DNA of 63,341 nucleotides, the filler included, from Candidatus Woesearchaeota archaeon CG1_02_57_44 (GTDB taxonomy: Archaea; Nanobdellota; Nanobdellia; Woesearchaeales; CG1-02-57-44): the NCBI GenBank assembly GCA_001871415.1. It is 4 parts of 4 records of this genome, joined end to end, with 100 filler letters (N's around TTAATTAATTAA, not from the genome) between each part and the next. Parts side by side here need not be neighbours in the genome. Positions count along the whole stretch, not along the records: positions 1 to 25,777 come from MNWW01000053.1; 3 more parts are not named here. One strand, given 5' to 3'. Positions 1 to 63,341 of the stretch are shown here, piece after piece. Both the position numbers and the translations under genes were made by a program. Every line of letters begins with the position of its first letter. Within the stretch, counting starts at the first letter, position 1. The notes below the pieces were generated by a model. That model was not told the origin of the DNA. It did not search any database and was given only the letters and a program-made list of their open reading frames with translations.

Positions 1-93
1 CCGCGGTATTACCGCGCCTCGTCATTGCAGGCGGATTTTTGAATTGCAAAGCACGTCCTGAAGGACGGGGTATTCAACCCCGTGCTTTGCAAT
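1..93 (+). repeat. Partial copy (3' 93 nt) of 136-bp palindromic repeat element
   Basis: Identical to 57435-57527 and to the reverse complement of 63111-63203; truncated by the window/contig start. Confidence 0.95.
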
Positions 94-205
94 AAGGATA
101 GAAAGGCATTGAAAAGAACATACGAAGCATCCAAAAGGATGCAATAGAAAAGAAAATGAAAGAAATGAAAAAATTGGCGCTACGCGCCTGTGCAATGTAG
201 TTCGT

Positions 206-1102
206 TCAGGTGTAGCTTACCAATTCCGTCACACTGGTGACATCGTCCGATGTCAGCGTGACTCTGACTGGTATAGGAACACCGTCGGCCATATAGTACT
301 TGACCGCGTCAAGCTCATACACCTTTGTCTGGAATGTTCCCAGCGGAACAGTGACCATCTCGCTGCCGATGAGCGTCATGGTCGGCGTGTCAGTCCTGCC
401 AGCGGCGTTCGCGCCTTCCTTCGGGCACTCACCCGCGTTCTCATACGTCTGTCCCATGACTTCCGTGCTGCTGGTCATCTTCAGGCAGCTGTAGGTGCTC
501 TTGTCGACCCATAGGTTGGTGGTGCTGGTATAGCCGCTGCCAGAGACGTCGATTACCTGTTTCCATGCCGCTTTGCCATCGACCGTATCAGTGCTGAGCG
601 CGTAGGAGAGATCGCTCGTCTGCGTCTGGCCTTGTGAGGTGGTGGTGCTGCGGTACATGAAGCTGGAGATGCTGCCATACCGGTAGACATCAGTCATCGC
701 GACGGTCTCTCCAGCGCTCGAAGCGCTGTCGTCCATCGTGGAACTGTCAGAGCCAGTATCATCCATCGTCTGACCATCAGAACCTGTGTCATCCGGCAGG
801 GAATCATCTTCGCCAGTGGCATCCGTGGTGCCTTCATTGCTTCCTGCATCGTCCATCATAGAGCTGTCCGAACCGCTGTCATCCACCGTGCCCCCCTGAT
901 CAGCGTTTGCATCAGTCATGGCGCCCCCATCCTCAGTCCCGCCCATGGCATTGTCAGCAGCCGGCGCGCTCTGTCCTGAGTCATCCATGGCATTGCTGCC
1001 AGGGTCAGTAGATGGATCCGTCGTCTTCGTATCGCTTCCAGTACCAGTGGTACAGGCAGCGAGCACAACAAGCAATGCCAATGCTGCAGGTAGATATCTC
1101 AT
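206..1102 (-). CDS. Lipoprotein with Asp/Ser/Gly/Met-rich repetitive linker and C-terminal beta-rich domain
   Basis: GAGGTGA SD before MRYLPAALALLVVLAAC (lipobox LAAC); repeated (M)DDxGSD units. Confidence 0.8.
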   Translation of the reverse strand: MRYLPAALALLVVLAACTTGTGSDTKTTDPSTDPGSNAMDDSGQSAPAADNAMGGTEDGGAMTDANADQGGTVDDSGSDSSMMDDAGSNEGTTDATGEDDSLPDDTGSDGQTMDDTGSDSSTMDDSASSAGETVAMTDVYRYGSISSFMYRSTTTSQGQTQTSDLSYALSTDTVDGKAAWKQVIDVSGSGYTSTTNLWVDKSTYSCLKMTSSTEVMGQTYENAGECPKEGANAAGRTDTPTMTLIGSEMVTVPLGTFQTKVYELDAVKYYMADGVPIPVRVTLTSDDVTSVTELVSYT

Positions 1103-1195
1103 GGTGTTCACCTCAATATGACTCAATAGTGGTGAGCACCGCCCATTTATTAGTTTGGCGGCCCGAACGTCCTAGCAGCGGACATAATAATATAA

Positions 1196-1927
1196 ATGCC
1201 CCTCTTGTCCGAAAAGGCCATGCTCAATCGTCCTGACATAGACGTGCTCCTCAAGCGCAATGAGGAGCATTGCGAGAAGCACAAGGGAGATGCGCTATGC
1301 CTGCGCATCGTGGCAGTGGCCGACCTACCTACCAGATTCGGAACATTCCAGATTGTCGCGTTCTTCAACAACAAGGACGGCAAGGAGCATGTCGCACTGG
1401 TACATGGCGATATCTGCGATAGTACGGACGTACCCGTGCGCCTGCATTCTGAATGCCTGACCGGTGACGCTCTCGGCTCATTGCGCTGCGATTGCCGCGA
1501 CCAGCTCATCATCGCGATGAAGAAGGTCTCTGCCATGGACAAGGGAATCATCCTCTACCTGCGCCAGGAAGGACGAGGCATAGGGCTGCTCAACAAAATA
1601 AAAGCTTATCAGCTGCAGGATGGCGGCATGGACACCGTAGAGGCGAACAGAGCATTGGGATTCGGTGATGACGAGCGCGACTACGCCGTCGCGGCCGAGA
1701 TGCTACGCGCGCTGACTGTCAAGTCAATCAAGCTCTTGACCAACAATCCGAATAAGATGCAGCAACTGGAGAAGCATGGCATCAACATAACAGGCCGCAT
1801 CCCGGTGCTCATCGAACCAAATGAGTTCAACCGCGATTACCTGGATACCAAGCGTCGCAAGGCGGGGCATATGCTCGATGATCTGCTCAACGGCACCGTC
1901 AAGGGAGAGAAGAGCAGCAGGGAATAG
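1196..1927 (+). CDS. ribA: GTP cyclohydrolase II
   Basis: VRLHSECLTGD, SLRCDC, YLRQEGRGIGL, LLTNNP motifs; TATA-like AATATAAA overlapping the listed start, so the true start may be the Met at 1220. Confidence 0.95.
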   Translation: MPLLSEKAMLNRPDIDVLLKRNEEHCEKHKGDALCLRIVAVADLPTRFGTFQIVAFFNNKDGKEHVALVHGDICDSTDVPVRLHSECLTGDALGSLRCDCRDQLIIAMKKVSAMDKGIILYLRQEGRGIGLLNKIKAYQLQDGGMDTVEANRALGFGDDERDYAVAAEMLRALTVKSIKLLTNNPNKMQQLEKHGINITGRIPVLIEPNEFNRDYLDTKRRKAGHMLDDLLNGTVKGEKSSRE

Positions 1928-1958
1928 CTGCGACGCAGTGCCTGCCCATCATCCGCGC

Positions 1959-2366
1959 TCAACCGAGGGCGCCTTGAGGATATATGACCCATTGCGCCTT
2001 CCCCGGCAGCCGCGAGCAGAATCCTGCACGCACATCCCCTATTGCGGGTATATTCATCCAGCCCTTGCGCGTCTTGAGCAGGAAGTGCCCGAGCGGATAC
2101 CGTGTCGACGACCCTACAAAGACAATCGCGCCTTCTTTGCGCAGCAGCGCGCGGTTCTTGCCCGTGACTTTGCGCCACGCATACCGTAGCCCTGCCTTCT
2201 GCAATGCAGCGACAACCTCAGGGCAGTAGTACCCGCGAAAGCCCGCATGCTCCTGGTGCGTAAAGAGCTTCAGCGCGGCAGCATAGCTGATGCCGCACGC
2301 GCTCGCGACGCACGCGACTGCGCATCCTGTGCAATGCTCCTGAGCGATTGGTTTTGGTTGTATCAT
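1959..2366 (-). CDS. Peptidase C39-like small cysteine protease domain protein
   Basis: QEHCTGCAVAC (Q...C) and downstream GHF, resembling the C39 catalytic Cys/His. Confidence 0.6.
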   Translation of the reverse strand: MIQPKPIAQEHCTGCAVACVASACGISYAAALKLFTHQEHAGFRGYYCPEVVAALQKAGLRYAWRKVTGKNRALLRKEGAIVFVGSSTRYPLGHFLLKTRKGWMNIPAIGDVRAGFCSRLPGKAQWVIYPQGALG

Positions 2367-2422
2367 GGGTCATCAGCAAAGACATGCAGGGAAAGGAAAT
2401 AGATGGGGAAAACAAACATATA

Positions 2423-2506
2423 TGCGGGGGGAGGGGTTCGAACCCACGTACCCACTAAGGGAACAGATCTTGAGTCTGTCGCATTTGACCACTCTGCCAC
2501 CCCCGC
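2423..2506 (-). tRNA. tRNA-Leu(CAA), CCA not encoded
   Basis: GCGGGGG acceptor stem, D-arm TGGCAGAGTGGTCAAATGC, anticodon stem ACAGA-CTCAAGA-TCTGT, long variable arm, GGTTCGAACCC T-loop. Confidence 0.95.
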
Positions 2507-2591
2507 AGGGTATGCAACCGATAGAGCCGAAAAGAGCCTCCTTCTTAAAAGGTTTGGGATAAGAGGCTGAAGATGAGCGCCAGCAGGACCA

Positions 2592-2996
2592 TCATCCGAT
2601 AGGCATGAGCCTGGAGAAGTCAACAGCCTGCAGCATCCTCGCGACGGGCCATAATGCATTTTCTTGCAGCAGCACCGCCACCAGGAACAGTATCACGACC
2701 CCAAGCAGGTAATACTGCACCTTCTGGTCAGCCACCGAGATAGAAAGATAGCAATGCCAGCCGATGATGGTCACCTGCCTGACCAGGAAGCCTACCCCGA
2801 CCAGGAGAAGAACACTGCCAAGCCGCAGATATGGAACCCGGATAGCGTTGAACGCCGGCGTTCCCCGCCAGAGCACCAGCACGAGCAACAGCAACGCAAC
2901 AAGCGAAAGCACGTGGAAGCTCAGCTGCTCGCGCTCGCGGCACAACAGAGTGTGCCGTCGCCTGGCCAGGATACGTCGATATTCATGATGCTCCAT
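2592..2996 (-). CDS. Hypothetical membrane protein (about 3 TM)
   Basis: Three hydrophobic segments; upstream TTTTATA. Confidence 0.6.
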   Translation of the reverse strand: MEHHEYRRILARRRHTLLCREREQLSFHVLSLVALLLLVLVLWRGTPAFNAIRVPYLRLGSVLLLVGVGFLVRQVTIIGWHCYLSISVADQKVQYYLLGVVILFLVAVLLQENALWPVARMLQAVDFSRLMPIG

Positions 2997-3207
2997 GCGT
3001 TCGCACCTCAGCAGGTTCTATAAAAAAGTGCGTTACTCGAAGTGAGTCGCAATCAATCGAATGCCCGTCAGGAGTGGTGAGAAGTGAAGCACGAGAGATC
3101 CTGATGCCCAAAAGAGAGAGAGGACGACTGCACTGATCGATGAGAAGGTGTCGATGCTATCGGTTAGCATTGAAGGACAAGTGGAGAAACAAGAGCATCC
3201 TGCAGCG

Positions 3208-3624
3208 TCACATCGCGTGCATCTGCTCTTCGATGCTCGCTATCTCGCGCTCCAGCTTCTGCAGCTCCGTCACCTGCTTTGGCGCAGGAGGTATGGGCGT
3301 TGCCTTTGCGCCTTTCTTTGCGCCCTTGCCGACCTGTTTGAGAGACTCAGCTTGTTTCGTGGGCTTTGGCGTTTCAGGGACGCTTGGCAATACGCTCTTG
3401 AGTTTCGCGATGGCCTTGCCAAGGTCTTTCATGGTCGATCGCAACTGACCAGTCAATTCGAGCCGCCGCTGCTTGATATGCTTGAAGCGCTCATAGCTAT
3501 GCAGGGTCTTGAGCGTGATACGCGAAGCTTCCAGCAAGGTACGACGAAGCTCGACAGGCTGCTGGACGCCAACGTAGTAGATGTCTTCCTGCCCTGCCGC
3601 CTTTTTCGCTTTTGCTGCTACCAT
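3208..3624 (-). CDS. Hypothetical coiled-coil protein
   Basis: Helical heptads; co-oriented with two related genes upstream. Confidence 0.75.
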   Translation of the reverse strand: MVAAKAKKAAGQEDIYYVGVQQPVELRRTLLEASRITLKTLHSYERFKHIKQRRLELTGQLRSTMKDLGKAIAKLKSVLPSVPETPKPTKQAESLKQVGKGAKKGAKATPIPPAPKQVTELQKLEREIASIEEQMHAM

Positions 3625-3678
3625 GAGGTTCACGTGTTTGGGATAATTATGCGTCGATTGTATGGATGATGCCCCTGT

Positions 3679-3903
3679 CTACTGATCCGCGAAAAGCGCC
3701 TTATCAATCGCGGTTATTTTGCTTTCTATCTCGTCTATATTGCTCTGCCATTGCTCAAGCTCCGCGTCCTCCTCTTCCTTGAGCGTCGCTATCTCATGCA
3801 GCAGGCTGCGCGCCTCGACCATCTTGCCCTTGACCAGGTTGACCGTGTCAAGGACATCCTTGTACTCATCTATCTTGACAAACACCGGGACGTGGGGATT
3901 CAT
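3679..3903 (-). CDS. Small coiled-coil protein (PVFVKIDEY...WQ...IDKALF)
   Basis: GAGGTG SD; heptad pattern; aligns without gaps to the C-terminus of the upstream gene. Confidence 0.8.
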   Translation of the reverse strand: MNPHVPVFVKIDEYKDVLDTVNLVKGKMVEARSLLHEIATLKEEEDAELEQWQSNIDEIESKITAIDKALFADQ

Positions 3904-3968
3904 GCTCTGCACCTCTTTGGTAATATGGTCGATAGTTGATTATCAGTATCAGTCTGCGCGTCGTGCCC

Positions 3969-5219
3969 TCATTGTTGGAACAGGCTCTTGTCCAGGAAGA
4001 TGAGCTTGCGCTGCACGTCTTCCATAGCATCCTGCCACTGGTGGAACTTCGCCTCTTTTTTTGTCTCGAGCTCGTGGATTCTGGAGAGACTGGTATCAGC
4101 GCCGCTGAATTCCTTGCGGAGGTCACCCAGGGATCCTATCAGCCCATGGTAGTGCACGGCATCGACATATCGAGGCCCTCCATCGTGCCCACCAACGCCC
4201 ATAGGTCGCGGGGGCATGGCGACCGGCCTGCTGACCACGTGCGCGAGAGGAACTGCATTGTTCTCCTGCGTGCGAGGCATGCTTCCTGCCAAAGGCCTCT
4301 GTGGGGGCGACCCTGTGGCATGCTCTGCCGGAGACTTGCGCATAGGCGTGACCTGCGGCTCTGGCTTGTGGATAGGCTCGAAAGATTGTGCGTGAGGGTG
4401 CGGCGGTAGCTGAGGCATATCATCCGCGATACCTGTATCATGACCAACATCGTGAGTCGGCATATCACCGCCATAGCTCGGATAGGCACGGAACGCTGGT
4501 TTTGCCATCGGCCGGGGCGCTTGCTGGTGACCAGCGCTCGACCCGGTGACAGGCGCCTTTGGCAGCGGCGGCAGGAGCATCTGCCCGCTCAGGTCATGTT
4601 CAGCAGGAGGATCTGGCACAGAGCCGAAGTGCTCATCACTCCAGTTGTGTTGATCTTCATGAGCTTCATCATGGCTGGAATGCATCGTCGGAGGCAATGG
4701 CGGCGCATCCAGCTCTTGGGGGCCATGATTCACACCATTGGATGACCATGCTGGTCGCTGGGAAAAAAAGGACGATTCGCCCATCTGCTTGGGCAGGGCA
4801 AGTCGCGAGGAAGACGCCTGCGATGCCAACGGAACAGGTGGCGGTGGCAGCGGAGGCATCGAGACCGGCTCATAGTCCCTGTGAGAGGGACTGCTGCCCC
4901 ACGCGCCCGCTGCGGCGTCATGCTGAGGCATGCGCGGCGGCAGAGGGGGCATAAAAGGACCTGCAGAGCTAGGAGGCATAGGAGGCATGGGCGGCAAGGA
5001 GGGAAGAGAATGCATCGACGGACCCTGCGCTTGTCGAGGTGCTGGCGGCATACCAGATGGCCCTGAAGGAGAATCATCACGCATATTCGGCGGCCTGGGG
5101 ATGTCATGACCACCAAAGACCATGCTGCTGGGCGGCGGCGGAGGCATGAGGTAATCGGGCTGATGCTCAGCGTGCTGCGTCGATCCGGAGCCCCCCTTCT
5201 TTTTCAGAAAATCCAGCAT
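3969..5219 (-). CDS. Proline-rich disordered protein with C-terminal coiled-coil domain
   Basis: GGTGA SD before MLDFLKKK; poly-Pro tracts; C-terminal 68 aa similar to the 3679-3903 product. Confidence 0.8.
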   Translation of the reverse strand: MLDFLKKKGGSGSTQHAEHQPDYLMPPPPPSSMVFGGHDIPRPPNMRDDSPSGPSGMPPAPRQAQGPSMHSLPSLPPMPPMPPSSAGPFMPPLPPRMPQHDAAAGAWGSSPSHRDYEPVSMPPLPPPPVPLASQASSSRLALPKQMGESSFFSQRPAWSSNGVNHGPQELDAPPLPPTMHSSHDEAHEDQHNWSDEHFGSVPDPPAEHDLSGQMLLPPLPKAPVTGSSAGHQQAPRPMAKPAFRAYPSYGGDMPTHDVGHDTGIADDMPQLPPHPHAQSFEPIHKPEPQVTPMRKSPAEHATGSPPQRPLAGSMPRTQENNAVPLAHVVSRPVAMPPRPMGVGGHDGGPRYVDAVHYHGLIGSLGDLRKEFSGADTSLSRIHELETKKEAKFHQWQDAMEDVQRKLIFLDKSLFQQ

Positions 5220-5465
5220 TCCCAAAGTGTCACCCTGCAGGTATTGCAAGCTAGTGGCATATTAAAAGGTTTCGTTTGCTCCCAGACGCTGGCGACATAT
5301 GCCTCTGGAGCTGAAAAAACCAGGCTTGCCCCGAAAACCGCCAAACCTCAACGCCACAGGGGCAAAACCACCATTCCGAGAGCCCATAATCACAAAAAAT
5401 AAATAGGACAAGGTGCCCATACAAAAGTGATATCACTCTGAAATGGAAATAACACGGGGGTCACG

Positions 5466-5726
5466 ATGGCAGACGACAAAAGAAAATCAAGGGAACTTCT
5501 GGGAAAGACAATTGTGAGCAAGAATGGACGCAAGTTCGGCGAGGTCGGAGACATCATCTTTGAGACCAAGTCCGGCGAGCTCATCCACATGGTCATCGCC
5601 AACCCGACGCCCTACACCGAGAAGCTGGAGCTGGAGAAAGACCGCAACGGCAGGTTTTTGATACCGTTCTCCGCGGTCATCGCGGTCGGCGACTTCATGG
5701 TCATCGCTGAGGAAGATATCATATAG
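5466..5726 (+). CDS. PRC-barrel domain protein (CdpB-like)
   Basis: LLGKTIVSKNGRKFGEVGDI...IPFSAVIAVGDFMVI is the canonical single PRC-barrel pattern. Confidence 0.9.
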   Translation: MADDKRKSRELLGKTIVSKNGRKFGEVGDIIFETKSGELIHMVIANPTPYTEKLELEKDRNGRFLIPFSAVIAVGDFMVIAEEDII

Positions 5727-5860
5727 GCGGAGTGCTCATCAGACAGGTCAGCTAATTAGACCCGAGAAGCGCATTGCTGCGGGCAAGACCCTGCCAAGCG
5801 ATGATGGTGCAGGCCCTGTTCCTAGCTCCCTGACAAGAGACAGCCACAGGAAGCATCACC

Positions 5861-7609
5861 TTATCGCAGACTGCCCAACGCCCCCACGTCCAATTCCACC
5901 GCGACCACGGGAAGCTCCATGCCGAATTTCGCAAGCACCTCTGGCGACACCTCGCCGATGATGCCTACTTCCCGCCCTTGCTTTCCGTTCTCACCGATGA
6001 GCATGACCGCAGCCCCTCTGCCTGATATAAACAGTGGATGGTCCTGCTCCATGACAGAGACAGCAGAGCCATCATCCCCGAAGAGCCCGAACCCACGCAG
6101 CAGCACGTCCGCGACCTGCCGCGCTGCGGTGTAATCGACAACCGAATCGCACAGCACGATACCTATCTTCTCGTGGTCCACTGCCACCGTATGTCCCCCC
6201 TCACCAGCCCCCTTGACTCCTTTTGACGTCTTAGCCACACCAACTTGTTCCAGCACCGTGACTGCCCCCTGCTCGAACAGATGCTGCGGGTAGCCGCGAT
6301 GCTTGTTCTTGGACAGCACCGACAGCAGCCCAGGAAGCAACCACGACCGCACGACAGAATACGTCTCGCTCATGTACTCCTTTATCTCGACCGTGCCGAT
6401 ATCAGGAGTACAGGTCTTGTCATACAGCAACTCCTTGCTCGTGAGCATGGCGGAAAAGACTTCTTGCATGCCCAGGCCTACGCAGAGCTCACGCGCCTTG
6501 TCGCACGCTGCGACAAGCGGCGTAGACCTGCCGACCGTATAGCTCGTCAATGGCAGACTCCCCATATTTTCGAATCCATACGCGATGCCTATATCCTCGA
6601 TGACATCGACCGGATGCATGATATCATGACGCCAGGCCGGGACCACGATAGAACCATCAGCGTACCCGAGCCGCGCTTTGCCCAGCAGTCGCTTCATGCG
6701 CGCGTCGTCGAGCGCGACGCCGAGCAGCGCCGACGCGTCAGCGACAGAGACGATGATCCTCTGCGCTTCGAGCACCGGTGTCGCGACAATCCTGTCAGTG
6801 TACTGCACCTGTACGCCTTCAATCACATACCCTCTATCTGCCAGCGCCTGCGCGAAGACTGCCGAAGAGAGATTGACCGCCTCCTCGTCCAGCCCCGTGG
6901 CTTCGAACAGGAACTCCGTATCACCAGTCTCAAGCCGTCCAAGATCATCGCTGTTGATGATGGGCGGAAAGCTCAGGACTTTCCCAGAAGCATCCATGAA
7001 TATCGGATAGTGCTTATGACCTGCGAGCACCCATGCATACTCTTTGCCTTTGGGATGCGTCGCCAGTATCTCAGAGAGGTCCATCTCACCATCGCCTTCC
7101 AGCGGCACGAACCGTACGCTCTCAGGCGCGACTGCTTTGTAATGCAGTGGCCAGCTCAATGTCGACGAGCGATACAGGCCGATGCTCACCTTCTGCCTGC
7201 GTCTGCCATACCCTTCGCAGAATTTCTCCTGCAGCTGGATGAGCTGCTTGAGCAGGTAGTCGTCAAGCGCCTTTCCCTTGGCGATGAAGCTGACAAGGTA
7301 CGGGCGCACCGAAGCCACGCTGGGATCGACAATCACCTGACGTGACGAATCGCCTTTCCGTTCTACTGGCAAGGCAGGGATGCCCTGCTCTATGCCAAGC
7401 AACCCTTTGAGCAGCCGTGCGATGCCCTCGACGCTCCAGAGGTAAGGGAGATTGGTGTCATCAAGCGAAACAGAGACCTCGCCCGTTTCTGAATCCACGC
7501 CTTCCGCCTCCCCTTTGCAGCAAGCGAGCAGCGCGACGAGCTCTTCCTGTGACAGTTCCTTGCCGACAAGCGCGCACAGGTCATCATGGGAGAAGGTGAT
7601 GGTGGGCAT
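5861..7609 (-). CDS. pheT: Phenylalanine--tRNA ligase beta subunit (archaeal type)
   Basis: MPTI start, LWSVEGIAR, LSFPPIINS, RHDIMHPVDVIEDI motifs. Confidence 0.95.
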   Translation of the reverse strand: MPTITFSHDDLCALVGKELSQEELVALLACCKGEAEGVDSETGEVSVSLDDTNLPYLWSVEGIARLLKGLLGIEQGIPALPVERKGDSSRQVIVDPSVASVRPYLVSFIAKGKALDDYLLKQLIQLQEKFCEGYGRRRQKVSIGLYRSSTLSWPLHYKAVAPESVRFVPLEGDGEMDLSEILATHPKGKEYAWVLAGHKHYPIFMDASGKVLSFPPIINSDDLGRLETGDTEFLFEATGLDEEAVNLSSAVFAQALADRGYVIEGVQVQYTDRIVATPVLEAQRIIVSVADASALLGVALDDARMKRLLGKARLGYADGSIVVPAWRHDIMHPVDVIEDIGIAYGFENMGSLPLTSYTVGRSTPLVAACDKARELCVGLGMQEVFSAMLTSKELLYDKTCTPDIGTVEIKEYMSETYSVVRSWLLPGLLSVLSKNKHRGYPQHLFEQGAVTVLEQVGVAKTSKGVKGAGEGGHTVAVDHEKIGIVLCDSVVDYTAARQVADVLLRGFGLFGDDGSAVSVMEQDHPLFISGRGAAVMLIGENGKQGREVGIIGEVSPEVLAKFGMELPVVAVELDVGALGSLR

Positions 7610-9219
7610 CAGGCAAACCTCGCATTGCGTAGTGTGGCGACATCCGCACTGAACAGTTCGCGTATATCATTGATCCCGAGCTTGAACATGGCAAGCCTGT
7701 CGACACCGATGCCCCAGGCGATGACAGGAACCGACACACCAAGCGCGTCGCGCATCTCCGGTCGGAACATACCGCTGCCGCCAAGCTCAATCCATCCCAT
7801 GTCAGGATGCTTCGCATAGAGCGCCGCGCTTGGCTCCGTGAACGGAAAATACGCCGGGACGATGCGCGTCTCTTTCGCGCCAGCGATCTCACGGGCGAGC
7901 AATTCCAGCAGCCCAAACAGATGTCGCATGGTCAATCCTTCTTCCGCGACGATGCCTTCGACCTGGTTGAAATCAGGAAGGTGTGTCGCGTCGATGACAT
8001 CGTAGCGAAAGCACCGTGCGATGGCGAAGTATTTACCAGGCACCTGCAGGCCAGGAGACGCCAGCATACGCGCAGAGAGGGCGGTGCCCTGTGTACGAAG
8101 GATGTTCCGCCGTGTCCTCTGATCATCAAAGTCATAACGCCAGCCCTTGCTGCCCGTCGCCCCCCCATGTTCATGCGCCGCCTTGACCTTGGCGACCAGC
8201 GCGGCAGGCAGCGACGGATCAGAGGCAGGTTCCTTGACAAAGTACGCGTCATGGATATCCCGGGCTGAATGGAACTGTGGCATATAGAGCACGTCCATGT
8301 CCCAGAATTCGCTCTCGACGATGGGCCCTTGCATCTCAGAGAATCCGAGAGCCATGAACTGCTCTCGGACAGAATCCAGGAACGCGCGATAGTGCTGCCT
8401 GCGCCCGACAGTCCGCTTCGGCACAGGAGCAGTGACATCGAATCTGCGGAACGGGACATCCTTCCAGCTGCCGTCCCTGAGCATCTCCGCCGTCAATTTT
8501 TCAGCGAGCCCTGCTTTGTCGAGCGCATCCCAGTGTGATAACAATTCCTTGCCTGCAGAAGTAAGCGCTACGCTGACCTCCTTGCTCTTGCGAACCTCCA
8601 GTATCTTCTTGCGCGAAAGCAGCTGGGATAGCGCATGCTGCTCTTCGGGAGCAAGCTTTGGCCTGTCTCGCGGAAACGTTCCCGAGAGAAACTTGTCCTC
8701 AAGACCTTGCTTGCCTCGCATCGCTTCGCCAGCCACGGTCAATGAAAGCATCGGTCCTTTGTCTGATGCAGTGATAGTGAGCGCCGCCTTGCCGCGAAGA
8801 ACACCCATGCTCGCTGATGCTTCCTGCACATCGAGTCCTGCTTTTTTCGCAGCATCTGACAGGCACGTCGGTTCATCCAGCACGACCAGCAACCGATGCT
8901 CAGGCAATCCTTTCCTAGAATACTCCTGACCAAGCAATGTCAGCGCTACTTCCTCGCGCTCTTCCTCGGAAGTAACGACAAGCCCCTTGTTGGCGAGCCA
9001 GAGCAACGCCCTGCTGACCGAGACTTCCTCCATGCCGCTCTTTGCCACCACGTCAGAAAGAGGCAATTGTTTTTGCCCACTTGCTCCCGCGAGATGAGGC
9101 AGCACGCCGCGTTCCATGGGATGCAATGACGCATACAGCTTGCGCTGCGCTGCGCTCGCCTCGTCCATGCGCTTTCCTCGCGCACCCTCAGCATCGACGC
9201 TGTCCGCAGTCTCGTTCAT
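7609..9219 (-). CDS. pheS: Phenylalanine--tRNA ligase alpha subunit (archaeal long form)
   Basis: HSARDIHD, LRTQGT, FRYDVIDATH, YFPFTEPS, GIGVDRLAM; TTTAATA box about 24 nt before the Met at 9219. Confidence 0.95.
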   Translation of the reverse strand: MNETADSVDAEGARGKRMDEASAAQRKLYASLHPMERGVLPHLAGASGQKQLPLSDVVAKSGMEEVSVSRALLWLANKGLVVTSEEEREEVALTLLGQEYSRKGLPEHRLLVVLDEPTCLSDAAKKAGLDVQEASASMGVLRGKAALTITASDKGPMLSLTVAGEAMRGKQGLEDKFLSGTFPRDRPKLAPEEQHALSQLLSRKKILEVRKSKEVSVALTSAGKELLSHWDALDKAGLAEKLTAEMLRDGSWKDVPFRRFDVTAPVPKRTVGRRQHYRAFLDSVREQFMALGFSEMQGPIVESEFWDMDVLYMPQFHSARDIHDAYFVKEPASDPSLPAALVAKVKAAHEHGGATGSKGWRYDFDDQRTRRNILRTQGTALSARMLASPGLQVPGKYFAIARCFRYDVIDATHLPDFNQVEGIVAEEGLTMRHLFGLLELLAREIAGAKETRIVPAYFPFTEPSAALYAKHPDMGWIELGGSGMFRPEMRDALGVSVPVIAWGIGVDRLAMFKLGINDIRELFSADVATLRNARFA

Positions 9220-9295
9220 GGGCGTCGCAAACCTCCTGCTGCTATTAAACATTTGTGGTTAGCGATAACGGTAGCGCAGGCAGTCACGCGGAGCA

Positions 9296-11200
9296 TCATA
9301 GTCTCAACCCTTCAGCCCCAATCTGCCTGCAAGGATAGGTTCCCAATACCGTCACCTGACAATGCTGCTCTGCTGTCCTGAGCGCCTCTGCCAGCGCTCC
9401 TGCAACAATTCCTTCGCAATCGACATAGAACACATAGGTGCCGAGACGCGCGCGGTTAGGCCTGCTCTCCAGCCTGGTAAGGTTCACATCCCGAAACGCA
9501 CCTAGCAGATCATAGAGCAGCCCTGGCCGGTCGCTGGTCGGTACCAGCAGCGCGCTGGTCTTGTATCGGGCATGCTGCGCTGCTCCATCCAGGGAGCCCT
9601 TGCGCAGTTCTCCTGTCTGGGCCGTATCTGATAACAGACCAGACGCCTTTGCCCCTTTCGGCGCGATGACCAGGAATCGTGTCACATTGCCTTTGACATC
9701 CTGGATGTTCCGGTGCAGGATAGACAGACCGTGTTGCGCCGCCGCCAGCGCGGTAGTGACTGCCGCGCTACGAGGACCGCACTGACGCGCGGTCTCAGCG
9801 TTGCTCGAGCAGTAGATGATCTTCGCTGACGGATACGTCCGCTGCAGGAATTGCCTGCACTGCATGTACGCGCTGGGGTGCGCGAAGACGCGCTCAATCT
9901 CCGCGGGTCGCATACCTGACTTCACCGCCAGCATATGGTTGATAGGAATCGTTATTTCTTCGAGTATATCGACATGGCCTGTGCCCAGCAGGTCCAGTAC
10001 CAACCCCTCGCTTCCGGACAAGGTGTTCTCAACAGGGACCACACCTCGGATGAAAGAGCATGGAGAAATATCCGCAGGCGATTGCGCTCTGGTCTGCTCT
10101 TCTCTCGCATCCAATGCCCCCTCTGTTCCCCCGGTCTCAAGCGTATTGACCTCAAGCGCGCTGAACACTTCCGCGACGTGCGACACGAACAACACCCTTG
10201 CCGCCGCGTCCGCCGCGAGCGCTGCCTGATGTGAAAACGTGCCTTCAGGACCAAGCGTGATGATAGTATGCTCATCCAAGAGTCCGAGCCCTACCGTAGG
10301 TAGTGCAGCAGGTGCTTTTGCCACGCTATCAGCCACCGTGCGTATGAGCCGGTCTGTCTCATCCATGGCCTGCGAGCAGAAATCTCCAGCGTGCGCCGCT
10401 GCTTCCTGAAAGAACCGTAAGAAACCATCCCGGTCTGGCGTCGCAAGTACGTTCTGTAGTTCTCGTAGCGCGGCGACATACGCGCCGATGCTTTCAGCAT
10501 TGTGCCTGTTCTGCAATTCGATATCCGCGTAGAGCTCTGGATCCTGCCCGAGTATCCTGCCGACCATGTCAAGGCGAATGCGATAGATTGGACTGCTGTA
10601 TTCCAGAAGCGCCTCTGGTTTCATACCAAGCCTGCGAAGCGCCATGCCAAGCCCGATGGTGCTGAAATGCTGCATGCCCTGGATGATGGCCATGTGCCTG
10701 TCATGCGTCGCCGCGTCCGTCTCCTTGATGACAGCGCCTTCTGAGCACAAGAAATCCAGCACCCATTTGTGCCAGGCATCACCCCTGCCCGGACAGACTA
10801 CGAACGTCTGTCCCTGGAAGGACTGCACTGATGGGCCAAAGACAGGATGCGTACCGACAACAGAACCTGTGCAGCGCTGCAGCATCGCGTTGAGGGGGAA
10901 TTCCTTGAGACTCGTGAGGTCCATGAGCAACGCATCCTTGCGGACCAAGGGCCCCACCTGCCTGATGACCTGCTCGGTGACCGCGATAGGTACGGTGATG
11001 ACGACAACATCGCATTGAGGCACCATCGCTTCCGGTGTGAGCGCTGTGCTCCTGGACGCGATAAGCACCCGATGCCCTCGGCGCTCCAGGATACCTGCGA
11101 ACAGCTGCCCCATCCTGCCTGTGCCGCCGACAATGCCGATGACCTTGGGGCCCGCCATGCCCCTGTCATCCCCCGTAGCGCCGCATCCTGCCATCAGCAT
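9296..11200 (-). CDS. tyrA-pheA: Prephenate dehydrogenase - prephenate dehydratase (+ACT) fusion
   Basis: IGIVGGTGRMG, DLTSLK, THPVFGP, HDRHMA (TyrA); LGPEGTFSH, PVENT, NVTRF, DRPGLL, LTRLESRP (PheA/ACT). Start could also be 11158. Confidence 0.92.
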   Translation of the reverse strand: MLMAGCGATGDDRGMAGPKVIGIVGGTGRMGQLFAGILERRGHRVLIASRSTALTPEAMVPQCDVVVITVPIAVTEQVIRQVGPLVRKDALLMDLTSLKEFPLNAMLQRCTGSVVGTHPVFGPSVQSFQGQTFVVCPGRGDAWHKWVLDFLCSEGAVIKETDAATHDRHMAIIQGMQHFSTIGLGMALRRLGMKPEALLEYSSPIYRIRLDMVGRILGQDPELYADIELQNRHNAESIGAYVAALRELQNVLATPDRDGFLRFFQEAAAHAGDFCSQAMDETDRLIRTVADSVAKAPAALPTVGLGLLDEHTIITLGPEGTFSHQAALAADAAARVLFVSHVAEVFSALEVNTLETGGTEGALDAREEQTRAQSPADISPCSFIRGVVPVENTLSGSEGLVLDLLGTGHVDILEEITIPINHMLAVKSGMRPAEIERVFAHPSAYMQCRQFLQRTYPSAKIIYCSSNAETARQCGPRSAAVTTALAAAQHGLSILHRNIQDVKGNVTRFLVIAPKGAKASGLLSDTAQTGELRKGSLDGAAQHARYKTSALLVPTSDRPGLLYDLLGAFRDVNLTRLESRPNRARLGTYVFYVDCEGIVAGALAEALRTAEQHCQVTVLGTYPCRQIGAEGLRL

Positions 11201-12342
11201 TCCTCTCCACTGCCTGATGGCCCCTGTTCCTGCGTTCCTGACAGTTGCATACGCGCGCACCTGGCGCGCAGCAGAAAGTCAGCGACGACCAATGCTGCCA
11301 TGGCCTCGACGACAGCAACCGCGCGGGAAACGACGCAGGGATCATGACGCGCGTCCGCAGGCGGCGCGAACGTGGCGGCTTTGCCTTGCAGATCAATAGT
11401 CTGCTGCTCCTTGCGTATCGTGCTCGTCGGCTTGAATCCGACCGTGCCGGTGAGCGGCATGCCGGTGGTGATGCCTCCTTGCACACCACCAGCATGATTA
11501 GTCTTGGCTGTCAGTTTCCCGTCGACAATGCCCGTCGGCACGTCATTATGCTCACTGCCACGCATCGCGCACGCATCAAATCCATTGCCCATACCGAACG
11601 CTTTCGCAGCCGGGATGCAGAGCATAGCTTTGGCAAGCTCAGATTCCATGCGCTCGTAGAGCGGCTCGCCCAGACCCGCAGGACAGCCTTCCACAGAGAA
11701 ACGCACAATGCCTCCCAAGCTATCACCTTCCTCTTTTGCCCTCAGGATAGCGACCTCCATGGCAGATGCTGCCTTGCGGTTTGGACATCGTAGCGCATTC
11801 TCTTCTGGATCGCAATCGTGCGCGCCATCACCCGTTGATTCCGACGCCGCAGGCATTGCCACATCACCTATCTGCTCCACCCATGCCCGCACGTGGATGC
11901 CCTGCTCGCTCAGCAGCGATTTCGCTATCGCGCCAGCCGCGACGCGGCACGCGGTCTCCCGCGCCGAAGCCCTGCCACCGCCGCGCCCATCAAAGGCACC
12001 ATATTTGGCAAGCCAGGAGAAATTAGCGTGGCCTGGTCGCACCAGCCCTTCCATGCCCTGATACTGTTCGCTTTTCGCGTCCTTGTTCCTGATGAGTATC
12101 GCGATGGGCGCTCCAGTGCTCTTGCCATCCAGGACGCCTGATAGCACTTCAGGCGTGTCATCTTCCTTCCTGCTGGTCGTGACCGCGCTCTGTCCTGGCC
12201 GCCTGCGGGATAGCTCCGCGGCGATAGCCTGTTCGTCCACCATGACACCTGCTGGACATCCATCGATGACGACGCCGATGGCCTTACCATGGCTTTCACC
12301 GAACGTGGTGATGCGAAAGATTGTTCCCATGCTATTTCCCAT
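11194..12342 (-). CDS. aroC: Chorismate synthase
   Basis: TTFGESHG, RPGHA, GGGRASARETA, FKPTSTI, RHDPCV. Confidence 0.95.
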   Translation of the reverse strand: MGNSMGTIFRITTFGESHGKAIGVVIDGCPAGVMVDEQAIAAELSRRRPGQSAVTTSRKEDDTPEVLSGVLDGKSTGAPIAILIRNKDAKSEQYQGMEGLVRPGHANFSWLAKYGAFDGRGGGRASARETACRVAAGAIAKSLLSEQGIHVRAWVEQIGDVAMPAASESTGDGAHDCDPEENALRCPNRKAASAMEVAILRAKEEGDSLGGIVRFSVEGCPAGLGEPLYERMESELAKAMLCIPAAKAFGMGNGFDACAMRGSEHNDVPTGIVDGKLTAKTNHAGGVQGGITTGMPLTGTVGFKPTSTIRKEQQTIDLQGKAATFAPPADARHDPCVVSRAVAVVEAMAALVVADFLLRARCARMQLSGTQEQGPSGSGEEC

Positions 12343-12344
12343 AA

Positions 12345-12986
12345 TCAGACACCTCTCTTCGAGCCTTCCATCAGTAGCGTGATCCCTTTTGCATCAAGAT
12401 CCCTCCTCAGTCGCAGCGCGCATCGCCTTGCCGTGCTCCGGTTCCAGACCGTGACATCAGCCAGTCGCTCATACGCCGGCATACGCTCATGCCAAAGCGC
12501 GACAAATGACTGTCGTGGCTTGCGCGCATCCAGCATAGCAGGGATTCCCTGCCGCATGATGCGTCGGTATGCTTCCTGCTTTGCGCATCGTATATGCACG
12601 AGGACCATACGACCTGCCTTCTGTTCCCGACGTAGCAGCGCCCTGTTGCGCTGCTGCAGGAGTGCGCCACCCCCAAGCGAAAGCACCGCTGTCTTTCCGG
12701 AGATATCTGCCACGACGCTGCCGAGCGCCTCGCGTTCCAAGGAGCGAAAGTAGCGTGCCCCGTGCGTAGCGTGGATGCTGCGCGCGCTGTGACTGCCTCT
12801 GCAACCAGGCTCATCAAAGACTTGCGCATGCAAGTCGCAGATGCGCGCATCTGCATCAACGAAGGACCAACCGAGCAGCTCGGCAAGTGCCATTCCTACG
12901 GTGGTTTTCCCTGCGCCCTTGAAACCGAGAAGGCAGATGCATGGTGACGACACCGATGACGTCGTGGTGCCTTGTTTTGGCTTCAT
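12345..12986 (-). CDS. aroK: Shikimate kinase (bacterial P-loop type)
   Basis: GFKGAGKTTVG, FVDAD, FRSLE, SLGGG, R..AY motifs. Confidence 0.9.
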   Translation of the reverse strand: MKPKQGTTTSSVSSPCICLLGFKGAGKTTVGMALAELLGWSFVDADARICDLHAQVFDEPGCRGSHSARSIHATHGARYFRSLEREALGSVVADISGKTAVLSLGGGALLQQRNRALLRREQKAGRMVLVHIRCAKQEAYRRIMRQGIPAMLDARKPRQSFVALWHERMPAYERLADVTVWNRSTARRCALRLRRDLDAKGITLLMEGSKRGV

Positions 12987-14374
12987 CTGCTCACCCTCTC
13001 CTGTGTGACAGACACCTTGGCGCCGATGCGCTCAAGCATGCGATAGAATCCAGGATAGGTGATGGACGCGCAACCCACATCAGCGATAATGGTCTCATCA
13101 GCTGCGACCAGCCCTGCCACGCTGAGCGCCATGGCCACCCGATGGTCTGCGTGACTATGCACCATCGCCCCTCGTAGCTGACTCCTCCGGACGCGCAATC
13201 CATCAGCAGTCGCCTCGATATCTGCTCCGAGCAGGGCAAGCTCTTTGGCCATGACCGCTATCCGGTCCGTCTCCTTGCTGCGCGCGTGGGCACAGCCATA
13301 CAGTATAGTCTCGCCCTCTGCCTGCGTAGCTACAACAGCCAGGATGGGCAGCAAGTCCGGTGTATCGGAGAGATTGACGCACACGCCCCTAAGCGCTGTT
13401 TTGGATACCGTGACATTTCGACAGCCTCCCTCAGTTCCATCCTTCCCTCCCGTGTCCTGGCGCGCCCAGTCAACACGCGAGCCCATCTGTCTAAGCACAT
13501 CCAGTATTGCCTTATCACCCTGAGCGTCATCAGGATATAGCCCGGTGACCGTCACCGTGCCTGTAAGAGCGCCTGCGCAGAGCGCGAATGCCGCACTGCT
13601 CCAATCTCCCGGGACGGTCTTGTCAAACGCCTGATAGCGCTGTCCACCAGGAACGTGGAAGCGGATGGGAAAATCATCATGAACAACAGCGCCAAGCTCA
13701 CGCATCCACGCGAGCGTCATGCGCACATAGGGTTGCTCTCGCAGATGCTCCGGCAGTATGATGGCGTCTCCTCTGCCAAGCGCGCTGGCGATGAGCAACG
13801 AGGAGGTGAACTGGCTATTGCTGCCGTCGACCGTAGTCATGCCGCCGCGCAGCGTGCCCGCGACTGTGCAGGGGCAGACGCCTCCTGGATTGCAGCTGGT
13901 ACTCGCGCCTAATGCGAAAAGCGCATCAAGCAACGACTTGACAGGACGCCTGCGGATGCTCGCATCACCGTCGAAACGGGTGATACCACGCCGCAGCGCG
14001 GCGATGCCGGATACAAGGGTCAAGGTGGTCCCTGAATTGCCGACGTCAATGGATACATTGCCGTCCACCAGCGCGCTATTCGTGCCCTTCAGTCTGATGA
14101 TGGTCCCCGCGCGCTCGGCAGCCCTGGATCCAGAGACGCTGGCAGCGACAGGACCGTCAACGATCGCGCCCAGCGCTTGGCATGCCTTGAGCGCTGATGC
14201 GCCATCTCCATCGAGCAAGGGATTACGGATGATGCTCTCCCCATCAGCGAGACTCGCCAGCACAAACGCGCGGATAGTATGGCTCTTGGAAGGCGGCGCG
14301 ATGACACTGCCCTGCACAGTGGATCCATGGACAACTGCGCAGGATACGGACCCTTCAACCTCCGGACTATTCAC
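12983..14374 (-). CDS. aroA: 3-phosphoshikimate 1-carboxyvinyltransferase (EPSP synthase)
   Basis: PPSKSHTIR, GNSGTT, SQFTSSLL, KETDRI, DHRVAM, YPGF. Confidence 0.95.
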   Translation of the reverse strand: MNSPEVEGSVSCAVVHGSTVQGSVIAPPSKSHTIRAFVLASLADGESIIRNPLLDGDGASALKACQALGAIVDGPVAASVSGSRAAERAGTIIRLKGTNSALVDGNVSIDVGNSGTTLTLVSGIAALRRGITRFDGDASIRRRPVKSLLDALFALGASTSCNPGGVCPCTVAGTLRGGMTTVDGSNSQFTSSLLIASALGRGDAIILPEHLREQPYVRMTLAWMRELGAVVHDDFPIRFHVPGGQRYQAFDKTVPGDWSSAAFALCAGALTGTVTVTGLYPDDAQGDKAILDVLRQMGSRVDWARQDTGGKDGTEGGCRNVTVSKTALRGVCVNLSDTPDLLPILAVVATQAEGETILYGCAHARSKETDRIAVMAKELALLGADIEATADGLRVRRSQLRGAMVHSHADHRVAMALSVAGLVAADETIIADVGCASITYPGFYRMLERIGAKVSVTQERVSR

Positions 14375-16428
14375 TGCCCATCACCCATTGACGATTGTGC
14401 ATCAGGGGGGTCATCAACCTCATCAGGATCGTCGGACCCATCAGACCAATCAGGGGATGTGCCCGGCAGAGCATCTTCCACGCTCTGGGTCTCCGATGCG
14501 ACAGCATCAAGGATTGATCCTGGATGCCCATTGCCATCGGTGCTGTCTGCAGGTTCCTGCTGCTCCTGACCCGTGCGCTCCCGCTCTTCCCGCAGTGTCT
14601 CCTCTATGATGGATACGCAGATGTCTGCGGGCCTGCCTGTCCAGTGCTGTGCTTGAAGTGCTGCCTGTGCCCTGAACATCGCAAGGCCATTGATGGTCCT
14701 GCATGGCGCCTCAGTGATCAAACGTGTCCGTAGCGGCGCATAGATGATATCCATGAGCAGCGCGTCCTTTCGTATCTGCCTGACCAGCGCAAGGGGTAGC
14801 GGCATGACCTGCATGTCCGGCGCCATGCCTACCGTAGTGGTATTGATGATGATATCATAGGATGCGACGCTTGGCGGTGGCAGTCTCACCGCAAGCCCTC
14901 CGACAGTTCGTGCCAGTTGCTCAGCATGCGTCAACGTCCGGTTGGAGATGGTCAATGCGCACCCTCTCTGCCGGAGACTGTGCGCGATGGCGCGCGCCGC
15001 GCCTCCAGCTCCGAGGATAAGGACTTTTTTGTCATGCAAAACCCCCTGGGCCCCTGCCGGCGATTGAATAGGCGATGGTTCAGTTGGATCCTGGACCTCT
15101 TCGCGCCGCGACTGTTGTTGCGTCTCATCTACCCATGCGCCCCTGTCAAGCGATGCAGCTTCAGGAGTTTCAGCATCAGTCTGTTGCATTGGTCGCGGAC
15201 ATTCTGCGACAGGTTTGACCTGCGCGACCTCGGTCTCGCGCAGTACGTCTTCCAGCTGTTCCAGGAAATGCTCGTCAATGCCTTCACGCAGATGCGATTC
15301 CAGCACCTCAGCGACCGCTTGCCCATCAGTATTGAACCCGCTGAGTATGCGGGTGCTGATGGACGCCTCTGCGATGATGGTGTTGACCGCCTCCGCCGTC
15401 TCGGAAGCGTCGTCGAGCAGCTGGCACGCATGATATGCGTCATGTTTGCAGGGCGCGGTGACCGATAGCCCTCCAAGGCGCAGGGGCATACGTCGGGCTT
15501 CGCGTATGAATGTCATGAAGTCCTGCACCGCGAAGTGGACATAGATGGCGTCAATACCAAAGTGCCGGAAGATCCTATTGTGCAGGAGAGGAGAGAGGCT
15601 GTGCGCTACAGGATTGCCTACGATACCATAGACGCGCGTGCGCGTGGAATGCGACGACAGGCAAAAGACATCGCGTAGTTCATGCAGCGTGTACTGTCCG
15701 GGCGCAGCCAATGTTCCCGCCTCCGCTGTTCGCTGCGTCCCTTCCTGTTCTTGCGCATCATCCCAGCCGCCCGCGCAGTACGCTATGGCGCTGCCAAGCA
15801 ACGGGCCCAATATCCGTGTATGCCTGCCAAGTCCACCCATGGCGATGCCGATGACCTGCGCATGGCTTCGCCACTGGTCAAGCGCGTGCAGAACCGTAAA
15901 ACCATCAGCGTCGTCCACTGCCATGCCAGCGTACTTGGCGATGTCAGCGCCGTGGCTGAACGCCTTGATGTACCAGGACAGGATATTGCCCACCGTCTCA
16001 GTTCCCTGGATATCATGGCGTGACAGGATGCGTTGCGGAATATGCTGGCCTGACTGCGAATTGCTACCCCCTGCACCAGCCACGCTCCCTTTTTTTATTG
16101 CTAGCGCATCCCACAACCCGGAGCTCTCGTCAATGTCCCAGTAGGCCGCATCAGCGGCCGCCTGATAGAGCGCGATGCGTTCATCGTTTGGCAAAGAGCA
16201 GTTGCCGCCTTCTTCGCTGCTGCGCAGCGTGAAGATGATGCACTCCTGTGCCAGGTTGACCAGTTCCGTGACCAGTTCAGGAGTGATATCAGTGATGCGA
16301 TCAGCGCGAAGCTCCATCAGGACACCATCTCCACGGGCATCAGGGTCGGCCATGACCGATTCCATCTGCCTGCGCGCGTCATCGACCGTAGGGCCGGTGA
16401 TGCACACGCAATAGCGCATCCTGCTCAT
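14371..16428 (-). CDS. aroD-aroE: Type I 3-dehydroquinate dehydratase - shikimate dehydrogenase fusion
   Basis: ELRAD, TLRS.EEGG, SRHD, DIAK, APGQ (AroD); GNPVAHSLSP, SVTAPCK, AVNT, NTDG, GAGGAA, NTTTVGM, DIIYAP (AroE). Confidence 0.92.
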   Translation of the reverse strand: MSRMRYCVCITGPTVDDARRQMESVMADPDARGDGVLMELRADRITDITPELVTELVNLAQECIIFTLRSSEEGGNCSLPNDERIALYQAAADAAYWDIDESSGLWDALAIKKGSVAGAGGSNSQSGQHIPQRILSRHDIQGTETVGNILSWYIKAFSHGADIAKYAGMAVDDADGFTVLHALDQWRSHAQVIGIAMGGLGRHTRILGPLLGSAIAYCAGGWDDAQEQEGTQRTAEAGTLAAPGQYTLHELRDVFCLSSHSTRTRVYGIVGNPVAHSLSPLLHNRIFRHFGIDAIYVHFAVQDFMTFIREARRMPLRLGGLSVTAPCKHDAYHACQLLDDASETAEAVNTIIAEASISTRILSGFNTDGQAVAEVLESHLREGIDEHFLEQLEDVLRETEVAQVKPVAECPRPMQQTDAETPEAASLDRGAWVDETQQQSRREEVQDPTEPSPIQSPAGAQGVLHDKKVLILGAGGAARAIAHSLRQRGCALTISNRTLTHAEQLARTVGGLAVRLPPPSVASYDIIINTTTVGMAPDMQVMPLPLALVRQIRKDALLMDIIYAPLRTRLITEAPCRTINGLAMFRAQAALQAQHWTGRPADICVSIIEETLREERERTGQEQQEPADSTDGNGHPGSILDAVASETQSVEDALPGTSPDWSDGSDDPDEVDDPPDAQSSMGDGQ

Positions 16429-17933
16429 GGAGCATCCTCCTTGGCGCCCTTATTGTTTATTGCCTTCGTATCCTGTTCATTCACCGTCACACCCATCACT
16501 AGCCTGTTTGTCTCCTCTACTGCACGACCCGTCTTCGCGTTGCGCTCCTGCAGAAGTCGCGACTGCCTGATGATCTCTTGCATGACCGCGAGAGCCGCGT
16601 CCTCGTCAAGGCCCAACTGCTTGGCATCTCTTCGCGCGGTATCCAGCACCGCCGCTTCGCGACCCTGATCGAGCACAGCCGCCCCTTGCTTTATTTTCTG
16701 CGTTCCTATCTGCGCGACGATACCCTGCCGTCTTGTGAGATGCACCATCAGTTCCTGATCCAATGCATCGATGCATCGACGAAGTGATGCGATTTCATCA
16801 ACCCCTCCAGAGGATACCGAGCAGGACAGTGCAGGAGCATCCGTTGAGACACAATCCTTATAGCAATGCAGTATCAATTCTGTTTCAGCACCGATGAGCC
16901 ACGGCTCGCTTGTGTCGCCCATGCCTGACAGCCTGACAAAGCGGGCAGCACCGTGTGATGATTTCTTGTCCATGCGCATACTGGCGAGCAGCGCTGCGTC
17001 TGCGACATCAGGAACCATCGTCGGAAGCCCAGCAGCAGTGAGCACGGAAAGCAAGAGCTCACGCTCATCAGGGAGTATATGGCCGAGGCGCTCCAGGAGC
17101 AATGACTCGACGCTCAATCCCATGGCGACGCAGGCGCCATGAGAGAACGCATAGCCTGACAATTGCTCAATAGCATGACCGATAGTATGGCCGAAGTTCA
17201 GTATGACGCGCCTGCCTTGCTCAGCCATGTCATCCGCGACGACGGCCTGCTTGAAGTCCATGCAGTGCCGTATGACGCGCTCGACGCCGGGTGACGCAAC
17301 GGATACAGACAGATCCCTCAGCGATGCGATGTCCTTGAGCAACGCCGCATTGCTGAGCATCGCGGTCTTGATGGCTTCAGCCATCCCGTTGCGCAGCTCC
17401 TCATCAGGCAGCGTCGCCAGAAGGTCCATGTCAGCGAAGACTGCTGAGGGTTCATGGAAAGCGCCGATGAGATTCTTTCCCTGGGCGACGTCGATGGCGG
17501 TCTTGCCACCGATAGACGCGTCCACCATGGCCAACAAGGTGGTAGGCACCGTGCACCAGGGAATGCCCCTGCAGTAGGTCGCCGCGACGAATCCCGCGAG
17601 GTCCGTCAAGCTGCCGCCTCCTATCGCGATGATGGCGCTGTCCCGGCCAAAGCCTGCATCAAGCATCGAGTCCTCTATCCACGTCTTCATGGCGCGGGTC
17701 TTGAGCGCGGGTACTGCGATGCGGACAGTACCTGCGGGCAACGCAGCAAGCAATCGGGACACGAACGCGCCATGCAGCTTGGCTACGTTCTGGTCCACGA
17801 TGACAGCGATGCACCTGCCCTTCCAGGTGTCGGTGACGAAGCTGGCGATGTCATCAGCAAGCCCGTGGCCAAGCTGCAGCTTCGGCCGTGGATTCAGCCG
17901 CTCTTTCGCTGTCGCGTCTCGCGCATCCTTCAT
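16425..17933 (-). CDS. aroB: 3-dehydroquinate synthase - chorismate mutase (AroQ type) fusion
   Basis: GGGSLTDLAGF, PTTLLAMVDASIGGK, LNFGHTIGHA (AroB); C-terminal LRRCIDALDQEL...IGTQK...DQGRE...SRLLQ (CM). Confidence 0.92.
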   Translation of the reverse strand: MKDARDATAKERLNPRPKLQLGHGLADDIASFVTDTWKGRCIAVIVDQNVAKLHGAFVSRLLAALPAGTVRIAVPALKTRAMKTWIEDSMLDAGFGRDSAIIAIGGGSLTDLAGFVAATYCRGIPWCTVPTTLLAMVDASIGGKTAIDVAQGKNLIGAFHEPSAVFADMDLLATLPDEELRNGMAEAIKTAMLSNAALLKDIASLRDLSVSVASPGVERVIRHCMDFKQAVVADDMAEQGRRVILNFGHTIGHAIEQLSGYAFSHGACVAMGLSVESLLLERLGHILPDERELLLSVLTAAGLPTMVPDVADAALLASMRMDKKSSHGAARFVRLSGMGDTSEPWLIGAETELILHCYKDCVSTDAPALSCSVSSGGVDEIASLRRCIDALDQELMVHLTRRQGIVAQIGTQKIKQGAAVLDQGREAAVLDTARRDAKQLGLDEDAALAVMQEIIRQSRLLQERNAKTGRAVEETNRLVMGVTVNEQDTKAINNKGAKEDAP

Positions 17934-18964
17934 GTCTCGTCCCTCACCGCCGTGTGCATCGCCCTGGCCTTGCGGATGATGACCGCGAGCGTCTCAGGCG
18001 TGACCTGCTGGAACGCGTCGGTCAATGCCTCTTCCGGTCTCGGGTGCATCTCTATCATCAGTCCGTCAGCTCCTGCTGCGACAGAGGCAAGGCTCATGGG
18101 CATAATAAGGTTGCGCCGGCCAGTGCCGTGGCTGGGGTCCGAGAAGATGGGTAGATGAGAGAGCTCGTACTTGATGGCCGCGACGCTGTTAAGGTCAAGG
18201 GTATTGCGCGTGTATTTCTCGAACGTGGTGATGCCGCGCTCACATAATATGACCTTTGTGTTGCCATGGCTCATGATGCGCTCGGCGCAAAGCAGCCATT
18301 CCTCAAGCAAGGTTCCCATCTCGCGCTTCAGGAACACGGGGCGCTTCTGTTTGCCCAGCTCATTGAGCAGATGGAAGTTCCTGCCGTTCCTGCTACCGAC
18401 CTGGATGATATCGATATCGTATTTCTCGAATAGCGGCAGTTGCGCCTCGCTCATGATCTCCGTCACCACAGGCAGGCCATATTTGTCCCGCGCCTTGGCG
18501 AGCAGCGCCAGTCCTTCCTCGCCCAGTCCTTCGAATGCATAGGGACTGGTGCGTGGCTTGAACGCGCCACCGCGCAGGATATCGCCGCCCGCTTCCTTGA
18601 TCGCCCTGGCACTGGCCATGATCTGCTCTTCTGATTCAACGGTACATGGACCGGCCATGATGACCAGCTTGCCGTTGCCGATGCTGAGATTGCCGACCGT
18701 GAAGCTGGTGTACGAGCTCTTGCCATTGACGTGCTGATGATATTCCTTGCTCGCGAGCTTGTAGTTCTTGCTGATGCGATACACGTCCTGCACGCCCGGC
18801 AGGCGAAGCTGGTCCTCGTGTATCTTGCTCACGTCCCCTCGGACGCCGAGCACAGACCTCTCGGTACCCACTATCTCGGCAGCGTCAAGGCCAAGCGCCT
18901 TGATGCGTGCTACGACCTTGTCTTTCTGCCCTTTCGTTGCCATCCTGTCCATCTTCACTATCAT
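17930..18964 (-). CDS. aroF: DAHP synthase type I-beta with N-terminal ferredoxin/ACT-like regulatory domain
   Basis: AGPCTVES, GGAFKPRTSPY, LCERGI, DPSHGTG, IEMHP; GAGGTGA SD at 18971-18977. Confidence 0.95.
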   Translation of the reverse strand: MIVKMDRMATKGQKDKVVARIKALGLDAAEIVGTERSVLGVRGDVSKIHEDQLRLPGVQDVYRISKNYKLASKEYHQHVNGKSSYTSFTVGNLSIGNGKLVIMAGPCTVESEEQIMASARAIKEAGGDILRGGAFKPRTSPYAFEGLGEEGLALLAKARDKYGLPVVTEIMSEAQLPLFEKYDIDIIQVGSRNGRNFHLLNELGKQKRPVFLKREMGTLLEEWLLCAERIMSHGNTKVILCERGITTFEKYTRNTLDLNSVAAIKYELSHLPIFSDPSHGTGRRNLIMPMSLASVAAGADGLMIEMHPRPEEALTDAFQQVTPETLAVIIRKARAMHTAVRDET

Positions 18965-19080
18965 CGTTGTTCACCTCAGTAATGTGCGATAATCATTGAT
19001 ATGCTTACCAATATGGCGCATGAGCGTATGCCTGCCACCCAATGCTGCCGAAGAGGGCTGATAGATTGGTACGCATCCAC

Positions 19081-19096
19081 AGGGAAAAAGGAAAAA
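19081..19096 (-). terminator. Pyrimidine/oligo-U tract in aro operon leader (candidate conditional terminator)
   Basis: Minus strand TTTTTCCTTTTTCCCT between the leader peptide and aroF. Confidence 0.5.
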
Positions 19097-19230
19097 TCGC
19101 TGCTATATAGAGAAGATGTATCGCGTGCTGGATGTGATATCGCGTTCTGGATATAGTATGGCTATAGACAATACATCCCTCTTTCGCTCATGCGCGTCGG
19201 GCGTGTAATCTGGAACTTCCCGGACAATGG

Positions 19231-19266
19231 GAGCGTTCATGCGCCAGAAACAGGCAATGAACGCTC
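19231..19266 (-). promoter_or_regulatory. Leader hairpin beginning inside the leader-peptide stop codon
   Basis: GAGCGTTCAT (19266-19257) pairs perfectly with ATGAACGCTC (19240-19231), with an inner TGCC/GGCG extension. Confidence 0.7.
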
Positions 19267-19327
19267 AGGAGCGAAAATAGAAGTAGGACTGGCCAAAGAA
19301 CAATGCCTGCGTGGCCGTCGCATTCAT
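19265..19327 (-). CDS. Putative Phe/Tyr leader peptide MNATATQALFFGQSYFYFRS
   Basis: ATG AAT GCG ACG GCC ACG CAG GCA TTG TTC TTT GGC CAG TCC TAC TTC TAT TTT CGC TCC TGA; 6 of 9 consecutive codons are Phe/Tyr; directly upstream of the Phe/Tyr operon. Confidence 0.8.
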   Translation of the reverse strand: MNATATQALFFGQSYFYFRS

Positions 19328-19350
19328 GCACCTTCGCAGGTTGCGGGAAG

Positions 19351-19359
19351 TATATAAAA
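19351..19359 (-). promoter_or_regulatory. TATA box of aro leader transcript
   Basis: TTTTATATA ending 23 nt before the leader ATG, a spacing that fits a leaderless transcript. Confidence 0.75.
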
Positions 19360-19488
19360 CTATTGCTCACGACGTATCGTTCACCCTGTAGATGCAAAGA
19401 TATGCAGACGCATTGCTTGCACAAGAAATCCACGATTTCTTTGTGTTACGAAGCGGATGTTCAGATAAGGCTGTTTCTTTATAAAGGC

Positions 19489-19980
19489 TTAGAACTTCCA
19501 TCCTTCAGTTCTAAACATCTCTACAATATCGATGCATTCTACTGATTTTTGCCCGCAAACAAAGGGTATTTTGACCTTATTCCCTCTAAGTTTCTCCTCA
19601 GTTACTACTATTCTTTTAATCTTGAATAGTGTTTGTTGTGACTGTGCTGAGAGTTCTATTGCTAGGGCAATTACCCAAGGATCTGCTGAATGCTTTGCAT
19701 TGACATCGATTAGAGCAGGATAATCTTTGAGAATCTCTTGCACTACCTGTATTTGCCTTGCAGTAGGCGCTTTAAAGAGCTTCTTTTGCTTTTTTGCCCA
19801 TTTTGCTAAGGTGTCGTCATAATCCTGAATTTCCTTAAGGACTTCTCTTGGCGCTATGAGGCGATCATTTTGTATGAGTTCACTGATGTTCTTCCATACA
19901 CTGACATAAACGTCCATTGCGTTATGCTTGTTTAGTTCTATAAGGGAAGAAGTGTCGATGATGTAAACATTAGTAGTCAT
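19489..19980 (-). CDS. PIN-domain protein (DUF4411-like)
   Basis: YIIDTSSLI, REVLKEI, ADPWVIALA, VVTEE, KIPFVC. Confidence 0.85.
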   Translation of the reverse strand: MTTNVYIIDTSSLIELNKHNAMDVYVSVWKNISELIQNDRLIAPREVLKEIQDYDDTLAKWAKKQKKLFKAPTARQIQVVQEILKDYPALIDVNAKHSADPWVIALAIELSAQSQQTLFKIKRIVVTEEKLRGNKVKIPFVCGQKSVECIDIVEMFRTEGWKF

Positions 19981-21131
19981 TTTTTCGCCTTTGAGAGTAC
20001 CTTGTCAAAACTCTTTGATTTGATTGATAAGTAGCTGAGAGCATCGGTATAGGTGATGTAATTCTTGTCATAATTATTTGCGACCAAAGAAATAAACTTG
20101 TTGCCGACTTCAGAAAGGCATCTCACTTCTGATTTTATGCCTCCCCCGCCCTTCTTCTCCATTTCTTTCTTTGGAATTGCTTCTTCTTTGTACTGGCTTA
20201 ATTTTTTCTCATAATCAGTCTTTGTAATGTACTTGAGCTTTAGCATATTTACCAAAAGCATCGCCTTGCTCACTTTATACCTGTTTGAAAGCGTCTTTAA
20301 GATAGCTCTTTGGAGTAATTGCGACTTGTTCTCATCAAAAACAGGTTTAGCTATTTCTTTTGGCAATAGGAATGCTGAGGCGAATTCATTGCACCACCTT
20401 TCGACTTCATCTTTGTATGATGCTGTTGCTTCTGGCAGATCAATGACAGATTCTCCCAATAGAATGTGCCCAAACTCATGCATCATCGAGAAGATTCTTG
20501 CTTCAATAGAGTCTTTTGTATTGACGACTATGACACTTGGCGTTTCATCTGCAAAGACGAATCCTCTTGCATCTTCTACAGGCATGGAGAACTGGAACAA
20601 GAAGATGTTGTACTCTTCCAGAACATCCCTTAAGTAGTTGAACAGCTCATAAGGGTTCTTGAATTTCTTTTGTCTTTCTTCTGTAAGAGTAAAGAGTTCC
20701 CTATACTGCTTGGCTATTGATTCAGGGCGTTCACTGATTTTTATTCTCTTGATCTTTGATCCTGTTTCGTAAGCGATGTTTCTTGAAAGCTCTTTGCTTA
20801 ATTCCTGAAGCTTCCTTGATTTTCTCATGACAAGAATGGTCTTTTTATCAAAAATATTTGTCTTACTTGGAAGCATCCTGTAATCTTTTGGCTTTGGCTT
20901 TTCTTGAAGTGGTTTTGAGAGCAGGAATGACGCGATAGGTCTCTTGAAAATGATTGATAACTCTTCCAACTGCCTGTATGTTGGCTTTTTTTCCTTGTTC
21001 AGGAACTTATCTATAGTCTGAGGGCTTGTCTTAAGACGCTTCGCTACCTCTTCCTTTGTCCATCCTGAACTCCCAATAAGCCATTTCAGGACAGACGGTT
21101 CAATGTCCACGAGGATTTGATTTCTAGCCAT
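19977..21131 (-). CDS. XRE HTH + ImmA/IrrE-family metallopeptidase
   Basis: N-terminal HTH (KPTYRQLEELS); FSMMHEFGH (HExxH); ERWCNEFASAFLLP; low GC. Confidence 0.9.
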   Translation of the reverse strand: MARNQILVDIEPSVLKWLIGSSGWTKEEVAKRLKTSPQTIDKFLNKEKKPTYRQLEELSIIFKRPIASFLLSKPLQEKPKPKDYRMLPSKTNIFDKKTILVMRKSRKLQELSKELSRNIAYETGSKIKRIKISERPESIAKQYRELFTLTEERQKKFKNPYELFNYLRDVLEEYNIFLFQFSMPVEDARGFVFADETPSVIVVNTKDSIEARIFSMMHEFGHILLGESVIDLPEATASYKDEVERWCNEFASAFLLPKEIAKPVFDENKSQLLQRAILKTLSNRYKVSKAMLLVNMLKLKYITKTDYEKKLSQYKEEAIPKKEMEKKGGGGIKSEVRCLSEVGNKFISLVANNYDKNYITYTDALSYLSIKSKSFDKVLSKAKK

Positions 21132-21138
21132 TTTATCT

Positions 21139-21170
21139 ATGCATCACCAACTTAATGCATCACCAACTTA
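21139..21170. repeat. Perfect 16-bp tandem duplication ATGCATCACCAACTTA x2
   Basis: 21139-21154 = 21155-21170. Confidence 0.9.
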
Positions 21171-21358
21171 ATTATGAATATTCCTGCTCCAGTTCCAAAA
21201 ATACTGAACACTAATCCACTGATGTAAAACATACCCGGGAATGTTGGCAGAGATAGCGAACCAATGATGCCACCAACGAAAAACAATACTACAAACACAA
21301 TTGCGTAAACTATTATTTCCTCAATTTGTCCTTTCTTATTATGGATTAAACTTTTCAT
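21152..21358 (-). CDS. Small membrane protein with class III (prepilin-like) signal peptide
   Basis: MKSLIHNKKGQ followed by a hydrophobic helix; second TM segment; GGAG SD. Confidence 0.7.
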   Translation of the reverse strand: MKSLIHNKKGQIEEIIVYAIVFVVLFFVGGIIGSLSLPTFPGMFYISGLVFSIFGTGAGIFIIKLVMH

Positions 21359-21389
21359 TTTAAATTCTCCATGTTTGACGACCCTTGCA

Positions 21390-22487
21390 TCAGCGCACGT
21401 GAGCCAGAGCCCCATGCGGCTTACCATGTTCGGCCAGATACGCGCGCGCATCCCGCACAGGTGTTAGCCGATCGAAGTGTATCGAGTCGGTAGGGCTATC
21501 ACGGTATGCAAGGACAAGAGTACCCTCAGGACTTGCGGCCATGGCCGCATGCAGGCATCCTGCGGTCCCCCGGTTCTCCATCTCAGGACGCAGACGTCCG
21601 GTGAACTCCTCGGTGAGACGGGTTCCTGCAAACATATCAGCGACAACAAGTCTATTGGCATTCATGGCATACACGAACCCTCCTGCGCAGCTGACATCAT
21701 CGATCCAGGAGAGCTTGCGGATAAGCGCATCGGGCTTTCCCGTCTCATCCATGCTGGCCACAGCGAGCCAGGAATTATCCAGGAACGCACCGAGGTAATG
21801 CCGAGAGCCGCGCGCATCCTCCACCGTGCCCAGCACACCAGTGAACTGCCCATAGGCATAGCCACCATGCAAGCCGAAGCGCCGCATATCATCGTAGGAA
21901 TGATCGAGTGAGAAGACCTCGTCTATTGTGCCGGAATCGCGTTCAGCTCTCGCGAGCATGCGATATTCTATGGCTTCCTTGCCGACCACGCCATCCGCCC
22001 CCGGCACCCAGTCAACTGCGTAACCAAGGACCGTATCGCCATCCATCGCCGCGACGCTGTGCAGCTGCCTCATGCCGCCATCGGTCCTGCGCCTCGCGAT
22101 GGGGTAGGTGCCGATCGCATTGCCTGACAGGTCGTATATCGTGCCATCCTGATCGCCAGTGAGAGCATAGCTTGGATAGGATGAAGGCACTTGCGCGAAC
22201 AGCTGACCCTTAGCGACATGGGTGACATAGTGGAATTTTTGCAGGGTAGCCAGCTGCTGGGCAGGCCCTTCATCAAGGGGGACTCGCCAGACCTGCGCCC
22301 CATGAGGGGCATCAGGAGAATAATCCTTGTTTCTATCAGGGTTTGAGAGATGGAGTATGAGCGCGCCCTCAACAATGAAGGAGTGGCCTGTATGGGCGAT
22401 ACTGCCAGGAATCGCTGGCCTGCAATCGCGCACCAGCTCGTATAGGTCGCAAAGCGCTACAGGATCCTGCTGATGTGATGCTGCCAT
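21390..22487 (-). CDS. Hypothetical protein (possibly beta-propeller-like)
   Basis: 365-aa ORF with GAGGT SD; beta-rich composition. Confidence 0.65.
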   Translation of the reverse strand: MAASHQQDPVALCDLYELVRDCRPAIPGSIAHTGHSFIVEGALILHLSNPDRNKDYSPDAPHGAQVWRVPLDEGPAQQLATLQKFHYVTHVAKGQLFAQVPSSYPSYALTGDQDGTIYDLSGNAIGTYPIARRRTDGGMRQLHSVAAMDGDTVLGYAVDWVPGADGVVGKEAIEYRMLARAERDSGTIDEVFSLDHSYDDMRRFGLHGGYAYGQFTGVLGTVEDARGSRHYLGAFLDNSWLAVASMDETGKPDALIRKLSWIDDVSCAGGFVYAMNANRLVVADMFAGTRLTEEFTGRLRPEMENRGTAGCLHAAMAASPEGTLVLAYRDSPTDSIHFDRLTPVRDARAYLAEHGKPHGALAHVR

Positions 22488-22925
22488 GATGCTCGTACCT
22501 CTCTTCGCTCTTCCATACCTATAGATAATACCCTGGAATGGTGATATAAATTATATTGTTTGTGGAACACGACGCCGCATTTCGTGTGCTATTGACCCTG
22601 ATCCCCGACGATGCAGCGATGGACGCGGGAGCAGAAGCCAGGGAACCGACCGTTCGTGGACACGCTCCGCCAGGTGCCGATTCTCGCTGCGTTCTATGGT
22701 CTCCTGCCAGAGCAGCAGCACGGATGAGCGACGCAAGCGATATCTATCCTTGACTCAGGACTGAGGCTCTTTCTGTCCTCGGTCCGCCGATAGCCTAGCG
22801 AGGGTAAAGACGATAGATGATGCTTGAAGCTGCGCATCAAGCAAGCGATAGCACAAGAGAAAAAAGCAGGAAAGAGGATAACAGAAGAAAAAAGCGCTTT
22901 CGCGCCCATCAGTGCGATAGTCCCA

Positions 22926-23741
22926 CTACTTCCCCGTCGGGATAGTGACCTTCATGCCCTTCCACGCGAGGTTGAAGAGCTCCTCGAGCGCGCTGGCGAA
23001 GAACGGGGTGTTCACCCAGATACCCACATCGTAGGTCGGGTGCACTTCCTTGTCATCGAGCACCATGAAGATGACTTCCTTACCGTCGACGACGATGAAG
23101 CGCCCCTTGGTCGGGCTGTTCCTGACCTCGGCCACGTCCTTGAGATCCTTGACCGCGTCAGCGCACTCCTTAGTGAGCTGTGTCGCGATGCGTATCTTGA
23201 CGCCACGCTTCTTGAGCTTCTGGAAGGTCTCCTTGAATCCTTCGACCTTGCGCATCAGGCCCTGCGGCGTGGTCATGATGATGACACTCTCTTCCGCGTT
23301 CCTGACGGTCAACTCCATGTGATTGTAGAGGTTATGCCTGCCGCGAAGGCTGCCGGAAAGGTCTGTTGGCTCAACGAGCTCAACGCCCTGCGTATGCAAG
23401 GTATTAAGTTCCTGGACAATGTCTGATTCCTTGAGCGACTCCAGGCGCTCGATGCGATCGTCAGATTCCTTGCGCATATTCTTCTTGACGCGCTCGACAA
23501 CCTCGGTCGGATGAACAGCGTAATACTTGATGGGCTTGCCGACCTTCATGATGACAAAGCCCTTCTTCTCCAATGACTCGAGCACATCGTAGCTTCTGCT
23601 GCGCGGCACGTTCGCGATGTCAGAGAGCTCGCCTGCGGTGCTGACACCACGCGAGAGCAGCGCGGTCCATATCTTGACCTCATAGAGGTTCAGTGCGAAA
23701 TATCTGCGTAGCTTGCTGAGGAATTCCTCTTTGACGATCAT
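22926..23741 (-). CDS. TrmB-family transcriptional regulator
   Basis: LNLYEVKIWTALL...VPRSRSYDVLESLEKKG HTH plus PLD-like C-terminal domain; GGAGG SD before MIVKEEF. Confidence 0.92.
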   Translation of the reverse strand: MIVKEEFLSKLRRYFALNLYEVKIWTALLSRGVSTAGELSDIANVPRSRSYDVLESLEKKGFVIMKVGKPIKYYAVHPTEVVERVKKNMRKESDDRIERLESLKESDIVQELNTLHTQGVELVEPTDLSGSLRGRHNLYNHMELTVRNAEESVIIMTTPQGLMRKVEGFKETFQKLKKRGVKIRIATQLTKECADAVKDLKDVAEVRNSPTKGRFIVVDGKEVIFMVLDDKEVHPTYDVGIWVNTPFFASALEELFNLAWKGMKVTIPTGK

Positions 23742-23998
23742 GTTTCTCCCTCCGTTCCCCCCGAATGAATGATAAGTCCTGGCAATCACTGCCAAATAAC
23801 ATCTAGGGAAATTGAAACATAACTGGTATTTAAATATTGCTAGTTGCGGACCGAAAACCTATCAGGCAGTATGTGCCTAGAAGCTAGTGGCATCTGTATT
23901 TGTCGTCGGAAAAATAGGGTCGAAGCGTGGTCGGTTATAAGTGACAAGATGAATCTCTAAAATCACAATTACACGAGGACAACAGATAGGGAGCCATA

Positions 23999-25456
23999 AT
24001 GTTTATAATGCCAGGACACAAAAGCAGCCGTATGTGCCAGTGGTACTGCTCTTCCAAGCAAACCTTGTGGACAGGCAGCGCCATGCTTGCGGCCGCAGCG
24101 CTATCACCATGGTCTGCATTCGCCATGGACTTGAGCGGCGCGCTGGGCAACTTCGACTTCGGCCAGGCCCTGGCAGGGGCGGGAAGGTTGTTCGTGCAAC
24201 TGGCGTCCCTGATAACATCTTTGCTCGCAATCGCGAATGTGCGCTATGTGTTGGTCCTGCTAGGGTTGTGGATGATATTCTACCATCTCTTCGCAGCCGT
24301 GGCCCAGAAGCTCAGCAAAGAGCCGCACCATTTGCTGCTGTTGGCGCTCTCCGGGCTCATGGTGCTGGGTGTCAGCCAGTTCGTGCCTGACCTTGGCATA
24401 TCGCTGCAGGCGTCCAGCGGCATCATCCTGATCATCATGCTGCTCTTGCTGCTGCGCCATCCCGTGCTGGCCGTTCTCGCATGGCTTTGGAACCAGGCAT
24501 TCAACCAGGACACGGGTTCGATAGGAGATGCCTGGGACCGCTTCAAGGGAAGCGCCCATGATCTCGGCAGCGACGTGGGAGGAAGACTCAAGGACATCGG
24601 CAGGCGCGTCATCGAGCCGTTGGGCGAGGCCAACAAGCGCATGGGCGAATGGGTGGACGACAAGATGCAACAGCGCCATGAAGAGCGAAAGCGCCGTCGA
24701 GATGAGCATAGGGAGGAAAAACTGCAGCGCAAGGGATTCAAGGCCGAGCGCGGGCTGCCTGCGCTCATCGAGCAGAACGCGAGGCTGGTGCGCGACAGGG
24801 CATCAACATTAGGCGAGAAGGCGGCGAGCATAGTCGCTCTTTTTGATCGCCATCTTAAGGCGCTCATCAAGACGCTGAACGCGTCCACCAAGGAGCAGGA
24901 GCGCCTCATGAGATTATGCAAGAAAGAGGAGCGCTCAGTAAAAAAGGAGCTGGCCGATGCGGACAAAGGCCAGCAGACACTGGCCGCCGCGGCCGACGAT
25001 GAGAGAGCCGCAGAGACAGGCGCAAGAGCAGAAGGATTATCACATGTGGAACAGAGGACCGACGATGCGCAGGAGCAGACGCGTGAGCTTTCAGCGGAGG
25101 AAGAGAAGCAGCGCAACCTGCTGCTTCGGGAGCAGGACACGCTGCGCGAGAAGCAGTCCGCCATCAACACCGCGCTCCATGAGGCACAGAACATGCTGAA
25201 CGCAGCACGCTCGCAACGCGCTTCTTTGGACGAGCCCGCACAGCTGGAGCATCAGCATCAGATGCTGCGGGAAGCATACGAGCGCTACATCCACGCGCGT
25301 GAGGAATACGCGTCATTAGAGAGGACAGTAGACAAAGAAGAGCACGCGGTGGTTGTTGAGGAAGAGGAAGAGCTGAAGAGAGGACATCAGTTACAAGGTG
25401 ATATAGATGAGGAAGGCGATGCCTTAGAAGAAGATATCCACCAGATGGCTGCGTAA
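23999..25456 (+). CDS. Membrane protein with long C-terminal coiled coil (start uncertain, possibly 24083)
   Basis: Several TM helices followed by about 280 aa of E/R/Q-rich coiled coil. Confidence 0.75.
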   Translation: MFIMPGHKSSRMCQWYCSSKQTLWTGSAMLAAAALSPWSAFAMDLSGALGNFDFGQALAGAGRLFVQLASLITSLLAIANVRYVLVLLGLWMIFYHLFAAVAQKLSKEPHHLLLLALSGLMVLGVSQFVPDLGISLQASSGIILIIMLLLLLRHPVLAVLAWLWNQAFNQDTGSIGDAWDRFKGSAHDLGSDVGGRLKDIGRRVIEPLGEANKRMGEWVDDKMQQRHEERKRRRDEHREEKLQRKGFKAERGLPALIEQNARLVRDRASTLGEKAASIVALFDRHLKALIKTLNASTKEQERLMRLCKKEERSVKKELADADKGQQTLAAAADDERAAETGARAEGLSHVEQRTDDAQEQTRELSAEEEKQRNLLLREQDTLREKQSAINTALHEAQNMLNAARSQRASLDEPAQLEHQHQMLREAYERYIHAREEYASLERTVDKEEHAVVVEEEEELKRGHQLQGDIDEEGDALEEDIHQMAA

Positions 25457-25650
25457 GACGATATGATATCAGGAAGGAGACGGACAACGCCTGTGGGCCT
25501 TGGTACGGCACCATCAACACACGCTCATTCTTACTAGCCCACGCTTTGTATTCCACACTATATCATACCCTGCAGCGTTGCGAAAAGCATCACGCCCGAC
25601 CAATAGGTTTATAAGAGGCAATGACAGCTGCAATGCATTGGGGTGATCCA

Positions 25651-25777
25651 TTGATCAGCGCGTTTGTATTGATTGCCGTCAGGGCTGGCCGGGAGAAGAA
25701 GGTACTTGATGAGATACAGGAAGTCAAGGGCATCGAGTTCGTCAACGAGCTCTATGGTGAATGGGACCTTATAGCCA
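25651..25777 (+). CDS. Stand-alone Lrp/AsnC ligand-binding (RAM) domain protein, truncated by gap
   Basis: GGTGA SD, TTG start; AFVLI...G.E..V...VNELYGEWDLIA. Confidence 0.8.
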
Positions 25778-25877
25778 NNNNNNNNNNNNNNNNNNNNNNN
25801 NNNNNNNNNNNNNNNNNNNNNTTAATTAATTAANNNNNNNNNNNNNNNNNNNNNNNNNNNNNNNNNNNNNNNNNNNN
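25778..25877. other. Artificial contig linker
   Basis: 100 nt: N-run, TTAATTAATTAA (stops in all frames), N-run. Confidence 0.98.
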
Positions 25878-25969
25878 CGCGGTATTACCGCGCCTCGTCA
25901 TTGCAGGCGGATTTTTGAATTGCAAAGCACGTCCTGAAGGACGGGGTATTCAACCCCGTGCTTTGCAAT
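25878..25969 (+). repeat. Partial copy of 136-bp palindromic element (same locus as 57392-57527)
   Basis: 25878-25986 is identical to 57436-57544, including 17 nt of unique flank. Confidence 0.95.
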
Positions 25970-26267
25970 AACGTTGTTTATTGAGCGTTTCAGCAAGCGC
26001 CTCTTTTATGAGGTCAAAAGCCTTGATAATCTTTGGATTGGCAATTCTGTAATAGACATGCTTCCCTTTTCGGGTTGAAAGCACTATTCCTTTGGCTTTC
26101 ATGATGGAAAGATGCTGCGATACATTTGCCTGGCTTAGATCTGTCTTGCTGACGAGATCCGTCACAGACCATTGCTTATCTCTTAGGATATTGAGCATCT
26201 CAAGCCTCACAGGGTTTGAGAACACTTTGCACATTTCTGCATGCAGCTCAAAGAGTCTTTTACTCAT
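25950..26267 (-). CDS. ArsR/SmtB-family transcriptional regulator
   Basis: CKVFSNPVRLEML, SQANVSQHL, RKGKHVYYRI. Confidence 0.92.
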   Translation of the reverse strand: MSKRLFELHAEMCKVFSNPVRLEMLNILRDKQWSVTDLVSKTDLSQANVSQHLSIMKAKGIVLSTRKGKHVYYRIANPKIIKAFDLIKEALAETLNKQRYCKARG

Positions 26268-26269
26268 AA

Positions 26270-26291
26270 CATATTAGTGTATTCTAATATG
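26270..26291. promoter_or_regulatory. Putative ArsR operator palindrome
   Basis: CATATTAG-N6-CTAATATG, a perfect inverted repeat between the TATA box and arsR start. Confidence 0.65.
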
Positions 26292-26375
26292 ATTATAAAT
26301 CTTTTGGTGCAGAAATCTTCTTCATAGTTCCAGAGAACTGACCATCACCTTATGCTCGTTGGTGACAGACTTGTT

Positions 26376-26921
26376 CTATCTGATATGCCTGCTGGCAACC
26401 AGCGCCCTGTTCTGCATGGCCTTTTCTGCTTCACCCAGAGCGATTCTTCTCTGGTTTTTCACATCCTGAAGATTGCCATTGCAGATGGTCACAGACTGCT
26501 TGACAAGGGCCTTTAATCTGGCTAGTTCATCCTTGAGCTGAGATACTTCATACGATGCAGCCACTTCCTTGACATTGAATACCTCGTTGACAATATCTCT
26601 CCTGGCCACCATAGAGGTTGTCAGATATCTTTCTGTGCTCCTGAAGGTCTTGTGCCTACCTGTTATCTGGGCGGCAAAGACTCCTCTTTGGTCGCAGGTC
26701 TTCTGCAGAAAGTAATGCCCAAGGGCGTGATAACAGAGCACAGATAACACATGACCATCGTTAGTCCTCCCATATTTGTGATCCAGTCCTGCCTGTTTCC
26801 CGGTCTTCATCAGGTGAACTCTTATAGTGCAAGGGTCCAAGTGTTTCTCTCTGATAGGTCCTGCAAAATCAGCCTTAAAGAATGACAAGGAACTAATAAA
26901 GACAGCCAAGACATCATGCAA
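26376..26921 (-). pseudogene. Tyrosine recombinase/integrase C-terminal relic
   Basis: YHALGHYF (HxLRH with R to G) and GRHK...STERYL (H...Y nucleophile box); N-terminal part absent. Confidence 0.6.
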
Positions 26922-27080
26922 TGGACTTTTCTGCTACGTATCAAAGGCGACCTGACAATCAAAGAACATGTCAACGTGATTTACGAACAACACATCACAC
27001 CATTTGGCAACTCAGCAAAAATTGGAGCGCCAAAGAAATGCATCGGCAAAAGAGCATACGTCATAATCGTTAACGATTAA
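26916..27080 (+). CDS. DUF2080-like transposon-associated small protein (54 aa, not in ORF track)
   Basis: MQWTFLLRIKGDLTIKEHVNVIYEQHITPFGNSAKIGAPKKCIGKRAYVIIVND; TPFGNSAK...PK..IGKRAYVII signature. Confidence 0.75.
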   Translation: MQWTFLLRIKGDLTIKEHVNVIYEQHITPFGNSAKIGAPKKCIGKRAYVIIVND

Positions 27081-27295
27081 TTATGCAACACAGCATTATA
27101 TTAATATGATAATGTTATAACATTAATAACTAAATATTATATATAAATCTTTTGATTTCTATTGTTCCGGATTTACATGCAAAGGCTTGCAGGCCTTATA
27201 CTGTCGAGTGACTGAATAACGGATTTTGGAAAATACATTATTGTTACTACATAGTAGCGAAACATTTAAATAGCACCCTATTTTTGCTCCCCGGC

Positions 27296-27961
27296 ATGGC
27301 AATCCAACCATCCCTTGAGCAACGAGTCAGGAACAGTCTCTTCTGCCTCGCAGGCATCACTGCCGCGGTCGGCCTGAATGGATGCGGAACAAAGACAGAA
27401 GGCCCGATAGCCCCGCTGGATGGCACTCCCTCACAAGCGGCAAGCACCAACAACACCCGGTCAGTGGGCGGCCAGACGATCACTTTCAACCAGGGCTCGC
27501 GTGCCTTTGGCCTGGGCAGGCGCGTTGATGTCACGGTCAAGACCGGGGATGCTGTGGTAAGGTACATCGATGGCAACGGTGATGGGTACGTCGATACGGT
27601 GAGCGTGCAGTCCACTGCAAGCGGACCCACCAGCACCTACAGCAGAGGCAACACATATCTCAACGACGTGATCACCGAGGCCCAGCAGGGCTACCACGAC
27701 GCAGTCAATAGCTCGCAGTCAATAGCTATTGGACAGACTTCAGGGATTCCGCGCTCCAGAACCTTCGCGACGCGCAAGGGAAGGACAGGAACCCGGGATA
27801 GGCGCGATGCGAACAGCACCAGTCGCAGACCACGACGCTCGATCAATAGCCACAGGCAACAGTCTATTCTCCTGATCACATCAGATACACGGGCGTCTGG
27901 TGCGGATGGATGCCCAGTTCCTCGCTTCGTATCTGATTGTAGCTGGCCAGCAACCGCTTGA
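27296..27961 (+). CDS. Hypothetical lipoprotein-like protein (3' end doubtful)
   Basis: TTTAAATA promoter; LNGC lipobox; DGNGDG EF-hand-like loop; 3' end overlaps the opposite-strand gene. Confidence 0.55.
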   Translation: MAIQPSLEQRVRNSLFCLAGITAAVGLNGCGTKTEGPIAPLDGTPSQAASTNNTRSVGGQTITFNQGSRAFGLGRRVDVTVKTGDAVVRYIDGNGDGYVDTVSVQSTASGPTSTYSRGNTYLNDVITEAQQGYHDAVNSSQSIAIGQTSGIPRSRTFATRKGRTGTRDRRDANSTSRRPRRSINSHRQQSILLITSDTRASGADGCPVPRFVSDCSWPATA

Positions 27962-28700
27962 ACTTGATCAATACCTGATTGAACCCAAAGACCTTGTAAT
28001 TCTCATAGTGCTCTTTTTCCTCGGGATGAATCTCTGTCACATGCTGCACACCCATCTCCTGGCGTGTCGACTCCTCGATGATGCGCTCGGCGCGCTGGTA
28101 ATCATCGGGCAATTCAGCTTCCCGCTCAGCGACATGGTAATAGGTGAAGCTATCAGAGTCCGACTGGTAGGTGAAGGCACGAACATAGGACTGCTCGAAT
28201 GATGTCAAACCAGTATATGATGTTTGCTGCTCAACCATCCTGCCATAGATGACTTGTATGCCTGTGTCGATATCCAATAGCGCCTCAGTCAGAGCATCCA
28301 GGATGTGCTCGAGCCCGTCGTCAAGAGTACAATCAAGCTGCTTCTTTTGCCCGGTTCTTGATAATGAAGACCGCGAGACCTTGTCGAGCGCTGAAGCATC
28401 GGACTTGGTAGCTACACCCTGTCTCTCGACTCGCCTGTTGGTCGCTACGCGATTTTCTGACCCAGGACCGGTAAAGACCACACCCCCCCGAGTACGCATC
28501 GTCTGTGCTAGAAGAGCCAACTCCAACAGCGGCAGACTCATAGCATCAGGATCACCCTCATCAGCCTTCTGCCCCTTCGCAGAGATCCTGCTGACCATCG
28601 TGTCAAAGAGCAGAAGCTCGATGCCATCCGGTTGTTCCGCGCGTACGCTCTGCACAACACGCTGGTTCGCTTCCACTGACCCCGCATCGCCGTTGGACAT
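27876..28700 (-). CDS. Hypothetical protein
   Basis: Long ORF with protein-like composition, divergent promoter TTTATAA. Confidence 0.6.
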   Translation of the reverse strand: MSNGDAGSVEANQRVVQSVRAEQPDGIELLLFDTMVSRISAKGQKADEGDPDAMSLPLLELALLAQTMRTRGGVVFTGPGSENRVATNRRVERQGVATKSDASALDKVSRSSLSRTGQKKQLDCTLDDGLEHILDALTEALLDIDTGIQVIYGRMVEQQTSYTGLTSFEQSYVRAFTYQSDSDSFTYYHVAEREAELPDDYQRAERIIEESTRQEMGVQHVTEIHPEEKEHYENYKVFGFNQVLIKFKRLLASYNQIRSEELGIHPHQTPVYLM

Positions 28701-28749
28701 GATATCCAACGCTGGGCAGGAAAGGATTATAAATCCTTCGCCCCTGTCA

Positions 28750-29271
28750 ATGCCTATGCCAGGCATCCCTCAGTATACGTCGCTTGATATTGCCGCAGCC
28801 CACCAACTCCTCACCTGGACACGCATGAGCCGTGGATCGCTCTGCCAGGAGCTAGGGCTTGGTGAAGGAACGGTCAAATCCATACTCACCACGCTCAAGA
28901 AACAGGGAACAATAAGCGCGACACGACAGGGCCATTTCGCGCTGCGAAAACCAAGGATCGCCTGCCAGATACTCAAGCTCAGTTTCGCGCAGGAACCTGC
29001 ATGCGCATGCAAAACCAAGACCGACTTGCAGCCCCTGCTCGCCAGAGACAGGGCCATCCGCGCTGGCGCCACTGGCGCGCTCGCCTTGCATCAACTGCAG
29101 CCTCTGCAGGTCCCGGGAGATGCTGATTTCGCGAAACGACAGGCCGATGATTACGATGCGCTACGATTATGCATGCCGCTGAAGCCAGGAGAATGGCTGT
29201 TCGTCTGCTGGGCGCCGACGCTTGGCAGCGCGCTTCGGGGTTGCTTTGCCGGAGGTGGTCACTATGCCTGA
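28750..29271 (+). CDS. Winged-HTH protein (DUF4443/DUF2111-like)
   Basis: MSRGSLCQELGLGEGTVKSILTTLK...RQGH; ARDRAIRAGATGA. Confidence 0.7.
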   Translation: MPMPGIPQYTSLDIAAAHQLLTWTRMSRGSLCQELGLGEGTVKSILTTLKKQGTISATRQGHFALRKPRIACQILKLSFAQEPACACKTKTDLQPLLARDRAIRAGATGALALHQLQPLQVPGDADFAKRQADDYDALRLCMPLKPGEWLFVCWAPTLGSALRGCFAGGGHYA

Positions 29272-29626
29272 TGACACGCGGGCGGTGCTGGACGCGGTCC
29301 GCAAGCGCACCGAGAGCATGGAAGCCAAGCAGTCCGACATAGACAAGGACCTCGACAGTGTTGAGCATCGCTGGGCCCAGGAACAGGACCAGCTCGCTTA
29401 CGATCTCACCATGCTGCAGACGCAGCTCAAGAGCATCACTGCGGAACTTGTGCTCACACGGGAAGCCTTCGCGGGCGTCATCAACCAACTGCAGCGCACG
29501 GCGCGCAACCAGGAAGTGACTCGTATCACGAGCACGGTTGAATCGTGGAACCCTGAGTTCAAGGCCAGCAGGACCTGGATAGAACAACGCACGAGACAAT
29601 TGCTTGATGAGCAGCGCCAACGATAG
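29264..29626 (+). CDS. Hypothetical coiled-coil protein
   Basis: GGAGGTGG SD before MPDDTR; heptads. Confidence 0.7.
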   Translation: MPDDTRAVLDAVRKRTESMEAKQSDIDKDLDSVEHRWAQEQDQLAYDLTMLQTQLKSITAELVLTREAFAGVINQLQRTARNQEVTRITSTVESWNPEFKASRTWIEQRTRQLLDEQRQR

Positions 29627-29759
29627 CACCCTTTCTTGCGCGAAACATTCTCAGATGACCCGACTCCCCTAGCCATGCTCGCACGCACATCAAGCCGCGG
29701 AAAAGGATGGACCATAGGTCAGAAAGACAAAACAGAAAGGAGCCGCGAACACGCGGCAA

Positions 29760-30482
29760 TCACTTCTTCGGAGCTTCCTTCTTCTCCTCATCCTTGGGAA
29801 TGAACTCGTCGATTATCTGCTCAGGGATGTGCAACTCCTGCATGCGCTTTCGGATCTCCTTTGCCGGCTTGCCCTTCATCTCCTCGGCAGTCGCCTTGGC
29901 CAGATTCTCATGATCGACCCGCTTCTTTTCAAGCTCTTCCTTCAGGTGCTTTTGCTCTACCTCAAGCTCCTTGAGCTCATCCACGCTCAGCTCAGTCTTT
30001 TCCGAAGCTATCTTTTTATCGTACTTGCCCGCCCTAATCTCGGCTATCGCCTTTGGCGCAGGCATACCCTCGACCATGACACCCATGCTCTGGCAGGTGC
30101 CCACAATCTCAAGCACCTTCGCCTTTCTGGTCGCGCCGAGTAGCGCTGTATCTTTCATCTGGGAGATCTTGATGACTTGCTCAATCTTCAGGTCCCCGAC
30201 CAAATCCTGGTTCGGGCGGCCTGAACCTTTCTGGATCCCAACTTCCTTGATGATGAGCTGAGATGCCGGCGGCGTACCGACGACGATAGAGAACTGCTTG
30301 GTGTCCATGTCGACCGTGACCTTGACAGGCACGCTCATGCCTTTGAAAGCCGCGGTCACCTTGTTGATGTCAGCTACGACCTGACCGATGTTCACACCCA
30401 GTGGACCCAACGCAGGGCCAAGCGGCGGTGCGGCAGTCGCCTGCCCGCCGTTGACGAGCGTCTCTACAACTTGTGATGGCAT
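29760..30482 (-). CDS. rpl11: 50S ribosomal protein uL11 with C-terminal extension
   Basis: GGQATAAPPLGPALGPLG, GTPPAS, GTCQSMGV. Confidence 0.95.
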   Translation of the reverse strand: MPSQVVETLVNGGQATAAPPLGPALGPLGVNIGQVVADINKVTAAFKGMSVPVKVTVDMDTKQFSIVVGTPPASQLIIKEVGIQKGSGRPNQDLVGDLKIEQVIKISQMKDTALLGATRKAKVLEIVGTCQSMGVMVEGMPAPKAIAEIRAGKYDKKIASEKTELSVDELKELEVEQKHLKEELEKKRVDHENLAKATAEEMKGKPAKEIRKRMQELHIPEQIIDEFIPKDEEKKEAPKK

Positions 30483-30583
30483 GCATCGCGAAGAAAAGGG
30501 ATTGGTTTAAAAGGTTTGCGGGTGCGATCATTCACCAGGTCGCATACCCTGAACAATCCGGCTCAAGTGCATCACAGGTCTGC

Positions 30584-31156
30584 TCAATCTTCCGGAGCAC
30601 GCAGATACTGCTGCACCAGACCATCCAGATATCGCGCGTCACTATGCACCTGCGCATTTGCCACCAGGCGCGGTATACGAGGGATGGCGCACATACAGGT
30701 GGATGCACCCAGTATTGTTACCCCCACGTGCCCGTACTGCTGCCATAGCGGCATCTGCTGTCCAGGTTCTGTCGCCCCGGATGCCCACGCCACAGTGGAG
30801 GCGAGCATGCAGAGTCCAGTTCCCGCAGCAAGATAGGGAAACCACCTTGCGGCGCGCGCGGGAACGTCTGCGCTGATAGGCGCAGTCGCCAGGTCAGCTG
30901 AGGGAAACAGATGATAGATACCCTGCTCAGCAAGCGCGTCCACATCATATTCTTGCAAAGGGCCGAACGCCACACGCCAAGGCGAGCCGATGAGCTCACG
31001 CACACTGCCTGCAAGAGAAGCTTTGCTAGTCACATCCTCCAGCACTGACTGCAGCAGGGGAATCCGGACAACGTAATCAGCGAGCATGTGGGGAACATCA
31101 TGCCTCTGCGCAGAACGTAAGTCGGTGACAGCGGCTCGGATGTGGTTACGTGCCAT
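30584..31156 (-). CDS. Hypothetical membrane protein
   Basis: Two hydrophobic segments; own TATA-like TTAATTAA; sits between spt5 and rpl11. Confidence 0.55.
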   Translation of the reverse strand: MARNHIRAAVTDLRSAQRHDVPHMLADYVVRIPLLQSVLEDVTSKASLAGSVRELIGSPWRVAFGPLQEYDVDALAEQGIYHLFPSADLATAPISADVPARAARWFPYLAAGTGLCMLASTVAWASGATEPGQQMPLWQQYGHVGVTILGASTCMCAIPRIPRLVANAQVHSDARYLDGLVQQYLRAPED

Positions 31157-31373
31157 AGTCCCGTAATAATTCCGGCGACTTAATTAAGGTTTCGTCTGTA
31201 ACTACTATTTGTTAGTTACATGTCGTTCATCGGATGTAGAATGTAGGGTCTTCCGCACCCTTCAAAACCCCTCCACTAGGATGCAGATATACCTTCGAGG
31301 CGCAGAGAAACAAAAGGAAACAAGAATAGAAAAATAAAGAGGAATAGAAAAAAGTGATGCATAGCGCAGCTTT

Positions 31374-31943
31374 CTACATGGCCTCAAGCTCAGCGCCTTC
31401 AGCATTGTCGCGGCGCACGACCTTGATGGCGTCCATCTTCACGGTGATAGGAATAGGCACCGCGGCTTCCAAAAGCTCCACGACGGCCTCTTCCTTGCCG
31501 TGGTCAATACGCGTGACCTTCGCCTGCTCACGTTTGAACGGACCGGAGATGATCTCCACCACATCATTCTTACGGATGTTCATCTGCACCTTGACCTGCT
31601 CAAGCATGTACTCAATCTCCTTGTACTCTACGGGCTTTGCCAGGATACCACGCGCATAGGGCACGTCATAGCATGCCTGCTCAGCGTCGACCTTGCTCGC
31701 GGCCTCGATGAAGATGTAACCGCGCATGCCATGCGGGCGGATGATGCTGAAGACCGCCATCTTCTTGCGGGAGACATTGCTGACCACGAAGTCCATGACC
31801 TGGTCCTCGCGATTAGCGGTCGTGCGCAATGAGAATATCTCTGTGTCTGGCTTGGGCCCTTCCTGAGCAACAATCTCAGGCGCCTCTTCCTTGGTCTCTT
31901 TCCAGAGATCCTCAACAGTCAGGTCATCGTCTTCCATGAGCAT
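31374..31943 (-). CDS. spt5: Transcription elongation factor Spt5 (NusG)
   Basis: RTTANRE, RGYIFIEA, VEIISGPFKRE KOW motif, AAVPIPITV. Confidence 0.95.
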   Translation of the reverse strand: MLMEDDDLTVEDLWKETKEEAPEIVAQEGPKPDTEIFSLRTTANREDQVMDFVVSNVSRKKMAVFSIIRPHGMRGYIFIEAASKVDAEQACYDVPYARGILAKPVEYKEIEYMLEQVKVQMNIRKNDVVEIISGPFKREQAKVTRIDHGKEEAVVELLEAAVPIPITVKMDAIKVVRRDNAEGAELEAM

Positions 31944-32140
31944 CACGCGGGCCTGAGCCCCAATAGTATTGTGGCCAGCAGGATGAGGAACCCTATCATG
32001 CCGATCGCCAGCATACCAATGCCCGTCACCTTGACAATGGTGGCATATTCCTCCTTGTCTGGCTTCTTGGTCACCATCAGCACCCTGCGGCTCTCGCTGA
32101 AGAACCGCTGCAATGCCATGCGCCAATTAGCTACTGCCAT
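31943..32140 (-). CDS. secE: Protein translocase SecE/Sec61-gamma
   Basis: RVLMVTKKPDKEEY...GIGMLAIGMIGF; conserved ftsZ-secE-spt5 order. Confidence 0.92.
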   Translation of the reverse strand: MAVANWRMALQRFFSESRRVLMVTKKPDKEEYATIVKVTGIGMLAIGMIGFLILLATILLGLRPA

Positions 32141-32145
32141 TTATA

Positions 32146-33420
32146 TCAGTCCACGAACTCAATACCGAGCTCGTTTTCCATGTTCTTTCGTTTCTTCACT
32201 GGCTGGTTTCTGGTGCTCCCCGTAATCTGGGAACTGTGCACACCCGTGATGATAAGCAGGACCCTTATAGCTTTTTGCATGTCCTCATTTACCTGGGCCC
32301 CCCAGATGATGCGCGCTTCCGGGTCGACCTTGGCGCTCACGGCCTCCACAATGCTGCGGGCCTCCTCGAGCGTCAAATCCATGCCACCGGTGATATTGAT
32401 GAGCGCGCCGTTCGCGCCGGAGATGTCGACATCAAGCATGGGATTGCCGATGGCCTTCTCCACTGCTTCAAGAGCACGGTTCTCGGTATCAGACTCGCCG
32501 ACGCCGATGAGCGCGACCCCGCCGTTGCCCATGACCGTCTTGATATCAGCAAAGTCAAGATTGACCAGTCCTGGCCGCGTCACGAGCTCTGCGATGCCCT
32601 TGACCGCGTTGGTCAGGATTTCGTCCGCGACCTTGAATGCCGTATGAATTGGCAGGTCAGGAGCCAGCAACAACAACTTGTCATTTGGAATGACAATGAG
32701 CGTATCCACGGTCTTTTCCATACGCTCCAAGCCAAGGGACGCGTTCTCATAACGCCTGGTGCCTTCCATGGCAAAGGGCATGGTGACAATACCTACGGTC
32801 AGTGCGCCTTGCTTGCGCGCGATCTCCGCGACAATCGGCGCTGACCCCGTTCCTGTCCCGCCGCCAAGGCCCGCGGTGACGAATACCAGGTCCGAGCCCT
32901 GGATGACGCTCTTTATTTCCGCCTCAGTCTCCCGGGCAGCTTCCTCGCCAATCTTGGGAATGGAACCTGCGCCAAGTCCTTTGGTCAGTTCCCTGCCGAT
33001 GAGAATTTTCTTATCACAGGTAGTGTAGAGCAGATCCTGCGCGTCAGTGTTGATAGCGATAGTCTCAGCGCCAGCGACACCCACTTCGGTGATGCGCGTT
33101 ATGGTGTTATTGCCCGCGCCACCGCAACCGACCACCTTGATACTAGCGGTCTGCTGGCTGAGCAATGATTCAAGTTCAGCGTCCAGGACGTTAGACAGCC
33201 GATGATGGGCCACCTTAGGATTCAAAGGTTTTGCCGCCGTAGCCGCAATACCTGCAGAGCCTGTGCTGACCGTAGCAGTCTGCGCAGTAATATTTCCCAT
33301 AGAGCCCATGGTGTGTGACACTGAAGGCGTTGCTGCTATTGTCTGTGTCGGCCGTGCCAAATCGCCAGCTACAGCTGCCGGATACGCTTTTTCAACTGGC
33401 TTGCTAGATTCCCATTCCAT
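32146..33420 (-). CDS. ftsZ: Cell division protein FtsZ (FtsZ1 type)
   Basis: [26 protein letters not shown]-terminal LGIEFV. Confidence 0.97.
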
Positions 33421-33454
33421 TTTGGCCTGTGAATACCCCGGATTTCTTATAATT

Positions 33455-33844
33455 TTAGGCCGATTCCGCGGACGAATCCTTGGCTTCTGCCTGCGCCAAC
33501 GGGGCCTTGCCCTCTTTGAGCACCTTCAGGTTCACAGCGGCAGTGGTCGGGCCGATGATGTTGCCTGCCACGGTCTTGCGCACACGCTGACCAGGCCGCA
33601 CCTTCTGGATGCCTATACCGCGGACAGAGAAAATCTTTTTGAGCCCCTCACCCGCGGCGTCACGGCGCAGCGGAAATCCCGCGCTCGTGCTGCCACCGGT
33701 GATCTGCAGCTCATAACCGGTGAGGTCGATAAGCTCGCCCTTGATCGAATCGCCAATGCGCTTGCCATGCAGAGCGGACGCGGCCTGTTCTGGTAACTCG
33801 CGCATATGGTTATTGCCGTCCTTTGTTGAGATGACTGCTTTCAT
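33455..33844 (-). CDS. rps6e: 30S ribosomal protein eS6
   Basis: GYELQITGG...[18 protein letters not shown] overlap with rpl37e. Confidence 0.93.
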
Positions 33845-34005
33845 TTGCTCACCCACGTGTATGTGCGAAGTCTTGTCGACTTACCATAGCCGCAGCTGGC
33901 GCAGACGCGCGTGCTGACGTGATAAGCCGACTTACCGCACCTACGGCATTTGATATGCGAGCGCTTCGCGGAGCGCTTGCCCATTGATGGTGTTCCCTTA
34001 CCCAT
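33841..34005 (-). CDS. rpl37e: 50S ribosomal protein eL37 (not in ORF track)
   Basis: [54 protein letters not shown]. Confidence 0.95.
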
Positions 34006-34068
34006 TGTGTTCCCTTCATTGCCGCCTGGTTATGCAGGCGGCCAATAAACCTTGTTGACCTTGTTGGC

Positions 34069-34293
34069 CTAGCTCGGGTTTATCATGATGATGGTATCCC
34101 CGCGGATAAAGACATTGCCCAGCTTGCGTTTGAGCTGACCGTTCTCCGTCTCCTCGGCATCATCGAGCACGACATTGATATGAATATCAAAGGCTTTGAG
34201 CACGCCACTTAACTGGCGGCCGTTCTTCAGTTCTACCATCACTCGCTTATCACGAGCCCGGTTGAGTGCATCTAAGGGTCTTGGCTGTTCCAT
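34069..34293 (-). CDS. Sm-like archaeal protein (Lsm/SmAP1)
   Basis: RPLDAL, GVLKAFDIHINVVL, IRGDTI; adjacent to rpl37e as is usual. Confidence 0.95.
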   Translation of the reverse strand: MEQPRPLDALNRARDKRVMVELKNGRQLSGVLKAFDIHINVVLDDAEETENGQLKRKLGNVFIRGDTIIMINPS

Positions 34294-34765
34294 GCCGTCC
34301 ACCTCGCATCCCGGCATTTATGGCCCCTTTAAAACCTTTTCGGATAAAACCCTGAGTGGACACCTAAAATAACCACAAATCAGGGAAAAAAGCTCCCTGG
34401 GACGCTAATGGGAGAAACATCCCTATTTAAGCAGCACGACCTATCACCCCCGACATATCAGCAGGCCACGTACCAGATGAACCGATGACCTGCAGGCACG
34501 ACCAGTCTGCCACACCCTGCACCCTCATCGTACCAAGCACCGAACATTTTTACTTTTTGTTTCTCCACGGTGGAAAAAAGCATAACAACAACCTTTTGCC
34601 GTCGACAATTAATGTCAGCAGCCAAACCTGCGCATAGATAAACTTTAAAAATAATTGACGAAAGATTTATAAATAATGCGGAATTCTCATTTTAAATAAT
34701 TATTGCTCATGCGCCACATATTAGGGGGCTGGCGGCCTGCAATAACGCATACTCGAGGTGATACC

Positions 34766-35689
34766 ATGGTAGGATTCATCAAGAAATGCCCAGAGTGCGG
34801 CAGCATCAACCTGTTCTTGAACCAGGACAAGGGCGAAGTCATCTGCAAGGACTGCGGCCTTGTTGTGGAAGACAAGATGGTGGACTTCTCGCAGGAATGG
34901 CGCGAATTCGACTCTGAAAGCGCTGAAAAAAGGCGCCGCACAGGCGCGCCCATGACCTATACCCAGTACGACCAAGGCCTTGGCACAGAAGTAGGCCGCA
35001 AGGCGGACCTGTACGCGCTCGGCGGAAAGGATCGCAACAAGTTCTTTAGGCTTCGCAAGTGGCAGTATCGCATCAGCACGGCAATCGAACGCAACCTCAA
35101 GCTCGCGCTCGCTGAGCTCAAGCGCGTCGCCAGCTACCTGAAGCTGCCGGCCAGTGTCGAGGAAGAGGCGGCCCGGATCTACACGCTCTCGGTGCAACGC
35201 GGCCTGGTCAGGGGCAGGAGCATGGAATCAGTCGTCGCTGGCGCGCTGTACGCCGCATGCCGGAGGCACGAAGTCCCGCGGACGCTTGATGAGCTCTCAG
35301 AAGCATCTGGTATCGAGAAAAAGGAGATAGGCAGGACCTATCGCTTTGTCACGCGCGAGCTTGGCATCACCATCCTTCCGAGCAATCCGGCAGACTACAT
35401 CCCGCGCTTCGCCAGCAGCCTCAAGCTTTCGCCAGAGACGCAGAGCAATGCTGTCGAGATCCTCGAGATGGCGCAGAAAGCGGAATTGACATCAGGCAGA
35501 GGCCCGACAGGCATCGCTGCCGCAGCGCTCTATGTCAGCGCGCTGCTGCACGGCGAGAAGCGCACCCAGCGTGAAGTCGCCGACGTAGCGGGCGTGACGG
35601 AAGTCACTATCAGGAACCGCTACAAGGAACTGCTCGACAAGCTCAAGCTGGAAAAAGAGATCAAGAAGACGCGCAAGAAGAATCCGTAA
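34766..35689 (+). CDS. tfb: Transcription initiation factor IIB
   Basis: CPECG...CKDCG Zn ribbon, EWREF, RGRS, TQREVADVAGVTEVTIRNRYKEL; GAGGTGA SD. Confidence 0.97.
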   Translation: MVGFIKKCPECGSINLFLNQDKGEVICKDCGLVVEDKMVDFSQEWREFDSESAEKRRRTGAPMTYTQYDQGLGTEVGRKADLYALGGKDRNKFFRLRKWQYRISTAIERNLKLALAELKRVASYLKLPASVEEEAARIYTLSVQRGLVRGRSMESVVAGALYAACRRHEVPRTLDELSEASGIEKKEIGRTYRFVTRELGITILPSNPADYIPRFASSLKLSPETQSNAVEILEMAQKAELTSGRGPTGIAAAALYVSALLHGEKRTQREVADVAGVTEVTIRNRYKELLDKLKLEKEIKKTRKKNP

Positions 35690-35703
35690 GCCATCTCATT
35701 ATG

Positions 35704-36972
35704 TCACACAGGGCGCAATGAAACTTTTTGCGAGTCCTTATTTTTTGGTTTTTCATCCCCTGCAGAAGGTGTTATGACCTTGCCTCGCAGCACGCTCACG
35801 CCTTCGCTTCGCAGCAATCTTTGCTTCTCTTCCATTCCTCTCGCAAAGCCACCGAGCGATCCGTCTGACTTGATGACACGATGGCAGGGCACCCAGGAAT
35901 AGGGATTCTTGGTGAGCGCGTGGCCCACCGTCCTGGGACTCGAACCAATGATCCTGGCTATCTCGCCGTACGTAGACACACTACCTTCGGGAATCTCTTT
36001 GGCCACTGCCCAGACCCTGCGCTCATGCATCGTCCCCAGGTCAAAGAGCAGGGAGCCAAGATAATCACGCATGGTCGCGTGCCCTTCACGACGAGAAAGC
36101 TTTCGCATCTCACGCACCATACGTGAACCATATTGAGCCGCCAACTTCTTTCTCCAGCAGATGTTTGCTGGCAAGCCCATATGCTCTGCGGTCATCCTGA
36201 ACACATGCTTTTGCGTGCCTTCCACAATGCGATAACGCGCTGGAACCTGCATGGCCACCTGGACGACGTTCAGCCGCAGGAACGGCGCGTGCACCCGGAC
36301 GCCGAGCGCGTCTGCGATGGCAATGTCCCGCAACAGGTCACGATGATACATGCTGAGCAGCCCCTGCCAGCACGCGTCCTCGAGATCTTCTGCCTGACGA
36401 TGCCTGCGATAGCCGGCGAAGAGCTCTTCAGAGCCAAGACCTGCCTGCACTAGCCTATACCCCTCTCGCTTCGCGGCGGCAAGGCCGACATAGGTGACCA
36501 GACCAACACTGATTCTAGTCACATCAGCGCTTTTGGTGATGGCAACGACTTTCGGTATGGTCGCTTTGAGCATCTCCTGGTCAATATCGACCACCAGCTG
36601 TCGCAGCCCTAAGGCCTTGGATGCGGCTCTCGCCTCAACGACATCCGGCGCATCCCTGGCGCCCACGGTGATAACAAAAAGGCCCCTGCCCCCCTTGTTT
36701 GCACGCCCCCATGTGCCATTGGCGAGCAACGCTATGGTTGAGCTATCGACACCGCCTGAAAAAAGAACAGGCGCAGAAATCACTGCGTGGCGAAACGCGT
36801 CAGCGATTCTTAGCGCATGCCACGCCTCATCTCGCTCCACGACGCGCACCTGCTGGCGCAACGTGAACACGGCAGCGCGATACGCGGGCCAGGATAAGAT
36901 TTTACCGTCCTGCTCGCAGAGGGATATGCTCGCAGAAACTGCCCGCGCATCTGGCAGGATGGCGTCAGCCAT
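35704..36972 (-). CDS. Asparagine-synthase-like PP-loop domain fused to MGMT/Ogt domain
   Basis: FSGGVDSS, GLGSEELFAGY, RDLLRD, KKLAAQYGS; then IPEGSVSTYGEIA...PCHRVI...GGF. Confidence 0.85.
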   Translation of the reverse strand: MADAILPDARAVSASISLCEQDGKILSWPAYRAAVFTLRQQVRVVERDEAWHALRIADAFRHAVISAPVLFSGGVDSSTIALLANGTWGRANKGGRGLFVITVGARDAPDVVEARAASKALGLRQLVVDIDQEMLKATIPKVVAITKSADVTRISVGLVTYVGLAAAKREGYRLVQAGLGSEELFAGYRRHRQAEDLEDACWQGLLSMYHRDLLRDIAIADALGVRVHAPFLRLNVVQVAMQVPARYRIVEGTQKHVFRMTAEHMGLPANICWRKKLAAQYGSRMVREMRKLSRREGHATMRDYLGSLLFDLGTMHERRVWAVAKEIPEGSVSTYGEIARIIGSSPRTVGHALTKNPYSWVPCHRVIKSDGSLGGFARGMEEKQRLLRSEGVSVLRGKVITPSAGDEKPKNKDSQKVSLRPV

Positions 36973-36974
36973 TG

Positions 36975-38492
36975 CTACTCCCACTCAATAGTCGCCGGCG
37001 GCTTGTGGGTGATATCATAGACCACCCTGTTGACCTGGGTCATCTCATTGGTGATACGCGTCGACACCTGTTCGAGGAAGTCCCAGGGAACTTTGGCGAA
37101 TTCCGCAGTCATAGCGTCGGTGCTCTTCACGAGCCGAATGCCGATGACCTGCTTGTAGCTTCGCGCGTCGCCTTGCACGCCGACGCTGCTGATGGGGAGC
37201 AGCACGCAGAAGCCCTGCCAGATGTCCTTGTAGAGGTCAGCGCCATGCATCTCTTCCTCAAGGATCGCGTTCGCGCGCGCGACGATAGCGGCACGCTCTT
37301 CTGTCGCCTCACCCAGGATACGCACCGCAAGCCCTGGCCCTGGAAACGGATGCCGCCAAACCAGCTCGTCAGGACAGCCCAACTGCAGGGCGAGCCTTCG
37401 GACCTCGTCCTTATAGAGCTCGCGCAGCGGCTCTACTATGTCCATGCCTACATTCTCCGGAAGGCCGCCGACATTATGATGGCTCTTAATCTTTGACGCA
37501 TGCGCGCTGCCGCCCGACTCGATGCGATCGGGGTAGATAGTGCCCTGAATCAGCACCCGAGCGCCTTTGGCATGCTCGCGGAACACCTCAATGAACATGC
37601 GGCCAATGGCTTTTCGTTTCTCTTCTGGATCAATGATGCCCTTAAGACCCTGATAGAAGCGCGTTCGCGCGTCGACTATATGAACATCCAGGCCCAGCGG
37701 CGCCATGGCGTCGCGCACCTCCTGCGCTTCGCCCTCCCGCATAAAACCCGTATCAACGAAAATGGCTGTTATCTGCTCAGGAGCGGCCTTTGCGGCAAGC
37801 ACTGCAGCAGTCATGCTGTCCACGCCTCCGGACAGGCCGATGACCGCCTTTCTGCCATTGAGCTTCCCAGCAAGCTCAGCGATGGCCTGCTCTGCGATGT
37901 TCTTCATGCCGAAATCCTGTTCCGTCTTGCAGATGCGCAGGAAATTCGAAAAAATCATCGAACCGCATAGCGTATGCGTGACTTCAGGGTGAAACTGGCA
38001 GCCATACAGGTTTCTTCCCTGATGCTCGTAGCAGGCGTTGCCACAGTTCTGCGTCGCGCCTGTAGCCACGAATCCCTGCCCCAGCTGCCCCACAATGTCA
38101 CCATGATTCATCCATACCTGCTCCTGCTCGCCAATGCCCTTGAGTAGTTGGCTATCCTTTGTCTTTCGAAGAGTGGCAAGACCGTATTCACGCTTGTCGC
38201 CTGCCCTGACACTGCCGCCCGTCAGATGCGCCATGAGCTGATGGCCATAGCAAAGGCCCAGAACAGGAATTCCAAGATCCAGAATGTTCTCATCCATGCC
38301 TGGCGCACCCTCCTCATAGATACTCGCCGGACCACCAGACAAGATAATGCCCCTTGGCTTTCTCGTTGCCACTTCATCCGCAGCTATGGTTGAAGGCACC
38401 ACATCAGCTGAGACCGCAAGGTCGCGGACGCGTCGGGAAATCAAATGAGCGAACTGGCTACCAAAGTCAATCACAAGGATCTGCGCGTGCAT
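36975..38492 (-). CDS. guaA: GMP synthase (glutamine-hydrolysing), single-chain
   Basis: DFGSQF, GLCYGHQ, QFHPEV, SGGVDS, IKSHHNV, RHPFPGPG, KPPATIEWE. Confidence 0.97.
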   Translation of the reverse strand: MHAQILVIDFGSQFAHLISRRVRDLAVSADVVPSTIAADEVATRKPRGIILSGGPASIYEEGAPGMDENILDLGIPVLGLCYGHQLMAHLTGGSVRAGDKREYGLATLRKTKDSQLLKGIGEQEQVWMNHGDIVGQLGQGFVATGATQNCGNACYEHQGRNLYGCQFHPEVTHTLCGSMIFSNFLRICKTEQDFGMKNIAEQAIAELAGKLNGRKAVIGLSGGVDSMTAAVLAAKAAPEQITAIFVDTGFMREGEAQEVRDAMAPLGLDVHIVDARTRFYQGLKGIIDPEEKRKAIGRMFIEVFREHAKGARVLIQGTIYPDRIESGGSAHASKIKSHHNVGGLPENVGMDIVEPLRELYKDEVRRLALQLGCPDELVWRHPFPGPGLAVRILGEATEERAAIVARANAILEEEMHGADLYKDIWQGFCVLLPISSVGVQGDARSYKQVIGIRLVKSTDAMTAEFAKVPWDFLEQVSTRITNEMTQVNRVVYDITHKPPATIEWE

Positions 38493-38706
38493 GCAGGGCA
38501 AGGAATCGTAGTGGTATAAAAGATTTGGTGCTTGCAGAAACCAGAACCTACGCAGAAACCATGCTTTTTCAAGATGATAACCGTGTCGCAGGCAGCGAAG
38601 ACCTTCGGAAAACGACTGAAGACCAGGTGCGCTTTGAAGCAGGCGTTGCACTACCCACGGCCAGAGAACACGTCACTTCCTCACTCCCTGAAGACGCGTC
38701 AACCAA

Positions 38707-39618
38707 TCACTGGATGCTCACAATGACGCTTCGGCTCATGTGCTTGACCGCGCTCACCGCGCTTCGCAACTGCAAGAGCAGCTCGACGGTCAGGCCAGCG
38801 TCGGTGAGCATCTGCTGCAGCTCAGGATCACGCAGCTCAGCGTTCATCGCGAGCGGCATCTGCTGGGTGTAGTAGGATTTCATTGTGTCGCTGAAATGCT
38901 CCCCAAGTGACTGCATGACGGCTCGCAGGCGCTCGCGCTTTGCCTGATTCAGGCCGGGCATCATGCGAGCGACCCGCTTGCAGCAGTCGCCAATCTTCTC
39001 CATCTGCAGTATAAGGTTCCATCCTGTCAGCACCAGTAGAGAGGACCCACCGATGCTGCGCGAAGCACGTGGGTCGATGAGCGCTTTTCGCATGGAGCGG
39101 TAGGCGAGAAACACCAGGCGATTGACATCGACATCCCTGCTGTCCAGATCGGTGGGCTTGCCATTGGCGACATCATCAATCATGGAGCGGACCGTCACGT
39201 CGATACGTCGGATAAGTGTCGCTATGGATACCTCACGGATATCCAGCAGGTCCTTTGCGATGATGCAATGGCGCGTCTCCTCCACTATCTCCATGCCTGT
39301 GAGATTACGAAGAACACCCTTGATGGGCTCAGCGTCTTTTGGACGATGGCCACGGATTTCCAGCACGGCCTTATTCGTCAGGTACGCGCTGATCACTTCA
39401 GCCCGTATGACGTGCAGCGCCTTACCTTTGGCGTCGATAAGTGACTTGCTCACCGGAAGAACAGACTCAGTAGACTCATAGCTGATACGAAGCTCTGTTC
39501 CCGCATCATCCACCTGCAGCGGCGCGCCCTTGATAAGGCCATTTCTTTCCACCCATTCCTTTGGCAAAGATAGCACAAAGGAGCTCTTTCCGAATTGGAT
39601 GATTTTTCTGGTAACCAT
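38707..39618 (-). CDS. AbrB/MazE + PhoU phosphate-uptake regulator
   Basis: RKIIQFGKSSFVLSLPKEW (AbrB), GMEIVEET, D.DVNRL, EKIGD (PhoU). Confidence 0.88.
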   Translation of the reverse strand: MVTRKIIQFGKSSFVLSLPKEWVERNGLIKGAPLQVDDAGTELRISYESTESVLPVSKSLIDAKGKALHVIRAEVISAYLTNKAVLEIRGHRPKDAEPIKGVLRNLTGMEIVEETRHCIIAKDLLDIREVSIATLIRRIDVTVRSMIDDVANGKPTDLDSRDVDVNRLVFLAYRSMRKALIDPRASRSIGGSSLLVLTGWNLILQMEKIGDCCKRVARMMPGLNQAKRERLRAVMQSLGEHFSDTMKSYYTQQMPLAMNAELRDPELQQMLTDAGLTVELLLQLRSAVSAVKHMSRSVIVSIQ

Positions 39619-39688
39619 GCAGTCCACCACGGCGCTTCGCCGACATCTTACTCAGGTCATTGCCAAGCCGCCATGCCAACAATGCATA

Positions 39689-39745
39689 GAGCTTGGATTC
39701 TGTGCTTGGAGCTTGGATTCTGTGCTTGGAGCTTGGATTCTGTGC
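39689..39745. repeat. 20-bp tandem repeat GAGCTTGGATTCTGTGCTTG x2.85
   Basis: Exact units at 39689, 39709 and 39729 (partial). Confidence 0.95.
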
Positions 39746-40023
39746 AGCACTATATAGGCATATATGAGTATACACTAAAGCATATATATTCTTTTCTCCA
39801 TTATTGTCTTTTAGGATGGTGGTCCGGATGGCATTTGAAAACATCGATGAATTAGGAGACTGCGTGGTACTGGTCTCCACCATGGAGCGTTATCCGCTGG
39901 AGGACTCGCACATCCTGGCGCAGTTTCCCCGGCCGACGTTCATGGAGGAATAGACAGCGACGCCGCACGTGGCCCTTGCGCGCAACAGCAATGTCCATGC
40001 AAGAAAACCACAGGGGACACACG

Positions 40024-41208
40024 TCAAGCAACCTCCCCATAATAGAAATTGTCCTTGTCCCTGATTATCCGGATTCTTGCAGGACCTGCTTTCGCGTGCA
40101 TGACCGATATGCTACGGCCTTTGGCGACCGCTATCCATTCATGAGGCAGCCTGCCTGCAACCATGATTTCAGCGTCGACAATGTCGCCCTTTCGCAGAGG
40201 CTTTGGTAATGACGCCGCGATGGGCAGAGGCTCGAGTACTGGATCATCAAGGATGCCCTGCTGTTTCCAGCTCGCGAGCAGCGCGAAGAAATCTTCCCAG
40301 GAACGTTGCGGCGCGGGCTTTTTTCCCAACTTGTGACTCACAAAGTTCTGCACCAGCACCATCGCCCCTATTTGCCTGCCAAATCTGCAGACTTGCTGCA
40401 CCGCGTCCTCATTGACACCCTGCACCATCACAGGGGCAAGAACGACCTTGATACTCTTGGCAGCCCGCCTGGCCAAGGCCATGGTATTCTGGGGATCGTA
40501 AATGGGGCTTGCGACTCGCGCGTCCTTTTCCAGTGCGTGCAGCGAAAAACTTATCTTGCCCAGGCCCGCAGCCATGAGCGCGTCCATGCGCGCGGGGGTG
40601 ATGCCTACGCCCGTCGTGTACAGCGTGACGCAGACGACTTCAGAAAGCTTCGCGATGTCTGCCACCAGCTCTACCAATGGCGCGTAGTAGCCCGCTTCGC
40701 CCTGAGGATTGACGATGACTTCGAGTTGCTGGCACTTCTTGAGCGGCAATAGCCTGGCCAGCTCTGCGACAAGGTATTCCTTTTCCACCACAAAGTCACG
40801 CAAGCGCCTGTCATCGTCCACAGAACAGAACGTGCAACCCACGTTGCAACCGGACAGGGGCCGAAGCTCCACCATGCTTGAGCCGCGGTCCATGATGCCA
40901 AACTCGTTGGAACCGACCAGGGGTATGCCACTGTTGGCGTGGATGTACGTTGTTGGCTTGCCGGTAACAGTACTGTTCAACTCTCGCAGCGCTGCGTGAA
41001 GGCGCCGCTCAAACTGCTTGGAATCCTTATCTGCGACATCCACGTGCTCACGCGACGTGTTCAGGACATCCAGGCCGCTGAGGTCCAGCGGAGCGGCAAA
41101 GACCCCATAGAGGAAGACCTTGCCACTGGCGAACCGGAGGTTTTCATAGCTGTAGCGCATCATTTCCGAATCTTCAGGCATTACTTTAATCTTACGGAAC
41201 CCAAACAT
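40024..41208 (-). CDS. Radical SAM protein with C-terminal TRAM-like domain (archaeal COG2100-like)
   Basis: GIPLVGSNEFGIMDRG, GCNVGCTFCSVD (CxxxCxxC), C-terminal RIIRDKDN. Confidence 0.88.
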   Translation of the reverse strand: MFGFRKIKVMPEDSEMMRYSYENLRFASGKVFLYGVFAAPLDLSGLDVLNTSREHVDVADKDSKQFERRLHAALRELNSTVTGKPTTYIHANSGIPLVGSNEFGIMDRGSSMVELRPLSGCNVGCTFCSVDDDRRLRDFVVEKEYLVAELARLLPLKKCQQLEVIVNPQGEAGYYAPLVELVADIAKLSEVVCVTLYTTGVGITPARMDALMAAGLGKISFSLHALEKDARVASPIYDPQNTMALARRAAKSIKVVLAPVMVQGVNEDAVQQVCRFGRQIGAMVLVQNFVSHKLGKKPAPQRSWEDFFALLASWKQQGILDDPVLEPLPIAASLPKPLRKGDIVDAEIMVAGRLPHEWIAVAKGRSISVMHAKAGPARIRIIRDKDNFYYGEVA

Positions 41209-41237
41209 TAATTATCACCGTGCTTATTACCCCGCCC

Positions 41238-41819
41238 ATGGACGGCATCGCCATCACGTATCAGACCCTCTTTGAGGTCCTGCAGACGGAAAAGAAGCGA
41301 AAGGAACTGCAAGAGCTTGATAAGGAATTCTACGCCAAGGTCGCGGAATATCTCCAGGAAAAGCAGAAGGCTTCCAAGGACGCGCGACACTTCGGCTCAG
41401 ACGCGCACGCTCAGTATGACAAGGCCAGGCGCATCATGCGGGAAATCTACAACTGGCGTGAGCAAAAGATTGCGGAAATGGCCCGCAACAAAGCGAGGGC
41501 CGAGCAAGAGGCCAAACACGTCGCCATTGACACAGAAGCGCTGCTCCCTGAGGAGGAGGATCTCTTTGATTCCCTGCGTGACTGCTTCATGTCGTTTCGC
41601 AAGGAGCGCCTCAGCAAGGTCATGGACGGCAAGCACCGCCAGGAGCAGAAGTCACCAGGCAGCATGGTCGTTCGGTTCAATAGCTCTACCGAGCAGTTCG
41701 TAGGCAGGGATCTTGAGACCTACGGGCCGTTTGAACAGGAGGATGTGGCCAGCCTCCCAGTTGAAGTGGCAGGACTGCTCATCAAGAACGGCAAGGCCGA
41801 AGAGATACACACGTCCTGA
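41238..41819 (+). CDS. GINS complex subunit Gins15/51
   Basis: TYQTL...EK...LQELDKEFY, REQKI, EE.LF, FVGRDLETYGPF...LPVEVAGLLI. Confidence 0.88.
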   Translation: MDGIAITYQTLFEVLQTEKKRKELQELDKEFYAKVAEYLQEKQKASKDARHFGSDAHAQYDKARRIMREIYNWREQKIAEMARNKARAEQEAKHVAIDTEALLPEEEDLFDSLRDCFMSFRKERLSKVMDGKHRQEQKSPGSMVVRFNSSTEQFVGRDLETYGPFEQEDVASLPVEVAGLLIKNGKAEEIHTS

Positions 41820-41938
41820 ACCGTTCGCCCAATGCCCGGCTTTTTTCTGTGTGTATGCACATCATCCTGCGCTTCTCGACACGCGCAGAATAGCGCTTTC
41901 GCGTACGCATGGAACAAACAAGAAATGGCTTGATGCTG

Positions 41939-42247
41939 CTACTTGATCTCGACTTTCTTGGCGCGAATGCCCTTTCGCTGCGCGTGCTGCTTCTTGCACA
42001 CCTGGCACTCATAGCGAAAGTCGGTCTTCTTGGTCTGCTTCTTGCCCGCCATCTTAAACTTTGTCACGGCTGGCTTTGAATAGCGTCCCAGATTTCCCGC
42101 ACCACGCGCCTTACCGCGCAGACGAGCCCGCGTCTTTGACCCGTAGGTCAGGGAAGAGGCGTTCTTCTTCTTGTTCTGTATGACCCGGTGCTGGGCGTGC
42201 TTCTTGCAGCTGGGGCAATAGCGTTGGATGAGCTTGGGAACCTTCAT
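41939..42247 (-). CDS. rpl44e: 50S ribosomal protein eL42/L44e
   Basis: MKVPK...YCPSCKKH, KQTKKTDFRYECQVCKK. Confidence 0.93.
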   Translation of the reverse strand: MKVPKLIQRYCPSCKKHAQHRVIQNKKKNASSLTYGSKTRARLRGKARGAGNLGRYSKPAVTKFKMAGKKQTKKTDFRYECQVCKKQHAQRKGIRAKKVEIK

Positions 42248-42300
42248 GGGTCACGGGCAAACCGCAATCGGTTTATAAAGCTTGCGATGGCGATGTTCAG

Positions 42301-43263
42301 TGTGCTATCCTAATATTATTTCCCTTCGATGGATTCTTTGGGTTTATCATTTTTATGCTTCTGCCTTCTTTTTGCGGCAGAATGCCTGGTAAGGCGTTTC
42401 CAGGGCCGCAGTTTGGAGGCTTTGATGCGGTCTTAGGCAATTGTACCAGTGGGCAAATTCTTCTTTTGTTTTGAAGGCTTGCCTGTGGGTATTGTACGTG
42501 TGATGGAAGCGTTCTACCTTGCCGTTTGATTGTGGGTGTTTAATTCTGCATTTGATGTGCTTGATGTGATGTCATGTCGCGCAAGAAACTGGCCAAATCG
42601 GCAAGACCCGTGTGATTTAGTGAATTGTGTTCCATGATCAGTGATACACTGACGTATCCTACCAAAGGTGAGTGCTTCTTGCATGGCCATAATGCTTGCC
42701 TCTGTTGTAGCCCGGGATGTTTCTATCAAGGCCAAAAGCATTCTGCTGGCGTCGTCGACAACAGGCAACACCCACACGTTCGATAACGAGTATAAATGCC
42801 AGTCAAGATGCACAGCAGTCAAGCTATGCTTACGCTCATATCGTACCCAATCAATCTTGCGCTTCACCTTTACCTTCAAAGGCTTGGCCAAGCCAAGCTG
42901 CACCAACACCTTATGAATATGATTGTGCGGAATATGCACGCCATAATCACGTTCAATCAACGCCTCCAGCATACTTGCACTCACCCGATACTTCAACCAC
43001 GCATCCCGGACCATCATAATCTCAGACTCCAACACCAACCTTCGCGGCCGGCCCACACGCCGACCGACCTCTGGCATCACGCCAGAGGAAAGATACGCAG
43101 ACCAGACCTGATTGACCCTACGAACGCTCACACCAGCAACTTTTCGCGCTTGCCAACTGCTCAAACCATCATTTTTCGCACGCAGAGTCTCCAACAACCT
43201 TGTTTTCGTAAGTTTCATAGGCTCATGAAACTCAGCGTAGGGAAATAATTTCGGGATAGCACT
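42301..43263 (-). mobile_element. IS481-family insertion sequence (about 963 bp) with imperfect ~24-bp TIRs
   Basis: Left GTGCTATCCTAATATTATTTCCCT vs reverse complement of right GTGCTATCCCGAAATTATTTCCCT; no TSD seen. Confidence 0.85.
42353..43218 (-). pseudogene. IS481 DDE transposase, frameshifted
   Basis: HTH + HLDW, DDASR, TDHGTQF; ACATC duplication near 42565; the other frame continues HPQSNGKVERF...WYNCLRPHQSL...TP to the stop at 42353. Confidence 0.88.
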
Positions 43264-43315
43264 CCCTTGTCAACCACAGCAACCTTTTTATACTGCCCAT
43301 TCTTTGCCAGATTCC

Positions 43316-43492
43316 ATGAGAGACCCATCTTCACGCTTCGTGGAAGTGCGCTGCACGCACTGCAAGAATGAACAGATAGTGTTCGGCAAGGTGTCATCCG
43401 CTGTCAGCTGCCTTGTCTGCGGCACTCCCCTGGCAGAGCCGACAGGCGGCAAGAGCCGTGTCCGAGCGCGCGTGCTCGAAGTGCTGGAATAG
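43316..43492 (+). CDS. rps27e: 30S ribosomal protein eS27
   Basis: SRFVEVRCTHCKNEQIVF...CLVCG...PTGGK. Confidence 0.95.
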   Translation: MRDPSSRFVEVRCTHCKNEQIVFGKVSSAVSCLVCGTPLAEPTGGKSRVRARVLEVLE

Positions 43493-43552
43493 ACGGCCCC
43501 GAGTACCAGAGACCACAGCCCTGATTGAAATAAACGACCCTGAGAACACAAA

Positions 43553-44323
43553 ATGCTTCTGCAACAAGACCGATGGCCAGAGCCTTCCGAGCTTGTTCTC
43601 TGCACGGTGACTAAGGTCTTGCCGCACAGCGTCTTTGTGAGCCTTGATGAGTTCGGTAAGAGCGGCCTCATCCACATTTCTGAGATCAGCCCTGGAAGGA
43701 TACGTAATATCCGCGACTATGTCAAGGAAGGCAAGGTTGTTGTCTGTAAGGTCCTTGATGTGCGCGAAGACCGCGGGCACATCGATTTGTCGCTTCGCCG
43801 TGTTTCGGACAACCAGCGCCGTAAGAAAGTCAATGAACTCAAGCAAGAGCAGAAAGCTGAGAAGATCGTTGAGTTTGTATGCGGCCAACTCAAAAAAGAA
43901 TTCCTGCCGACGTACAAGGAGATCATGGCAGGGCTCAAGACGCACGGCGAGCGCCTCTACCCCTTCTTCCAGGACATCATCCTGGACAAGGCGAAGGTAG
44001 CAGACCTTGGCCTTGACAAGACCATCACCAAGGCGCTAGATGACATAGTCAGGCAGCGCATCAAACCGCCGGAAGTGTCTATCGAAGGAACCTTCAAGAT
44101 AATCACTTACGCTTCTGACGGGGTCTTACTCATCCGCTCCACATTCGAGCAGGTGCTCAAAGATACGGAGGCTGAAGTGTACTACGAGGGCGGCGGCAGA
44201 TACCATCTGCGCGTCAATGCCCAGCATTACAAGGACGCTGAGAAGAGCCTGAAGGAATTGACAGATACCATAACCGAACAGGCCAGCGCCTATGGCACTG
44301 CGGTGTTTGAACGGGCAGCATGA
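43553..44323 (+). CDS. eif2a: Translation initiation factor aIF-2 alpha
   Basis: S1 domain GLIHISEISPGRIRNIRD, GHIDLSLRRV, DGV..I, GGRY. Confidence 0.95.
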   Translation: MLLQQDRWPEPSELVLCTVTKVLPHSVFVSLDEFGKSGLIHISEISPGRIRNIRDYVKEGKVVVCKVLDVREDRGHIDLSLRRVSDNQRRKKVNELKQEQKAEKIVEFVCGQLKKEFLPTYKEIMAGLKTHGERLYPFFQDIILDKAKVADLGLDKTITKALDDIVRQRIKPPEVSIEGTFKIITYASDGVLLIRSTFEQVLKDTEAEVYYEGGGRYHLRVNAQHYKDAEKSLKELTDTITEQASAYGTAVFERAA

Positions 44324-44481
44324 AAAAAATAATGCGATGCACGGGCTGTGGCAAGTACACCCTGAACGATTGCTGCGCCGTGGTCTCTGCGCATCCAGCC
44401 AAGTGGTCTCCTGAAGACAGATGGGCCGAGTGGCGGCGCAAGGCAAAAGAAGCGTCGTGGCGCGCTGAGGGATTGCTATGA
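44320..44481 (+). CDS. nop10: H/ACA RNP protein Nop10 (not in ORF track)
   Basis: MKKIMRCTGCGKYTL...HPAKWSPEDRWAEWRR; ATGA overlaps at both ends. Confidence 0.9.
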   Translation: MKKIMRCTGCGKYTLNDCCAVVSAHPAKWSPEDRWAEWRRKAKEASWRAEGLL

Positions 44482-45017
44482 AGCATTTTGTCCGTTGCGA
44501 TGAACTTCTGCTTGACAGCATGCGTCTCGCCCGCAAGGTCTGGAATTCTGGCTATCGCCCAACGTATCTGCTCGCGCTCTGGCGCGGGGGAACACCCATC
44601 GGCGTGTGCGTGCATGAGTTCTTCAAACGCAAAGGCGAGTCTATGAACCATCTCGCCATCAAGGCGGAATCCTACCTGGTCAAGAACGGTGGCAAGGACA
44701 ATGAGATAGTCCAGCTCGGCCCTATGAACATCAAGATATGCCCAGGCGACCGACTTTTGATAGTAGACGATGTCTACGCCAGCGGCGCGCAGATAGAGCG
44801 GCTGCTTGATGTGCTGCGTGAGCGTGTGAAGCTTAAAGATGTCGAAGCGCGCATCGCGGTGCTCTATCACAAGCCCCAGGACAATGGCGCCACACCAGAC
44901 TATTTCCTGCACGAGACACAGGATTTCATCGTGTTCCCTCATGAGCTCACGCAGATGAACGACGCCGAGCTCGGTGAGCATGAACCAGAAGTTGCGCAGC
45001 TGCTTCACGGTGACTGA
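44478..45017 (+). CDS. Purine phosphoribosyltransferase-like protein 1
   Basis: WRGG, LLIVDDVYASG, VFPHE. Confidence 0.88.
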   Translation: MKHFVRCDELLLDSMRLARKVWNSGYRPTYLLALWRGGTPIGVCVHEFFKRKGESMNHLAIKAESYLVKNGGKDNEIVQLGPMNIKICPGDRLLIVDDVYASGAQIERLLDVLRERVKLKDVEARIAVLYHKPQDNGATPDYFLHETQDFIVFPHELTQMNDAELGEHEPEVAQLLHGD

Positions 45018-45019
45018 AT

Positions 45020-45541
45020 ATGCAGAAAACCTATGTCTCGGCCAATGAATTATTGCTTGATTCTTTCACCCTGGCCAAGCAGGTCAAGGATTCTGGCTAT
45101 GAACCCACCGCGCTCATCGTCCCCTGGCGTGGAGGAATGCCCGTAGGCATCTGCATGCACGAGTACTTCCACACGCAGGGCGTCACGCTCAAGTCCACGG
45201 TGATAAAGACGAGCGCCTACAGCGGCATCGACAAGAGATCCGACGTCACGCTCGCGCCCTTCGCCCCTGACTTCACCGAAGATGACAGACTGCTCATCGT
45301 CGACGATGTATTCGACACGGGCAGGACCATGAAGGCACTCAAAGAAGAGCTGGGCAGGCATTGCAAAGACATACGGATCGCCACGGTCTTCTTCAAGCCC
45401 AGCCGCAATGAGACGGAGCTATCGCCCGACTATTACCTATACGCCACTGACGAATGGATTGTCTTTCCGCACGAGGTCGATGGACTGACTCCAGAGGAAC
45501 TCGAAGAGAAAAGCCCCGCGCTCGCGCGGCTGTTCCCATGA
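45020..45541 (+). CDS. Purine phosphoribosyltransferase-like protein 2 (paralog)
   Basis: WRGG, LLIVDDVFDTGRT, WIVFPHE. Confidence 0.9.
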   Translation: MQKTYVSANELLLDSFTLAKQVKDSGYEPTALIVPWRGGMPVGICMHEYFHTQGVTLKSTVIKTSAYSGIDKRSDVTLAPFAPDFTEDDRLLIVDDVFDTGRTMKALKEELGRHCKDIRIATVFFKPSRNETELSPDYYLYATDEWIVFPHEVDGLTPEELEEKSPALARLFP

Positions 45542-46161
45542 ACCCATCTGGATTTTTCTCGCAGGAGACGAACCGCTACTACAAGCTGCTACCGACGCCA
45601 ACGTGGCCAACTATCGAGATATCCGGAATACGCATGCACCGCGTGGAGAGCATGGACCCCAAGAGCGACACCGAGCGCAAGATAGCGCAGGTCGCGCCTG
45701 TGCAGGGCAAGGCGCTTGATATCTGCACCGGACTTGGTTATACAGCTATCCTTTTGGCACGGGAGGCGGATAGCGTCACCACCATTGAAAGGGACGCCAA
45801 TGTGCTGGCGTTGGCGCGGGAGAATCTGCCGAGCAAAGAACTGTTCTCCTCGCCTAAAATAAAACAGCTCATGGGCGACGCGCAGGAAGTCGTCAAGTCG
45901 TTGCCTGACGCTCATTTCGACATCATCATCCACGACCCACCGAGCCTGAATATCGCCGGTGATTTGTATGCCTCGTCATTTTATCAGGAATTGTTTCGCT
46001 TGCTCAAACCTGGTGGACGAATGTTCCATTACACCGGCATGCCAGGCAGGAGCAGGGGCGTCGATCTTATCGCCAGCGTCGCCAAGCGGCTGAAGCTGAT
46101 AGGGTTTGACGCGCAACCTGTGAGAGAGGCGCTTGGCGTCAAGGCGACGAAGCATCAGTAG
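45538..46161 (+). CDS. Archaeal SAM-dependent methyltransferase (COG2521-like)
   Basis: PTIEISGIRMH, LDICTGLGYTA, IIHDPP, FHYTG. Confidence 0.88.
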   Translation: MNPSGFFSQETNRYYKLLPTPTWPTIEISGIRMHRVESMDPKSDTERKIAQVAPVQGKALDICTGLGYTAILLAREADSVTTIERDANVLALARENLPSKELFSSPKIKQLMGDAQEVVKSLPDAHFDIIIHDPPSLNIAGDLYASSFYQELFRLLKPGGRMFHYTGMPGRSRGVDLIASVAKRLKLIGFDAQPVREALGVKATKHQ

Positions 46162-46688
46162 AATCGCTTCGTTCCGCCGGTCAGTTCAGACGGAGCAGGG
46201 GACAATGCATGACCTACGGCATAGGTGACGGCCCTCCTATCAAAGTCTACCACAGCATTTACTTGAGATGTCAGCCGATCCACCCCTAAGAGATTCACCG
46301 TGCCAGCCAAGCCTGTCTGATGGAGGAATAGCTCCTGGGCCACTCGCGCAACGAGCCCTGCCTGCTCACCAGGCAGCACTACCAAAGTATCCCCCTTGCT
46401 TTCAAGATAGCTAAGCAGCAGTTCAGCATCCCCAACATCATCAAGGGCGGCTTGGATAACCTCATAACCACCATCAGCCACTCCACCGCTGCCGAATCCT
46501 GTGTATTGATTTGGATGGGAATTAAGTTCCCACAGTCGAGCAGCATAGTTGGCGGTGCGCGTACAATCTGGGTCGGCAGACGCAATAATCTGCAGCGAAT
46601 CCCAGTTTACTTCATTGCGTGCGACAAGCACAGCGCTCTGCGCCGCGATGACATCATTAGTCGGTCCGGTGATGATTGTTTTTGCCAT
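46155..46688 (-). CDS. Hypothetical protein
   Basis: ORF with protein-like composition; no recognised motif. Confidence 0.5.
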   Translation of the reverse strand: MAKTIITGPTNDVIAAQSAVLVARNEVNWDSLQIIASADPDCTRTANYAARLWELNSHPNQYTGFGSGGVADGGYEVIQAALDDVGDAELLLSYLESKGDTLVVLPGEQAGLVARVAQELFLHQTGLAGTVNLLGVDRLTSQVNAVVDFDRRAVTYAVGHALSPAPSELTGGTKRFY

Positions 46689-46956
46689 GCACCCAGAAGA
46701 CCAGGCGGCCATTCAAAAGCGTTACTATTTCTGATAGGAATAATAGTCCGATGTGAATCAGCCCATTCCAAGGATGCTAGCCAGGCGGGCAAAGGCAGTC
46801 CTGACAGGACAAAAAAAGTATCTCCGGAATAATCGGAATATTTCCGGAAGCAATGTATCGCGAATGCCCGGCACTGCTGACACACACCACAGAATCCTTT
46901 TGTTCGACACTCCTTATGTTCGACACTATTCACACATTATTATCATTCCCCCATCA

Positions 46957-47370
46957 TCACTCCCCGAGTATCTTGATCACCGCGCGCTTCCTGCGCTGCC
47001 CGTCGAACTCACCGTAGAAAATCGCCTGCCATGGTCCCAGGTCCAGTTTTCCTTTGGTGATGGGCAGCACCACCTGATGGTGCATGAGCAGATTCTTCAG
47101 ATGCGAGTCACCGTTGGATTCGCCCGTCGCGTGGTGACGATAGTCCTGCTTGTAGGGTGCCATCTCTTCGAGCCAGTCATCGATGTCCTGCAATAGCCCC
47201 GACTCATTGTCATTGACGAACACGCTCGCGGTGATGTGCATGGCGCTGACCAGGCAGAATCCCTCCTTGATGCCTGACGCCTTGACCTGCTCTGCCACCT
47301 CGCGCGTGATATTGATGTATTGCCTGTGCTTTGCGGTGTCGAACCAGAGATAGTGGGTGTGCGATTTCAT
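46957..47370 (-). CDS. yjbQ: YjbQ/UPF0047 family protein
   Basis: [32 protein letters not shown]. Confidence 0.92.
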
Positions 47371-47421
47371 AACATCGTGGTTGCAGAAGGATTATTAATG
47401 GGTTGCGATGGACCGGTCTGC

Positions 47422-48060
47422 ATGAGCGACGAAGACAGTGATGATACGCGCCATCGTGGGCGCATCCAAGCGGTATACTTCGATGTTGGCGGTGTCATCA
47501 TCGATGATCCTGTCCCTGCCATGGCTGCGCGCTTCGTCGAGGAGCTGCGGATCGATGCGTTCTCATTCAAGAAGCATGCACCGGCCATAGCGCAGTTCCA
47601 GCGCGGCGGCAGCGAGGAGCAGCTCTGGAAGGATGTCGCGGCGCAGGAAGATCGCGTTGCCGCCGCGCCAGGCCTGTGGCTCGAAGGCATCAAGAAAGGG
47701 CTCGGCATCAGACAGGACGTGATCGCCATGGCGGCGACGCTGCAGCAGGCAGGCATACGCATCGGCGTACTCAGCAACACGGAACGACCCGCGGTCGACT
47801 ATTTTCTTCCGCAATTCACGCGCGATATCGGCCTGCGCTTCGATTCGCTGGTGCTCTCCTGCGATGTCGGTTGCGTGAAACCGGAGGATGCCATCTACGC
47901 CATAGCCGAGCTAATGATGGGCGTCAGCGGCGAGGAGCTGCTCTTCCTGGACGACCGCGAAGAGAATGTCGTAGCGGCGCGAAACAGAGGATGGCAAGCC
48001 GAGGTAGCGAAGAGCAGCGAAGATGTCAGACGAATCCTGGACGACCACGCACTACGATAG
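47422..48060 (+). CDS. HAD-superfamily hydrolase
   Basis: FDVGGV, LSNT, KPEDAIY, FLDDREENV. Confidence 0.9.
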   Translation: MSDEDSDDTRHRGRIQAVYFDVGGVIIDDPVPAMAARFVEELRIDAFSFKKHAPAIAQFQRGGSEEQLWKDVAAQEDRVAAAPGLWLEGIKKGLGIRQDVIAMAATLQQAGIRIGVLSNTERPAVDYFLPQFTRDIGLRFDSLVLSCDVGCVKPEDAIYAIAELMMGVSGEELLFLDDREENVVAARNRGWQAEVAKSSEDVRRILDDHALR

Positions 48061-48268
48061 GTCTTGCACCAAAGGCATATTTGTGTCGCTCTGCAACCAG
48101 GTGAAGGGTTCTTACGGATGTGTACTGTGCAGGGTCAATAATAGCACCCCACCGCCAGAATTATTCCCTTCATACTGTCGCTGTCAGTGAAATATATAAA
48201 GGACTTCCGAAATTTAGAAGAATATTGCACAGAATTAATATTCCTAAATGAATATGAGGGGAGTCCAG

Positions 48269-48991
48269 ATGACACGACACGATGCAGCCGCAGGATTTCA
48301 GCAAGCATATCGGGGAAATCTCTATGACGGTTTTTCCCATGGCACACCTGGACAATGGACTACCCCATTCCTGGAAGCAACGCTTGCTGTCCATCAGGAA
48401 CAGTTTCAGGGTTCCTCGGTCGGAACGCTCGAAGGCGGCGCGGGCAGAGGGTATCATAGCGTCACGATTGTCCGCAATACGCACGGAGGCCATCATACAG
48501 CCAACGAGTATGATCCAGCAACAGCAGCAGGCATCACGGCCCTGGCGAAGCAACATCTCAACGACGATTCCAGCAGGCTGAGCGTCGTGCCTGGCGATCT
48601 AGTCATGTGTCTACAAGATGCCGGAGATTTAGGGCTCTTTTACGCCAATTCAGTCCTGCACTTCTTTTCCCCTGACGAGCGAGATGAAGTCTACGGCGAA
48701 GTCGCATCTCGACAGCCCGCCGGAGGACTGGTCGCCGTCAGTTTCAAGGGATATGATGACGCGCTTCGTACCCGCGGCCAGGTCGTGGAGCAGACAGCAG
48801 CAGGGCCCATCGTCAGGAGCCATGATGATGGCATCGAGCGGCTTTTTGTCAGTCAGGTGGACCCACTCATAACAGAATTAAGTCGACACGGCTACGCAGT
48901 GCAACGACCCATCGCGTGGGCCATCCCCGACTACAACATGCCTGGTGAAGATTCGCATTTTGTCGGGCTGATAGGCGTGAGGGGACACTGA
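48269..48991 (+). CDS. Class I SAM-dependent methyltransferase-like protein
   Basis: LEGGAGRG, YANSVLHFF, PAGGL. Confidence 0.75.
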   Translation: MTRHDAAAGFQQAYRGNLYDGFSHGTPGQWTTPFLEATLAVHQEQFQGSSVGTLEGGAGRGYHSVTIVRNTHGGHHTANEYDPATAAGITALAKQHLNDDSSRLSVVPGDLVMCLQDAGDLGLFYANSVLHFFSPDERDEVYGEVASRQPAGGLVAVSFKGYDDALRTRGQVVEQTAAGPIVRSHDDGIERLFVSQVDPLITELSRHGYAVQRPIAWAIPDYNMPGEDSHFVGLIGVRGH

Positions 48992-50028
48992 TGCTGAACG
49001 TGTCAGTCATCGGTTCTTATCCAAAATACCACAAGCTCTTGCCAAAGGATTTCGACCCCGTCTGGCTGACGAGGCCAGGCGAGAATCTGGATAGGGCATG
49101 GAAGAATCGGGAAGATCTGGAACCGCTCTTCCAGGAAGCCATCAGATGGGCGGTCAAAGAGCAGGCTGAAGCAGGCATCGACATCGTCACCGATGGCGAG
49201 CAGCGACGGGGAAATTTTGTGCTCTACCATTGCCAGCACCTTGCCGGATTTGATTTCCAGCACATGGAGAAGCGGCATCTTCGGGCTGGGACCCGCTTTG
49301 AGGCAGTGCCTGTGGTGACAGGGCCTGTGCGTGCGAAAGAGCATTTTCTGGTTGACGAACTACGTTTCACGCAAAGCCTGACAAAGAAGCCTGTCAAGGT
49401 CACCATGCCCGGTCCCCTCACCATCATTGACTCCGTCAAGGACAAGCACTATGGCGACGAGAAAAAGCTCGCGTTCGCGCTGGCTGAAGCTTTGAACAGC
49501 GAAGCACGCGCACTTGCCGACGCAGGCTGCGCAGTCGTGCAGTTCGACGAACCCGCGTTCATACGCGAGCCGGAGAAATTCAAGACCTGGGGGCTGGATG
49601 CGCTGAAAGCATGCATCAAAGGCGTCGGTTGTGCCACTGCGGTGCACATCTGCCGTGGGTATCCTGCCCCGGGCAGAGATGTCAAAGCGCACACCAGACT
49701 GTATGGAGACGTGCTTGGTGCGCTGGCGAAGTCAGGCATCAGCAGGATATGCGTCGAAGATTCCACAGAGCACCTGCCTCTTTCGATCTACGGACAGTTC
49801 GGGAGCTGCGGCCTGGAACTGGGGCTGGTCAATATCGGCGAGCATGCGGTTGAAAACCCTGATGCAATCGCTGCCCGGGTGAGAGAGGTGCTCAAGGTCA
49901 TCAAGCCAGAACGCCTGTGGCTTGCGCCCGATTGCGGATTGCTGCTATTGCCCCCCGCTGTCGCAAAAGCGAAGCTTGCAGCACTGGTAGCTGCCAGTGA
50001 CCTGCTCAAGAACGAGCAGCAGTCCTGA
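48991..50028 (+). CDS. Single-domain cobalamin-independent methionine synthase-like (MetE catalytic half)
   Basis: IGSYP, TDGEQRR, PGPLTI, VQFDEP, HICRG, LAPDCG (Zn ligands H, C, C). Confidence 0.88.
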   Translation: MLNVSVIGSYPKYHKLLPKDFDPVWLTRPGENLDRAWKNREDLEPLFQEAIRWAVKEQAEAGIDIVTDGEQRRGNFVLYHCQHLAGFDFQHMEKRHLRAGTRFEAVPVVTGPVRAKEHFLVDELRFTQSLTKKPVKVTMPGPLTIIDSVKDKHYGDEKKLAFALAEALNSEARALADAGCAVVQFDEPAFIREPEKFKTWGLDALKACIKGVGCATAVHICRGYPAPGRDVKAHTRLYGDVLGALAKSGISRICVEDSTEHLPLSIYGQFGSCGLELGLVNIGEHAVENPDAIAARVREVLKVIKPERLWLAPDCGLLLLPPAVAKAKLAALVAASDLLKNEQQS

Positions 50029-50126
50029 GCCTTGGCAGGATATCAGATACAGGGACCAGCCAGCAGTTATTTGTTACCACTCAACTGTGAATAACTTTAT
50101 ATATCACCTGGCCTTCCCTCAGCAGC

Positions 50127-50543
50127 ATGAAGGCGCTCCTCATCGCACCCGCCATCGCTTTGCTTATCATCGGCGCGGCCATGCAGCTCTCTGACATCGC
50201 TACGAGGACGTCCAGTAAGGCCATCGCCTTCGCTGATGACATGGATAGCGCCATGCACTGCACTATGCACGGCCAGACTCTGGACGAGTGTGCGCCACAG
50301 CTTCTCGGCTATGACTTTGAGCCAGAGGCGAAGGAGACCATGGCGCAACTGCAGATCCTTCAGGATGCGCTCAGGCCACAGCTCGAGGCAGCGCTCCAGG
50401 TGCAGGCGGGCACGACATCAGATGATCAAGCAGCCAGCACAGCTCAGCAGGATAGCTCGCAGCAGACCCTGATGCAGCAGATTCTCGAGAGCGACACGCT
50501 CAATGACCAGCAGAAGATAGCCATGCTCAAGCAGTTGATGTGA
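50127..50543 (+). CDS. Hypothetical secreted/membrane-anchored protein
   Basis: TTTATATA promoter; N-terminal hydrophobic helix. Confidence 0.65.
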   Translation: MKALLIAPAIALLIIGAAMQLSDIATRTSSKAIAFADDMDSAMHCTMHGQTLDECAPQLLGYDFEPEAKETMAQLQILQDALRPQLEAALQVQAGTTSDDQAASTAQQDSSQQTLMQQILESDTLNDQQKIAMLKQLM

Positions 50544-51172
50544 ACCACATGCCCCTCAGCGAAGCATCCGTAAGCACGCTGGTCTTTGGCATCCCATTTC
50601 CATTTCATGCGGATCTTGATGCAAAAGGCCACGCCACACTCAGCCGGTTGTGGGACAGCGCGTTTCCAGAATTGCTTCTTGACCAGGGAGTCGAAGCGCG
50701 CGTGAAGCAACTTCTGCCCCCAGGCCCTGTCAGCCAGCCTTCATCGACCTATAGGCAATACCAGTGCTACGAAGCTGCGCTATACGCTCTGACCGGACAT
50801 CTTTTCGACGAACCTTCCGTTCCGCTACTGTCCACAGGCATCTCTGATCCAGCGGCCAATGCGACAACAGGAACGCAGCTAGGTCAGATAGCACTTCCCC
50901 GATGTACGCGCATGAGCAAGGACATCATCGAAGGCCTTGGATTCGAAGAGTCTGACCAGATACAGCGCGCAGATCTTGCCGTCTTTCTGGCGGGTAATCG
51001 CATGGCGCATATGATGGCCCTGCTCGGCCAGTACCACGGCCCGGCAGGACAATCAGGCTTTCTGGTGTTCCATAAACCAGGACCTTACCTACCAGAGCTT
51101 CGTGATTATGTCGGCGTCGCCATGGACTATTCCTATATCAATCCCACAGTAGCGTTTTTCAGGAAACTATAG
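50540..51172 (+). CDS. Hypothetical protein (possible papain-like Cys/His fold)
   Basis: YQCYEAALY ... AHMM ... VFHKPG resembles NlpC/P60-like C/H/H spacing; weak. Confidence 0.5.
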   Translation: MNHMPLSEASVSTLVFGIPFPFHADLDAKGHATLSRLWDSAFPELLLDQGVEARVKQLLPPGPVSQPSSTYRQYQCYEAALYALTGHLFDEPSVPLLSTGISDPAANATTGTQLGQIALPRCTRMSKDIIEGLGFEESDQIQRADLAVFLAGNRMAHMMALLGQYHGPAGQSGFLVFHKPGPYLPELRDYVGVAMDYSYINPTVAFFRKL

Positions 51173-51329
51173 AATCAACTACGAATAATGGGGGAAAATT
51201 TGATACTATTCGTGACTTTTTCTCCTTTTCCGCATAAGTAGTATACACATCCGTATACCAGCATAGGTAATCGAAAGCTTTATATATCAGGGTATGCACT
51301 AAATGACCTCCCAGAGAGAGGTGATTCAT

Positions 51330-51467
51330 ATGCAAATGTGCGGTAAATGCGGCTCAACCATGTGCAAAGGAGCGACCATGAATAGTGGCAATGCGGAATA
51401 CACAACACTCATATGTTCAGGCTGTGGTGTGGTCAACACGGTATGCACAGGGCTTAAACCATTCTGA
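51330..51467 (+). CDS. 45-aa zinc-ribbon microprotein (not in ORF track)
   Basis: TTTATATA box, GAGGTGA SD, MQMCGKCGSTMCKG...ICSGCGVVNTVCTGLKPF. Confidence 0.8.
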   Translation: MQMCGKCGSTMCKGATMNSGNAEYTTLICSGCGVVNTVCTGLKPF

Positions 51468-51495
51468 CAAAATGGTATCGCCCATCATACCATTC

Positions 51496-51595
51496 NNNNN
51501 NNNNNNNNNNNNNNNNNNNNNNNNNNNNNNNNNNNNNNNTTAATTAATTAANNNNNNNNNNNNNNNNNNNNNNNNNNNNNNNNNNNNNNNNNNNN
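51496..51595. other. Artificial contig linker
   Basis: N-TTAATTAATTAA-N, 100 nt. Confidence 0.98.
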
Positions 51596-51740
51596 ACCCT
51601 CGACGATTCACCTTGTTGACCTGACAATGCTATCCAATCTTCCCCGATAATCGCAGGAGCACCGCGTCTGTTTGCCGCTGACTCCTCCATCAGCCATGCT
51701 CGCCAATACCTTTAAATATGCCAGCGCCCAGAATCAGCGT

Positions 51741-54071
51741 ATGGGGTCGGCAGATGTTGACGATGAGCGCCTTGAGGATGAGCTGGCAGAGAGAGTGGAA
51801 GAAAAGCTCGAGCAGGGCTTGTCAGACCCTAAGAGAGTCCAGTCCACATCATCTGCGCGGCCGGCATCCACAGGAGCGGATAATTCTCCAGCAGACACCG
51901 CGCTAAACGCGCGGGCGACAGAGCAGGAAGTAGCTATCCAGCAGGATGCAGAAGATGCCCTCCAAGGCGAGCGCAGGATCCAGCAGGACATCAGGCAGGA
52001 GCTGGGGCAGCAGGAGCTGGAGCATGACGCAGATGATGCCGCATCACCAGCTCCGGGTCATCGGAGAGATGGTCTTGACATCCCCGCGTGGATGTCCGAG
52101 AGCCGCCCGCGGGCAGCGCTGCAGGACGCGAAGGCGACATTGAGGCAAGGGGCAAGGGACCTGAACGACGCGTCAAGGCGAAGGACCGCGAGGTTCAATG
52201 ACACCATGGACGCTGCTGCTGACACCGCGATCCAAGGCACACGGAAGGTCGCGCGCGCCACGGGCAAGACCGTGGCGGCCGTGGGTGGTATCGCTGCGGC
52301 CACAGCCGGCACGGCGTGGGCGCTTGGCAAGGGGACAGTTAATACCGTGGGCGCAGGCATCCATGGTCTTGACACAGCGACAAACGTGCGCGCCATCTCC
52401 TCTGCAGGCGCCGCTATCGGGTTCTGGACCTTCCGCAAGCTCATCGGCATATTGTTCCTGCTCACGCTCATCATCTTCAGCATCTTCGCTTATGGAGCGA
52501 TAAAGGCCCAGTGGCAGGCAGGCACCATCCAGGACGCCTGGAACCGCTTTGTCGCGTTCTGGCATAATCTCAATCCCATCACGCACATCCAGGCCTGGCA
52601 GCAGCAGACCATCTGCAGTGCAGCGGGAACATGCTTGGAAGGCGATCAGGAGAAGACCAGCGAACCTATTGGGATAGAAGTGACTGACCCGTTGGTGCAA
52701 GGCCGCCTGAAGTACGCCAAGGAGGAAGCAGGTGATGTGGAGCTCTACTCCATGGTCAGCGCGTTCAACAAGAATGGTCAGGTCCGGGCCATCAAGTCCT
52801 CCTGCACAGCGAAAGGTCAGGAGTGGCAGGTGTCGCCAGCAGAGTTTCCGTCATCCAGTTACCTGCATGAGGAGATGACGTGCCGTCCGCCTGCAGGGGG
52901 CGCGCCCGAAGGCGCCTATCTGGTGCGCATGAGCGCGACCGCTGAGGGATTCACGTCAAAGGCGCTGCTCACCAATCAGTTCATATCCTCGAACACGCTC
53001 GATGGCAATCTCCAGGACCATGCGCGCGCGACAGGAAGCCCTAACCGCAATGAGCAGGAACTGATTGCAGCCATGCAGCAGCTCTATCCGGGAACAGACC
53101 CGCAGCCGCTCTCCGTGTCAGACGCCGGTCCTGTCAAGGTCATTGTCGCGACTATTGCCTGGCCAGTGATAGGAATCGATGCCACGACAGAGCTGCAGAT
53201 CACGCTGGCTGTTGAGAACACACGACCAGGGACGATAAAAGCAGTGAAGAGCGCGAGCATCACCATTCCCGACGGGTTTGAACCGGGAAGCGACTGCAGC
53301 AAGCGTTTTGACGTCAGCGGCAATGTCTTGACGGTCAAGAGCGAGTATCTCGCTGTCGCGAACACCAAGGACATGGTCCAGTATCTGCCGCTCTCACTGG
53401 GCACCTGCCATGTGAAGCCGAAAGCCAACGCCCTCAACACCATCATCCCCCTGCCGGGCCAGCCCAATGCCAATAACTTCAGGGCCGAAGTGGTGTATGA
53501 TTACGAATCCTTCAAGGAGTACAGCATCGTGGTCGGCGATCCGAACAAGGCGCCGGTGGAAGATGCCTCCTCGGCCAACAGCCCAGGGCCCGCAGGGGAA
53601 GGGACCAATCCCTTGGACCCATCAGGCGGCGGCACTGGCGCGACATTCAGCGTAAAGGCATCAATGGAAGGGGATGTCGGGAAGCAGACAGCATCTGGTT
53701 GCACGGTCAAGCCCAATGATTTCTTTGTCGCGCTGCCAGACAGGAGCGCTCTCGGCCGATGCGTTGAGGTCTGCAGGGGGAACCGTTGCGTGATCACAGA
53801 AGCATTGGATGTCGGCCCGTGGTACACTGACGATCCCTACTGGGAGGGTGACGGCGTGCCGCAGGCGTACAAGGACCTCATCAGTAACAATGGCATACAA
53901 TCCGGGGGACGCCACGCAGGACGCCGTGTCAATGGCGCGGGCATCGATCTGGCTGACGGGCTCTTCGAGCAGCTAGGGGGGAGCGCGGCTGTCAATGCCG
54001 GATTCATAGATGTCACCTGGCGCTTTGCCGCTGACAACGCGTGCGAGCATCGCGATTGCCCCTACACCTAG
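51741..54071 (+). CDS. Large membrane-anchored surface protein with C-terminal RlpA/DPBB-like domain
   Basis: TTTAAATA box 22 nt upstream; acidic N-terminus, TM helix, Cys-containing beta domain, then FVALP...ALDVGPW...GIDLADGLFEQLG...IDVTWRF. Confidence 0.8.
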   Translation: MGSADVDDERLEDELAERVEEKLEQGLSDPKRVQSTSSARPASTGADNSPADTALNARATEQEVAIQQDAEDALQGERRIQQDIRQELGQQELEHDADDAASPAPGHRRDGLDIPAWMSESRPRAALQDAKATLRQGARDLNDASRRRTARFNDTMDAAADTAIQGTRKVARATGKTVAAVGGIAAATAGTAWALGKGTVNTVGAGIHGLDTATNVRAISSAGAAIGFWTFRKLIGILFLLTLIIFSIFAYGAIKAQWQAGTIQDAWNRFVAFWHNLNPITHIQAWQQQTICSAAGTCLEGDQEKTSEPIGIEVTDPLVQGRLKYAKEEAGDVELYSMVSAFNKNGQVRAIKSSCTAKGQEWQVSPAEFPSSSYLHEEMTCRPPAGGAPEGAYLVRMSATAEGFTSKALLTNQFISSNTLDGNLQDHARATGSPNRNEQELIAAMQQLYPGTDPQPLSVSDAGPVKVIVATIAWPVIGIDATTELQITLAVENTRPGTIKAVKSASITIPDGFEPGSDCSKRFDVSGNVLTVKSEYLAVANTKDMVQYLPLSLGTCHVKPKANALNTIIPLPGQPNANNFRAEVVYDYESFKEYSIVVGDPNKAPVEDASSANSPGPAGEGTNPLDPSGGGTGATFSVKASMEGDVGKQTASGCTVKPNDFFVALPDRSALGRCVEVCRGNRCVITEALDVGPWYTDDPYWEGDGVPQAYKDLISNNGIQSGGRHAGRRVNGAGIDLADGLFEQLGGSAAVNAGFIDVTWRFAADNACEHRDCPYT

Positions 54072-54146
54072 GCATCGATAGGAACTAATATAACGACAGG
54101 GTCATAGGACAACGACCAGTCACGATAGACAGTGCAGGACAGGAAG

Positions 54147-55223
54147 ATGCGAAAGAGAGCAGGACAGGACAGGGTATGGCCGCTCATGCTCCTGGCGATG
54201 CTCCTGCTCGCAGGTTGTGGCCGCCTTGGCACCAGCAATAACATCAAGATCCTCGATGACCCGAAGTTTCACACCGGCTATGGCGGCATGCAGCTCTCCT
54301 TCACCAAGGGCATGCCGCCCTCAGAGGTCTGGTCTGACACGAGCTTTGTCCTGGGCCTGGAGGTGCGGAACACGGGCGCGTGGGCAATCAACTATCCAGT
54401 CATCGCCTTGTCAGGGTTCAGCGGCGATTATTTCACCGTCACCTTGGACAGCAAGGATGCTGACAAGGCCTCAAGCCAGGCGCCTGACCTTGACACGCTC
54501 AAGCATTTTGAGAAGATAGAGGGACGTGATTTCGCAACACCTGACGGCGGACGACGGCTCGTGACCTGGAGCGTCACCAATAAAGGCATCCCCTATGGGG
54601 ACTCCTATGACGCGCGCTTCATCGCTACAGCGTGCTACGGCTATGTGACAGAAGCAGGCACAGACATCTGCGTGGACCCGCAGGCCAATATACCGTATGA
54701 AGTGCAGAAGCGCGCGTGCCAGATGAAGCCAGTCCGGCTGGCAGGCGGCTCTGGCGCACCGATAGCAGTCACGAACATCGATCCGGAGATGCTCATCAGG
54801 GCAGGAGGAGACGCGACGACCAAGACCCTGCAGCTGCGTATATCGATAGAGAACAAGGGCAATGGCGGCATCCGCGATGCGCAGACCGTCAATGCCGAGT
54901 GCGCGCCAGCTACGGGCGGCGACAATCAGGACAATCTTGGCTGGAGCAGCCAGCTCGGCGAGGACCACTTCAACACCTTGCTCGTATGGGCGGAGGTCTC
55001 CGGACAGGAGATAGACTGCGACCTGCGCGATCCTGCGGCGACAAAAGTCCGTGTCAAGTACACAGAGGATGGCACGAGCGTCATCTGCCAGATGCCTGTT
55101 GATAGCGCGGACGCGCACCTAGCGCCCGTGACCGTCTATGTCAAGTACGGCTATGTGGTGCAGCAGGCAACGACCGTGAGGGTCAAGCGCCTGTTCCAGC
55201 GCGTGCAGGAAGTGACGGGATAG
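54147..55223 (+). CDS. Lipoprotein, paralog 1 of ACY/CxDP/GGxGAP family
   Basis: LAGC lipobox; ATACYGY, ICVDP, GGSGAPIAVT, KYGY. Confidence 0.82.
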   Translation: MRKRAGQDRVWPLMLLAMLLLAGCGRLGTSNNIKILDDPKFHTGYGGMQLSFTKGMPPSEVWSDTSFVLGLEVRNTGAWAINYPVIALSGFSGDYFTVTLDSKDADKASSQAPDLDTLKHFEKIEGRDFATPDGGRRLVTWSVTNKGIPYGDSYDARFIATACYGYVTEAGTDICVDPQANIPYEVQKRACQMKPVRLAGGSGAPIAVTNIDPEMLIRAGGDATTKTLQLRISIENKGNGGIRDAQTVNAECAPATGGDNQDNLGWSSQLGEDHFNTLLVWAEVSGQEIDCDLRDPAATKVRVKYTEDGTSVICQMPVDSADAHLAPVTVYVKYGYVVQQATTVRVKRLFQRVQEVTG

Positions 55224-55242
55224 GCAGCAAAAGACTGTATCC

Positions 55243-56223
55243 ATGGCAGAAAGTGAGAGGAGAACGATGAGAGCGACGGCGATGGGACATTCCGGGAGGA
55301 TACTGAAGACGGTCTCATCAGTCACGCTGCTCCTTGCGCTCCTGCTGCTGGCTTCCTGCGGCAGGACAACAGCAAAGAACACCATCATCGATGCGCATCA
55401 GGGCAAGGAGGCATTGGTGATGAAGTTCCTGCCCAACATGCCTCCTGCGCGGGTGTTTTCCGCCGACCCGCAGTCATTGCAGTTCGCGGTGCAGCTGCAC
55501 AACAATGGCGCTGCGGACCTGTCAGCAGAGACCCTGAAGCTTGCGATAGTCGGCTACGATAAGAAGATACTCACCATTGAACCTGACGAGCAGGACCTCG
55601 CGCTCCCTGCGCGCAGTGTCGAGAATCCTCAAGGGACGACGAAGGTAGCGACCTGGACGACCACCGCGATCAACTTCCCGGCCAAGCATGACAGCATTAG
55701 CCAGAGCGTTACCGCGCGCGCCTGCTATCGGTATCAGACCATTGCGACGCAGACCATCTGCCTGGACCCCAAGCCCGAGGCGCAGGTCAAGGATAAGGTC
55801 TGCTCGCCCGCAAGCACCACCTTGAAGAACGGACAAGGCGGCCCGGTGAGCGTGGTGAAGATAGATCAAGCGCTGCTGCCGAGCGTGAGCAGGGCGCAGC
55901 TGAAGCTGACTGTGCAGAATCTCGGCAAAGGAGAGGTCATCAATCCGGACATTGCATTGGACAAGTGCGTCGCAGGCGACCTGCAGGTGCAGGACCTTGG
56001 CAAGGTGACCGTGGCAGCGAGGGTCAATGAGCAGGAGCTCTCCTGCACACCAATCACTTTGTACAACAAGCAGGGGACATCCTACTGCACGCTTGATGGC
56101 CTGCCCGATACGGCTTTCACGACTCCGGTGGTCATCACCTTATCATATGGCTACACAGAATCCATCTCCACCACTGTTGAGATAGTGACCAGCCAGGAGC
56201 CAGACTCGCCAGTTGGCTCATGA
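55243..56223 (+). CDS. Lipoprotein, paralog 2
   Basis: LASC lipobox; ARACYRY, ICLDP, NGQGGPVSVV, SYGY. Confidence 0.82.
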   Translation: MAESERRTMRATAMGHSGRILKTVSSVTLLLALLLLASCGRTTAKNTIIDAHQGKEALVMKFLPNMPPARVFSADPQSLQFAVQLHNNGAADLSAETLKLAIVGYDKKILTIEPDEQDLALPARSVENPQGTTKVATWTTTAINFPAKHDSISQSVTARACYRYQTIATQTICLDPKPEAQVKDKVCSPASTTLKNGQGGPVSVVKIDQALLPSVSRAQLKLTVQNLGKGEVINPDIALDKCVAGDLQVQDLGKVTVAARVNEQELSCTPITLYNKQGTSYCTLDGLPDTAFTTPVVITLSYGYTESISTTVEIVTSQEPDSPVGS

Positions 56224-56317
56224 GAGAGATGGCGAAGACCTCGACATCCGCGAACAAGGATACATCTGACAGGGGACGCACCCAATAGAAAACTATATAT
56301 AATCTCCATCCAGAATT

Positions 56318-57298
56318 ATGCGCATGAGGCCTGCTGCCCGCAATATAGCCCTGCTGCTTGTCGCGCTCGTGCTCTTGTCCTCCTGCGGCGTCAGGCAGGG
56401 CTCTGAGTCCCCGCGCCAGGTGCCGCGCACAGGAACCCAAGGGATAGAGCTCTCATTCCATGCGTCTCCTCCACCCGCGCGCGTCTATGCGACGGATCCA
56501 AGCGCGCTGACCCTGATGCTGGATGTGCGCAACAAGGGCGTCGAGGATGTCGATCCAGGATCCATCGATCTTCGCCTGTCCGGCTATGACCCGTCTATTG
56601 TCAGCATCGCTCCTTCCTATGGAAGCGGCGCGTCAGGAGCAGGAGCAGTCTATCAACTGCGAGACACCTTGCTTGGCAAGAGTGAGTTCATGCCCGAAGG
56701 AGGTTATGAGCTCGCGCAGTGGGCGACAGCGTCTATCCTCATGCCCCGGGACATCGACCGCCTGGATCAGCAATTCATAGCGACCGCGTGCTATATCTAT
56801 CGGACGCGTGCGTCGCCAACAGTCTGCCTTGATCCTGACCCGTATTCTGCGCTATCATTGGCGCAGGACAAGGCCTGTCAGGTACGCGATATCTCACTCT
56901 CAGGAGGTCAGGGTGCGCCTGTTGCCGTGACAAGGGTGGAAGAGCAAATCTTCCCGCAGACAGGGGAAGTACAGTTCAAGGTCGTGGTGAGTAATGTCGG
57001 CGGCGGCACGCTCTTTGACCAGGATAGTTTCACAGAATGCGCAAACCAGCAGTTGTCCATAGGTAACCTCAATAAGGTAGTTATCGAGCAGGCATATATC
57101 AGCGGCCTGGGTTCAGGGACCTGCAACCCTGAAGTTATCACCATGAACAATGGTCAGGGATTCACCTACTGCCGATTTGGAAACATCAACGGCAATGCCG
57201 GCGCCTATGAGACCCCATTGCAGCTGGTTCTCAGTTATGGTTATAAGACCAGTACCAGCAAGGGCGTGAGCATCCTGCGCACGCCGGGCACTTACTGA
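56318..57298 (+). CDS. Lipoprotein, paralog 3
   Basis: LSSC lipobox; ATACYIY, VCLDP, GGQGAPVAVT, SYGY; TATATATAA box. Confidence 0.82.
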   Translation: MRMRPAARNIALLLVALVLLSSCGVRQGSESPRQVPRTGTQGIELSFHASPPPARVYATDPSALTLMLDVRNKGVEDVDPGSIDLRLSGYDPSIVSIAPSYGSGASGAGAVYQLRDTLLGKSEFMPEGGYELAQWATASILMPRDIDRLDQQFIATACYIYRTRASPTVCLDPDPYSALSLAQDKACQVRDISLSGGQGAPVAVTRVEEQIFPQTGEVQFKVVVSNVGGGTLFDQDSFTECANQQLSIGNLNKVVIEQAYISGLGSGTCNPEVITMNNGQGFTYCRFGNINGNAGAYETPLQLVLSYGYKTSTSKGVSILRTPGTY

Positions 57299-57391
57299 CC
57301 TGCCAAAACCCGCAGCAGCCTGCTGTTGTGCCCGTGACCAATACACATCACATATCGCACAGATAGTCTGGCTCATATAGCGTCTTCAGGA

Positions 57392-57527
57392 AATAACAAA
57401 AATCCGCCACTCGGTGCTAACCGCGGCCTGAAGGCCGCGGTATTACCGCGCCTCGTCATTGCAGGCGGATTTTTGAATTGCAAAGCACGTCCTGAAGGAC
57501 GGGGTATTCAACCCCGTGCTTTGCAAT
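57392..57527 (+). repeat. Full 136-bp bipartite palindromic element
   Basis: One mismatch versus the reverse complement of 63111-63246; two stem-closed modules, each with a TGAA-loop hairpin. Confidence 0.95.
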
Positions 57528-57544
57528 AACGTTGTTTATTGAGC

Positions 57545-57644
57545 NNNNNNNNNNNNNNNNNNNNNNNNNNNNNNNNNNNNNNNNNNNNTTAATTAATTAA
57601 NNNNNNNNNNNNNNNNNNNNNNNNNNNNNNNNNNNNNNNNNNNN
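57545..57644. other. Artificial contig linker
   Basis: N-TTAATTAATTAA-N, 100 nt. Confidence 0.98.
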
Positions 57645-57805
57645 AGAAGCGGCAAGCAAGATATGGGCGTACCAACGAATCAAAAGATACGGAGAAGCAT
57701 AGCAAGAGCTATGTAATCGACCCAGGAGTTATGCAACACAGCAGTAAAATTTATAACATTGGTCTGCGGGAAGACCCTTGACAGTATCTTGATGAAGGTG
57801 ACGCT

Positions 57806-59197
57806 ATGACTCCCGGGATCGGACTGGCTCAGGCATTGGGGCGGGTATTTCACAAGCTGCGGACAGGTCATCGGATGCTTGCGGAGTACGATGCTCCCTC
57901 CCGGGCATGGGGCGCTAACCTGATGCGCAGGCAGGATGAGACGCAATACTGGTGGGACGTGCGCGAGGCGAACAAGAGGAAAGGGCCGAAGGCTACCCAG
58001 CAATTGGCGTCTGCCACAAGGAATCTGGTCGATGCCATCAGGAAGGACCTCGACGATGCAGCGGAGGTTGTCAGGCAGGCCGACCAGCATCACAGGAGGC
58101 TTGAGAAGCTGCGCGAGAGATGCAGGGCCACAAGCAGTGATCTGCTCTCGCTTCGCTCAGGTCAATTGTTCAGGGACATGGTGGAGCAGGCGCAGAAAGC
58201 CAGCCACGCTGCGGGAAAGGCGCTCTCAGGCAGCGAGGATGAGATGCAAGAGCAGCAATTCTACATCCAGTCCCGGTTGAGGGCCATTGAGGCCGGGATC
58301 CAGGAGGCATCGCAGGCTGCGGGGGAGATCGCGAGTCAAGTCCGATCCATAGAGCGGGAGTTTGAGCAGGGCTGCGACAAGGTCGCGGTGGATCTGGCCG
58401 CAGAGTTGATAGCTGGTGTGAAGGCGCATCTACAGACATTCGCTTCGCAGCGCGATGAGAAGAGTATTCTATCTGCCTTTGAGGGTGTGCGAGGTGTGTG
58501 GGCGCACACAGGCCCATTGGTGAAGGCGATGCAGGACGCGGGGCCTGGGCTCAAGGAGGTCGACGGTATGTACCGTGCGGTCGAGCATCGCATGACCCGG
58601 CTCATAGCTGATGTCAATCACCTGCGCGCGCGTCTCGTCGGGATAAGGCACCTGGTGCGCGTCCTGCAGAAGAAGTCTGGCGTGATAGGTGACAGGATAA
58701 AGGTGCTTGATGCGTCGTATGAGAAGATGAGGCAGGAGGCTGACGCGCTGGGCAGCGCTCTTCAGGAATTGACTGGACTGGATGATGACGGTTCTGACAG
58801 GTCCGGGGCGGCATTCGATGACGCCCGCACGAGGATGTGGGACGCGCGCGGGGCATTCACAGTTTTTCCGCACGAGCTTGAAGCCTCAGCGAATCTTCTC
58901 TATGGACTGGATATGCGTATCCAGACAAGGGGGGGATTGACGCCCATGGGGTCGACATTCGATAGATTGGCTGATGAGGTCCACGGGTTCGCCGAGCAGT
59001 GTTCGCGGCTGACGGCAGACCTGTGCTATGGCGATAGTATAGGCCAGATAAATGCCCGGTCAAGGGGCGAGCCGGGCGGGCAGGGATATCAGCAGGCCTG
59101 TGCGGCCGCCCGGCAACGAGTTGGGCAAGCGCTGAGCGATGCAGACCGCCTGCACAAGATGGTCCGGGAAGCCCTTGAGCGGGATTGGCTGAGATAG
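57806..59197 (+). CDS. Hypothetical all-helical/coiled-coil protein
   Basis: AGGTGA SD; 463-aa ORF rich in A/E/R/Q/L. Confidence 0.7.
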   Translation: MTPGIGLAQALGRVFHKLRTGHRMLAEYDAPSRAWGANLMRRQDETQYWWDVREANKRKGPKATQQLASATRNLVDAIRKDLDDAAEVVRQADQHHRRLEKLRERCRATSSDLLSLRSGQLFRDMVEQAQKASHAAGKALSGSEDEMQEQQFYIQSRLRAIEAGIQEASQAAGEIASQVRSIEREFEQGCDKVAVDLAAELIAGVKAHLQTFASQRDEKSILSAFEGVRGVWAHTGPLVKAMQDAGPGLKEVDGMYRAVEHRMTRLIADVNHLRARLVGIRHLVRVLQKKSGVIGDRIKVLDASYEKMRQEADALGSALQELTGLDDDGSDRSGAAFDDARTRMWDARGAFTVFPHELEASANLLYGLDMRIQTRGGLTPMGSTFDRLADEVHGFAEQCSRLTADLCYGDSIGQINARSRGEPGGQGYQQACAAARQRVGQALSDADRLHKMVREALERDWLR

Positions 59198-59345
59198 CAA
59201 CTCCCCATCGGGCGTGTGTTCTGGTGCTGTGTCGATGCCCCCAATAGCTCAATAGGACGTAGCTGATGGGCCCCTCGGTTCTTGGGCCTGATTCTGGTTC
59301 AATTTGGGAATACACTCTTAAGGAAGTTAGGTGTACTATACTTTC

Positions 59346-60539
59346 ATGGAGAGCAATAGTCGCACTGCAAAGCTCATCGCCAGGCGACTGATGCTGGCAG
59401 CGCTACTCGGACTCCCTCTGCTCGGGCTATTCGGCTGCTCATTGCCGCAGAAGAAGGATCCTGCCAGGATAGCGGCAGCAGAGCCTGACACTCCCGGTGA
59501 TGTTGGCGTCGCTTATTTCGCGGGCGGCTGCTTCTGGTGCATGGAAGCGGGCTTTGAGGCGCAGCCCGGTGTCATCGGGGCGATCTCCGGCTATGCCGGA
59601 GGTGACGGGCCAGACCCGACCTATGAGCAGGTCTCGACCGGCACGACCGGCCACTATGAGGCGGTCATGGTGCGCTATGATACGACCAAGACCGACTATA
59701 CAAGGATGCTCGAGTCCTTCTTCATCCAGATAGACCCGACCGACCCTGGCGGGCAGTTCGCGGACCGCGGCAGCCAGTATGAGACCGCAATCTTCTACAC
59801 GGACGGGTCCCAGCGCCAGCAGGCCGAGGCCTATATCGCTGACGTGGTGGCCGGGAAGTACGGCAAGCCCATCGTGACCAAGCTGCTGCCCTTCACGAGC
59901 TTTTATCCGGCAGAGGAGTACCATCAGGACTACTACAGGAAGCAGCAGGGCCGCTACGATGCCTACAAGGTCGGCTCTGGCAGGGCCGCTGGCATCCATG
60001 AGAATGAGCAGCGCTACGCGGACGTTATGGCGCAGGTCCCTTCTGATGATGGGGCCGCAGACCCTGCCACGGGGGACAGCGCGGTGACTGACGAGAGCAG
60101 CGGTTACATGAAGCCATCGCAGGAGGAGCTGAAGATGAGACTGACCAAGATGCAATATGAAGTGACGCAGAACAATGGGACTGAGGCGCCGTTTCGCAAC
60201 GAGTACTGGGACAATCATGCCGAGGGCATCTACGTCGATGTCGTGTCAGGCGAGCCATTGTTCTCGTCCACTGACAAGTTCGACTCCGGCACGGGCTGGC
60301 CGTCATTCACCGGGCCAATAGACGATGCGAGCGTCGTGGAGCGAAAAGATGTCTCCAGCTTCATGGTCAGAACCGAGGTGCGAAGCAAGGACGCAGACTC
60401 GCATCTTGGTCATGTCTTTGACGACGGTCCCAAGCCCACAGGCCAGCGCTTCTGCATCAACTCGGCGGCGTTGCGCTTTGTCCCCAAGGACAGGATGCAG
60501 GCCGAGGGCTATGGCGAGTACCTGAAGCTGTTCGGATGA
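59346..60539 (+). CDS. msrAB: Bifunctional peptide-methionine sulfoxide reductase MsrA/MsrB with lipoprotein signal
   Basis: [22 protein letters not shown] (MsrA); [29 protein letters not shown] (MsrB); LFGC lipobox. Confidence 0.95.
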
Positions 60540-60719
60540 GGTATGGGCCTTCAGGCTCTGTCCTAAGAGTCCAGCCAGCAGCAATGGCGAAGGCTGATGT
60601 GTTGCATGGTGCGCATTGACAGGGGGATGCCCCCTTCGGGGCACTTCGTCACTATGTGGTAGTAAAATTTTATGTTTCTTTTTTGTGAAATTTTATCGAG
60701 GGTTTATGTGCAATGATTA

Positions 60720-61100
60720 TTATCCATCATCGTAGTTGCATCCCCATCTCTCAAGGTCTTTTCTGATGAATCTTTCTTGTGGGTCATATATTGCCATGAA
60801 GGCATTTTCTTCATCCCAGTTTCCAAAGGGCTTGATTGTTTCCTGTATCGAATTTTCCAGTTCTAGTTGTGATAATTTTTTTGGCATGTGAAAGAAGATG
60901 AAGATAATCGTGTTGTATACTTTTATTGTTGTGTCTATTAGGTCAAGTTCTGCTGCCTGTTTGTTTAATGCGTTTCTTAGTCTATCCCTTTCTTTTATAC
61001 TTTCGCCTTTTGTCTTGTGGACATATACGTTTCCACCTTGAGCCACGCCTCTATGGAATATGTATAGTGTTCTACCTTGCTTGTCAATCTCTTTTCTCAT
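60720..61100 (-). CDS. Hypothetical protein, possible degenerate IS200 TnpA (Y1) fold
   Basis: Low GC; pattern TK...RLR...FHMPKKLS...W...IRK.LE echoes TnpA, but HUH and catalytic Tyr are absent. Confidence 0.45.
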   Translation of the reverse strand: MRKEIDKQGRTLYIFHRGVAQGGNVYVHKTKGESIKERDRLRNALNKQAAELDLIDTTIKVYNTIIFIFFHMPKKLSQLELENSIQETIKPFGNWDEENAFMAIYDPQERFIRKDLERWGCNYDDG

Positions 61101-61429
61101 CTTGGTGCTCTATCGAATTTTGGTTTGCTCTTGAGACTTGGTTCTATCCTTTCATATTGTGAATTGTTTACATGGATGCAGCCTGATAGGTGGTCTGGAA
61201 TATATCCGAATGTATCTATGCCGATATGTGCAGTTATCAATGACATCAGGAAATAGGATTCATTGAGTTCAAATTTACTGTCGCTGACGTTCTTCTTGCA
61301 TTTTGGGCAGATCACTTCATCTTCAAACATTGCAGTGTTTGATGGATCATTTATTTTGTAGTACACTTTTCCAAGATTGACTTTTCTTGTTGTCTTGTTG
61401 CATTCTAAGCATTTGATGACAAGCTGCAT
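61097..61429 (-). CDS. Hypothetical Zn-finger protein
   Basis: CLEC...CPKC; GGTGA SD; ATGA overlap with the downstream gene. Confidence 0.7.
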   Translation of the reverse strand: MQLVIKCLECNKTTRKVNLGKVYYKINDPSNTAMFEDEVICPKCKKNVSDSKFELNESYFLMSLITAHIGIDTFGYIPDHLSGCIHVNNSQYERIEPSLKSKPKFDRAPR

Positions 61430-61602
61430 CTTTCATCACCCAAACGTGAGGAAGAATGGTGTTTCTTGAGTACTTTAATTTTTATGGCTCACAGGTCTCA
61501 TTTAGCACACTTATCTCATATTCAAATATAAATCTATTTATAATAAACTTTATATCCGAATATAAGAAGATTTATATATAAGTTTATATCAAAGTGTGAT
61601 TT

Positions 61603-63078
61603 ATGGACATTTTGGATATAAGGAAGCAGAATCCTTGGTGGGAGAGCAAGAGTCGTATAAATGAGGATCCGAAGATCAAGGATTATGATCTTGCGAAGCT
61701 TAAATGGAACCCGAGATTGAAAAAGTACATCTATCTTGACAAGAATGTGGTTTATAGCATCAGGGGACCAAGGCAGGTTGGTAAAACGACACTAATCAAG
61801 ATAATCATCAGAGAACTGCTGGAAAAGAACAACCAGATTAACATCATGTATTTTTCATGTGATCTGCTGAAGGATAACCTGGCGCTGAATGACCTGCTGA
61901 ATTCTTATCATTCATGGATACGGTCGCAGAATAATGACAGGATGTTCATCTTTCTTGACGAGATTTCTTCGGTGAAAGATTGGCAGAAGTCAATCAAGCT
62001 GTTCGTTGACCAGTATGGAAACAGCAACATTACGATGATCGTGACAGGTTCGCACACGATTGATATCAAGAATAGTACCGAGCGCCTGCCTGGTCGGGTG
62101 GGGGAAAAAGAACATGTTCCGACTCACAAGATATTCTTGCCAATGAAGTTTGCAGAGTACGTCCAGATGATTGATCCCAAATTGTATTCACAAATTCAAG
62201 AGCATAAGTTGGACGATGCAAAGGAACGAGCTAAGCAATTCATGACAATAGTTGAAGGGACGATACCTGAGTCTGCAAATAATCTGATCAGGATATTGCC
62301 AGAACTAGACATGCGGCTAGATGAATACTTGCTTACTGGCGGGATCATGATAGCCGTGAATGAGTATCATGAGCATAAGAGGATCAATGCGCAGATATAT
62401 GACATCTATATTCGGCATCTGATAGGAGACATTGCAAGGATAAACCGGGATGAAAAGACGGCCAAGCTGATTCTCGCAGCGATGTTGAAGCGTGTTGGTT
62501 CGACATTTAGCTGGAACAGTATCAAGAATGATTCTGGTATTGCATCACAGCCTACAGTTGATCAGTATGCAAATCTGCTGCAGAATATGTTCATACTAAA
62601 TATCCATTATAAGATTGAAACTGACGGGAAAGTAAAGCATGCGAGCGACAAGAAGGTCCACATTCTCAACCCATTCATATTCCATTCGCTCTATAGCTGG
62701 CTGATAAATCCTGCACAGGACCCATACCAATCGTCGATTGAATATATGTTGATGCCTGAGAACAAGTCGAAGCTGATCGAGTCTGTAGTCGGGGATCATC
62801 TGAATCGTGCGGCACACAACCTTAGGCCCTCTGACACGTTTGACCCGTCTAATTTCATATTCTACTTCAAGACGAATAAAGGTCATGAAGTGGATTTTGT
62901 GCTGAAAAGCCAGGATCAGCTTCTTGGGGTAGAGGTGAAATACCAGAATTCGATAAACTCAGGTGACTTCAGAGGGCTCAACACGCTTGGAAGGGGATGC
63001 ATGATAAGCAAGAAAGACCTGACCCAAAAAAACAAGGTGGCAGTGATACCAACGAGCTTATTCTTGATATACATATGA
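61603..63078 (+). CDS. AAA_14-type ATPase with DUF4143 / PD-(D/E)xK C-terminus
   Basis: QNPWW, GPRQVGKTT, FLDEI, VTGS, YLLTGG, EVDFV...VEVKY. Confidence 0.92.
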   Translation: MDILDIRKQNPWWESKSRINEDPKIKDYDLAKLKWNPRLKKYIYLDKNVVYSIRGPRQVGKTTLIKIIIRELLEKNNQINIMYFSCDLLKDNLALNDLLNSYHSWIRSQNNDRMFIFLDEISSVKDWQKSIKLFVDQYGNSNITMIVTGSHTIDIKNSTERLPGRVGEKEHVPTHKIFLPMKFAEYVQMIDPKLYSQIQEHKLDDAKERAKQFMTIVEGTIPESANNLIRILPELDMRLDEYLLTGGIMIAVNEYHEHKRINAQIYDIYIRHLIGDIARINRDEKTAKLILAAMLKRVGSTFSWNSIKNDSGIASQPTVDQYANLLQNMFILNIHYKIETDGKVKHASDKKVHILNPFIFHSLYSWLINPAQDPYQSSIEYMLMPENKSKLIESVVGDHLNRAAHNLRPSDTFDPSNFIFYFKTNKGHEVDFVLKSQDQLLGVEVKYQNSINSGDFRGLNTLGRGCMISKKDLTQKNKVAVIPTSLFLIYI

Positions 63079-63110
63079 ACGAATCAGAAGGATTACTCTT
63101 CTGTTTTTTC

Positions 63111-63246
63111 ATTGCAAAGCACGGGGTTGAATACCCCGTCCTTCAGGACGTGCTTTGCAATTCAAAAATCCGCCTGCAATGACGAGGCGCGGTAATACCG
63201 CGGCCTTCAGGCCGCGGTTAGCGCCGAGTGGCGGATTTTTGTTATT
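63111..63246 (-). repeat. Full 136-bp bipartite palindromic element, inverted
   Basis: Reverse complement of 57392-57527 with one substitution. Confidence 0.95.
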
Positions 63247-63341
63247 GAGATGCTTGGATAAATATGTATGTGCAAGAATCTGCATAGTACAGATGACACT
63301 AGTTGTGTAGAGAATGCTACCCGTGTTGGGTACTTTTCCGG

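What the first reader, a model, noticed from the sequence alone, without database searches (positions are those of the whole stretch)
18965..19359. Candidate ribosome-dependent Phe/Tyr attenuator in an archaeon: leaderless leader peptide MNATATQALFFGQSYFYFRS
Seen: a TATA box (19351-19359) ends 23 nt before an ATG at 19327. This opens a 20-codon ORF in which 6 of 9 consecutive codons are Phe or Tyr (TTC TTT ggc cag tcc TAC TTC TAT TTT), with no Trp. It lies 300 nt upstream of, and co-oriented with, an operon making Phe and Tyr precursors that has no trp genes in view. A 10-bp perfect hairpin starts inside the stop codon, and a U-tract lies between it and aroF. Established: E. coli pheL and pheM leader peptides sense charged tRNA-Phe in this way, and archaea couple transcription and translation. 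To my knowledge, leader-peptide attenuation has at most been predicted in archaea and has not been described for DPANN. Inference: ribosome stalling on Phe/Tyr codons switches the leader fold and controls read-through into aroF.
Basis: partly seen in the sequence, partly recalled or inferred. Interest (0 to 1): 0.93.

Follow-up and report, generated by a model that had tools for sequence, protein, structure and literature searches.

The report
Archaeal Phe/Tyr leader peptide sensor
A 20-codon mini-gene packed with phenylalanine and tyrosine codons opens the messenger RNA of an archaeon's phenylalanine/tyrosine synthesis operon, and matching mini-genes recur in many related archaea, which points to a ribosome-based amino-acid sensor of a kind so far described only in bacteria.

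Summary
On the minus strand there is a perfect TATA box (19358-19351), 23 nt of spacer, an ATG at 19327, a 20-codon sORF with 6 Phe/Tyr in 9 codons, and a 10-bp hairpin that starts inside the stop codon. A T5CCT5 tract and aroF follow, 300 nt after the stop.

It is not chance: 3 of 15,990 sORFs genome-wide reach this density, and local shuffles give P about 0.001.

The organism is an archaeon (TBP, archaeal 16S). The operon is Phe/Tyr-specific: DAHPS through chorismate synthase, TyrA-PheA and PheRS alpha/beta.

I found comparable leaderless aromatic sORFs ahead of DAHPS operons in 26 other genomes of the same order. Their TATA spacing (12/16 vs 5/202 controls) and a hairpin abutting the stop codon (mean z -1.61, n=23) are conserved. 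Trp codons in the leader go with trpE in the genome (P=0.018). Trp operons carry Trp-ending leaders (6/6).

So the sensor reading is well supported. The proposed output, a fold switch feeding a U-tract terminator, is not supported. I found no bacterial-type terminator, no predicted switch next to the T-tract and no SD unmasking.

Four literature searches found no archaeal precedent. This scan has noted the same family before on other Woesearchaeota DNA.

The parts
19351..19359 (-). TATA box TTTTATATA (8-mer TTTATATA at 19358-19351), preceded by an A-rich BRE-like stretch. It ends 23 nt before the ATG.
   Evidence: sequence; perfect match, gap 23; the same geometry occurs in 12/16 family leaders against 5/202 control ATGs.
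19265..19327 (-). Leaderless leader-peptide sORF: 20 codons plus TGA (MNATATQALFFGQSYFYFRS).
   Evidence: Homologous-architecture sORFs in relatives.
19274..19300 (-). Regulatory codon run: TTC TTT ggc cag tcc TAC TTC TAT TTT (6 Phe/Tyr in 9 codons, both synonymous codons of each, no Trp).
   Evidence: Genome codon usage: F+Y+W = 7.2% of codons.
19231..19266 (-). Hairpin abutting the stop codon: perfect 10-bp arms (19266-19257 and 19240-19231), 16-nt loop. The 3' arm contains ATG 19240.
   Evidence: I8.: -24.2 kcal/mol, z = -3.89. Family-wide feature: (mean z -1.61, n=23, against +0.28 and +0.18 in controls).
19103..19240 (-). Second ORF (45 codons plus TAG). Its ATG overlaps the TGA of the +1 frame (ATGA), and it ends 6 nt before the T-tract. 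Its role is speculative.
   Evidence: No SD is seen upstream, and it is not conserved in relatives, whose leaders are shorter.
19182..19197 (-). Segment S3 (ACGCGCATGAGCGAAA), the third copy of the motif GCGCATGARCG. It pairs with S4 (11/11) or with the sORF end S1 (14/16).
   Evidence: D1, I2, I6; duplex energies S3:S4 -22.9, S1:S3 -18.6 kcal/mol.
19119..19156 (-). Tandem 19-nt direct repeat just upstream of the second TATA-like box. Possible regulator site, untested.
   Evidence: D2, 79% identity.
19104..19111 (-). Second TATA-like box TCTATATA (1 mismatch). Possible internal promoter, 139 nt before the aroF ATG.
   Evidence: Across the family, 0/23 leaders have a perfect internal TATA and 8/23 have a 1-mismatch one.
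19085..19096 (-). T5CCT5 tract (oligo-T, the archaeal type of termination signal; this attribution is recalled knowledge).
   Evidence: No upstream terminator hairpin. No structure change next to it with a ribosome mask.
19005..19076 (-). Second weak sORF (23 codons plus TAA, ends in ...YAHAPYW). Its ATG lies 27 nt after the second TATA-like box, and it ends 40 nt before aroF. It contains segment S4.
   Evidence: Paralogy with sORF1 is not supported. Fold z = -0.06.
19014..19027 (-). Segment S4 (ACGCTCATGCGCCA), the complement of the repeated motif. It pairs with S3 or S2.
   Evidence: I3, I6, I7..
18971..18977 (-). Shine-Dalgarno GAGGTGA of aroF, 6 nt before the ATG at 18964.
   Evidence: Accessibility is unchanged by ribosome masks (0.48-0.56).
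5861..18964 (-). Controlled operon: DAHPS (FXD domain) 18964-17930; DHQ synthase-chorismate mutase 17933-16425; DHQase-shikimate DH 16428-14371; EPSPS 14374-12983; shikimate kinase 12986-12345; chorismate synthase 12342-11194; prephenate dehydrogenase-dehydratase 11260-9296; PheRS alpha 9252-7609; PheRS beta 7609-5861.
   Evidence: Pfam scans.

Best explanation
The sORF is a cis-acting leader peptide that lets the ribosome report the supply of charged tRNA-Phe and tRNA-Tyr to the aro-tyrA/pheA-pheST operon.

Proposed sequence of events:
1. Transcription starts about 23-25 nt after the TATA box, at or next to the A of ATG 19327. The mRNA is therefore leaderless, and a ribosome loads on its 5' end (inferred from geometry).
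2. When Phe/Tyr-tRNA is short, the ribosome dwells on the six aromatic codons (19300-19274) that end two codons before the stop. When supply is good, it runs to the stop and leaves.
3. The position of the ribosome decides whether and when the strong hairpin that begins inside the stop codon (19266-19231) can form. That in turn sets how much of the downstream operon is expressed.

What is shown:
- the elements exist;
- they are statistically unusual;
- promoter spacing, C-terminal aromatic run and stop-abutting hairpin are conserved across many families of the order;
- in most relatives the sORF promoter is the only recognisable promoter of the operon;
- the codon content of the leader matches the pathway.

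What is inferred: translation of the sORF, stalling, and the sign and nature of the output.

My best guess for the output at this locus, at about 1 chance in 5, is as follows. The hairpin hides the ATG (19240) of a 45-codon ORF that runs to 6 nt before T5CCT5. A ribosome held at the end of the sORF exposes that ATG. Translation of this second ORF then keeps RNA polymerase coupled and carries it through the oligo-T tract. Otherwise transcription ends there, either intrinsically or through a factor such as FttA/aCPSF1 (recalled knowledge).

Other outputs remain open: mRNA stability, or translation of aroF.
For: Chance is excluded.

The organism is an archaeon.

Leaderless geometry is meaningful in this genome: 279 of 470 ATGs with a TATA box 20-26 nt upstream open ORFs of 100 codons or more.

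The operon is Phe/Tyr-specific and includes pheST. trpE was not found in this 82%-complete genome, and the leader has no Trp codon.

Comparative evidence:
- Of 17 other loci of the order with a spacer of 100 nt or more before DAHPS, 11 have a sense ATG sORF with 6 or more F/Y/W in its last 10 residues. Each is matched by 1 or fewer of 1000 shuffles, and the antisense best never reaches 6.
- Further positives are L011, L013, L014, L016 and L018, 8 of 19 loci in a second sample and 2 more.
- Only 1 of 80 named loci, nearly all bacterial, and 2 of 50 scorable metagenome loci have such an sORF.

Features that were not used to select the sORFs:
- A TATA box with 1 or fewer mismatches lies 20-26 nt upstream in 12/16 leaders against 5/202 control ATGs (P = 9e-17).
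- The 60-nt window at the stop codon has mean z = -1.61 (n=23, Stouffer -7.7). Control windows give +0.28, +0.18 and -0.71 (Mann-Whitney P = 1.8e-4).
- The A:C helix has 8 of 11 pairs with compensatory changes in 4 related leaders.

Co-transcription: 0/23 leaders have a perfect TATA between sORF and gene, and 15/23 lack even a 1-mismatch one.

Specificity of the codon content:
- Trp codon in the leader against trpE in the genome gives [[10,4],[2,8]], Fisher one-sided P = 0.018. With three doubtful leaders dropped the table is [[9,3],[1,8]], P = 0.006.
- In G119 and G102 the aro-operon leader is F/Y-rich, while the DAHPS paralogue that heads trpE-trpG has a short TATA-driven sORF ending ...NWRWN or ...GSWR.
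- 6 of 6 TATA-driven sORFs in trpE spacers have Trp in their last 5 residues, against an inflated background of 41/249 (P = 2e-5).
Against: - There is no expression or TSS data; no RNA run was listed.
- No close relative of this genome exists. The next DAHPS is 53-55% identical, and the two identical-population contigs have no SNP in the leader. The locus's own alternative pairings (S1-S4) therefore cannot be tested by covariation.
- No output mechanism could be shown. I found no hairpin-plus-U terminator.
- The predicted structure next to T5CCT5 is unchanged by a ribosome mask.
- SD accessibility is unchanged in four ribosome states, both here (0.48/0.56/0.52/0.53) and family-wide (means 0.38/0.39/0.42/0.44, n=23, not significant).
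- T-runs have no fixed place in the family.
- At this locus the run ends two codons before the stop. A ribosome stalled on the last Phe codon would cover only the first few bases of the hairpin arm (inference from recalled footprint sizes), so even the sign of the switch is uncertain.
- The 300-nt gap is the longest in the family among leaders without an intervening gene. It holds a 1-mismatch TATA box with tandem repeats (19156-19104), so aroF may also, or mainly, have its own promoter.
- Where DAHPS is internal to longer operons, the sORF was mostly not found: 1 clear case (L014) and 1 ambiguous case among 10 extended loci.
- The Trp/trpE correlation rests on 24 related and partly incomplete genomes.
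Confidence: 0.72

Rival explanations
1. Relic or decoupled unit at this locus. The sORF belongs to the conserved family, but here its transcript ends at T5CCT5 and aroF is transcribed mainly from a second promoter (TCTATATA 19111-19104). That promoter would be controlled by a DNA-binding regulator at the tandem 19-nt repeats (19156-19119). The leader peptide would then contribute little or nothing to aroF control.
For: A 1-mismatch TATA box lies 139 nt before aroF. A tandem 19-nt direct repeat sits just upstream of it (D2). A double oligo-T tract lies between the sORF unit and aroF. The stop-to-gene distance of 300 nt compares with 66-162 nt in most relatives. A TrmB-family regulator gene lies nearby at 22926-23795.
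Against: The sORF, its perfect TATA box and the hairpin are intact, and the hairpin is the strongest in the family. None of 23 leaders has a perfect internal TATA. TATA-like strings with one mismatch are common in a 47-49% GC spacer. A second promoter would not exclude read-through control from the first.
Confidence: 0.12
2. The sORF encodes a functional aromatic-rich micro-protein, or a translation-priming first cistron, that is genetically linked to DAHPS but does not sense amino-acid supply.
For: It is a conserved, apparently translated small ORF with a hydrophobic aromatic C-terminus. No output switch could be demonstrated.
Against: Only composition and position are conserved, not sequence (one search lists the peptides). 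BLASTP finds nothing even between the two sORFs of this locus. Trp content follows the presence of trpE. Trp operons have their own Trp-ending mini-ORFs of only 8-14 codons. These points fit a codon sensor better than a folded product.
Confidence: 0.1
3. Chance: a T/C-rich tract next to a TATA-like string happens to read as Phe/Tyr codons.
For: The spacer is AT-richer (47% GC) than the genome (57%), which favours TTY/TAY codons.
Against: Local-composition shuffles give 0.00095. Genome-wide, 3 of 15,990 sORFs reach this density. The same architecture recurs in 26 other genomes with independent TATA and hairpin support.
Confidence: 0.03

Closest known systems
E. coli pheL-pheA and pheM-pheST leader-peptide transcription attenuators. 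The review PMC11802643 states that pheA and pheST are regulated by attenuation through Phe-charged tRNA (passage read); the name pheM is recalled. Rfam Phe_leader, accession recalled as RF01859.
   Same: A short ORF rich in Phe codons lies upstream of Phe-pathway genes and/or the Phe-tRNA synthetase genes, and a hairpin sits at the end of the leader ORF. Here one operon unites both targets (pheA-like and pheST).
   Different: The organism is an archaeon with a TATA/BRE promoter. The mRNA is leaderless, with no SD for the leader. Tyr codons are mixed with Phe codons. No hairpin-plus-U intrinsic terminator and no demonstrable 1:2/2:3/3:4 set were found. No Rfam family matched at E<=1 in 18000-20500.
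Corynebacterium glutamicum aroR-aroF attenuator (Neshat et al. 2014, as summarised in PMC11802643; passage read; the original paper was not seen).
   Same: A leader peptide with Phe and Tyr codons lies directly upstream of the operon that starts with DAHP synthase (aroF). Ribosome stalling at those codons raises transcription.
   Different: That system is bacterial, with a bacterial terminator. aroR has a Phe-Tyr-Phe triplet, whereas here there are six aromatic codons in nine. Here the output is unknown and the mRNA is leaderless.
Mycobacterial leaderless poly-Cys sORF attenuators, the 'Cys ribulon' (Canestrari et al., bioRxiv 10.1101/834739; abstract and section 11 read).
   Same: A leaderless sORF is the first cistron of a biosynthetic operon and carries a run of cognate codons. 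There is no classical terminator. Several operons of one pathway carry such sORFs; in relatives of this archaeon both aro and trp operons do.
   Different: In mycobacteria the stalled ribosome frees a sequestered ribosome-binding site. Predicted SD accessibility does not change here or across the family. The domain of life and the initiation machinery differ.

Membership tests
Classical ribosome-mediated leader-peptide transcription attenuator (trpL/pheL/hisL type) | Short ORF upstream of, and co-oriented with, an amino-acid biosynthetic operon | tested here: met
   The sORF at 19327-19265 lies 300 nt before aroF on the same strand. The operon was annotated.
Classical ribosome-mediated leader-peptide transcription attenuator (trpL/pheL/hisL type) | Clustered codons for the amino acid(s) made by the operon | tested here: met
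   6 F/Y in 9 codons. The operon holds TyrA-PheA and PheRS. The leader has no Trp codon and no trpE was found. In relatives the codon content matches the pathway.
Classical ribosome-mediated leader-peptide transcription attenuator (trpL/pheL/hisL type) | The leader ORF is translated | not testable with these tools
   Only the geometry could be tested: a perfect TATA box 23 nt upstream. No RNA run was listed.
Classical ribosome-mediated leader-peptide transcription attenuator (trpL/pheL/hisL type) | Mutually exclusive RNA helices (1:2, 2:3, 3:4) whose choice depends on ribosome position | tested here: inconclusive
   Alternative pairings exist among the five segments S0-S4. No ribosome-dependent change is predicted near the T-tract or the SD. 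In four relatives two covarying helices cross each other.
Classical ribosome-mediated leader-peptide transcription attenuator (trpL/pheL/hisL type) | Intrinsic terminator (GC-rich hairpin followed by a U-run) before the first structural gene | tested here: not met
   0 terminator-like sites in 18900-19600. T5CCT5 has no adjacent hairpin. T-runs are not conserved in the family.
Classical ribosome-mediated leader-peptide transcription attenuator (trpL/pheL/hisL type) | Operon expression rises on starvation for the cognate amino acid | not testable with these tools
   Needs an experiment.
Leaderless sORF translational attenuators (mycobacterial Cys ribulon) | The sORF begins at the 5' end of the mRNA (leaderless) and is the first cistron of the operon | tested here: met
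   Inferred from TATA spacing. The scarcity of internal promoters in the family supports it: 0/23 perfect, 15/23 none even with one mismatch. The TSS was not measured.
Leaderless sORF translational attenuators (mycobacterial Cys ribulon) | The stalled ribosome disrupts a duplex that sequesters the downstream ribosome-binding site | tested here: not met
   Predicted SD accessibility is 0.48/0.56/0.52/0.53 in four ribosome states here. Family means are 0.38-0.44, not significant. These are thermodynamic predictions only.
Rfam leader families (Phe_leader, Trp_leader and the like) | Match to the covariance model | tested here: not met
   cmscan of 18000-20500 at E<=1 returned only a chance IRES_Bip hit elsewhere.

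The most novel reading that the evidence does not exclude
An order of small-genome (Woesearchaeota-like) archaea runs an 'aromatic ribulon'. Leaderless leader peptides, whose codon vocabulary matches each operon's product (Phe/Tyr, Phe/Tyr/Trp or Trp alone), gate a helix that abuts the stop codon. Control therefore works without a bacterial-type terminator. At this locus it may act through a relay: the hairpin hides the start of a second small ORF, and translation of that ORF carries RNA polymerase past an oligo-T, or factor-dependent (FttA/aCPSF1), termination site. This would be the first ribosome-mediated attenuation system in Archaea and a natural read-out of archaeal transcription-translation coupling.
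Probability: 0.35. Interest if true: 0.92.

Novelty: new variant of a known kind. Interest (0 to 1): 0.85.

Why it matters
Leader-peptide attenuation is a textbook bacterial mechanism. For Archaea, a 2014 transcriptome paper stated that there was no direct experimental support for regulation by attenuators or riboswitches (PMC4247193; passage read). My four full-text searches found no description of an amino-acid-sensing leader peptide in any archaeon. Two archaeal Ribo-seq papers call uORFs only 'reminiscent' of leader peptides or potential regulators of downstream translation.

A conserved set of archaeal leaders matched to their amino acids would show three things:
- ribosome-based sensing of charged tRNA crosses the domain boundary;
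- it can be built on a TATA promoter and a leaderless mRNA;
- it works without the bacterial hairpin-plus-U terminator.

It would also give a compact natural test bed (about 100-370 nt) for how archaeal translation talks to transcription termination or mRNA fate. And it would show that reduced DPANN-type genomes keep fine control of an expensive pathway.

Tried and rejected
- **Rfam scan** of 18000-20500 at E<=1: nothing relevant. tRNA scan: none near.
- **RNA-seq holders:** none was listed.
- **Closer relatives for covariation:** the metagenome scan gave only the same population (L036, L038, about 100% identity, no leader SNP) and distant homologues, mostly high-GC and bacterial-looking. The genome-collection scan gave one Woesearchaeota MAG without a visible sORF within 600 nt, plus bacteria.
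- **Bacterial-type terminator scan:** 0 sites.
- **Structured-RNA reading** of the 268 nt after the hairpin: z = -0.81.
- **Fold switch at the T-tract:** no change with ribosome masks.
- **SD-unmasking output:** rejected in a two-state test and a four-state test.
- **Idea that the aromatic run acts as a general anti-SD:** seen in L019 only.
- **Paralogy of sORF1 and sORF2 units:** not supported.
- **Other amino-acid leaders in this genome:** no convincing candidate among 158 TATA-driven short ORFs. A few weak Thr/His/Val-rich ones were not followed up.
- **sORF ahead of operons where DAHPS is internal:** mostly absent.
- **Uniform output structure in the short Trp leaders:** none. L246 alone shows a clear anti-SD.
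Full report
**1. What is in the sequence.**

Read on the minus strand, the spacer between a DUF4411 gene (stop at 19489) and aroF (ATG 18964) holds the following, in order:
- TTTTATATA at 19359-19351, then 23 nt, then ATG at 19327.
- A 20-codon ORF, MNATATQALFFGQSYFYFRS, with TGA at 19267-19265.
- A perfect 10-bp inverted repeat whose first arm starts at the second base of the stop codon (19266-19257 and 19240-19231, 16-nt loop, I8).
- T5CCT5 at 19096-19085.
- The SD GAGGTGA (18977-18971), 6 nt before the aroF ATG.

**2. Is it more than chance?**

- Over the whole 1.53-Mb genome, 3 of 15,990 ATG-started ORFs of 8-60 codons (six frames) reach 6 or more Phe/Tyr in 9 codons, and this is one of them.
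- The spacer is AT-richer than the genome (47% against 57% GC). I therefore shuffled it while keeping dinucleotides: 0.095% of 20,000 shuffles give a sense-strand sORF this rich.
- F+Y+W make up 7.2% of codons in long ORFs.
- The junction of low-GC island, leader and aroF is present at 99.9-100% identity in two other assemblies. All 5 differences lie inside aroF.

**3. Organism and context.**

- The genome encodes TBP, which rings only in the four archaeal controls, and a full-length archaeal SSU rRNA.
- It is a MAG: 77 contigs, 82% complete, with no same-family relative held.
- The closest named DAHPS is from a 'Candidatus Woesearchaeota archaeon' MAG at 53% identity; most other hits are bacterial. 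The DPANN label is therefore plausible but only indirectly tested here. Earlier notes of this scan also call this genome Woesearchaeota-like.
- Downstream of the leader, nine co-oriented genes run from 18964 to 5861:
  - DAHPS with a ferredoxin-like N-domain;
  - DHQ synthase fused to chorismate mutase;
  - DHQase fused to shikimate dehydrogenase;
  - EPSPS;
  - shikimate kinase;
  - chorismate synthase;
  - prephenate dehydrogenase fused to prephenate dehydratase;
  - PheRS alpha and PheRS beta.
- Neither anthranilate synthase nor a true TrpA was found in this 82%-complete genome.
- Upstream lies a 2-kb island of 38% GC in a genome that reads 55-63% GC on either side of it. It carries a DUF4411 gene and an HTH-IrrE/M78 gene.

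**4. The promoter geometry means something in this genome.**

470 ATGs have a TATA box (1 or fewer mismatches to TTTWWATA) ending 20-26 nt upstream. Of these, 279 open ORFs of 100 codons or more, so leaderless mRNAs are common here. Among the 158 that open ORFs of 60 codons or fewer, this is the only one with 6 or more aromatic residues in 10.

**5.

*First sample of the order.* DAHPS homologues (36-60% identical) occur in 48 of 151 sampled genomes of the order, and 30 loci were fetched. The scripts picked sORFs only by ATG start, length and F/Y/W density.
- Of the 17 other loci with a spacer of 100 nt or more before DAHPS, 11 have a sense sORF with 6 or more F/Y/W in its last 10 residues. Each is matched by at most 1 of 1000 shuffles, and the antisense strand never reaches 6.
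- L013 is weaker (4 in the last 10; 46 of 1000 shuffles). In L016 the run sits mid-peptide. L012, L027, L030 and L032 have none.
- L011 (61% GC), L018 and L024 (sORF ahead of a small gene that precedes DAHPS) and L014 (sORF heading a four-gene operon, also starting MNAT) add to the set.

*Second sample (phylum level, 301 genomes).* This gave 8 more positives among 19 new loci, all from the same order. The 3 loci from other orders of the class lack the sORF. Two more positives came.

*Total.* I found such leaders in 26 other genomes, almost all from different families.

*Contrast with other DAHPS loci.* 1 of 80 named loci, nearly all bacterial, and 2 of 50 scorable metagenome loci have such an sORF. 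Where DAHPS is buried in a longer operon it is mostly absent (antisense background was 3 hits in about 57 kb).

*Unpublished genome.* G131 is inside the tallies and contributes one negative row (L007). No positive claim rests on it.

**6. Features that were not used for selection.**

- TATA spacing: 12 of 16 leaders have a TATA box (11 of them perfect) ending 20-26 nt before the ATG, against 5 of 202 other ATGs in the same regions (binomial P = 9e-17). By eye, L028 gains one if its internal ATG is used.
- A hairpin abuts the stop codon. In the 60 nt starting at the stop, the first paired base lies 0-6 nt from the first base of the stop codon in 23 of 24 leaders.
- Over 23 distinct leaders the mean z against dinucleotide shuffles is -1.61 (Stouffer -7.7). 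Control windows give +0.28 upstream of the ATG, +0.18 for the last 60 nt of the leader and -0.71 for the sORF 5' part (Mann-Whitney P = 1.8e-4).
- In four alignable leaders (L019, L022, L028, L133) RNAalifold returns exactly this helix: 11 pairs, 8 with compensatory changes.
- A second helix (B:D, 9-15 bp per sequence) crosses the first. The two helices are therefore either a pseudoknot or alternatives.
- No leader has a perfect TATA box between sORF and gene (0/23), and 15/23 lack even a 1-mismatch one. In most relatives the sORF promoter is thus the only recognisable promoter of the operon.

**7. Does the leader's codon content follow the pathway?**

This is the most direct support for a sensing role.
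- Across 24 distinct leaders, a Trp codon in the leader goes with trpE (PF00425) in the genome in 10 of 14 cases. Absence of a Trp codon goes with no trpE found in 8 of 10 (Fisher one-sided P = 0.018).
- Dropping three doubtful leaders gives 9/12 and 8/9, P = 0.006.
- Two of the four Trp-positive, trpE-negative genomes are only 75% and 82% complete (G150, G069). The genomes are related, so the P values overstate the case.
- The present locus fits: no Trp codon and no trpE found.
- G119 and G102 each hold two DAHPS paralogues. The aro-operon copy has an F/Y/W-rich leader. The copy that heads a DAHPS-trpE-trpG operon has a 13-14-codon sORF with a perfect TATA box 22 nt upstream, ending ...NWRWN or ...GSWR.
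- In 20 trpE upstream regions, all 6 TATA-driven sORFs found carry Trp within their last 5 residues. The background is 41 of 249 TATA-driven sORFs in all loci of the order, a figure inflated by the leaders themselves (P = 2e-5). The other 14 regions showed no such sORF with my filters.

**8. What I could not show: the output.**

- The consensus scan finds no hairpin-plus-U terminator in 18900-19600.
- The 268 nt after the hairpin fold no better than shuffles (z = -0.81).
- When RNA polymerase reaches T5CCT5, the structure predicted just upstream is the same whether or not positions 1-66, 1-72 or 1-78 of the leader are masked by a ribosome.
- Predicted accessibility of the aroF SD is 0.48, 0.56, 0.52 and 0.53 with no ribosome, with a ribosome on the first or the last aromatic codon of the run, or with one at the stop. 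Family means are 0.38, 0.39, 0.42 and 0.44 (n=23, not significant). An earlier two-state test gave the same answer.
- T-runs of 5 or more occur after the stop in only 7 of the first 16 leaders, at no fixed place.
- The short Trp leaders show no uniform solution either. One of them (L246) has a clear anti-SD 11 nt after its stop.

The 'fold switch to U-tract terminator' half does not.

**9. Anatomy peculiar to this locus.**

- The motif GCGCATGARCG occurs three times in the RNA sense: at the sORF start, in the 3' arm of the hairpin, and at 19197-19182. Its complement occurs twice: at the sORF end and 5' arm, and at 19027-19014.
- This allows pairings S1:S2 (10/10), S3:S4 (11/11), S1:S3 (14/16) and S2:S4 (12/13).
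- Each motif copy contains ATGA. The three reading frames that pass through the aromatic run end at TGA 19267, at TGA 19239 (overlapping ATG 19240) and at TGA 19190 (overlapping ATG 19191).
- The ORF from ATG 19240 has 45 codons and stops 6 nt before T5CCT5.
- This suggests a relay: hairpin hides ATG 19240; a ribosome held at the sORF end exposes it; translation of the second ORF keeps the polymerase coupled past the oligo-T tract. The relay would give the right sign of control. However, it has no SD, no conservation and no test behind it, and I rate it at about 1 in 5.
- A rival reading uses the 1-mismatch TATA box (19111-19104), the tandem 19-nt repeat just upstream (19156-19119) and a weak second sORF (19076-19005) as a separate promoter region for aroF. 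The two sORF units are not demonstrably paralogous.

**10. Comparison with what is known.**

- The closest functional analogues are the E. coli pheL-pheA and pheST attenuators and the C. glutamicum aroR leader (Phe-Tyr-Phe) ahead of aroF. These are taken from the review PMC11802643 (passage read).
- The closest architectural analogue is the mycobacterial leaderless poly-Cys sORF class, which controls translation rather than termination (bioRxiv 10.1101/834739; abstract and section 11 read).
- This element shares the sensing logic with all three. It fails the terminator criterion of the classical family and the SD-unmasking criterion of the mycobacterial class. I therefore file it as working like a leader-peptide attenuator, without claiming membership of either.

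**11. Novelty.**

- Four full-text searches returned no paper describing an amino-acid-sensing leader peptide in an archaeon.
- The T. kodakarensis transcriptome paper says there was no direct experimental support for attenuators or riboswitches in Archaea (PMC4247193; passage read).
- The Haloferax Ribo-seq paper'-UTR sORFs 'reminiscent' of leader peptides, and the Methanosarcina one calls them potential uORFs (PMC10117724, PMC11456600; passages read).
- Subscription-only papers and supplements were not searched.
- Within this scan the same family was noted before in other Woesearchaeota genomes (e1-2789740, e1-3530757, e1-5215786). I used those notes as leads only and tested the claims independently here.
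- As far as those notes show, the trp-operon leaders and the Trp/trpE correlation are additions.

**12. Verdict.**

The finding is a real, conserved aromatic leader peptide of archaea, with an unresolved output mechanism. Confidence that it is a cis-acting Phe/Tyr sensor for the operon is 0.72. It is a new variant of a known kind, and interest is high.

Noticed in passing
window 19400-21400: A low-GC island (about 38% GC, against 55-63% GC in the flanking DNA) abuts the leader promoter. It carries a DUF4411 gene (19489-19980, minus), an HTH_3 plus IrrE/M78-peptidase gene (19977-21131, minus) and a 99-aa ORF without Pfam hits. It looks like an acquired toxin-antitoxin-like or defence pair. The junction is identical in two other assemblies.
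   Followed up: partly
window 19390-19456 (minus) and L002:1501-1567: A 67-nt stretch between the DUF4411 stop and the leader's TATA box is 75% identical to an intergenic stretch in another family's genome (G024). It folds into two hairpins (CACAAAGAAAT...ATTTCTTGTG). It is single-copy in this genome, has no Rfam match, and a TATA-like CTTTATAAAG lies about 25 nt upstream. It may be a small RNA or a terminator.
   Followed up: partly
L226 (G119), L228 (G102), L229 (G085), L238, L239, L245, L246, L248, L250: Trp operons of the same archaeal order, and DAHPS paralogues that head trpE-trpG, carry very short TATA-driven leaderless sORFs ending in Trp (...NWRWN...GSWR...CPWR...YRWL...MEWC...YPWQ...NWCWWL). 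This is a second class of candidate archaeal leader peptides.
   Followed up: yes
window 19327-18945 (minus): ATGA (overlapping start and stop) occurs 5 times in 383 nt, including at the sORF start, in two copies of the repeated motif, and at the aroF start. The +1 and -1 frames through the aromatic run both end on such ATGA sites. This is the geometry of termination-reinitiation coupling.
   Followed up: partly
window 19119-19156 and 19005-19111 (minus): A tandem 19-nt direct repeat is followed by a 1-mismatch TATA box. 27 nt later comes a 23-codon sORF (...GWQAYAHAPYW) that ends 40 nt before aroF. This is either a second, weaker leader-like unit or a separate promoter with regulator sites.
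   Followed up: partly
window 5861-18964 (minus): The pathway is packed into fusion genes: DHQ synthase-chorismate mutase, DHQase-shikimate dehydrogenase (685 aa) and prephenate dehydrogenase-dehydratase. It ends with both PheRS subunits in the same gene string.
   Followed up: partly
L037 (metagenome contig) vs window 18418: A third contig matches the window at 99.8% from 16774 to 18418, then diverges completely in the middle of the DAHPS gene. It is either a strain variant or a chimeric assembly.
   Followed up: no
window 25778-25877, 51496-51595, 57545-57644: The window is several contigs joined by runs of N. Only 1-25777 is contig C19 of the genome.
   Followed up: no
window 22926-23795 (minus): A TrmB-family transcriptional regulator gene lies 3.5 kb upstream of the leader, beyond the island. 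No link to the operon was tested.
   Followed up: no
L166 (Sumerlaeia bacterium MAG), L071/L072/L081 (high-GC metagenome contigs): A few bacterial DAHPS loci also have aromatic-rich upstream sORFs (for example ...FTGFYFWFSG). These are probably ordinary bacterial attenuators.
   Followed up: no

Follow-up and report, generated by a model that had tools for sequence, protein, structure and literature searches.

The window, a stretch of 63,341 nucleotides from Candidatus Woesearchaeota archaeon CG1_02_57_44, carries an aro operon on its minus strand. By Pfam scan of the window, the genes from aroF down to position 9296 make up a complete shikimate route to Phe and Tyr (Table 1). Several of the enzymes encoded between 9296 and 17933 are fusions joined by long low-complexity linkers (aroB-chorismate mutase, aroD-aroE and tyrA-pheA). 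The genome measures 1.53 Mb at 82% completeness, and trpA was not found in it. Between trmB and the aro leader lies a DUF4411 gene paired with an HTH/peptidase M78 gene (19489-21131, minus strand; GC 39% versus 56-59%). In many relatives trmB sits directly upstream of the aro leader without this pair, which looks like a mobile toxin-antitoxin-like insertion.

The leader ahead of aroF opens with an archaeal TATA box and a mini-gene rich in Phe and Tyr codons. Among 64 leaders examined, two unpublished genomes included, the TATA box lies 28-32 nt from the AUG in 53 of the 58 that have a TATA match. From this spacing we infer that the leaders are leaderless first cistrons and that the aro transcript starts at or next to the AUG. 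The mini-gene peptides have no match in Pfam. The stop of a possible second mini-gene lies 40 nt 5′ of aroF, and the 3′ strand shared by helices c and d lies in its tail; in masked folding of this window (see below) it left access to the aroF Shine-Dalgarno (SD) sequence unaffected (0.47 versus 0.47). A 45-codon ORF at 19240-19103, with neither an SD sequence nor codon bias, was set aside.

Table 1. Features of the aro leader and operon, and the two further leaders of the same genome
Feature	Position	Strand	Basis or remark
Aromatic leader stretch	TATA box 19359-19351 to DAHP synthase start 18964	-	
Archaeal TATA box	19351-19359	-	Sequence; 32 nt 5′ of mini-gene start
Leader mini-gene, 20 codons, 6 Phe/Tyr codons among the last 11	19265-19327	-	ORF
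Sensor codons Phe10, Phe11, Tyr15, Phe16, Tyr17, Phe18	19274-19300	-	U-rich; end overlaps 5′ strand of helix b
Helix a, 14-bp hairpin beginning within the mini-gene stop codon, 7-nt loop, one bulge	19231-19266	-	z -5.8
CAUUGU signal, consensus CA-N-Y-G-U-U	19224-19229	-	1 nt behind helix a
Strand common to helices b and c	19182-19195	-	Near-direct repeat of helix a 3′ arm
Additional long helix, 19182-19168 with 19124-19109	19109-19182	-	Present in every ribosome state tested
U-tract, resembling those over-represented where ordinary genes of this genome end	19085-19096	-	Single-stranded in all ribosome states
3′ strand of helices c and d	19014-19027	-	Forms helix c whatever the state
Possible second mini-gene, 23 codons, Tyr-Trp end, without SD (uncertain)	19005-19076	-	ORF
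aroF Shine-Dalgarno	18971-18977	-	Sequence; not within helices a-d
DAHP synthase of the aroF type, carrying a ferredoxin-like domain; first operon gene	17930-18964	-	Pfam PF00793, PF18152
Remaining operon: aroB-chorismate mutase, aroD-aroE, aroA, aroK, aroC, tyrA-pheA	9296-17933	-	Pfam; ORFs abut or overlap
Leu/Val-run leaderless mini-gene, 24 codons, with hairpin and signal, ahead of leuA-ilvB	contig C44: 118930-119004	+	
Ile-run mini-gene, 25 codons, ahead of cimA-like gene	contig C8: 25535-25612	+	Post-stop hairpin 23-32 nt ahead of the gene

Cognate-codon leaders in related genomes

DAHP synthase was found in 93 of the 401 genomes of the order (probably Woesearchaeota). That assignment follows two matches: TrmB, encoded nearby, belongs to archaeal clusters labelled most often Woesearchaeota or Nanobdellota, and the top named hit for DAHP synthase comes from an unpublished Woesearchaeota genome. 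Leaders were called by an automatic rule (a TATA box 27-34 nt before an AUG, 8-42 codons, and the residue class of the tail). By this rule a Phe/Tyr/Trp tail precedes 34 of 49 first-gene aroF loci, a Leu/Val tail 25 of 28 leuA loci and an Ile tail 17 of 20 loci of a cimA-like gene, named from its sequence likeness to leuA; the genomes are kin, and these counts therefore overstate independence. Residue class and downstream pathway gave zero cross hits among the three kinds of locus. The 15 aroF loci that failed the rule include three with Trp-ending leaders and five with aromatic leaders that missed the TATA or count threshold, and eight further aromatic leaders precede operons with an internal aroF. 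The genome studied here has three matching leaders: aro, Leu/Val and Ile.

Across 36 leaders the aromatic residues are concentrated in the last six positions before the stop (-1 to -6), and the peptide sequence is otherwise unconserved. Codon usage in the leaders is skewed toward CUA (33 versus 14.6 expected) and CUG (41 versus 18). His leaders were seen at only roughly 10 of the 51 his loci and not in this genome, and no Arg-run leader was found within 1.5 kb of argC at 30 loci, where argC is often internal. A comparison of Trp codons in aro leaders with the presence of trpA (16/22 versus 9/22, Fisher p 0.067) is confounded by kinship and was not used. At DAHP loci of named, mostly bacterial genomes, 6 of 80 had a chance-looking aromatic ORF and 0 had the architecture described here.

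Some leaders share more than their sensor codons. Six short Trp leaders of trp operons have Ser-Asp-Cys-x-Trp in common, a conservation that hints at an arrest peptide, and three His leaders ahead of hisG-region genes share Ala-Gly-Cys-Ile-His.

The hairpin at the stop codon and the signal behind it

Helix a is longer than first described (14 bp rather than 10). Its generality, and that of other pairings, was assessed in a set of 82 leaders, in which own partners were compared with non-cognate ones. The set comprised 36 aro leaders (44 picked by eye, less 8 near-duplicate or doubtful ones), 20 ile leaders and 26 leu leaders (31 leuA loci, of which 3 were dropped for the 64-leader motif count below and 2 more for this test). 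The 13 nt following the stop pair better with their own downstream sequence, ranking in the top decile in 44 of the 82 leaders and best of all in 28. With about 8 expected by chance, pairings like helix b reached the top decile in 13 leaders, those like c or d in 9, tail with hairpin in 10, tail with SD in 9 and hairpin 3′ arm with SD in 7. Only the post-stop hairpin, of the helix a type, is sequence-specific across the 82 leaders. It starts between -2 and +3 nt from the stop in 70 of them, within a search limited to -2 to +7. Compensatory, two-sided changes were seen only in small leu and ile subgroups picked by eye, at 3 of 12 pairs in the former (5 rows) and 8 of 10 in the latter (6 rows). 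Given MAFFT alignments of 15 leaders each from the leu and aro classes, RNAalifold returned no consensus structure, the sequences being too divergent.

The effect of the ribosome was modelled by folding transcripts that begin at the AUG and run to nine different 3′ ends, with eight ribosome masks. Equilibrium folding can miss kinetic switches, and in a masking control the switch was recovered in one (L328) of two classical-looking aromatic attenuators and missed in the other (L325). These two loci, each with a leader, an alternative helix and a hairpin followed by a U-run, lie on metagenome contigs that have no TATA box and are probably bacterial. In the aro leader the pairing probability of helix a is 0.96-0.99 without a ribosome or with one stalled at Phe10 or Tyr15, and 0.75-0.99 with the A site on Phe18; it falls to 0-0.23 once the stop occupies the A site and to 0 when the stop plus 9 nt are covered. 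For helix a, then, masked folding agrees with the initial annotation, which had ribosome position select the fold; the same does not extend to the network of helices b, c and d (see below).

We also looked for new helices that form when the stop is covered, after dropping 21 of 90 leaders with a weak hairpin or short spacer. Of 37 aro leaders, 11 ranked in the top decile under one of four settings and 3-6 under the remaining three, compared with 0-2 of 32 leu and ile leaders; in this window the rank was only 0.18-0.29. At seven aro loci a real alternative helix forms in this state, between the inner strand of the hairpin and sequence immediately 3′ of the hairpin. The alternative helices of the aro subset are mostly followed by A-rich, not U-rich, sequence. 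Given these helices in some aro leaders, a single mechanism may not cover all leaders.

One nucleotide behind helix a lies CAUUGU, a signal that was not part of the initial annotation and that is a candidate aCPSF1 cleavage or pause site. Its consensus CA-N-Y-G-U-U stands behind the hairpin in 26 of 64 leaders versus 2.6 in shuffles, a pattern defined on the same data; in held-out leaders the count was 9 of 28 versus 1.0, reached in 0 of 2000 shuffles. Across the 82-leader set it was found in 31, including 5 of the 20 in the Ile class. At 705 ordinary gene ends CA-N-Y-G-U-U is not enriched (18 sense versus 16 antisense), whereas U5 is (76 versus 39). Measured with the hairpin looped out, the distance of the motif from the stop ranges from -2 to +8 nt in 36 leaders. 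The bacterial consensus pause (G-10, Y-1, G+1) and the Bacillus-type TTNTTT pause were compared by eye and fit only some of the motifs.

In two His and two Trp leaders whose hairpin is weak or missing, the motif lies 7-9 nt behind the stop. A relaxed pattern, chosen after seeing the rows, occurs in 5 of 20 His and Trp leaders versus 0.35, and the strict pattern in 3 of 20 versus 0.68 (48 of 2000 shuffles reach this). One His and one Trp leader of different families share 17 identical bases that include the signal, 7 nt past the stop and with no hairpin. Four His-run mini-genes have a U-rich stretch directly 3′ of the stop and a weak hairpin or none.

From ribosome position to aroF expression

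It is very probable that the leader is an amino-acid sensor and that helix a is functional. The aro leader has the look of an amino-acid sensor read out by the ribosome, a type established for bacteria alone. What can be read in the leaders is a common grammar of TATA box, apparently leaderless cognate-codon mini-gene, hairpin at the stop and, often, CA-N-Y-G-U-U, which is the same in Leu/Val and Ile leaders. In biosynthetic operon attenuators stalling must raise expression (PMC11802643, available part).

The initial annotation had noted the absence of a classical hairpin-plus-U bacterial terminator, and indeed 0 were found in 18900-19500; nor did Rfam give a credible match in 18500-20000 (4 hits, E 2.5-9, all far under the gathering score). 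Since such a terminator is absent and the genome encodes aCPSF1 (TIGR03675, 879 bits versus a cut-off of 580; contig C55), a factor-dependent output is plausible, which preserves that part of the earlier suggestion of termination through aCPSF1/FttA access; the proposed route through the U-tract, whose accessibility shows no consistent change with ribosome position in the models below, is not supported. According to the available parts of the respective papers, aCPSF1 terminates transcription genome-wide behind U-rich motifs in Methanococcus (PMC7515710), and the Pyrococcus enzyme prefers and cuts single-stranded CA in vitro (PMC3553952). FttA contacts nascent RNA at -20 to -36, with U preferred at -30 to -36, and its structures hold contiguous single-stranded RNA, with U rather than C preferred at the cut (PMC11616081, in the portion available).

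The reading that we favour, tentatively, is a ribosome-mediated attenuator with one working helix, in which a stalled ribosome blocks cleavage and termination by aCPSF1 just behind helix a. We infer every step of it past ribosome stalling. When Phe- and Tyr-tRNA are plentiful, the ribosome would complete the 20 codons and depart. Helix a would fold after release and bring CAUUGU beside the bare, U-rich tail and stop, where aCPSF1/FttA would load, cleave the nascent RNA at or near CAUUGU and terminate transcription. When the charged tRNAs are scarce, a ribosome on the last codons would hide the loading site and RNA polymerase would continue into aroF; the stalled ribosome may additionally compete for Spt5. 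Held more loosely still is the broader form of this reading, that Woesearchaeota attenuate with a nuclease, a stalled ribosome shielding the hairpin and CAUUGU from the CPSF73 homologue aCPSF1 in aro, leu/ilv and cimA leaders and, in shorter form, in His and Trp leaders.

Several observations count against occlusion by a stalled ribosome. Fewer than half of the leaders carry the motif, and an early stall within an 11-codon Leu run would leave the stop region uncovered. In leu and ile leaders U makes up only some 40% of the tail (39-42% over the last 9 nt plus the stop, in a range of 39-56% overall). The FttA structure, in the part of the source available, has no looped-out hairpin, and its preference for U at the cut disagrees with the CA preference; U-rich single-stranded RNA 7-14 nt upstream of the cut would be present only if the hairpin is looped out, the contiguous 3′ arm being purine-rich.

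There are four other explanations to weigh. The first is that control is post-transcriptional, without premature termination: a stalled ribosome would protect the leaderless mRNA from 5′-3′ decay or from cleavage at CAUUGU, or would control translation of aroF. Leaderless cognate-run mini-genes do control translation in mycobacteria (10.1101/834739, as far as its available text goes). Tandem leaders, in which a second aromatic mini-gene has its own SD sequence, were observed in two other families, at three loci of one and at a further locus. In the three-locus family the tail of the second mini-gene pairs with the aroF SD sequence, which is unpaired at 0.14-0.25 when free and 0.51-0.73 with a ribosome, and in these folding models this pairing would act as a translational switch. 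SD access in the stalled state exceeds that in the free state in 21 of the 82 leaders and is lower in 2. However, masking raises access by construction, SD access is constant in this window, and pairing of the SD with either the tail or the 3′ arm was at chance level in the 82-leader test. CUC, the best anti-SD Leu codon, is moreover depleted in the leaders (2 versus 11 expected). We consider post-transcriptional control unlikely.

A slightly less likely explanation again is that helix a acts as an antiterminator, like the bacterial 2:3 hairpin. Here a ribosome at the stop would melt helix a, the freed 3′ arm would thread into aCPSF1 and the RNA would be cut near CAUUGU, while an intact helix would protect it. 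The geometry fits, helix a being intact for upstream stalls and lost at the stop. Over the 82 leaders the 3′ arm opens with the ribosome at the stop, its median unpaired fraction going from 0.20 to 0.53, and in 40 of 44 motifs the linear distance from the stop is at least 21 nt, beyond the ribosome. The bacterial-type locus L328 employs its post-stop helix likewise. On the other hand, the 3′ arms are purine-rich (G at 158 of 405 paired bases), a poor match to the U preference of FttA; the hairpin would re-form on ribosome release; and His and Trp leaders carry the motif despite a weak or missing hairpin.

The third explanation is that of the initial annotation, in which ribosome position picks a fold from a network of mutually exclusive helices (a to d) and thereby governs whether the U-tract (19096-19085) is open to termination by oligo-U or aCPSF1. 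The helices are real. All four are perfect Watson-Crick pairings, of 10, 8, 11 and 10 bp, respectively, and a and d, b and c, and c and d share strands as described. Long stems also exceed what shuffled sequence gives: 19280-19010 holds three of at least 10 bp versus a mean of 0.023 in 2000 dinucleotide shuffles, none of which reaches three, and four of at least 8 bp versus 0.42 (0/2000). With helix a fixed and the remainder shuffled, 3 of 5000 sequences give three stems of at least 10 bp and 31 of 5000 give four of at least 8 bp. Helices a, c and d are not independent, being built from a single word with two copies per orientation. That word, GCGCATGA, is about four-fold over-represented in the genome (237 occurrences versus 57 expected from base composition). 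Its near-copies lie at 19246-19231 and 19195-19185 and those of its complement at 19267-19253 and 19027-19014; the first two are near-direct repeats, and helix d therefore follows from a and c. Two other sites of the genome (C43:16958 and C57:10) likewise hold three inverted repeats of 10 bp or longer in a span of 271 nt. The idea that helix c is the terminal repeat of a miniature inverted-repeat element was dropped, as no further genome copy was found (blastn of 18961-19400 against the 82% complete genome; best other match 23 nt, E 0.04).

Under the masks this network does not behave as a switch that controls access to the U-tract. Helix c stands at 0.88-0.99 under every mask once its 3′ strand is transcribed, and helix d never exceeds 0.11. 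Helix b reaches 0.4-0.97 only with the mini-gene tail free of ribosomes and before 19026 is transcribed, that is, before c can form. At full length the U-tract is unpaired at 0.84 in all states, with values of 0.62-0.98 at earlier 3′ ends that follow no consistent direction, and the aroF SD sequence is unpaired at 0.33-0.46 with no consistent change. In these models only helix a responds to ribosome position, and no downstream element reads that change out. The domain closed by helix c is more stable than shuffles (z -3.0), but its interior is not (z +0.1), and folding of the leader as a whole is unremarkable (z -1.3).

Homologous leaders point the same way. Pairings like b, c and d are not general, and in 25 of 82 leaders no more than 41 nt separate the hairpin from the start codon, so that many have no room for such a network. 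The U-tract is not conserved: the best 10-nt window has at most 4 U in 30 of 82 leaders. Directly behind the hairpin, where an intrinsic terminator would have its U-run, the 10 nt hold at most 6 U in all 82. Two metagenome copies of this leader show 0 differences over 436 nt and the next relatives have at most 55% identity, so that the metagenome scan supplied no close relative for covariation of b, c and d. The unusual length of the spacer would allow a lineage-specific add-on, the U-tract resembles those at ordinary gene ends in this genome, and the equilibrium masks did miss one of two control switches; even so, the four-helix switch probably does not hold, and we rate it as improbable. We propose that a repeated word within this exceptionally long spacer gave rise to helices b, c and d as lineage-specific by-products, and helix c may simply package that spacer. 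The network is probably for the most part a by-product, yet one that contains the conserved core of a probable archaeal attenuator.

Finally, it is very unlikely that ribosome position regulates nothing here, the mini-genes being small hydrophobic peptides or relics and the helices incidental: the Leu/Val and Ile tails do resemble short membrane anchors, the automatic rule misses 15 of the 49 first-gene aroF loci and no Arg-run leader was seen within 1.5 kb of argC at 30 loci, but residue class tracks the downstream pathway with zero cross hits, the peptides are otherwise unconserved, codon usage is skewed and TATA spacing is tight.

Comparison with known leader systems

The leader resembles C. 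glutamicum aroR-aroF (Neshat et al. 2014, via the available part of PMC11802643) and E. coli pheL and trpL in placing a short Phe/Tyr peptide ahead of DAHP synthase, with stalling as the proposed signal. It differs from them in its archaeal TATA promoter, its leaderless start and a codon run that abuts the stop. It also has no hairpin-plus-U terminator and no general alternative helix, and instead carries CA-N-Y-G-U-U behind a single hairpin. Of the features of a classical attenuator, a leader ORF rich in the pathway amino acid is present; an intrinsic terminator is not, nor does this window show an antiterminator/terminator pair chosen by the ribosome, as judged with masks that missed one of two control switches. 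We therefore do not class the aro leader with the aroR/pheL/trpL type.

The polycysteine leaderless ORFs of mycobacteria (10.1101/834739; PMC1262725; both as far as their available text goes) resemble the aro leader in several respects: a leaderless first cistron (here judged from promoter geometry only), a cognate run near the stop, no intrinsic terminator and several operons controlled in parallel. In the mycobacterial ORFs, however, the tail sequesters the downstream ribosome-binding site. In the present set tail pairing with the SD sequence is at chance and in this window it is absent, such a duplex being seen only for the second mini-genes of one family. Lacking this duplex, the aro leader is not assigned to the mycobacterial Cys type either.

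Leader control is Rho-dependent at E. coli tnaC and Salmonella mgtL. Archaea are not known to have Rho. The proposed logic is similar in that a stalled ribosome would keep a termination factor off the site where it loads, with the difference that the factor here would be a nuclease, aCPSF1/FttA, and not a helicase. Metazoan histone mRNA 3′ ends are formed by a stem-loop followed by a cut near CA, an arrangement that the hairpin and CAUUGU resemble. Control of tna is mentioned in the available part of PMC1262725.

As with known aCPSF1/FttA terminators, the factor is encoded in the genome; its reported preferences are single-stranded CA and U-rich RNA (PMC7515710; PMC11616081; PMC3553952; available parts). 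The sites described in those parts are gene-end U-tracts with no preceding hairpin, whereas the candidate here would be conditional and is located in a leader. According to a 2021 paper, in its available part, archaea have no known mechanism of transcription attenuation or antitermination (PMC8448881). Direct evidence that archaeal transcription and translation are coupled is described as scarce in a 2025 review (PMC13681488). Our literature search, with subscription papers and supplements such as small-ORF tables from archaeal ribosome profiling outside its scope, found no archaeal leader-peptide attenuator; the string "attenuat" is absent from PMC8116511, PMC13675443 and PMC13663744. Nuclease-executed attenuation, if true, would be the first archaeal attenuator and would combine a bacterial sensing principle with a eukaryote-like cleavage terminator.

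A cassette of 60-110 nt holds the sensor, one hairpin and one candidate cleavage signal, and it can be transferred to reporters in Methanococcus, Thermococcus or Haloferax. Because the cassette is small and movable, coupling and conditional aCPSF1 termination are directly testable, and the practical gain of the present analysis is that experiments can be aimed at helix a and CAUUGU and not at the distal U-tract. The leaders would also mean fine biosynthetic control even in small-genome archaea. At seven loci an aromatic leader stands ahead of genes resembling transketolase halves, read from their N-termini, upstream of aroF, which suggests that the supply of erythrose-4-phosphate may be co-regulated with the aromatic pathway there.
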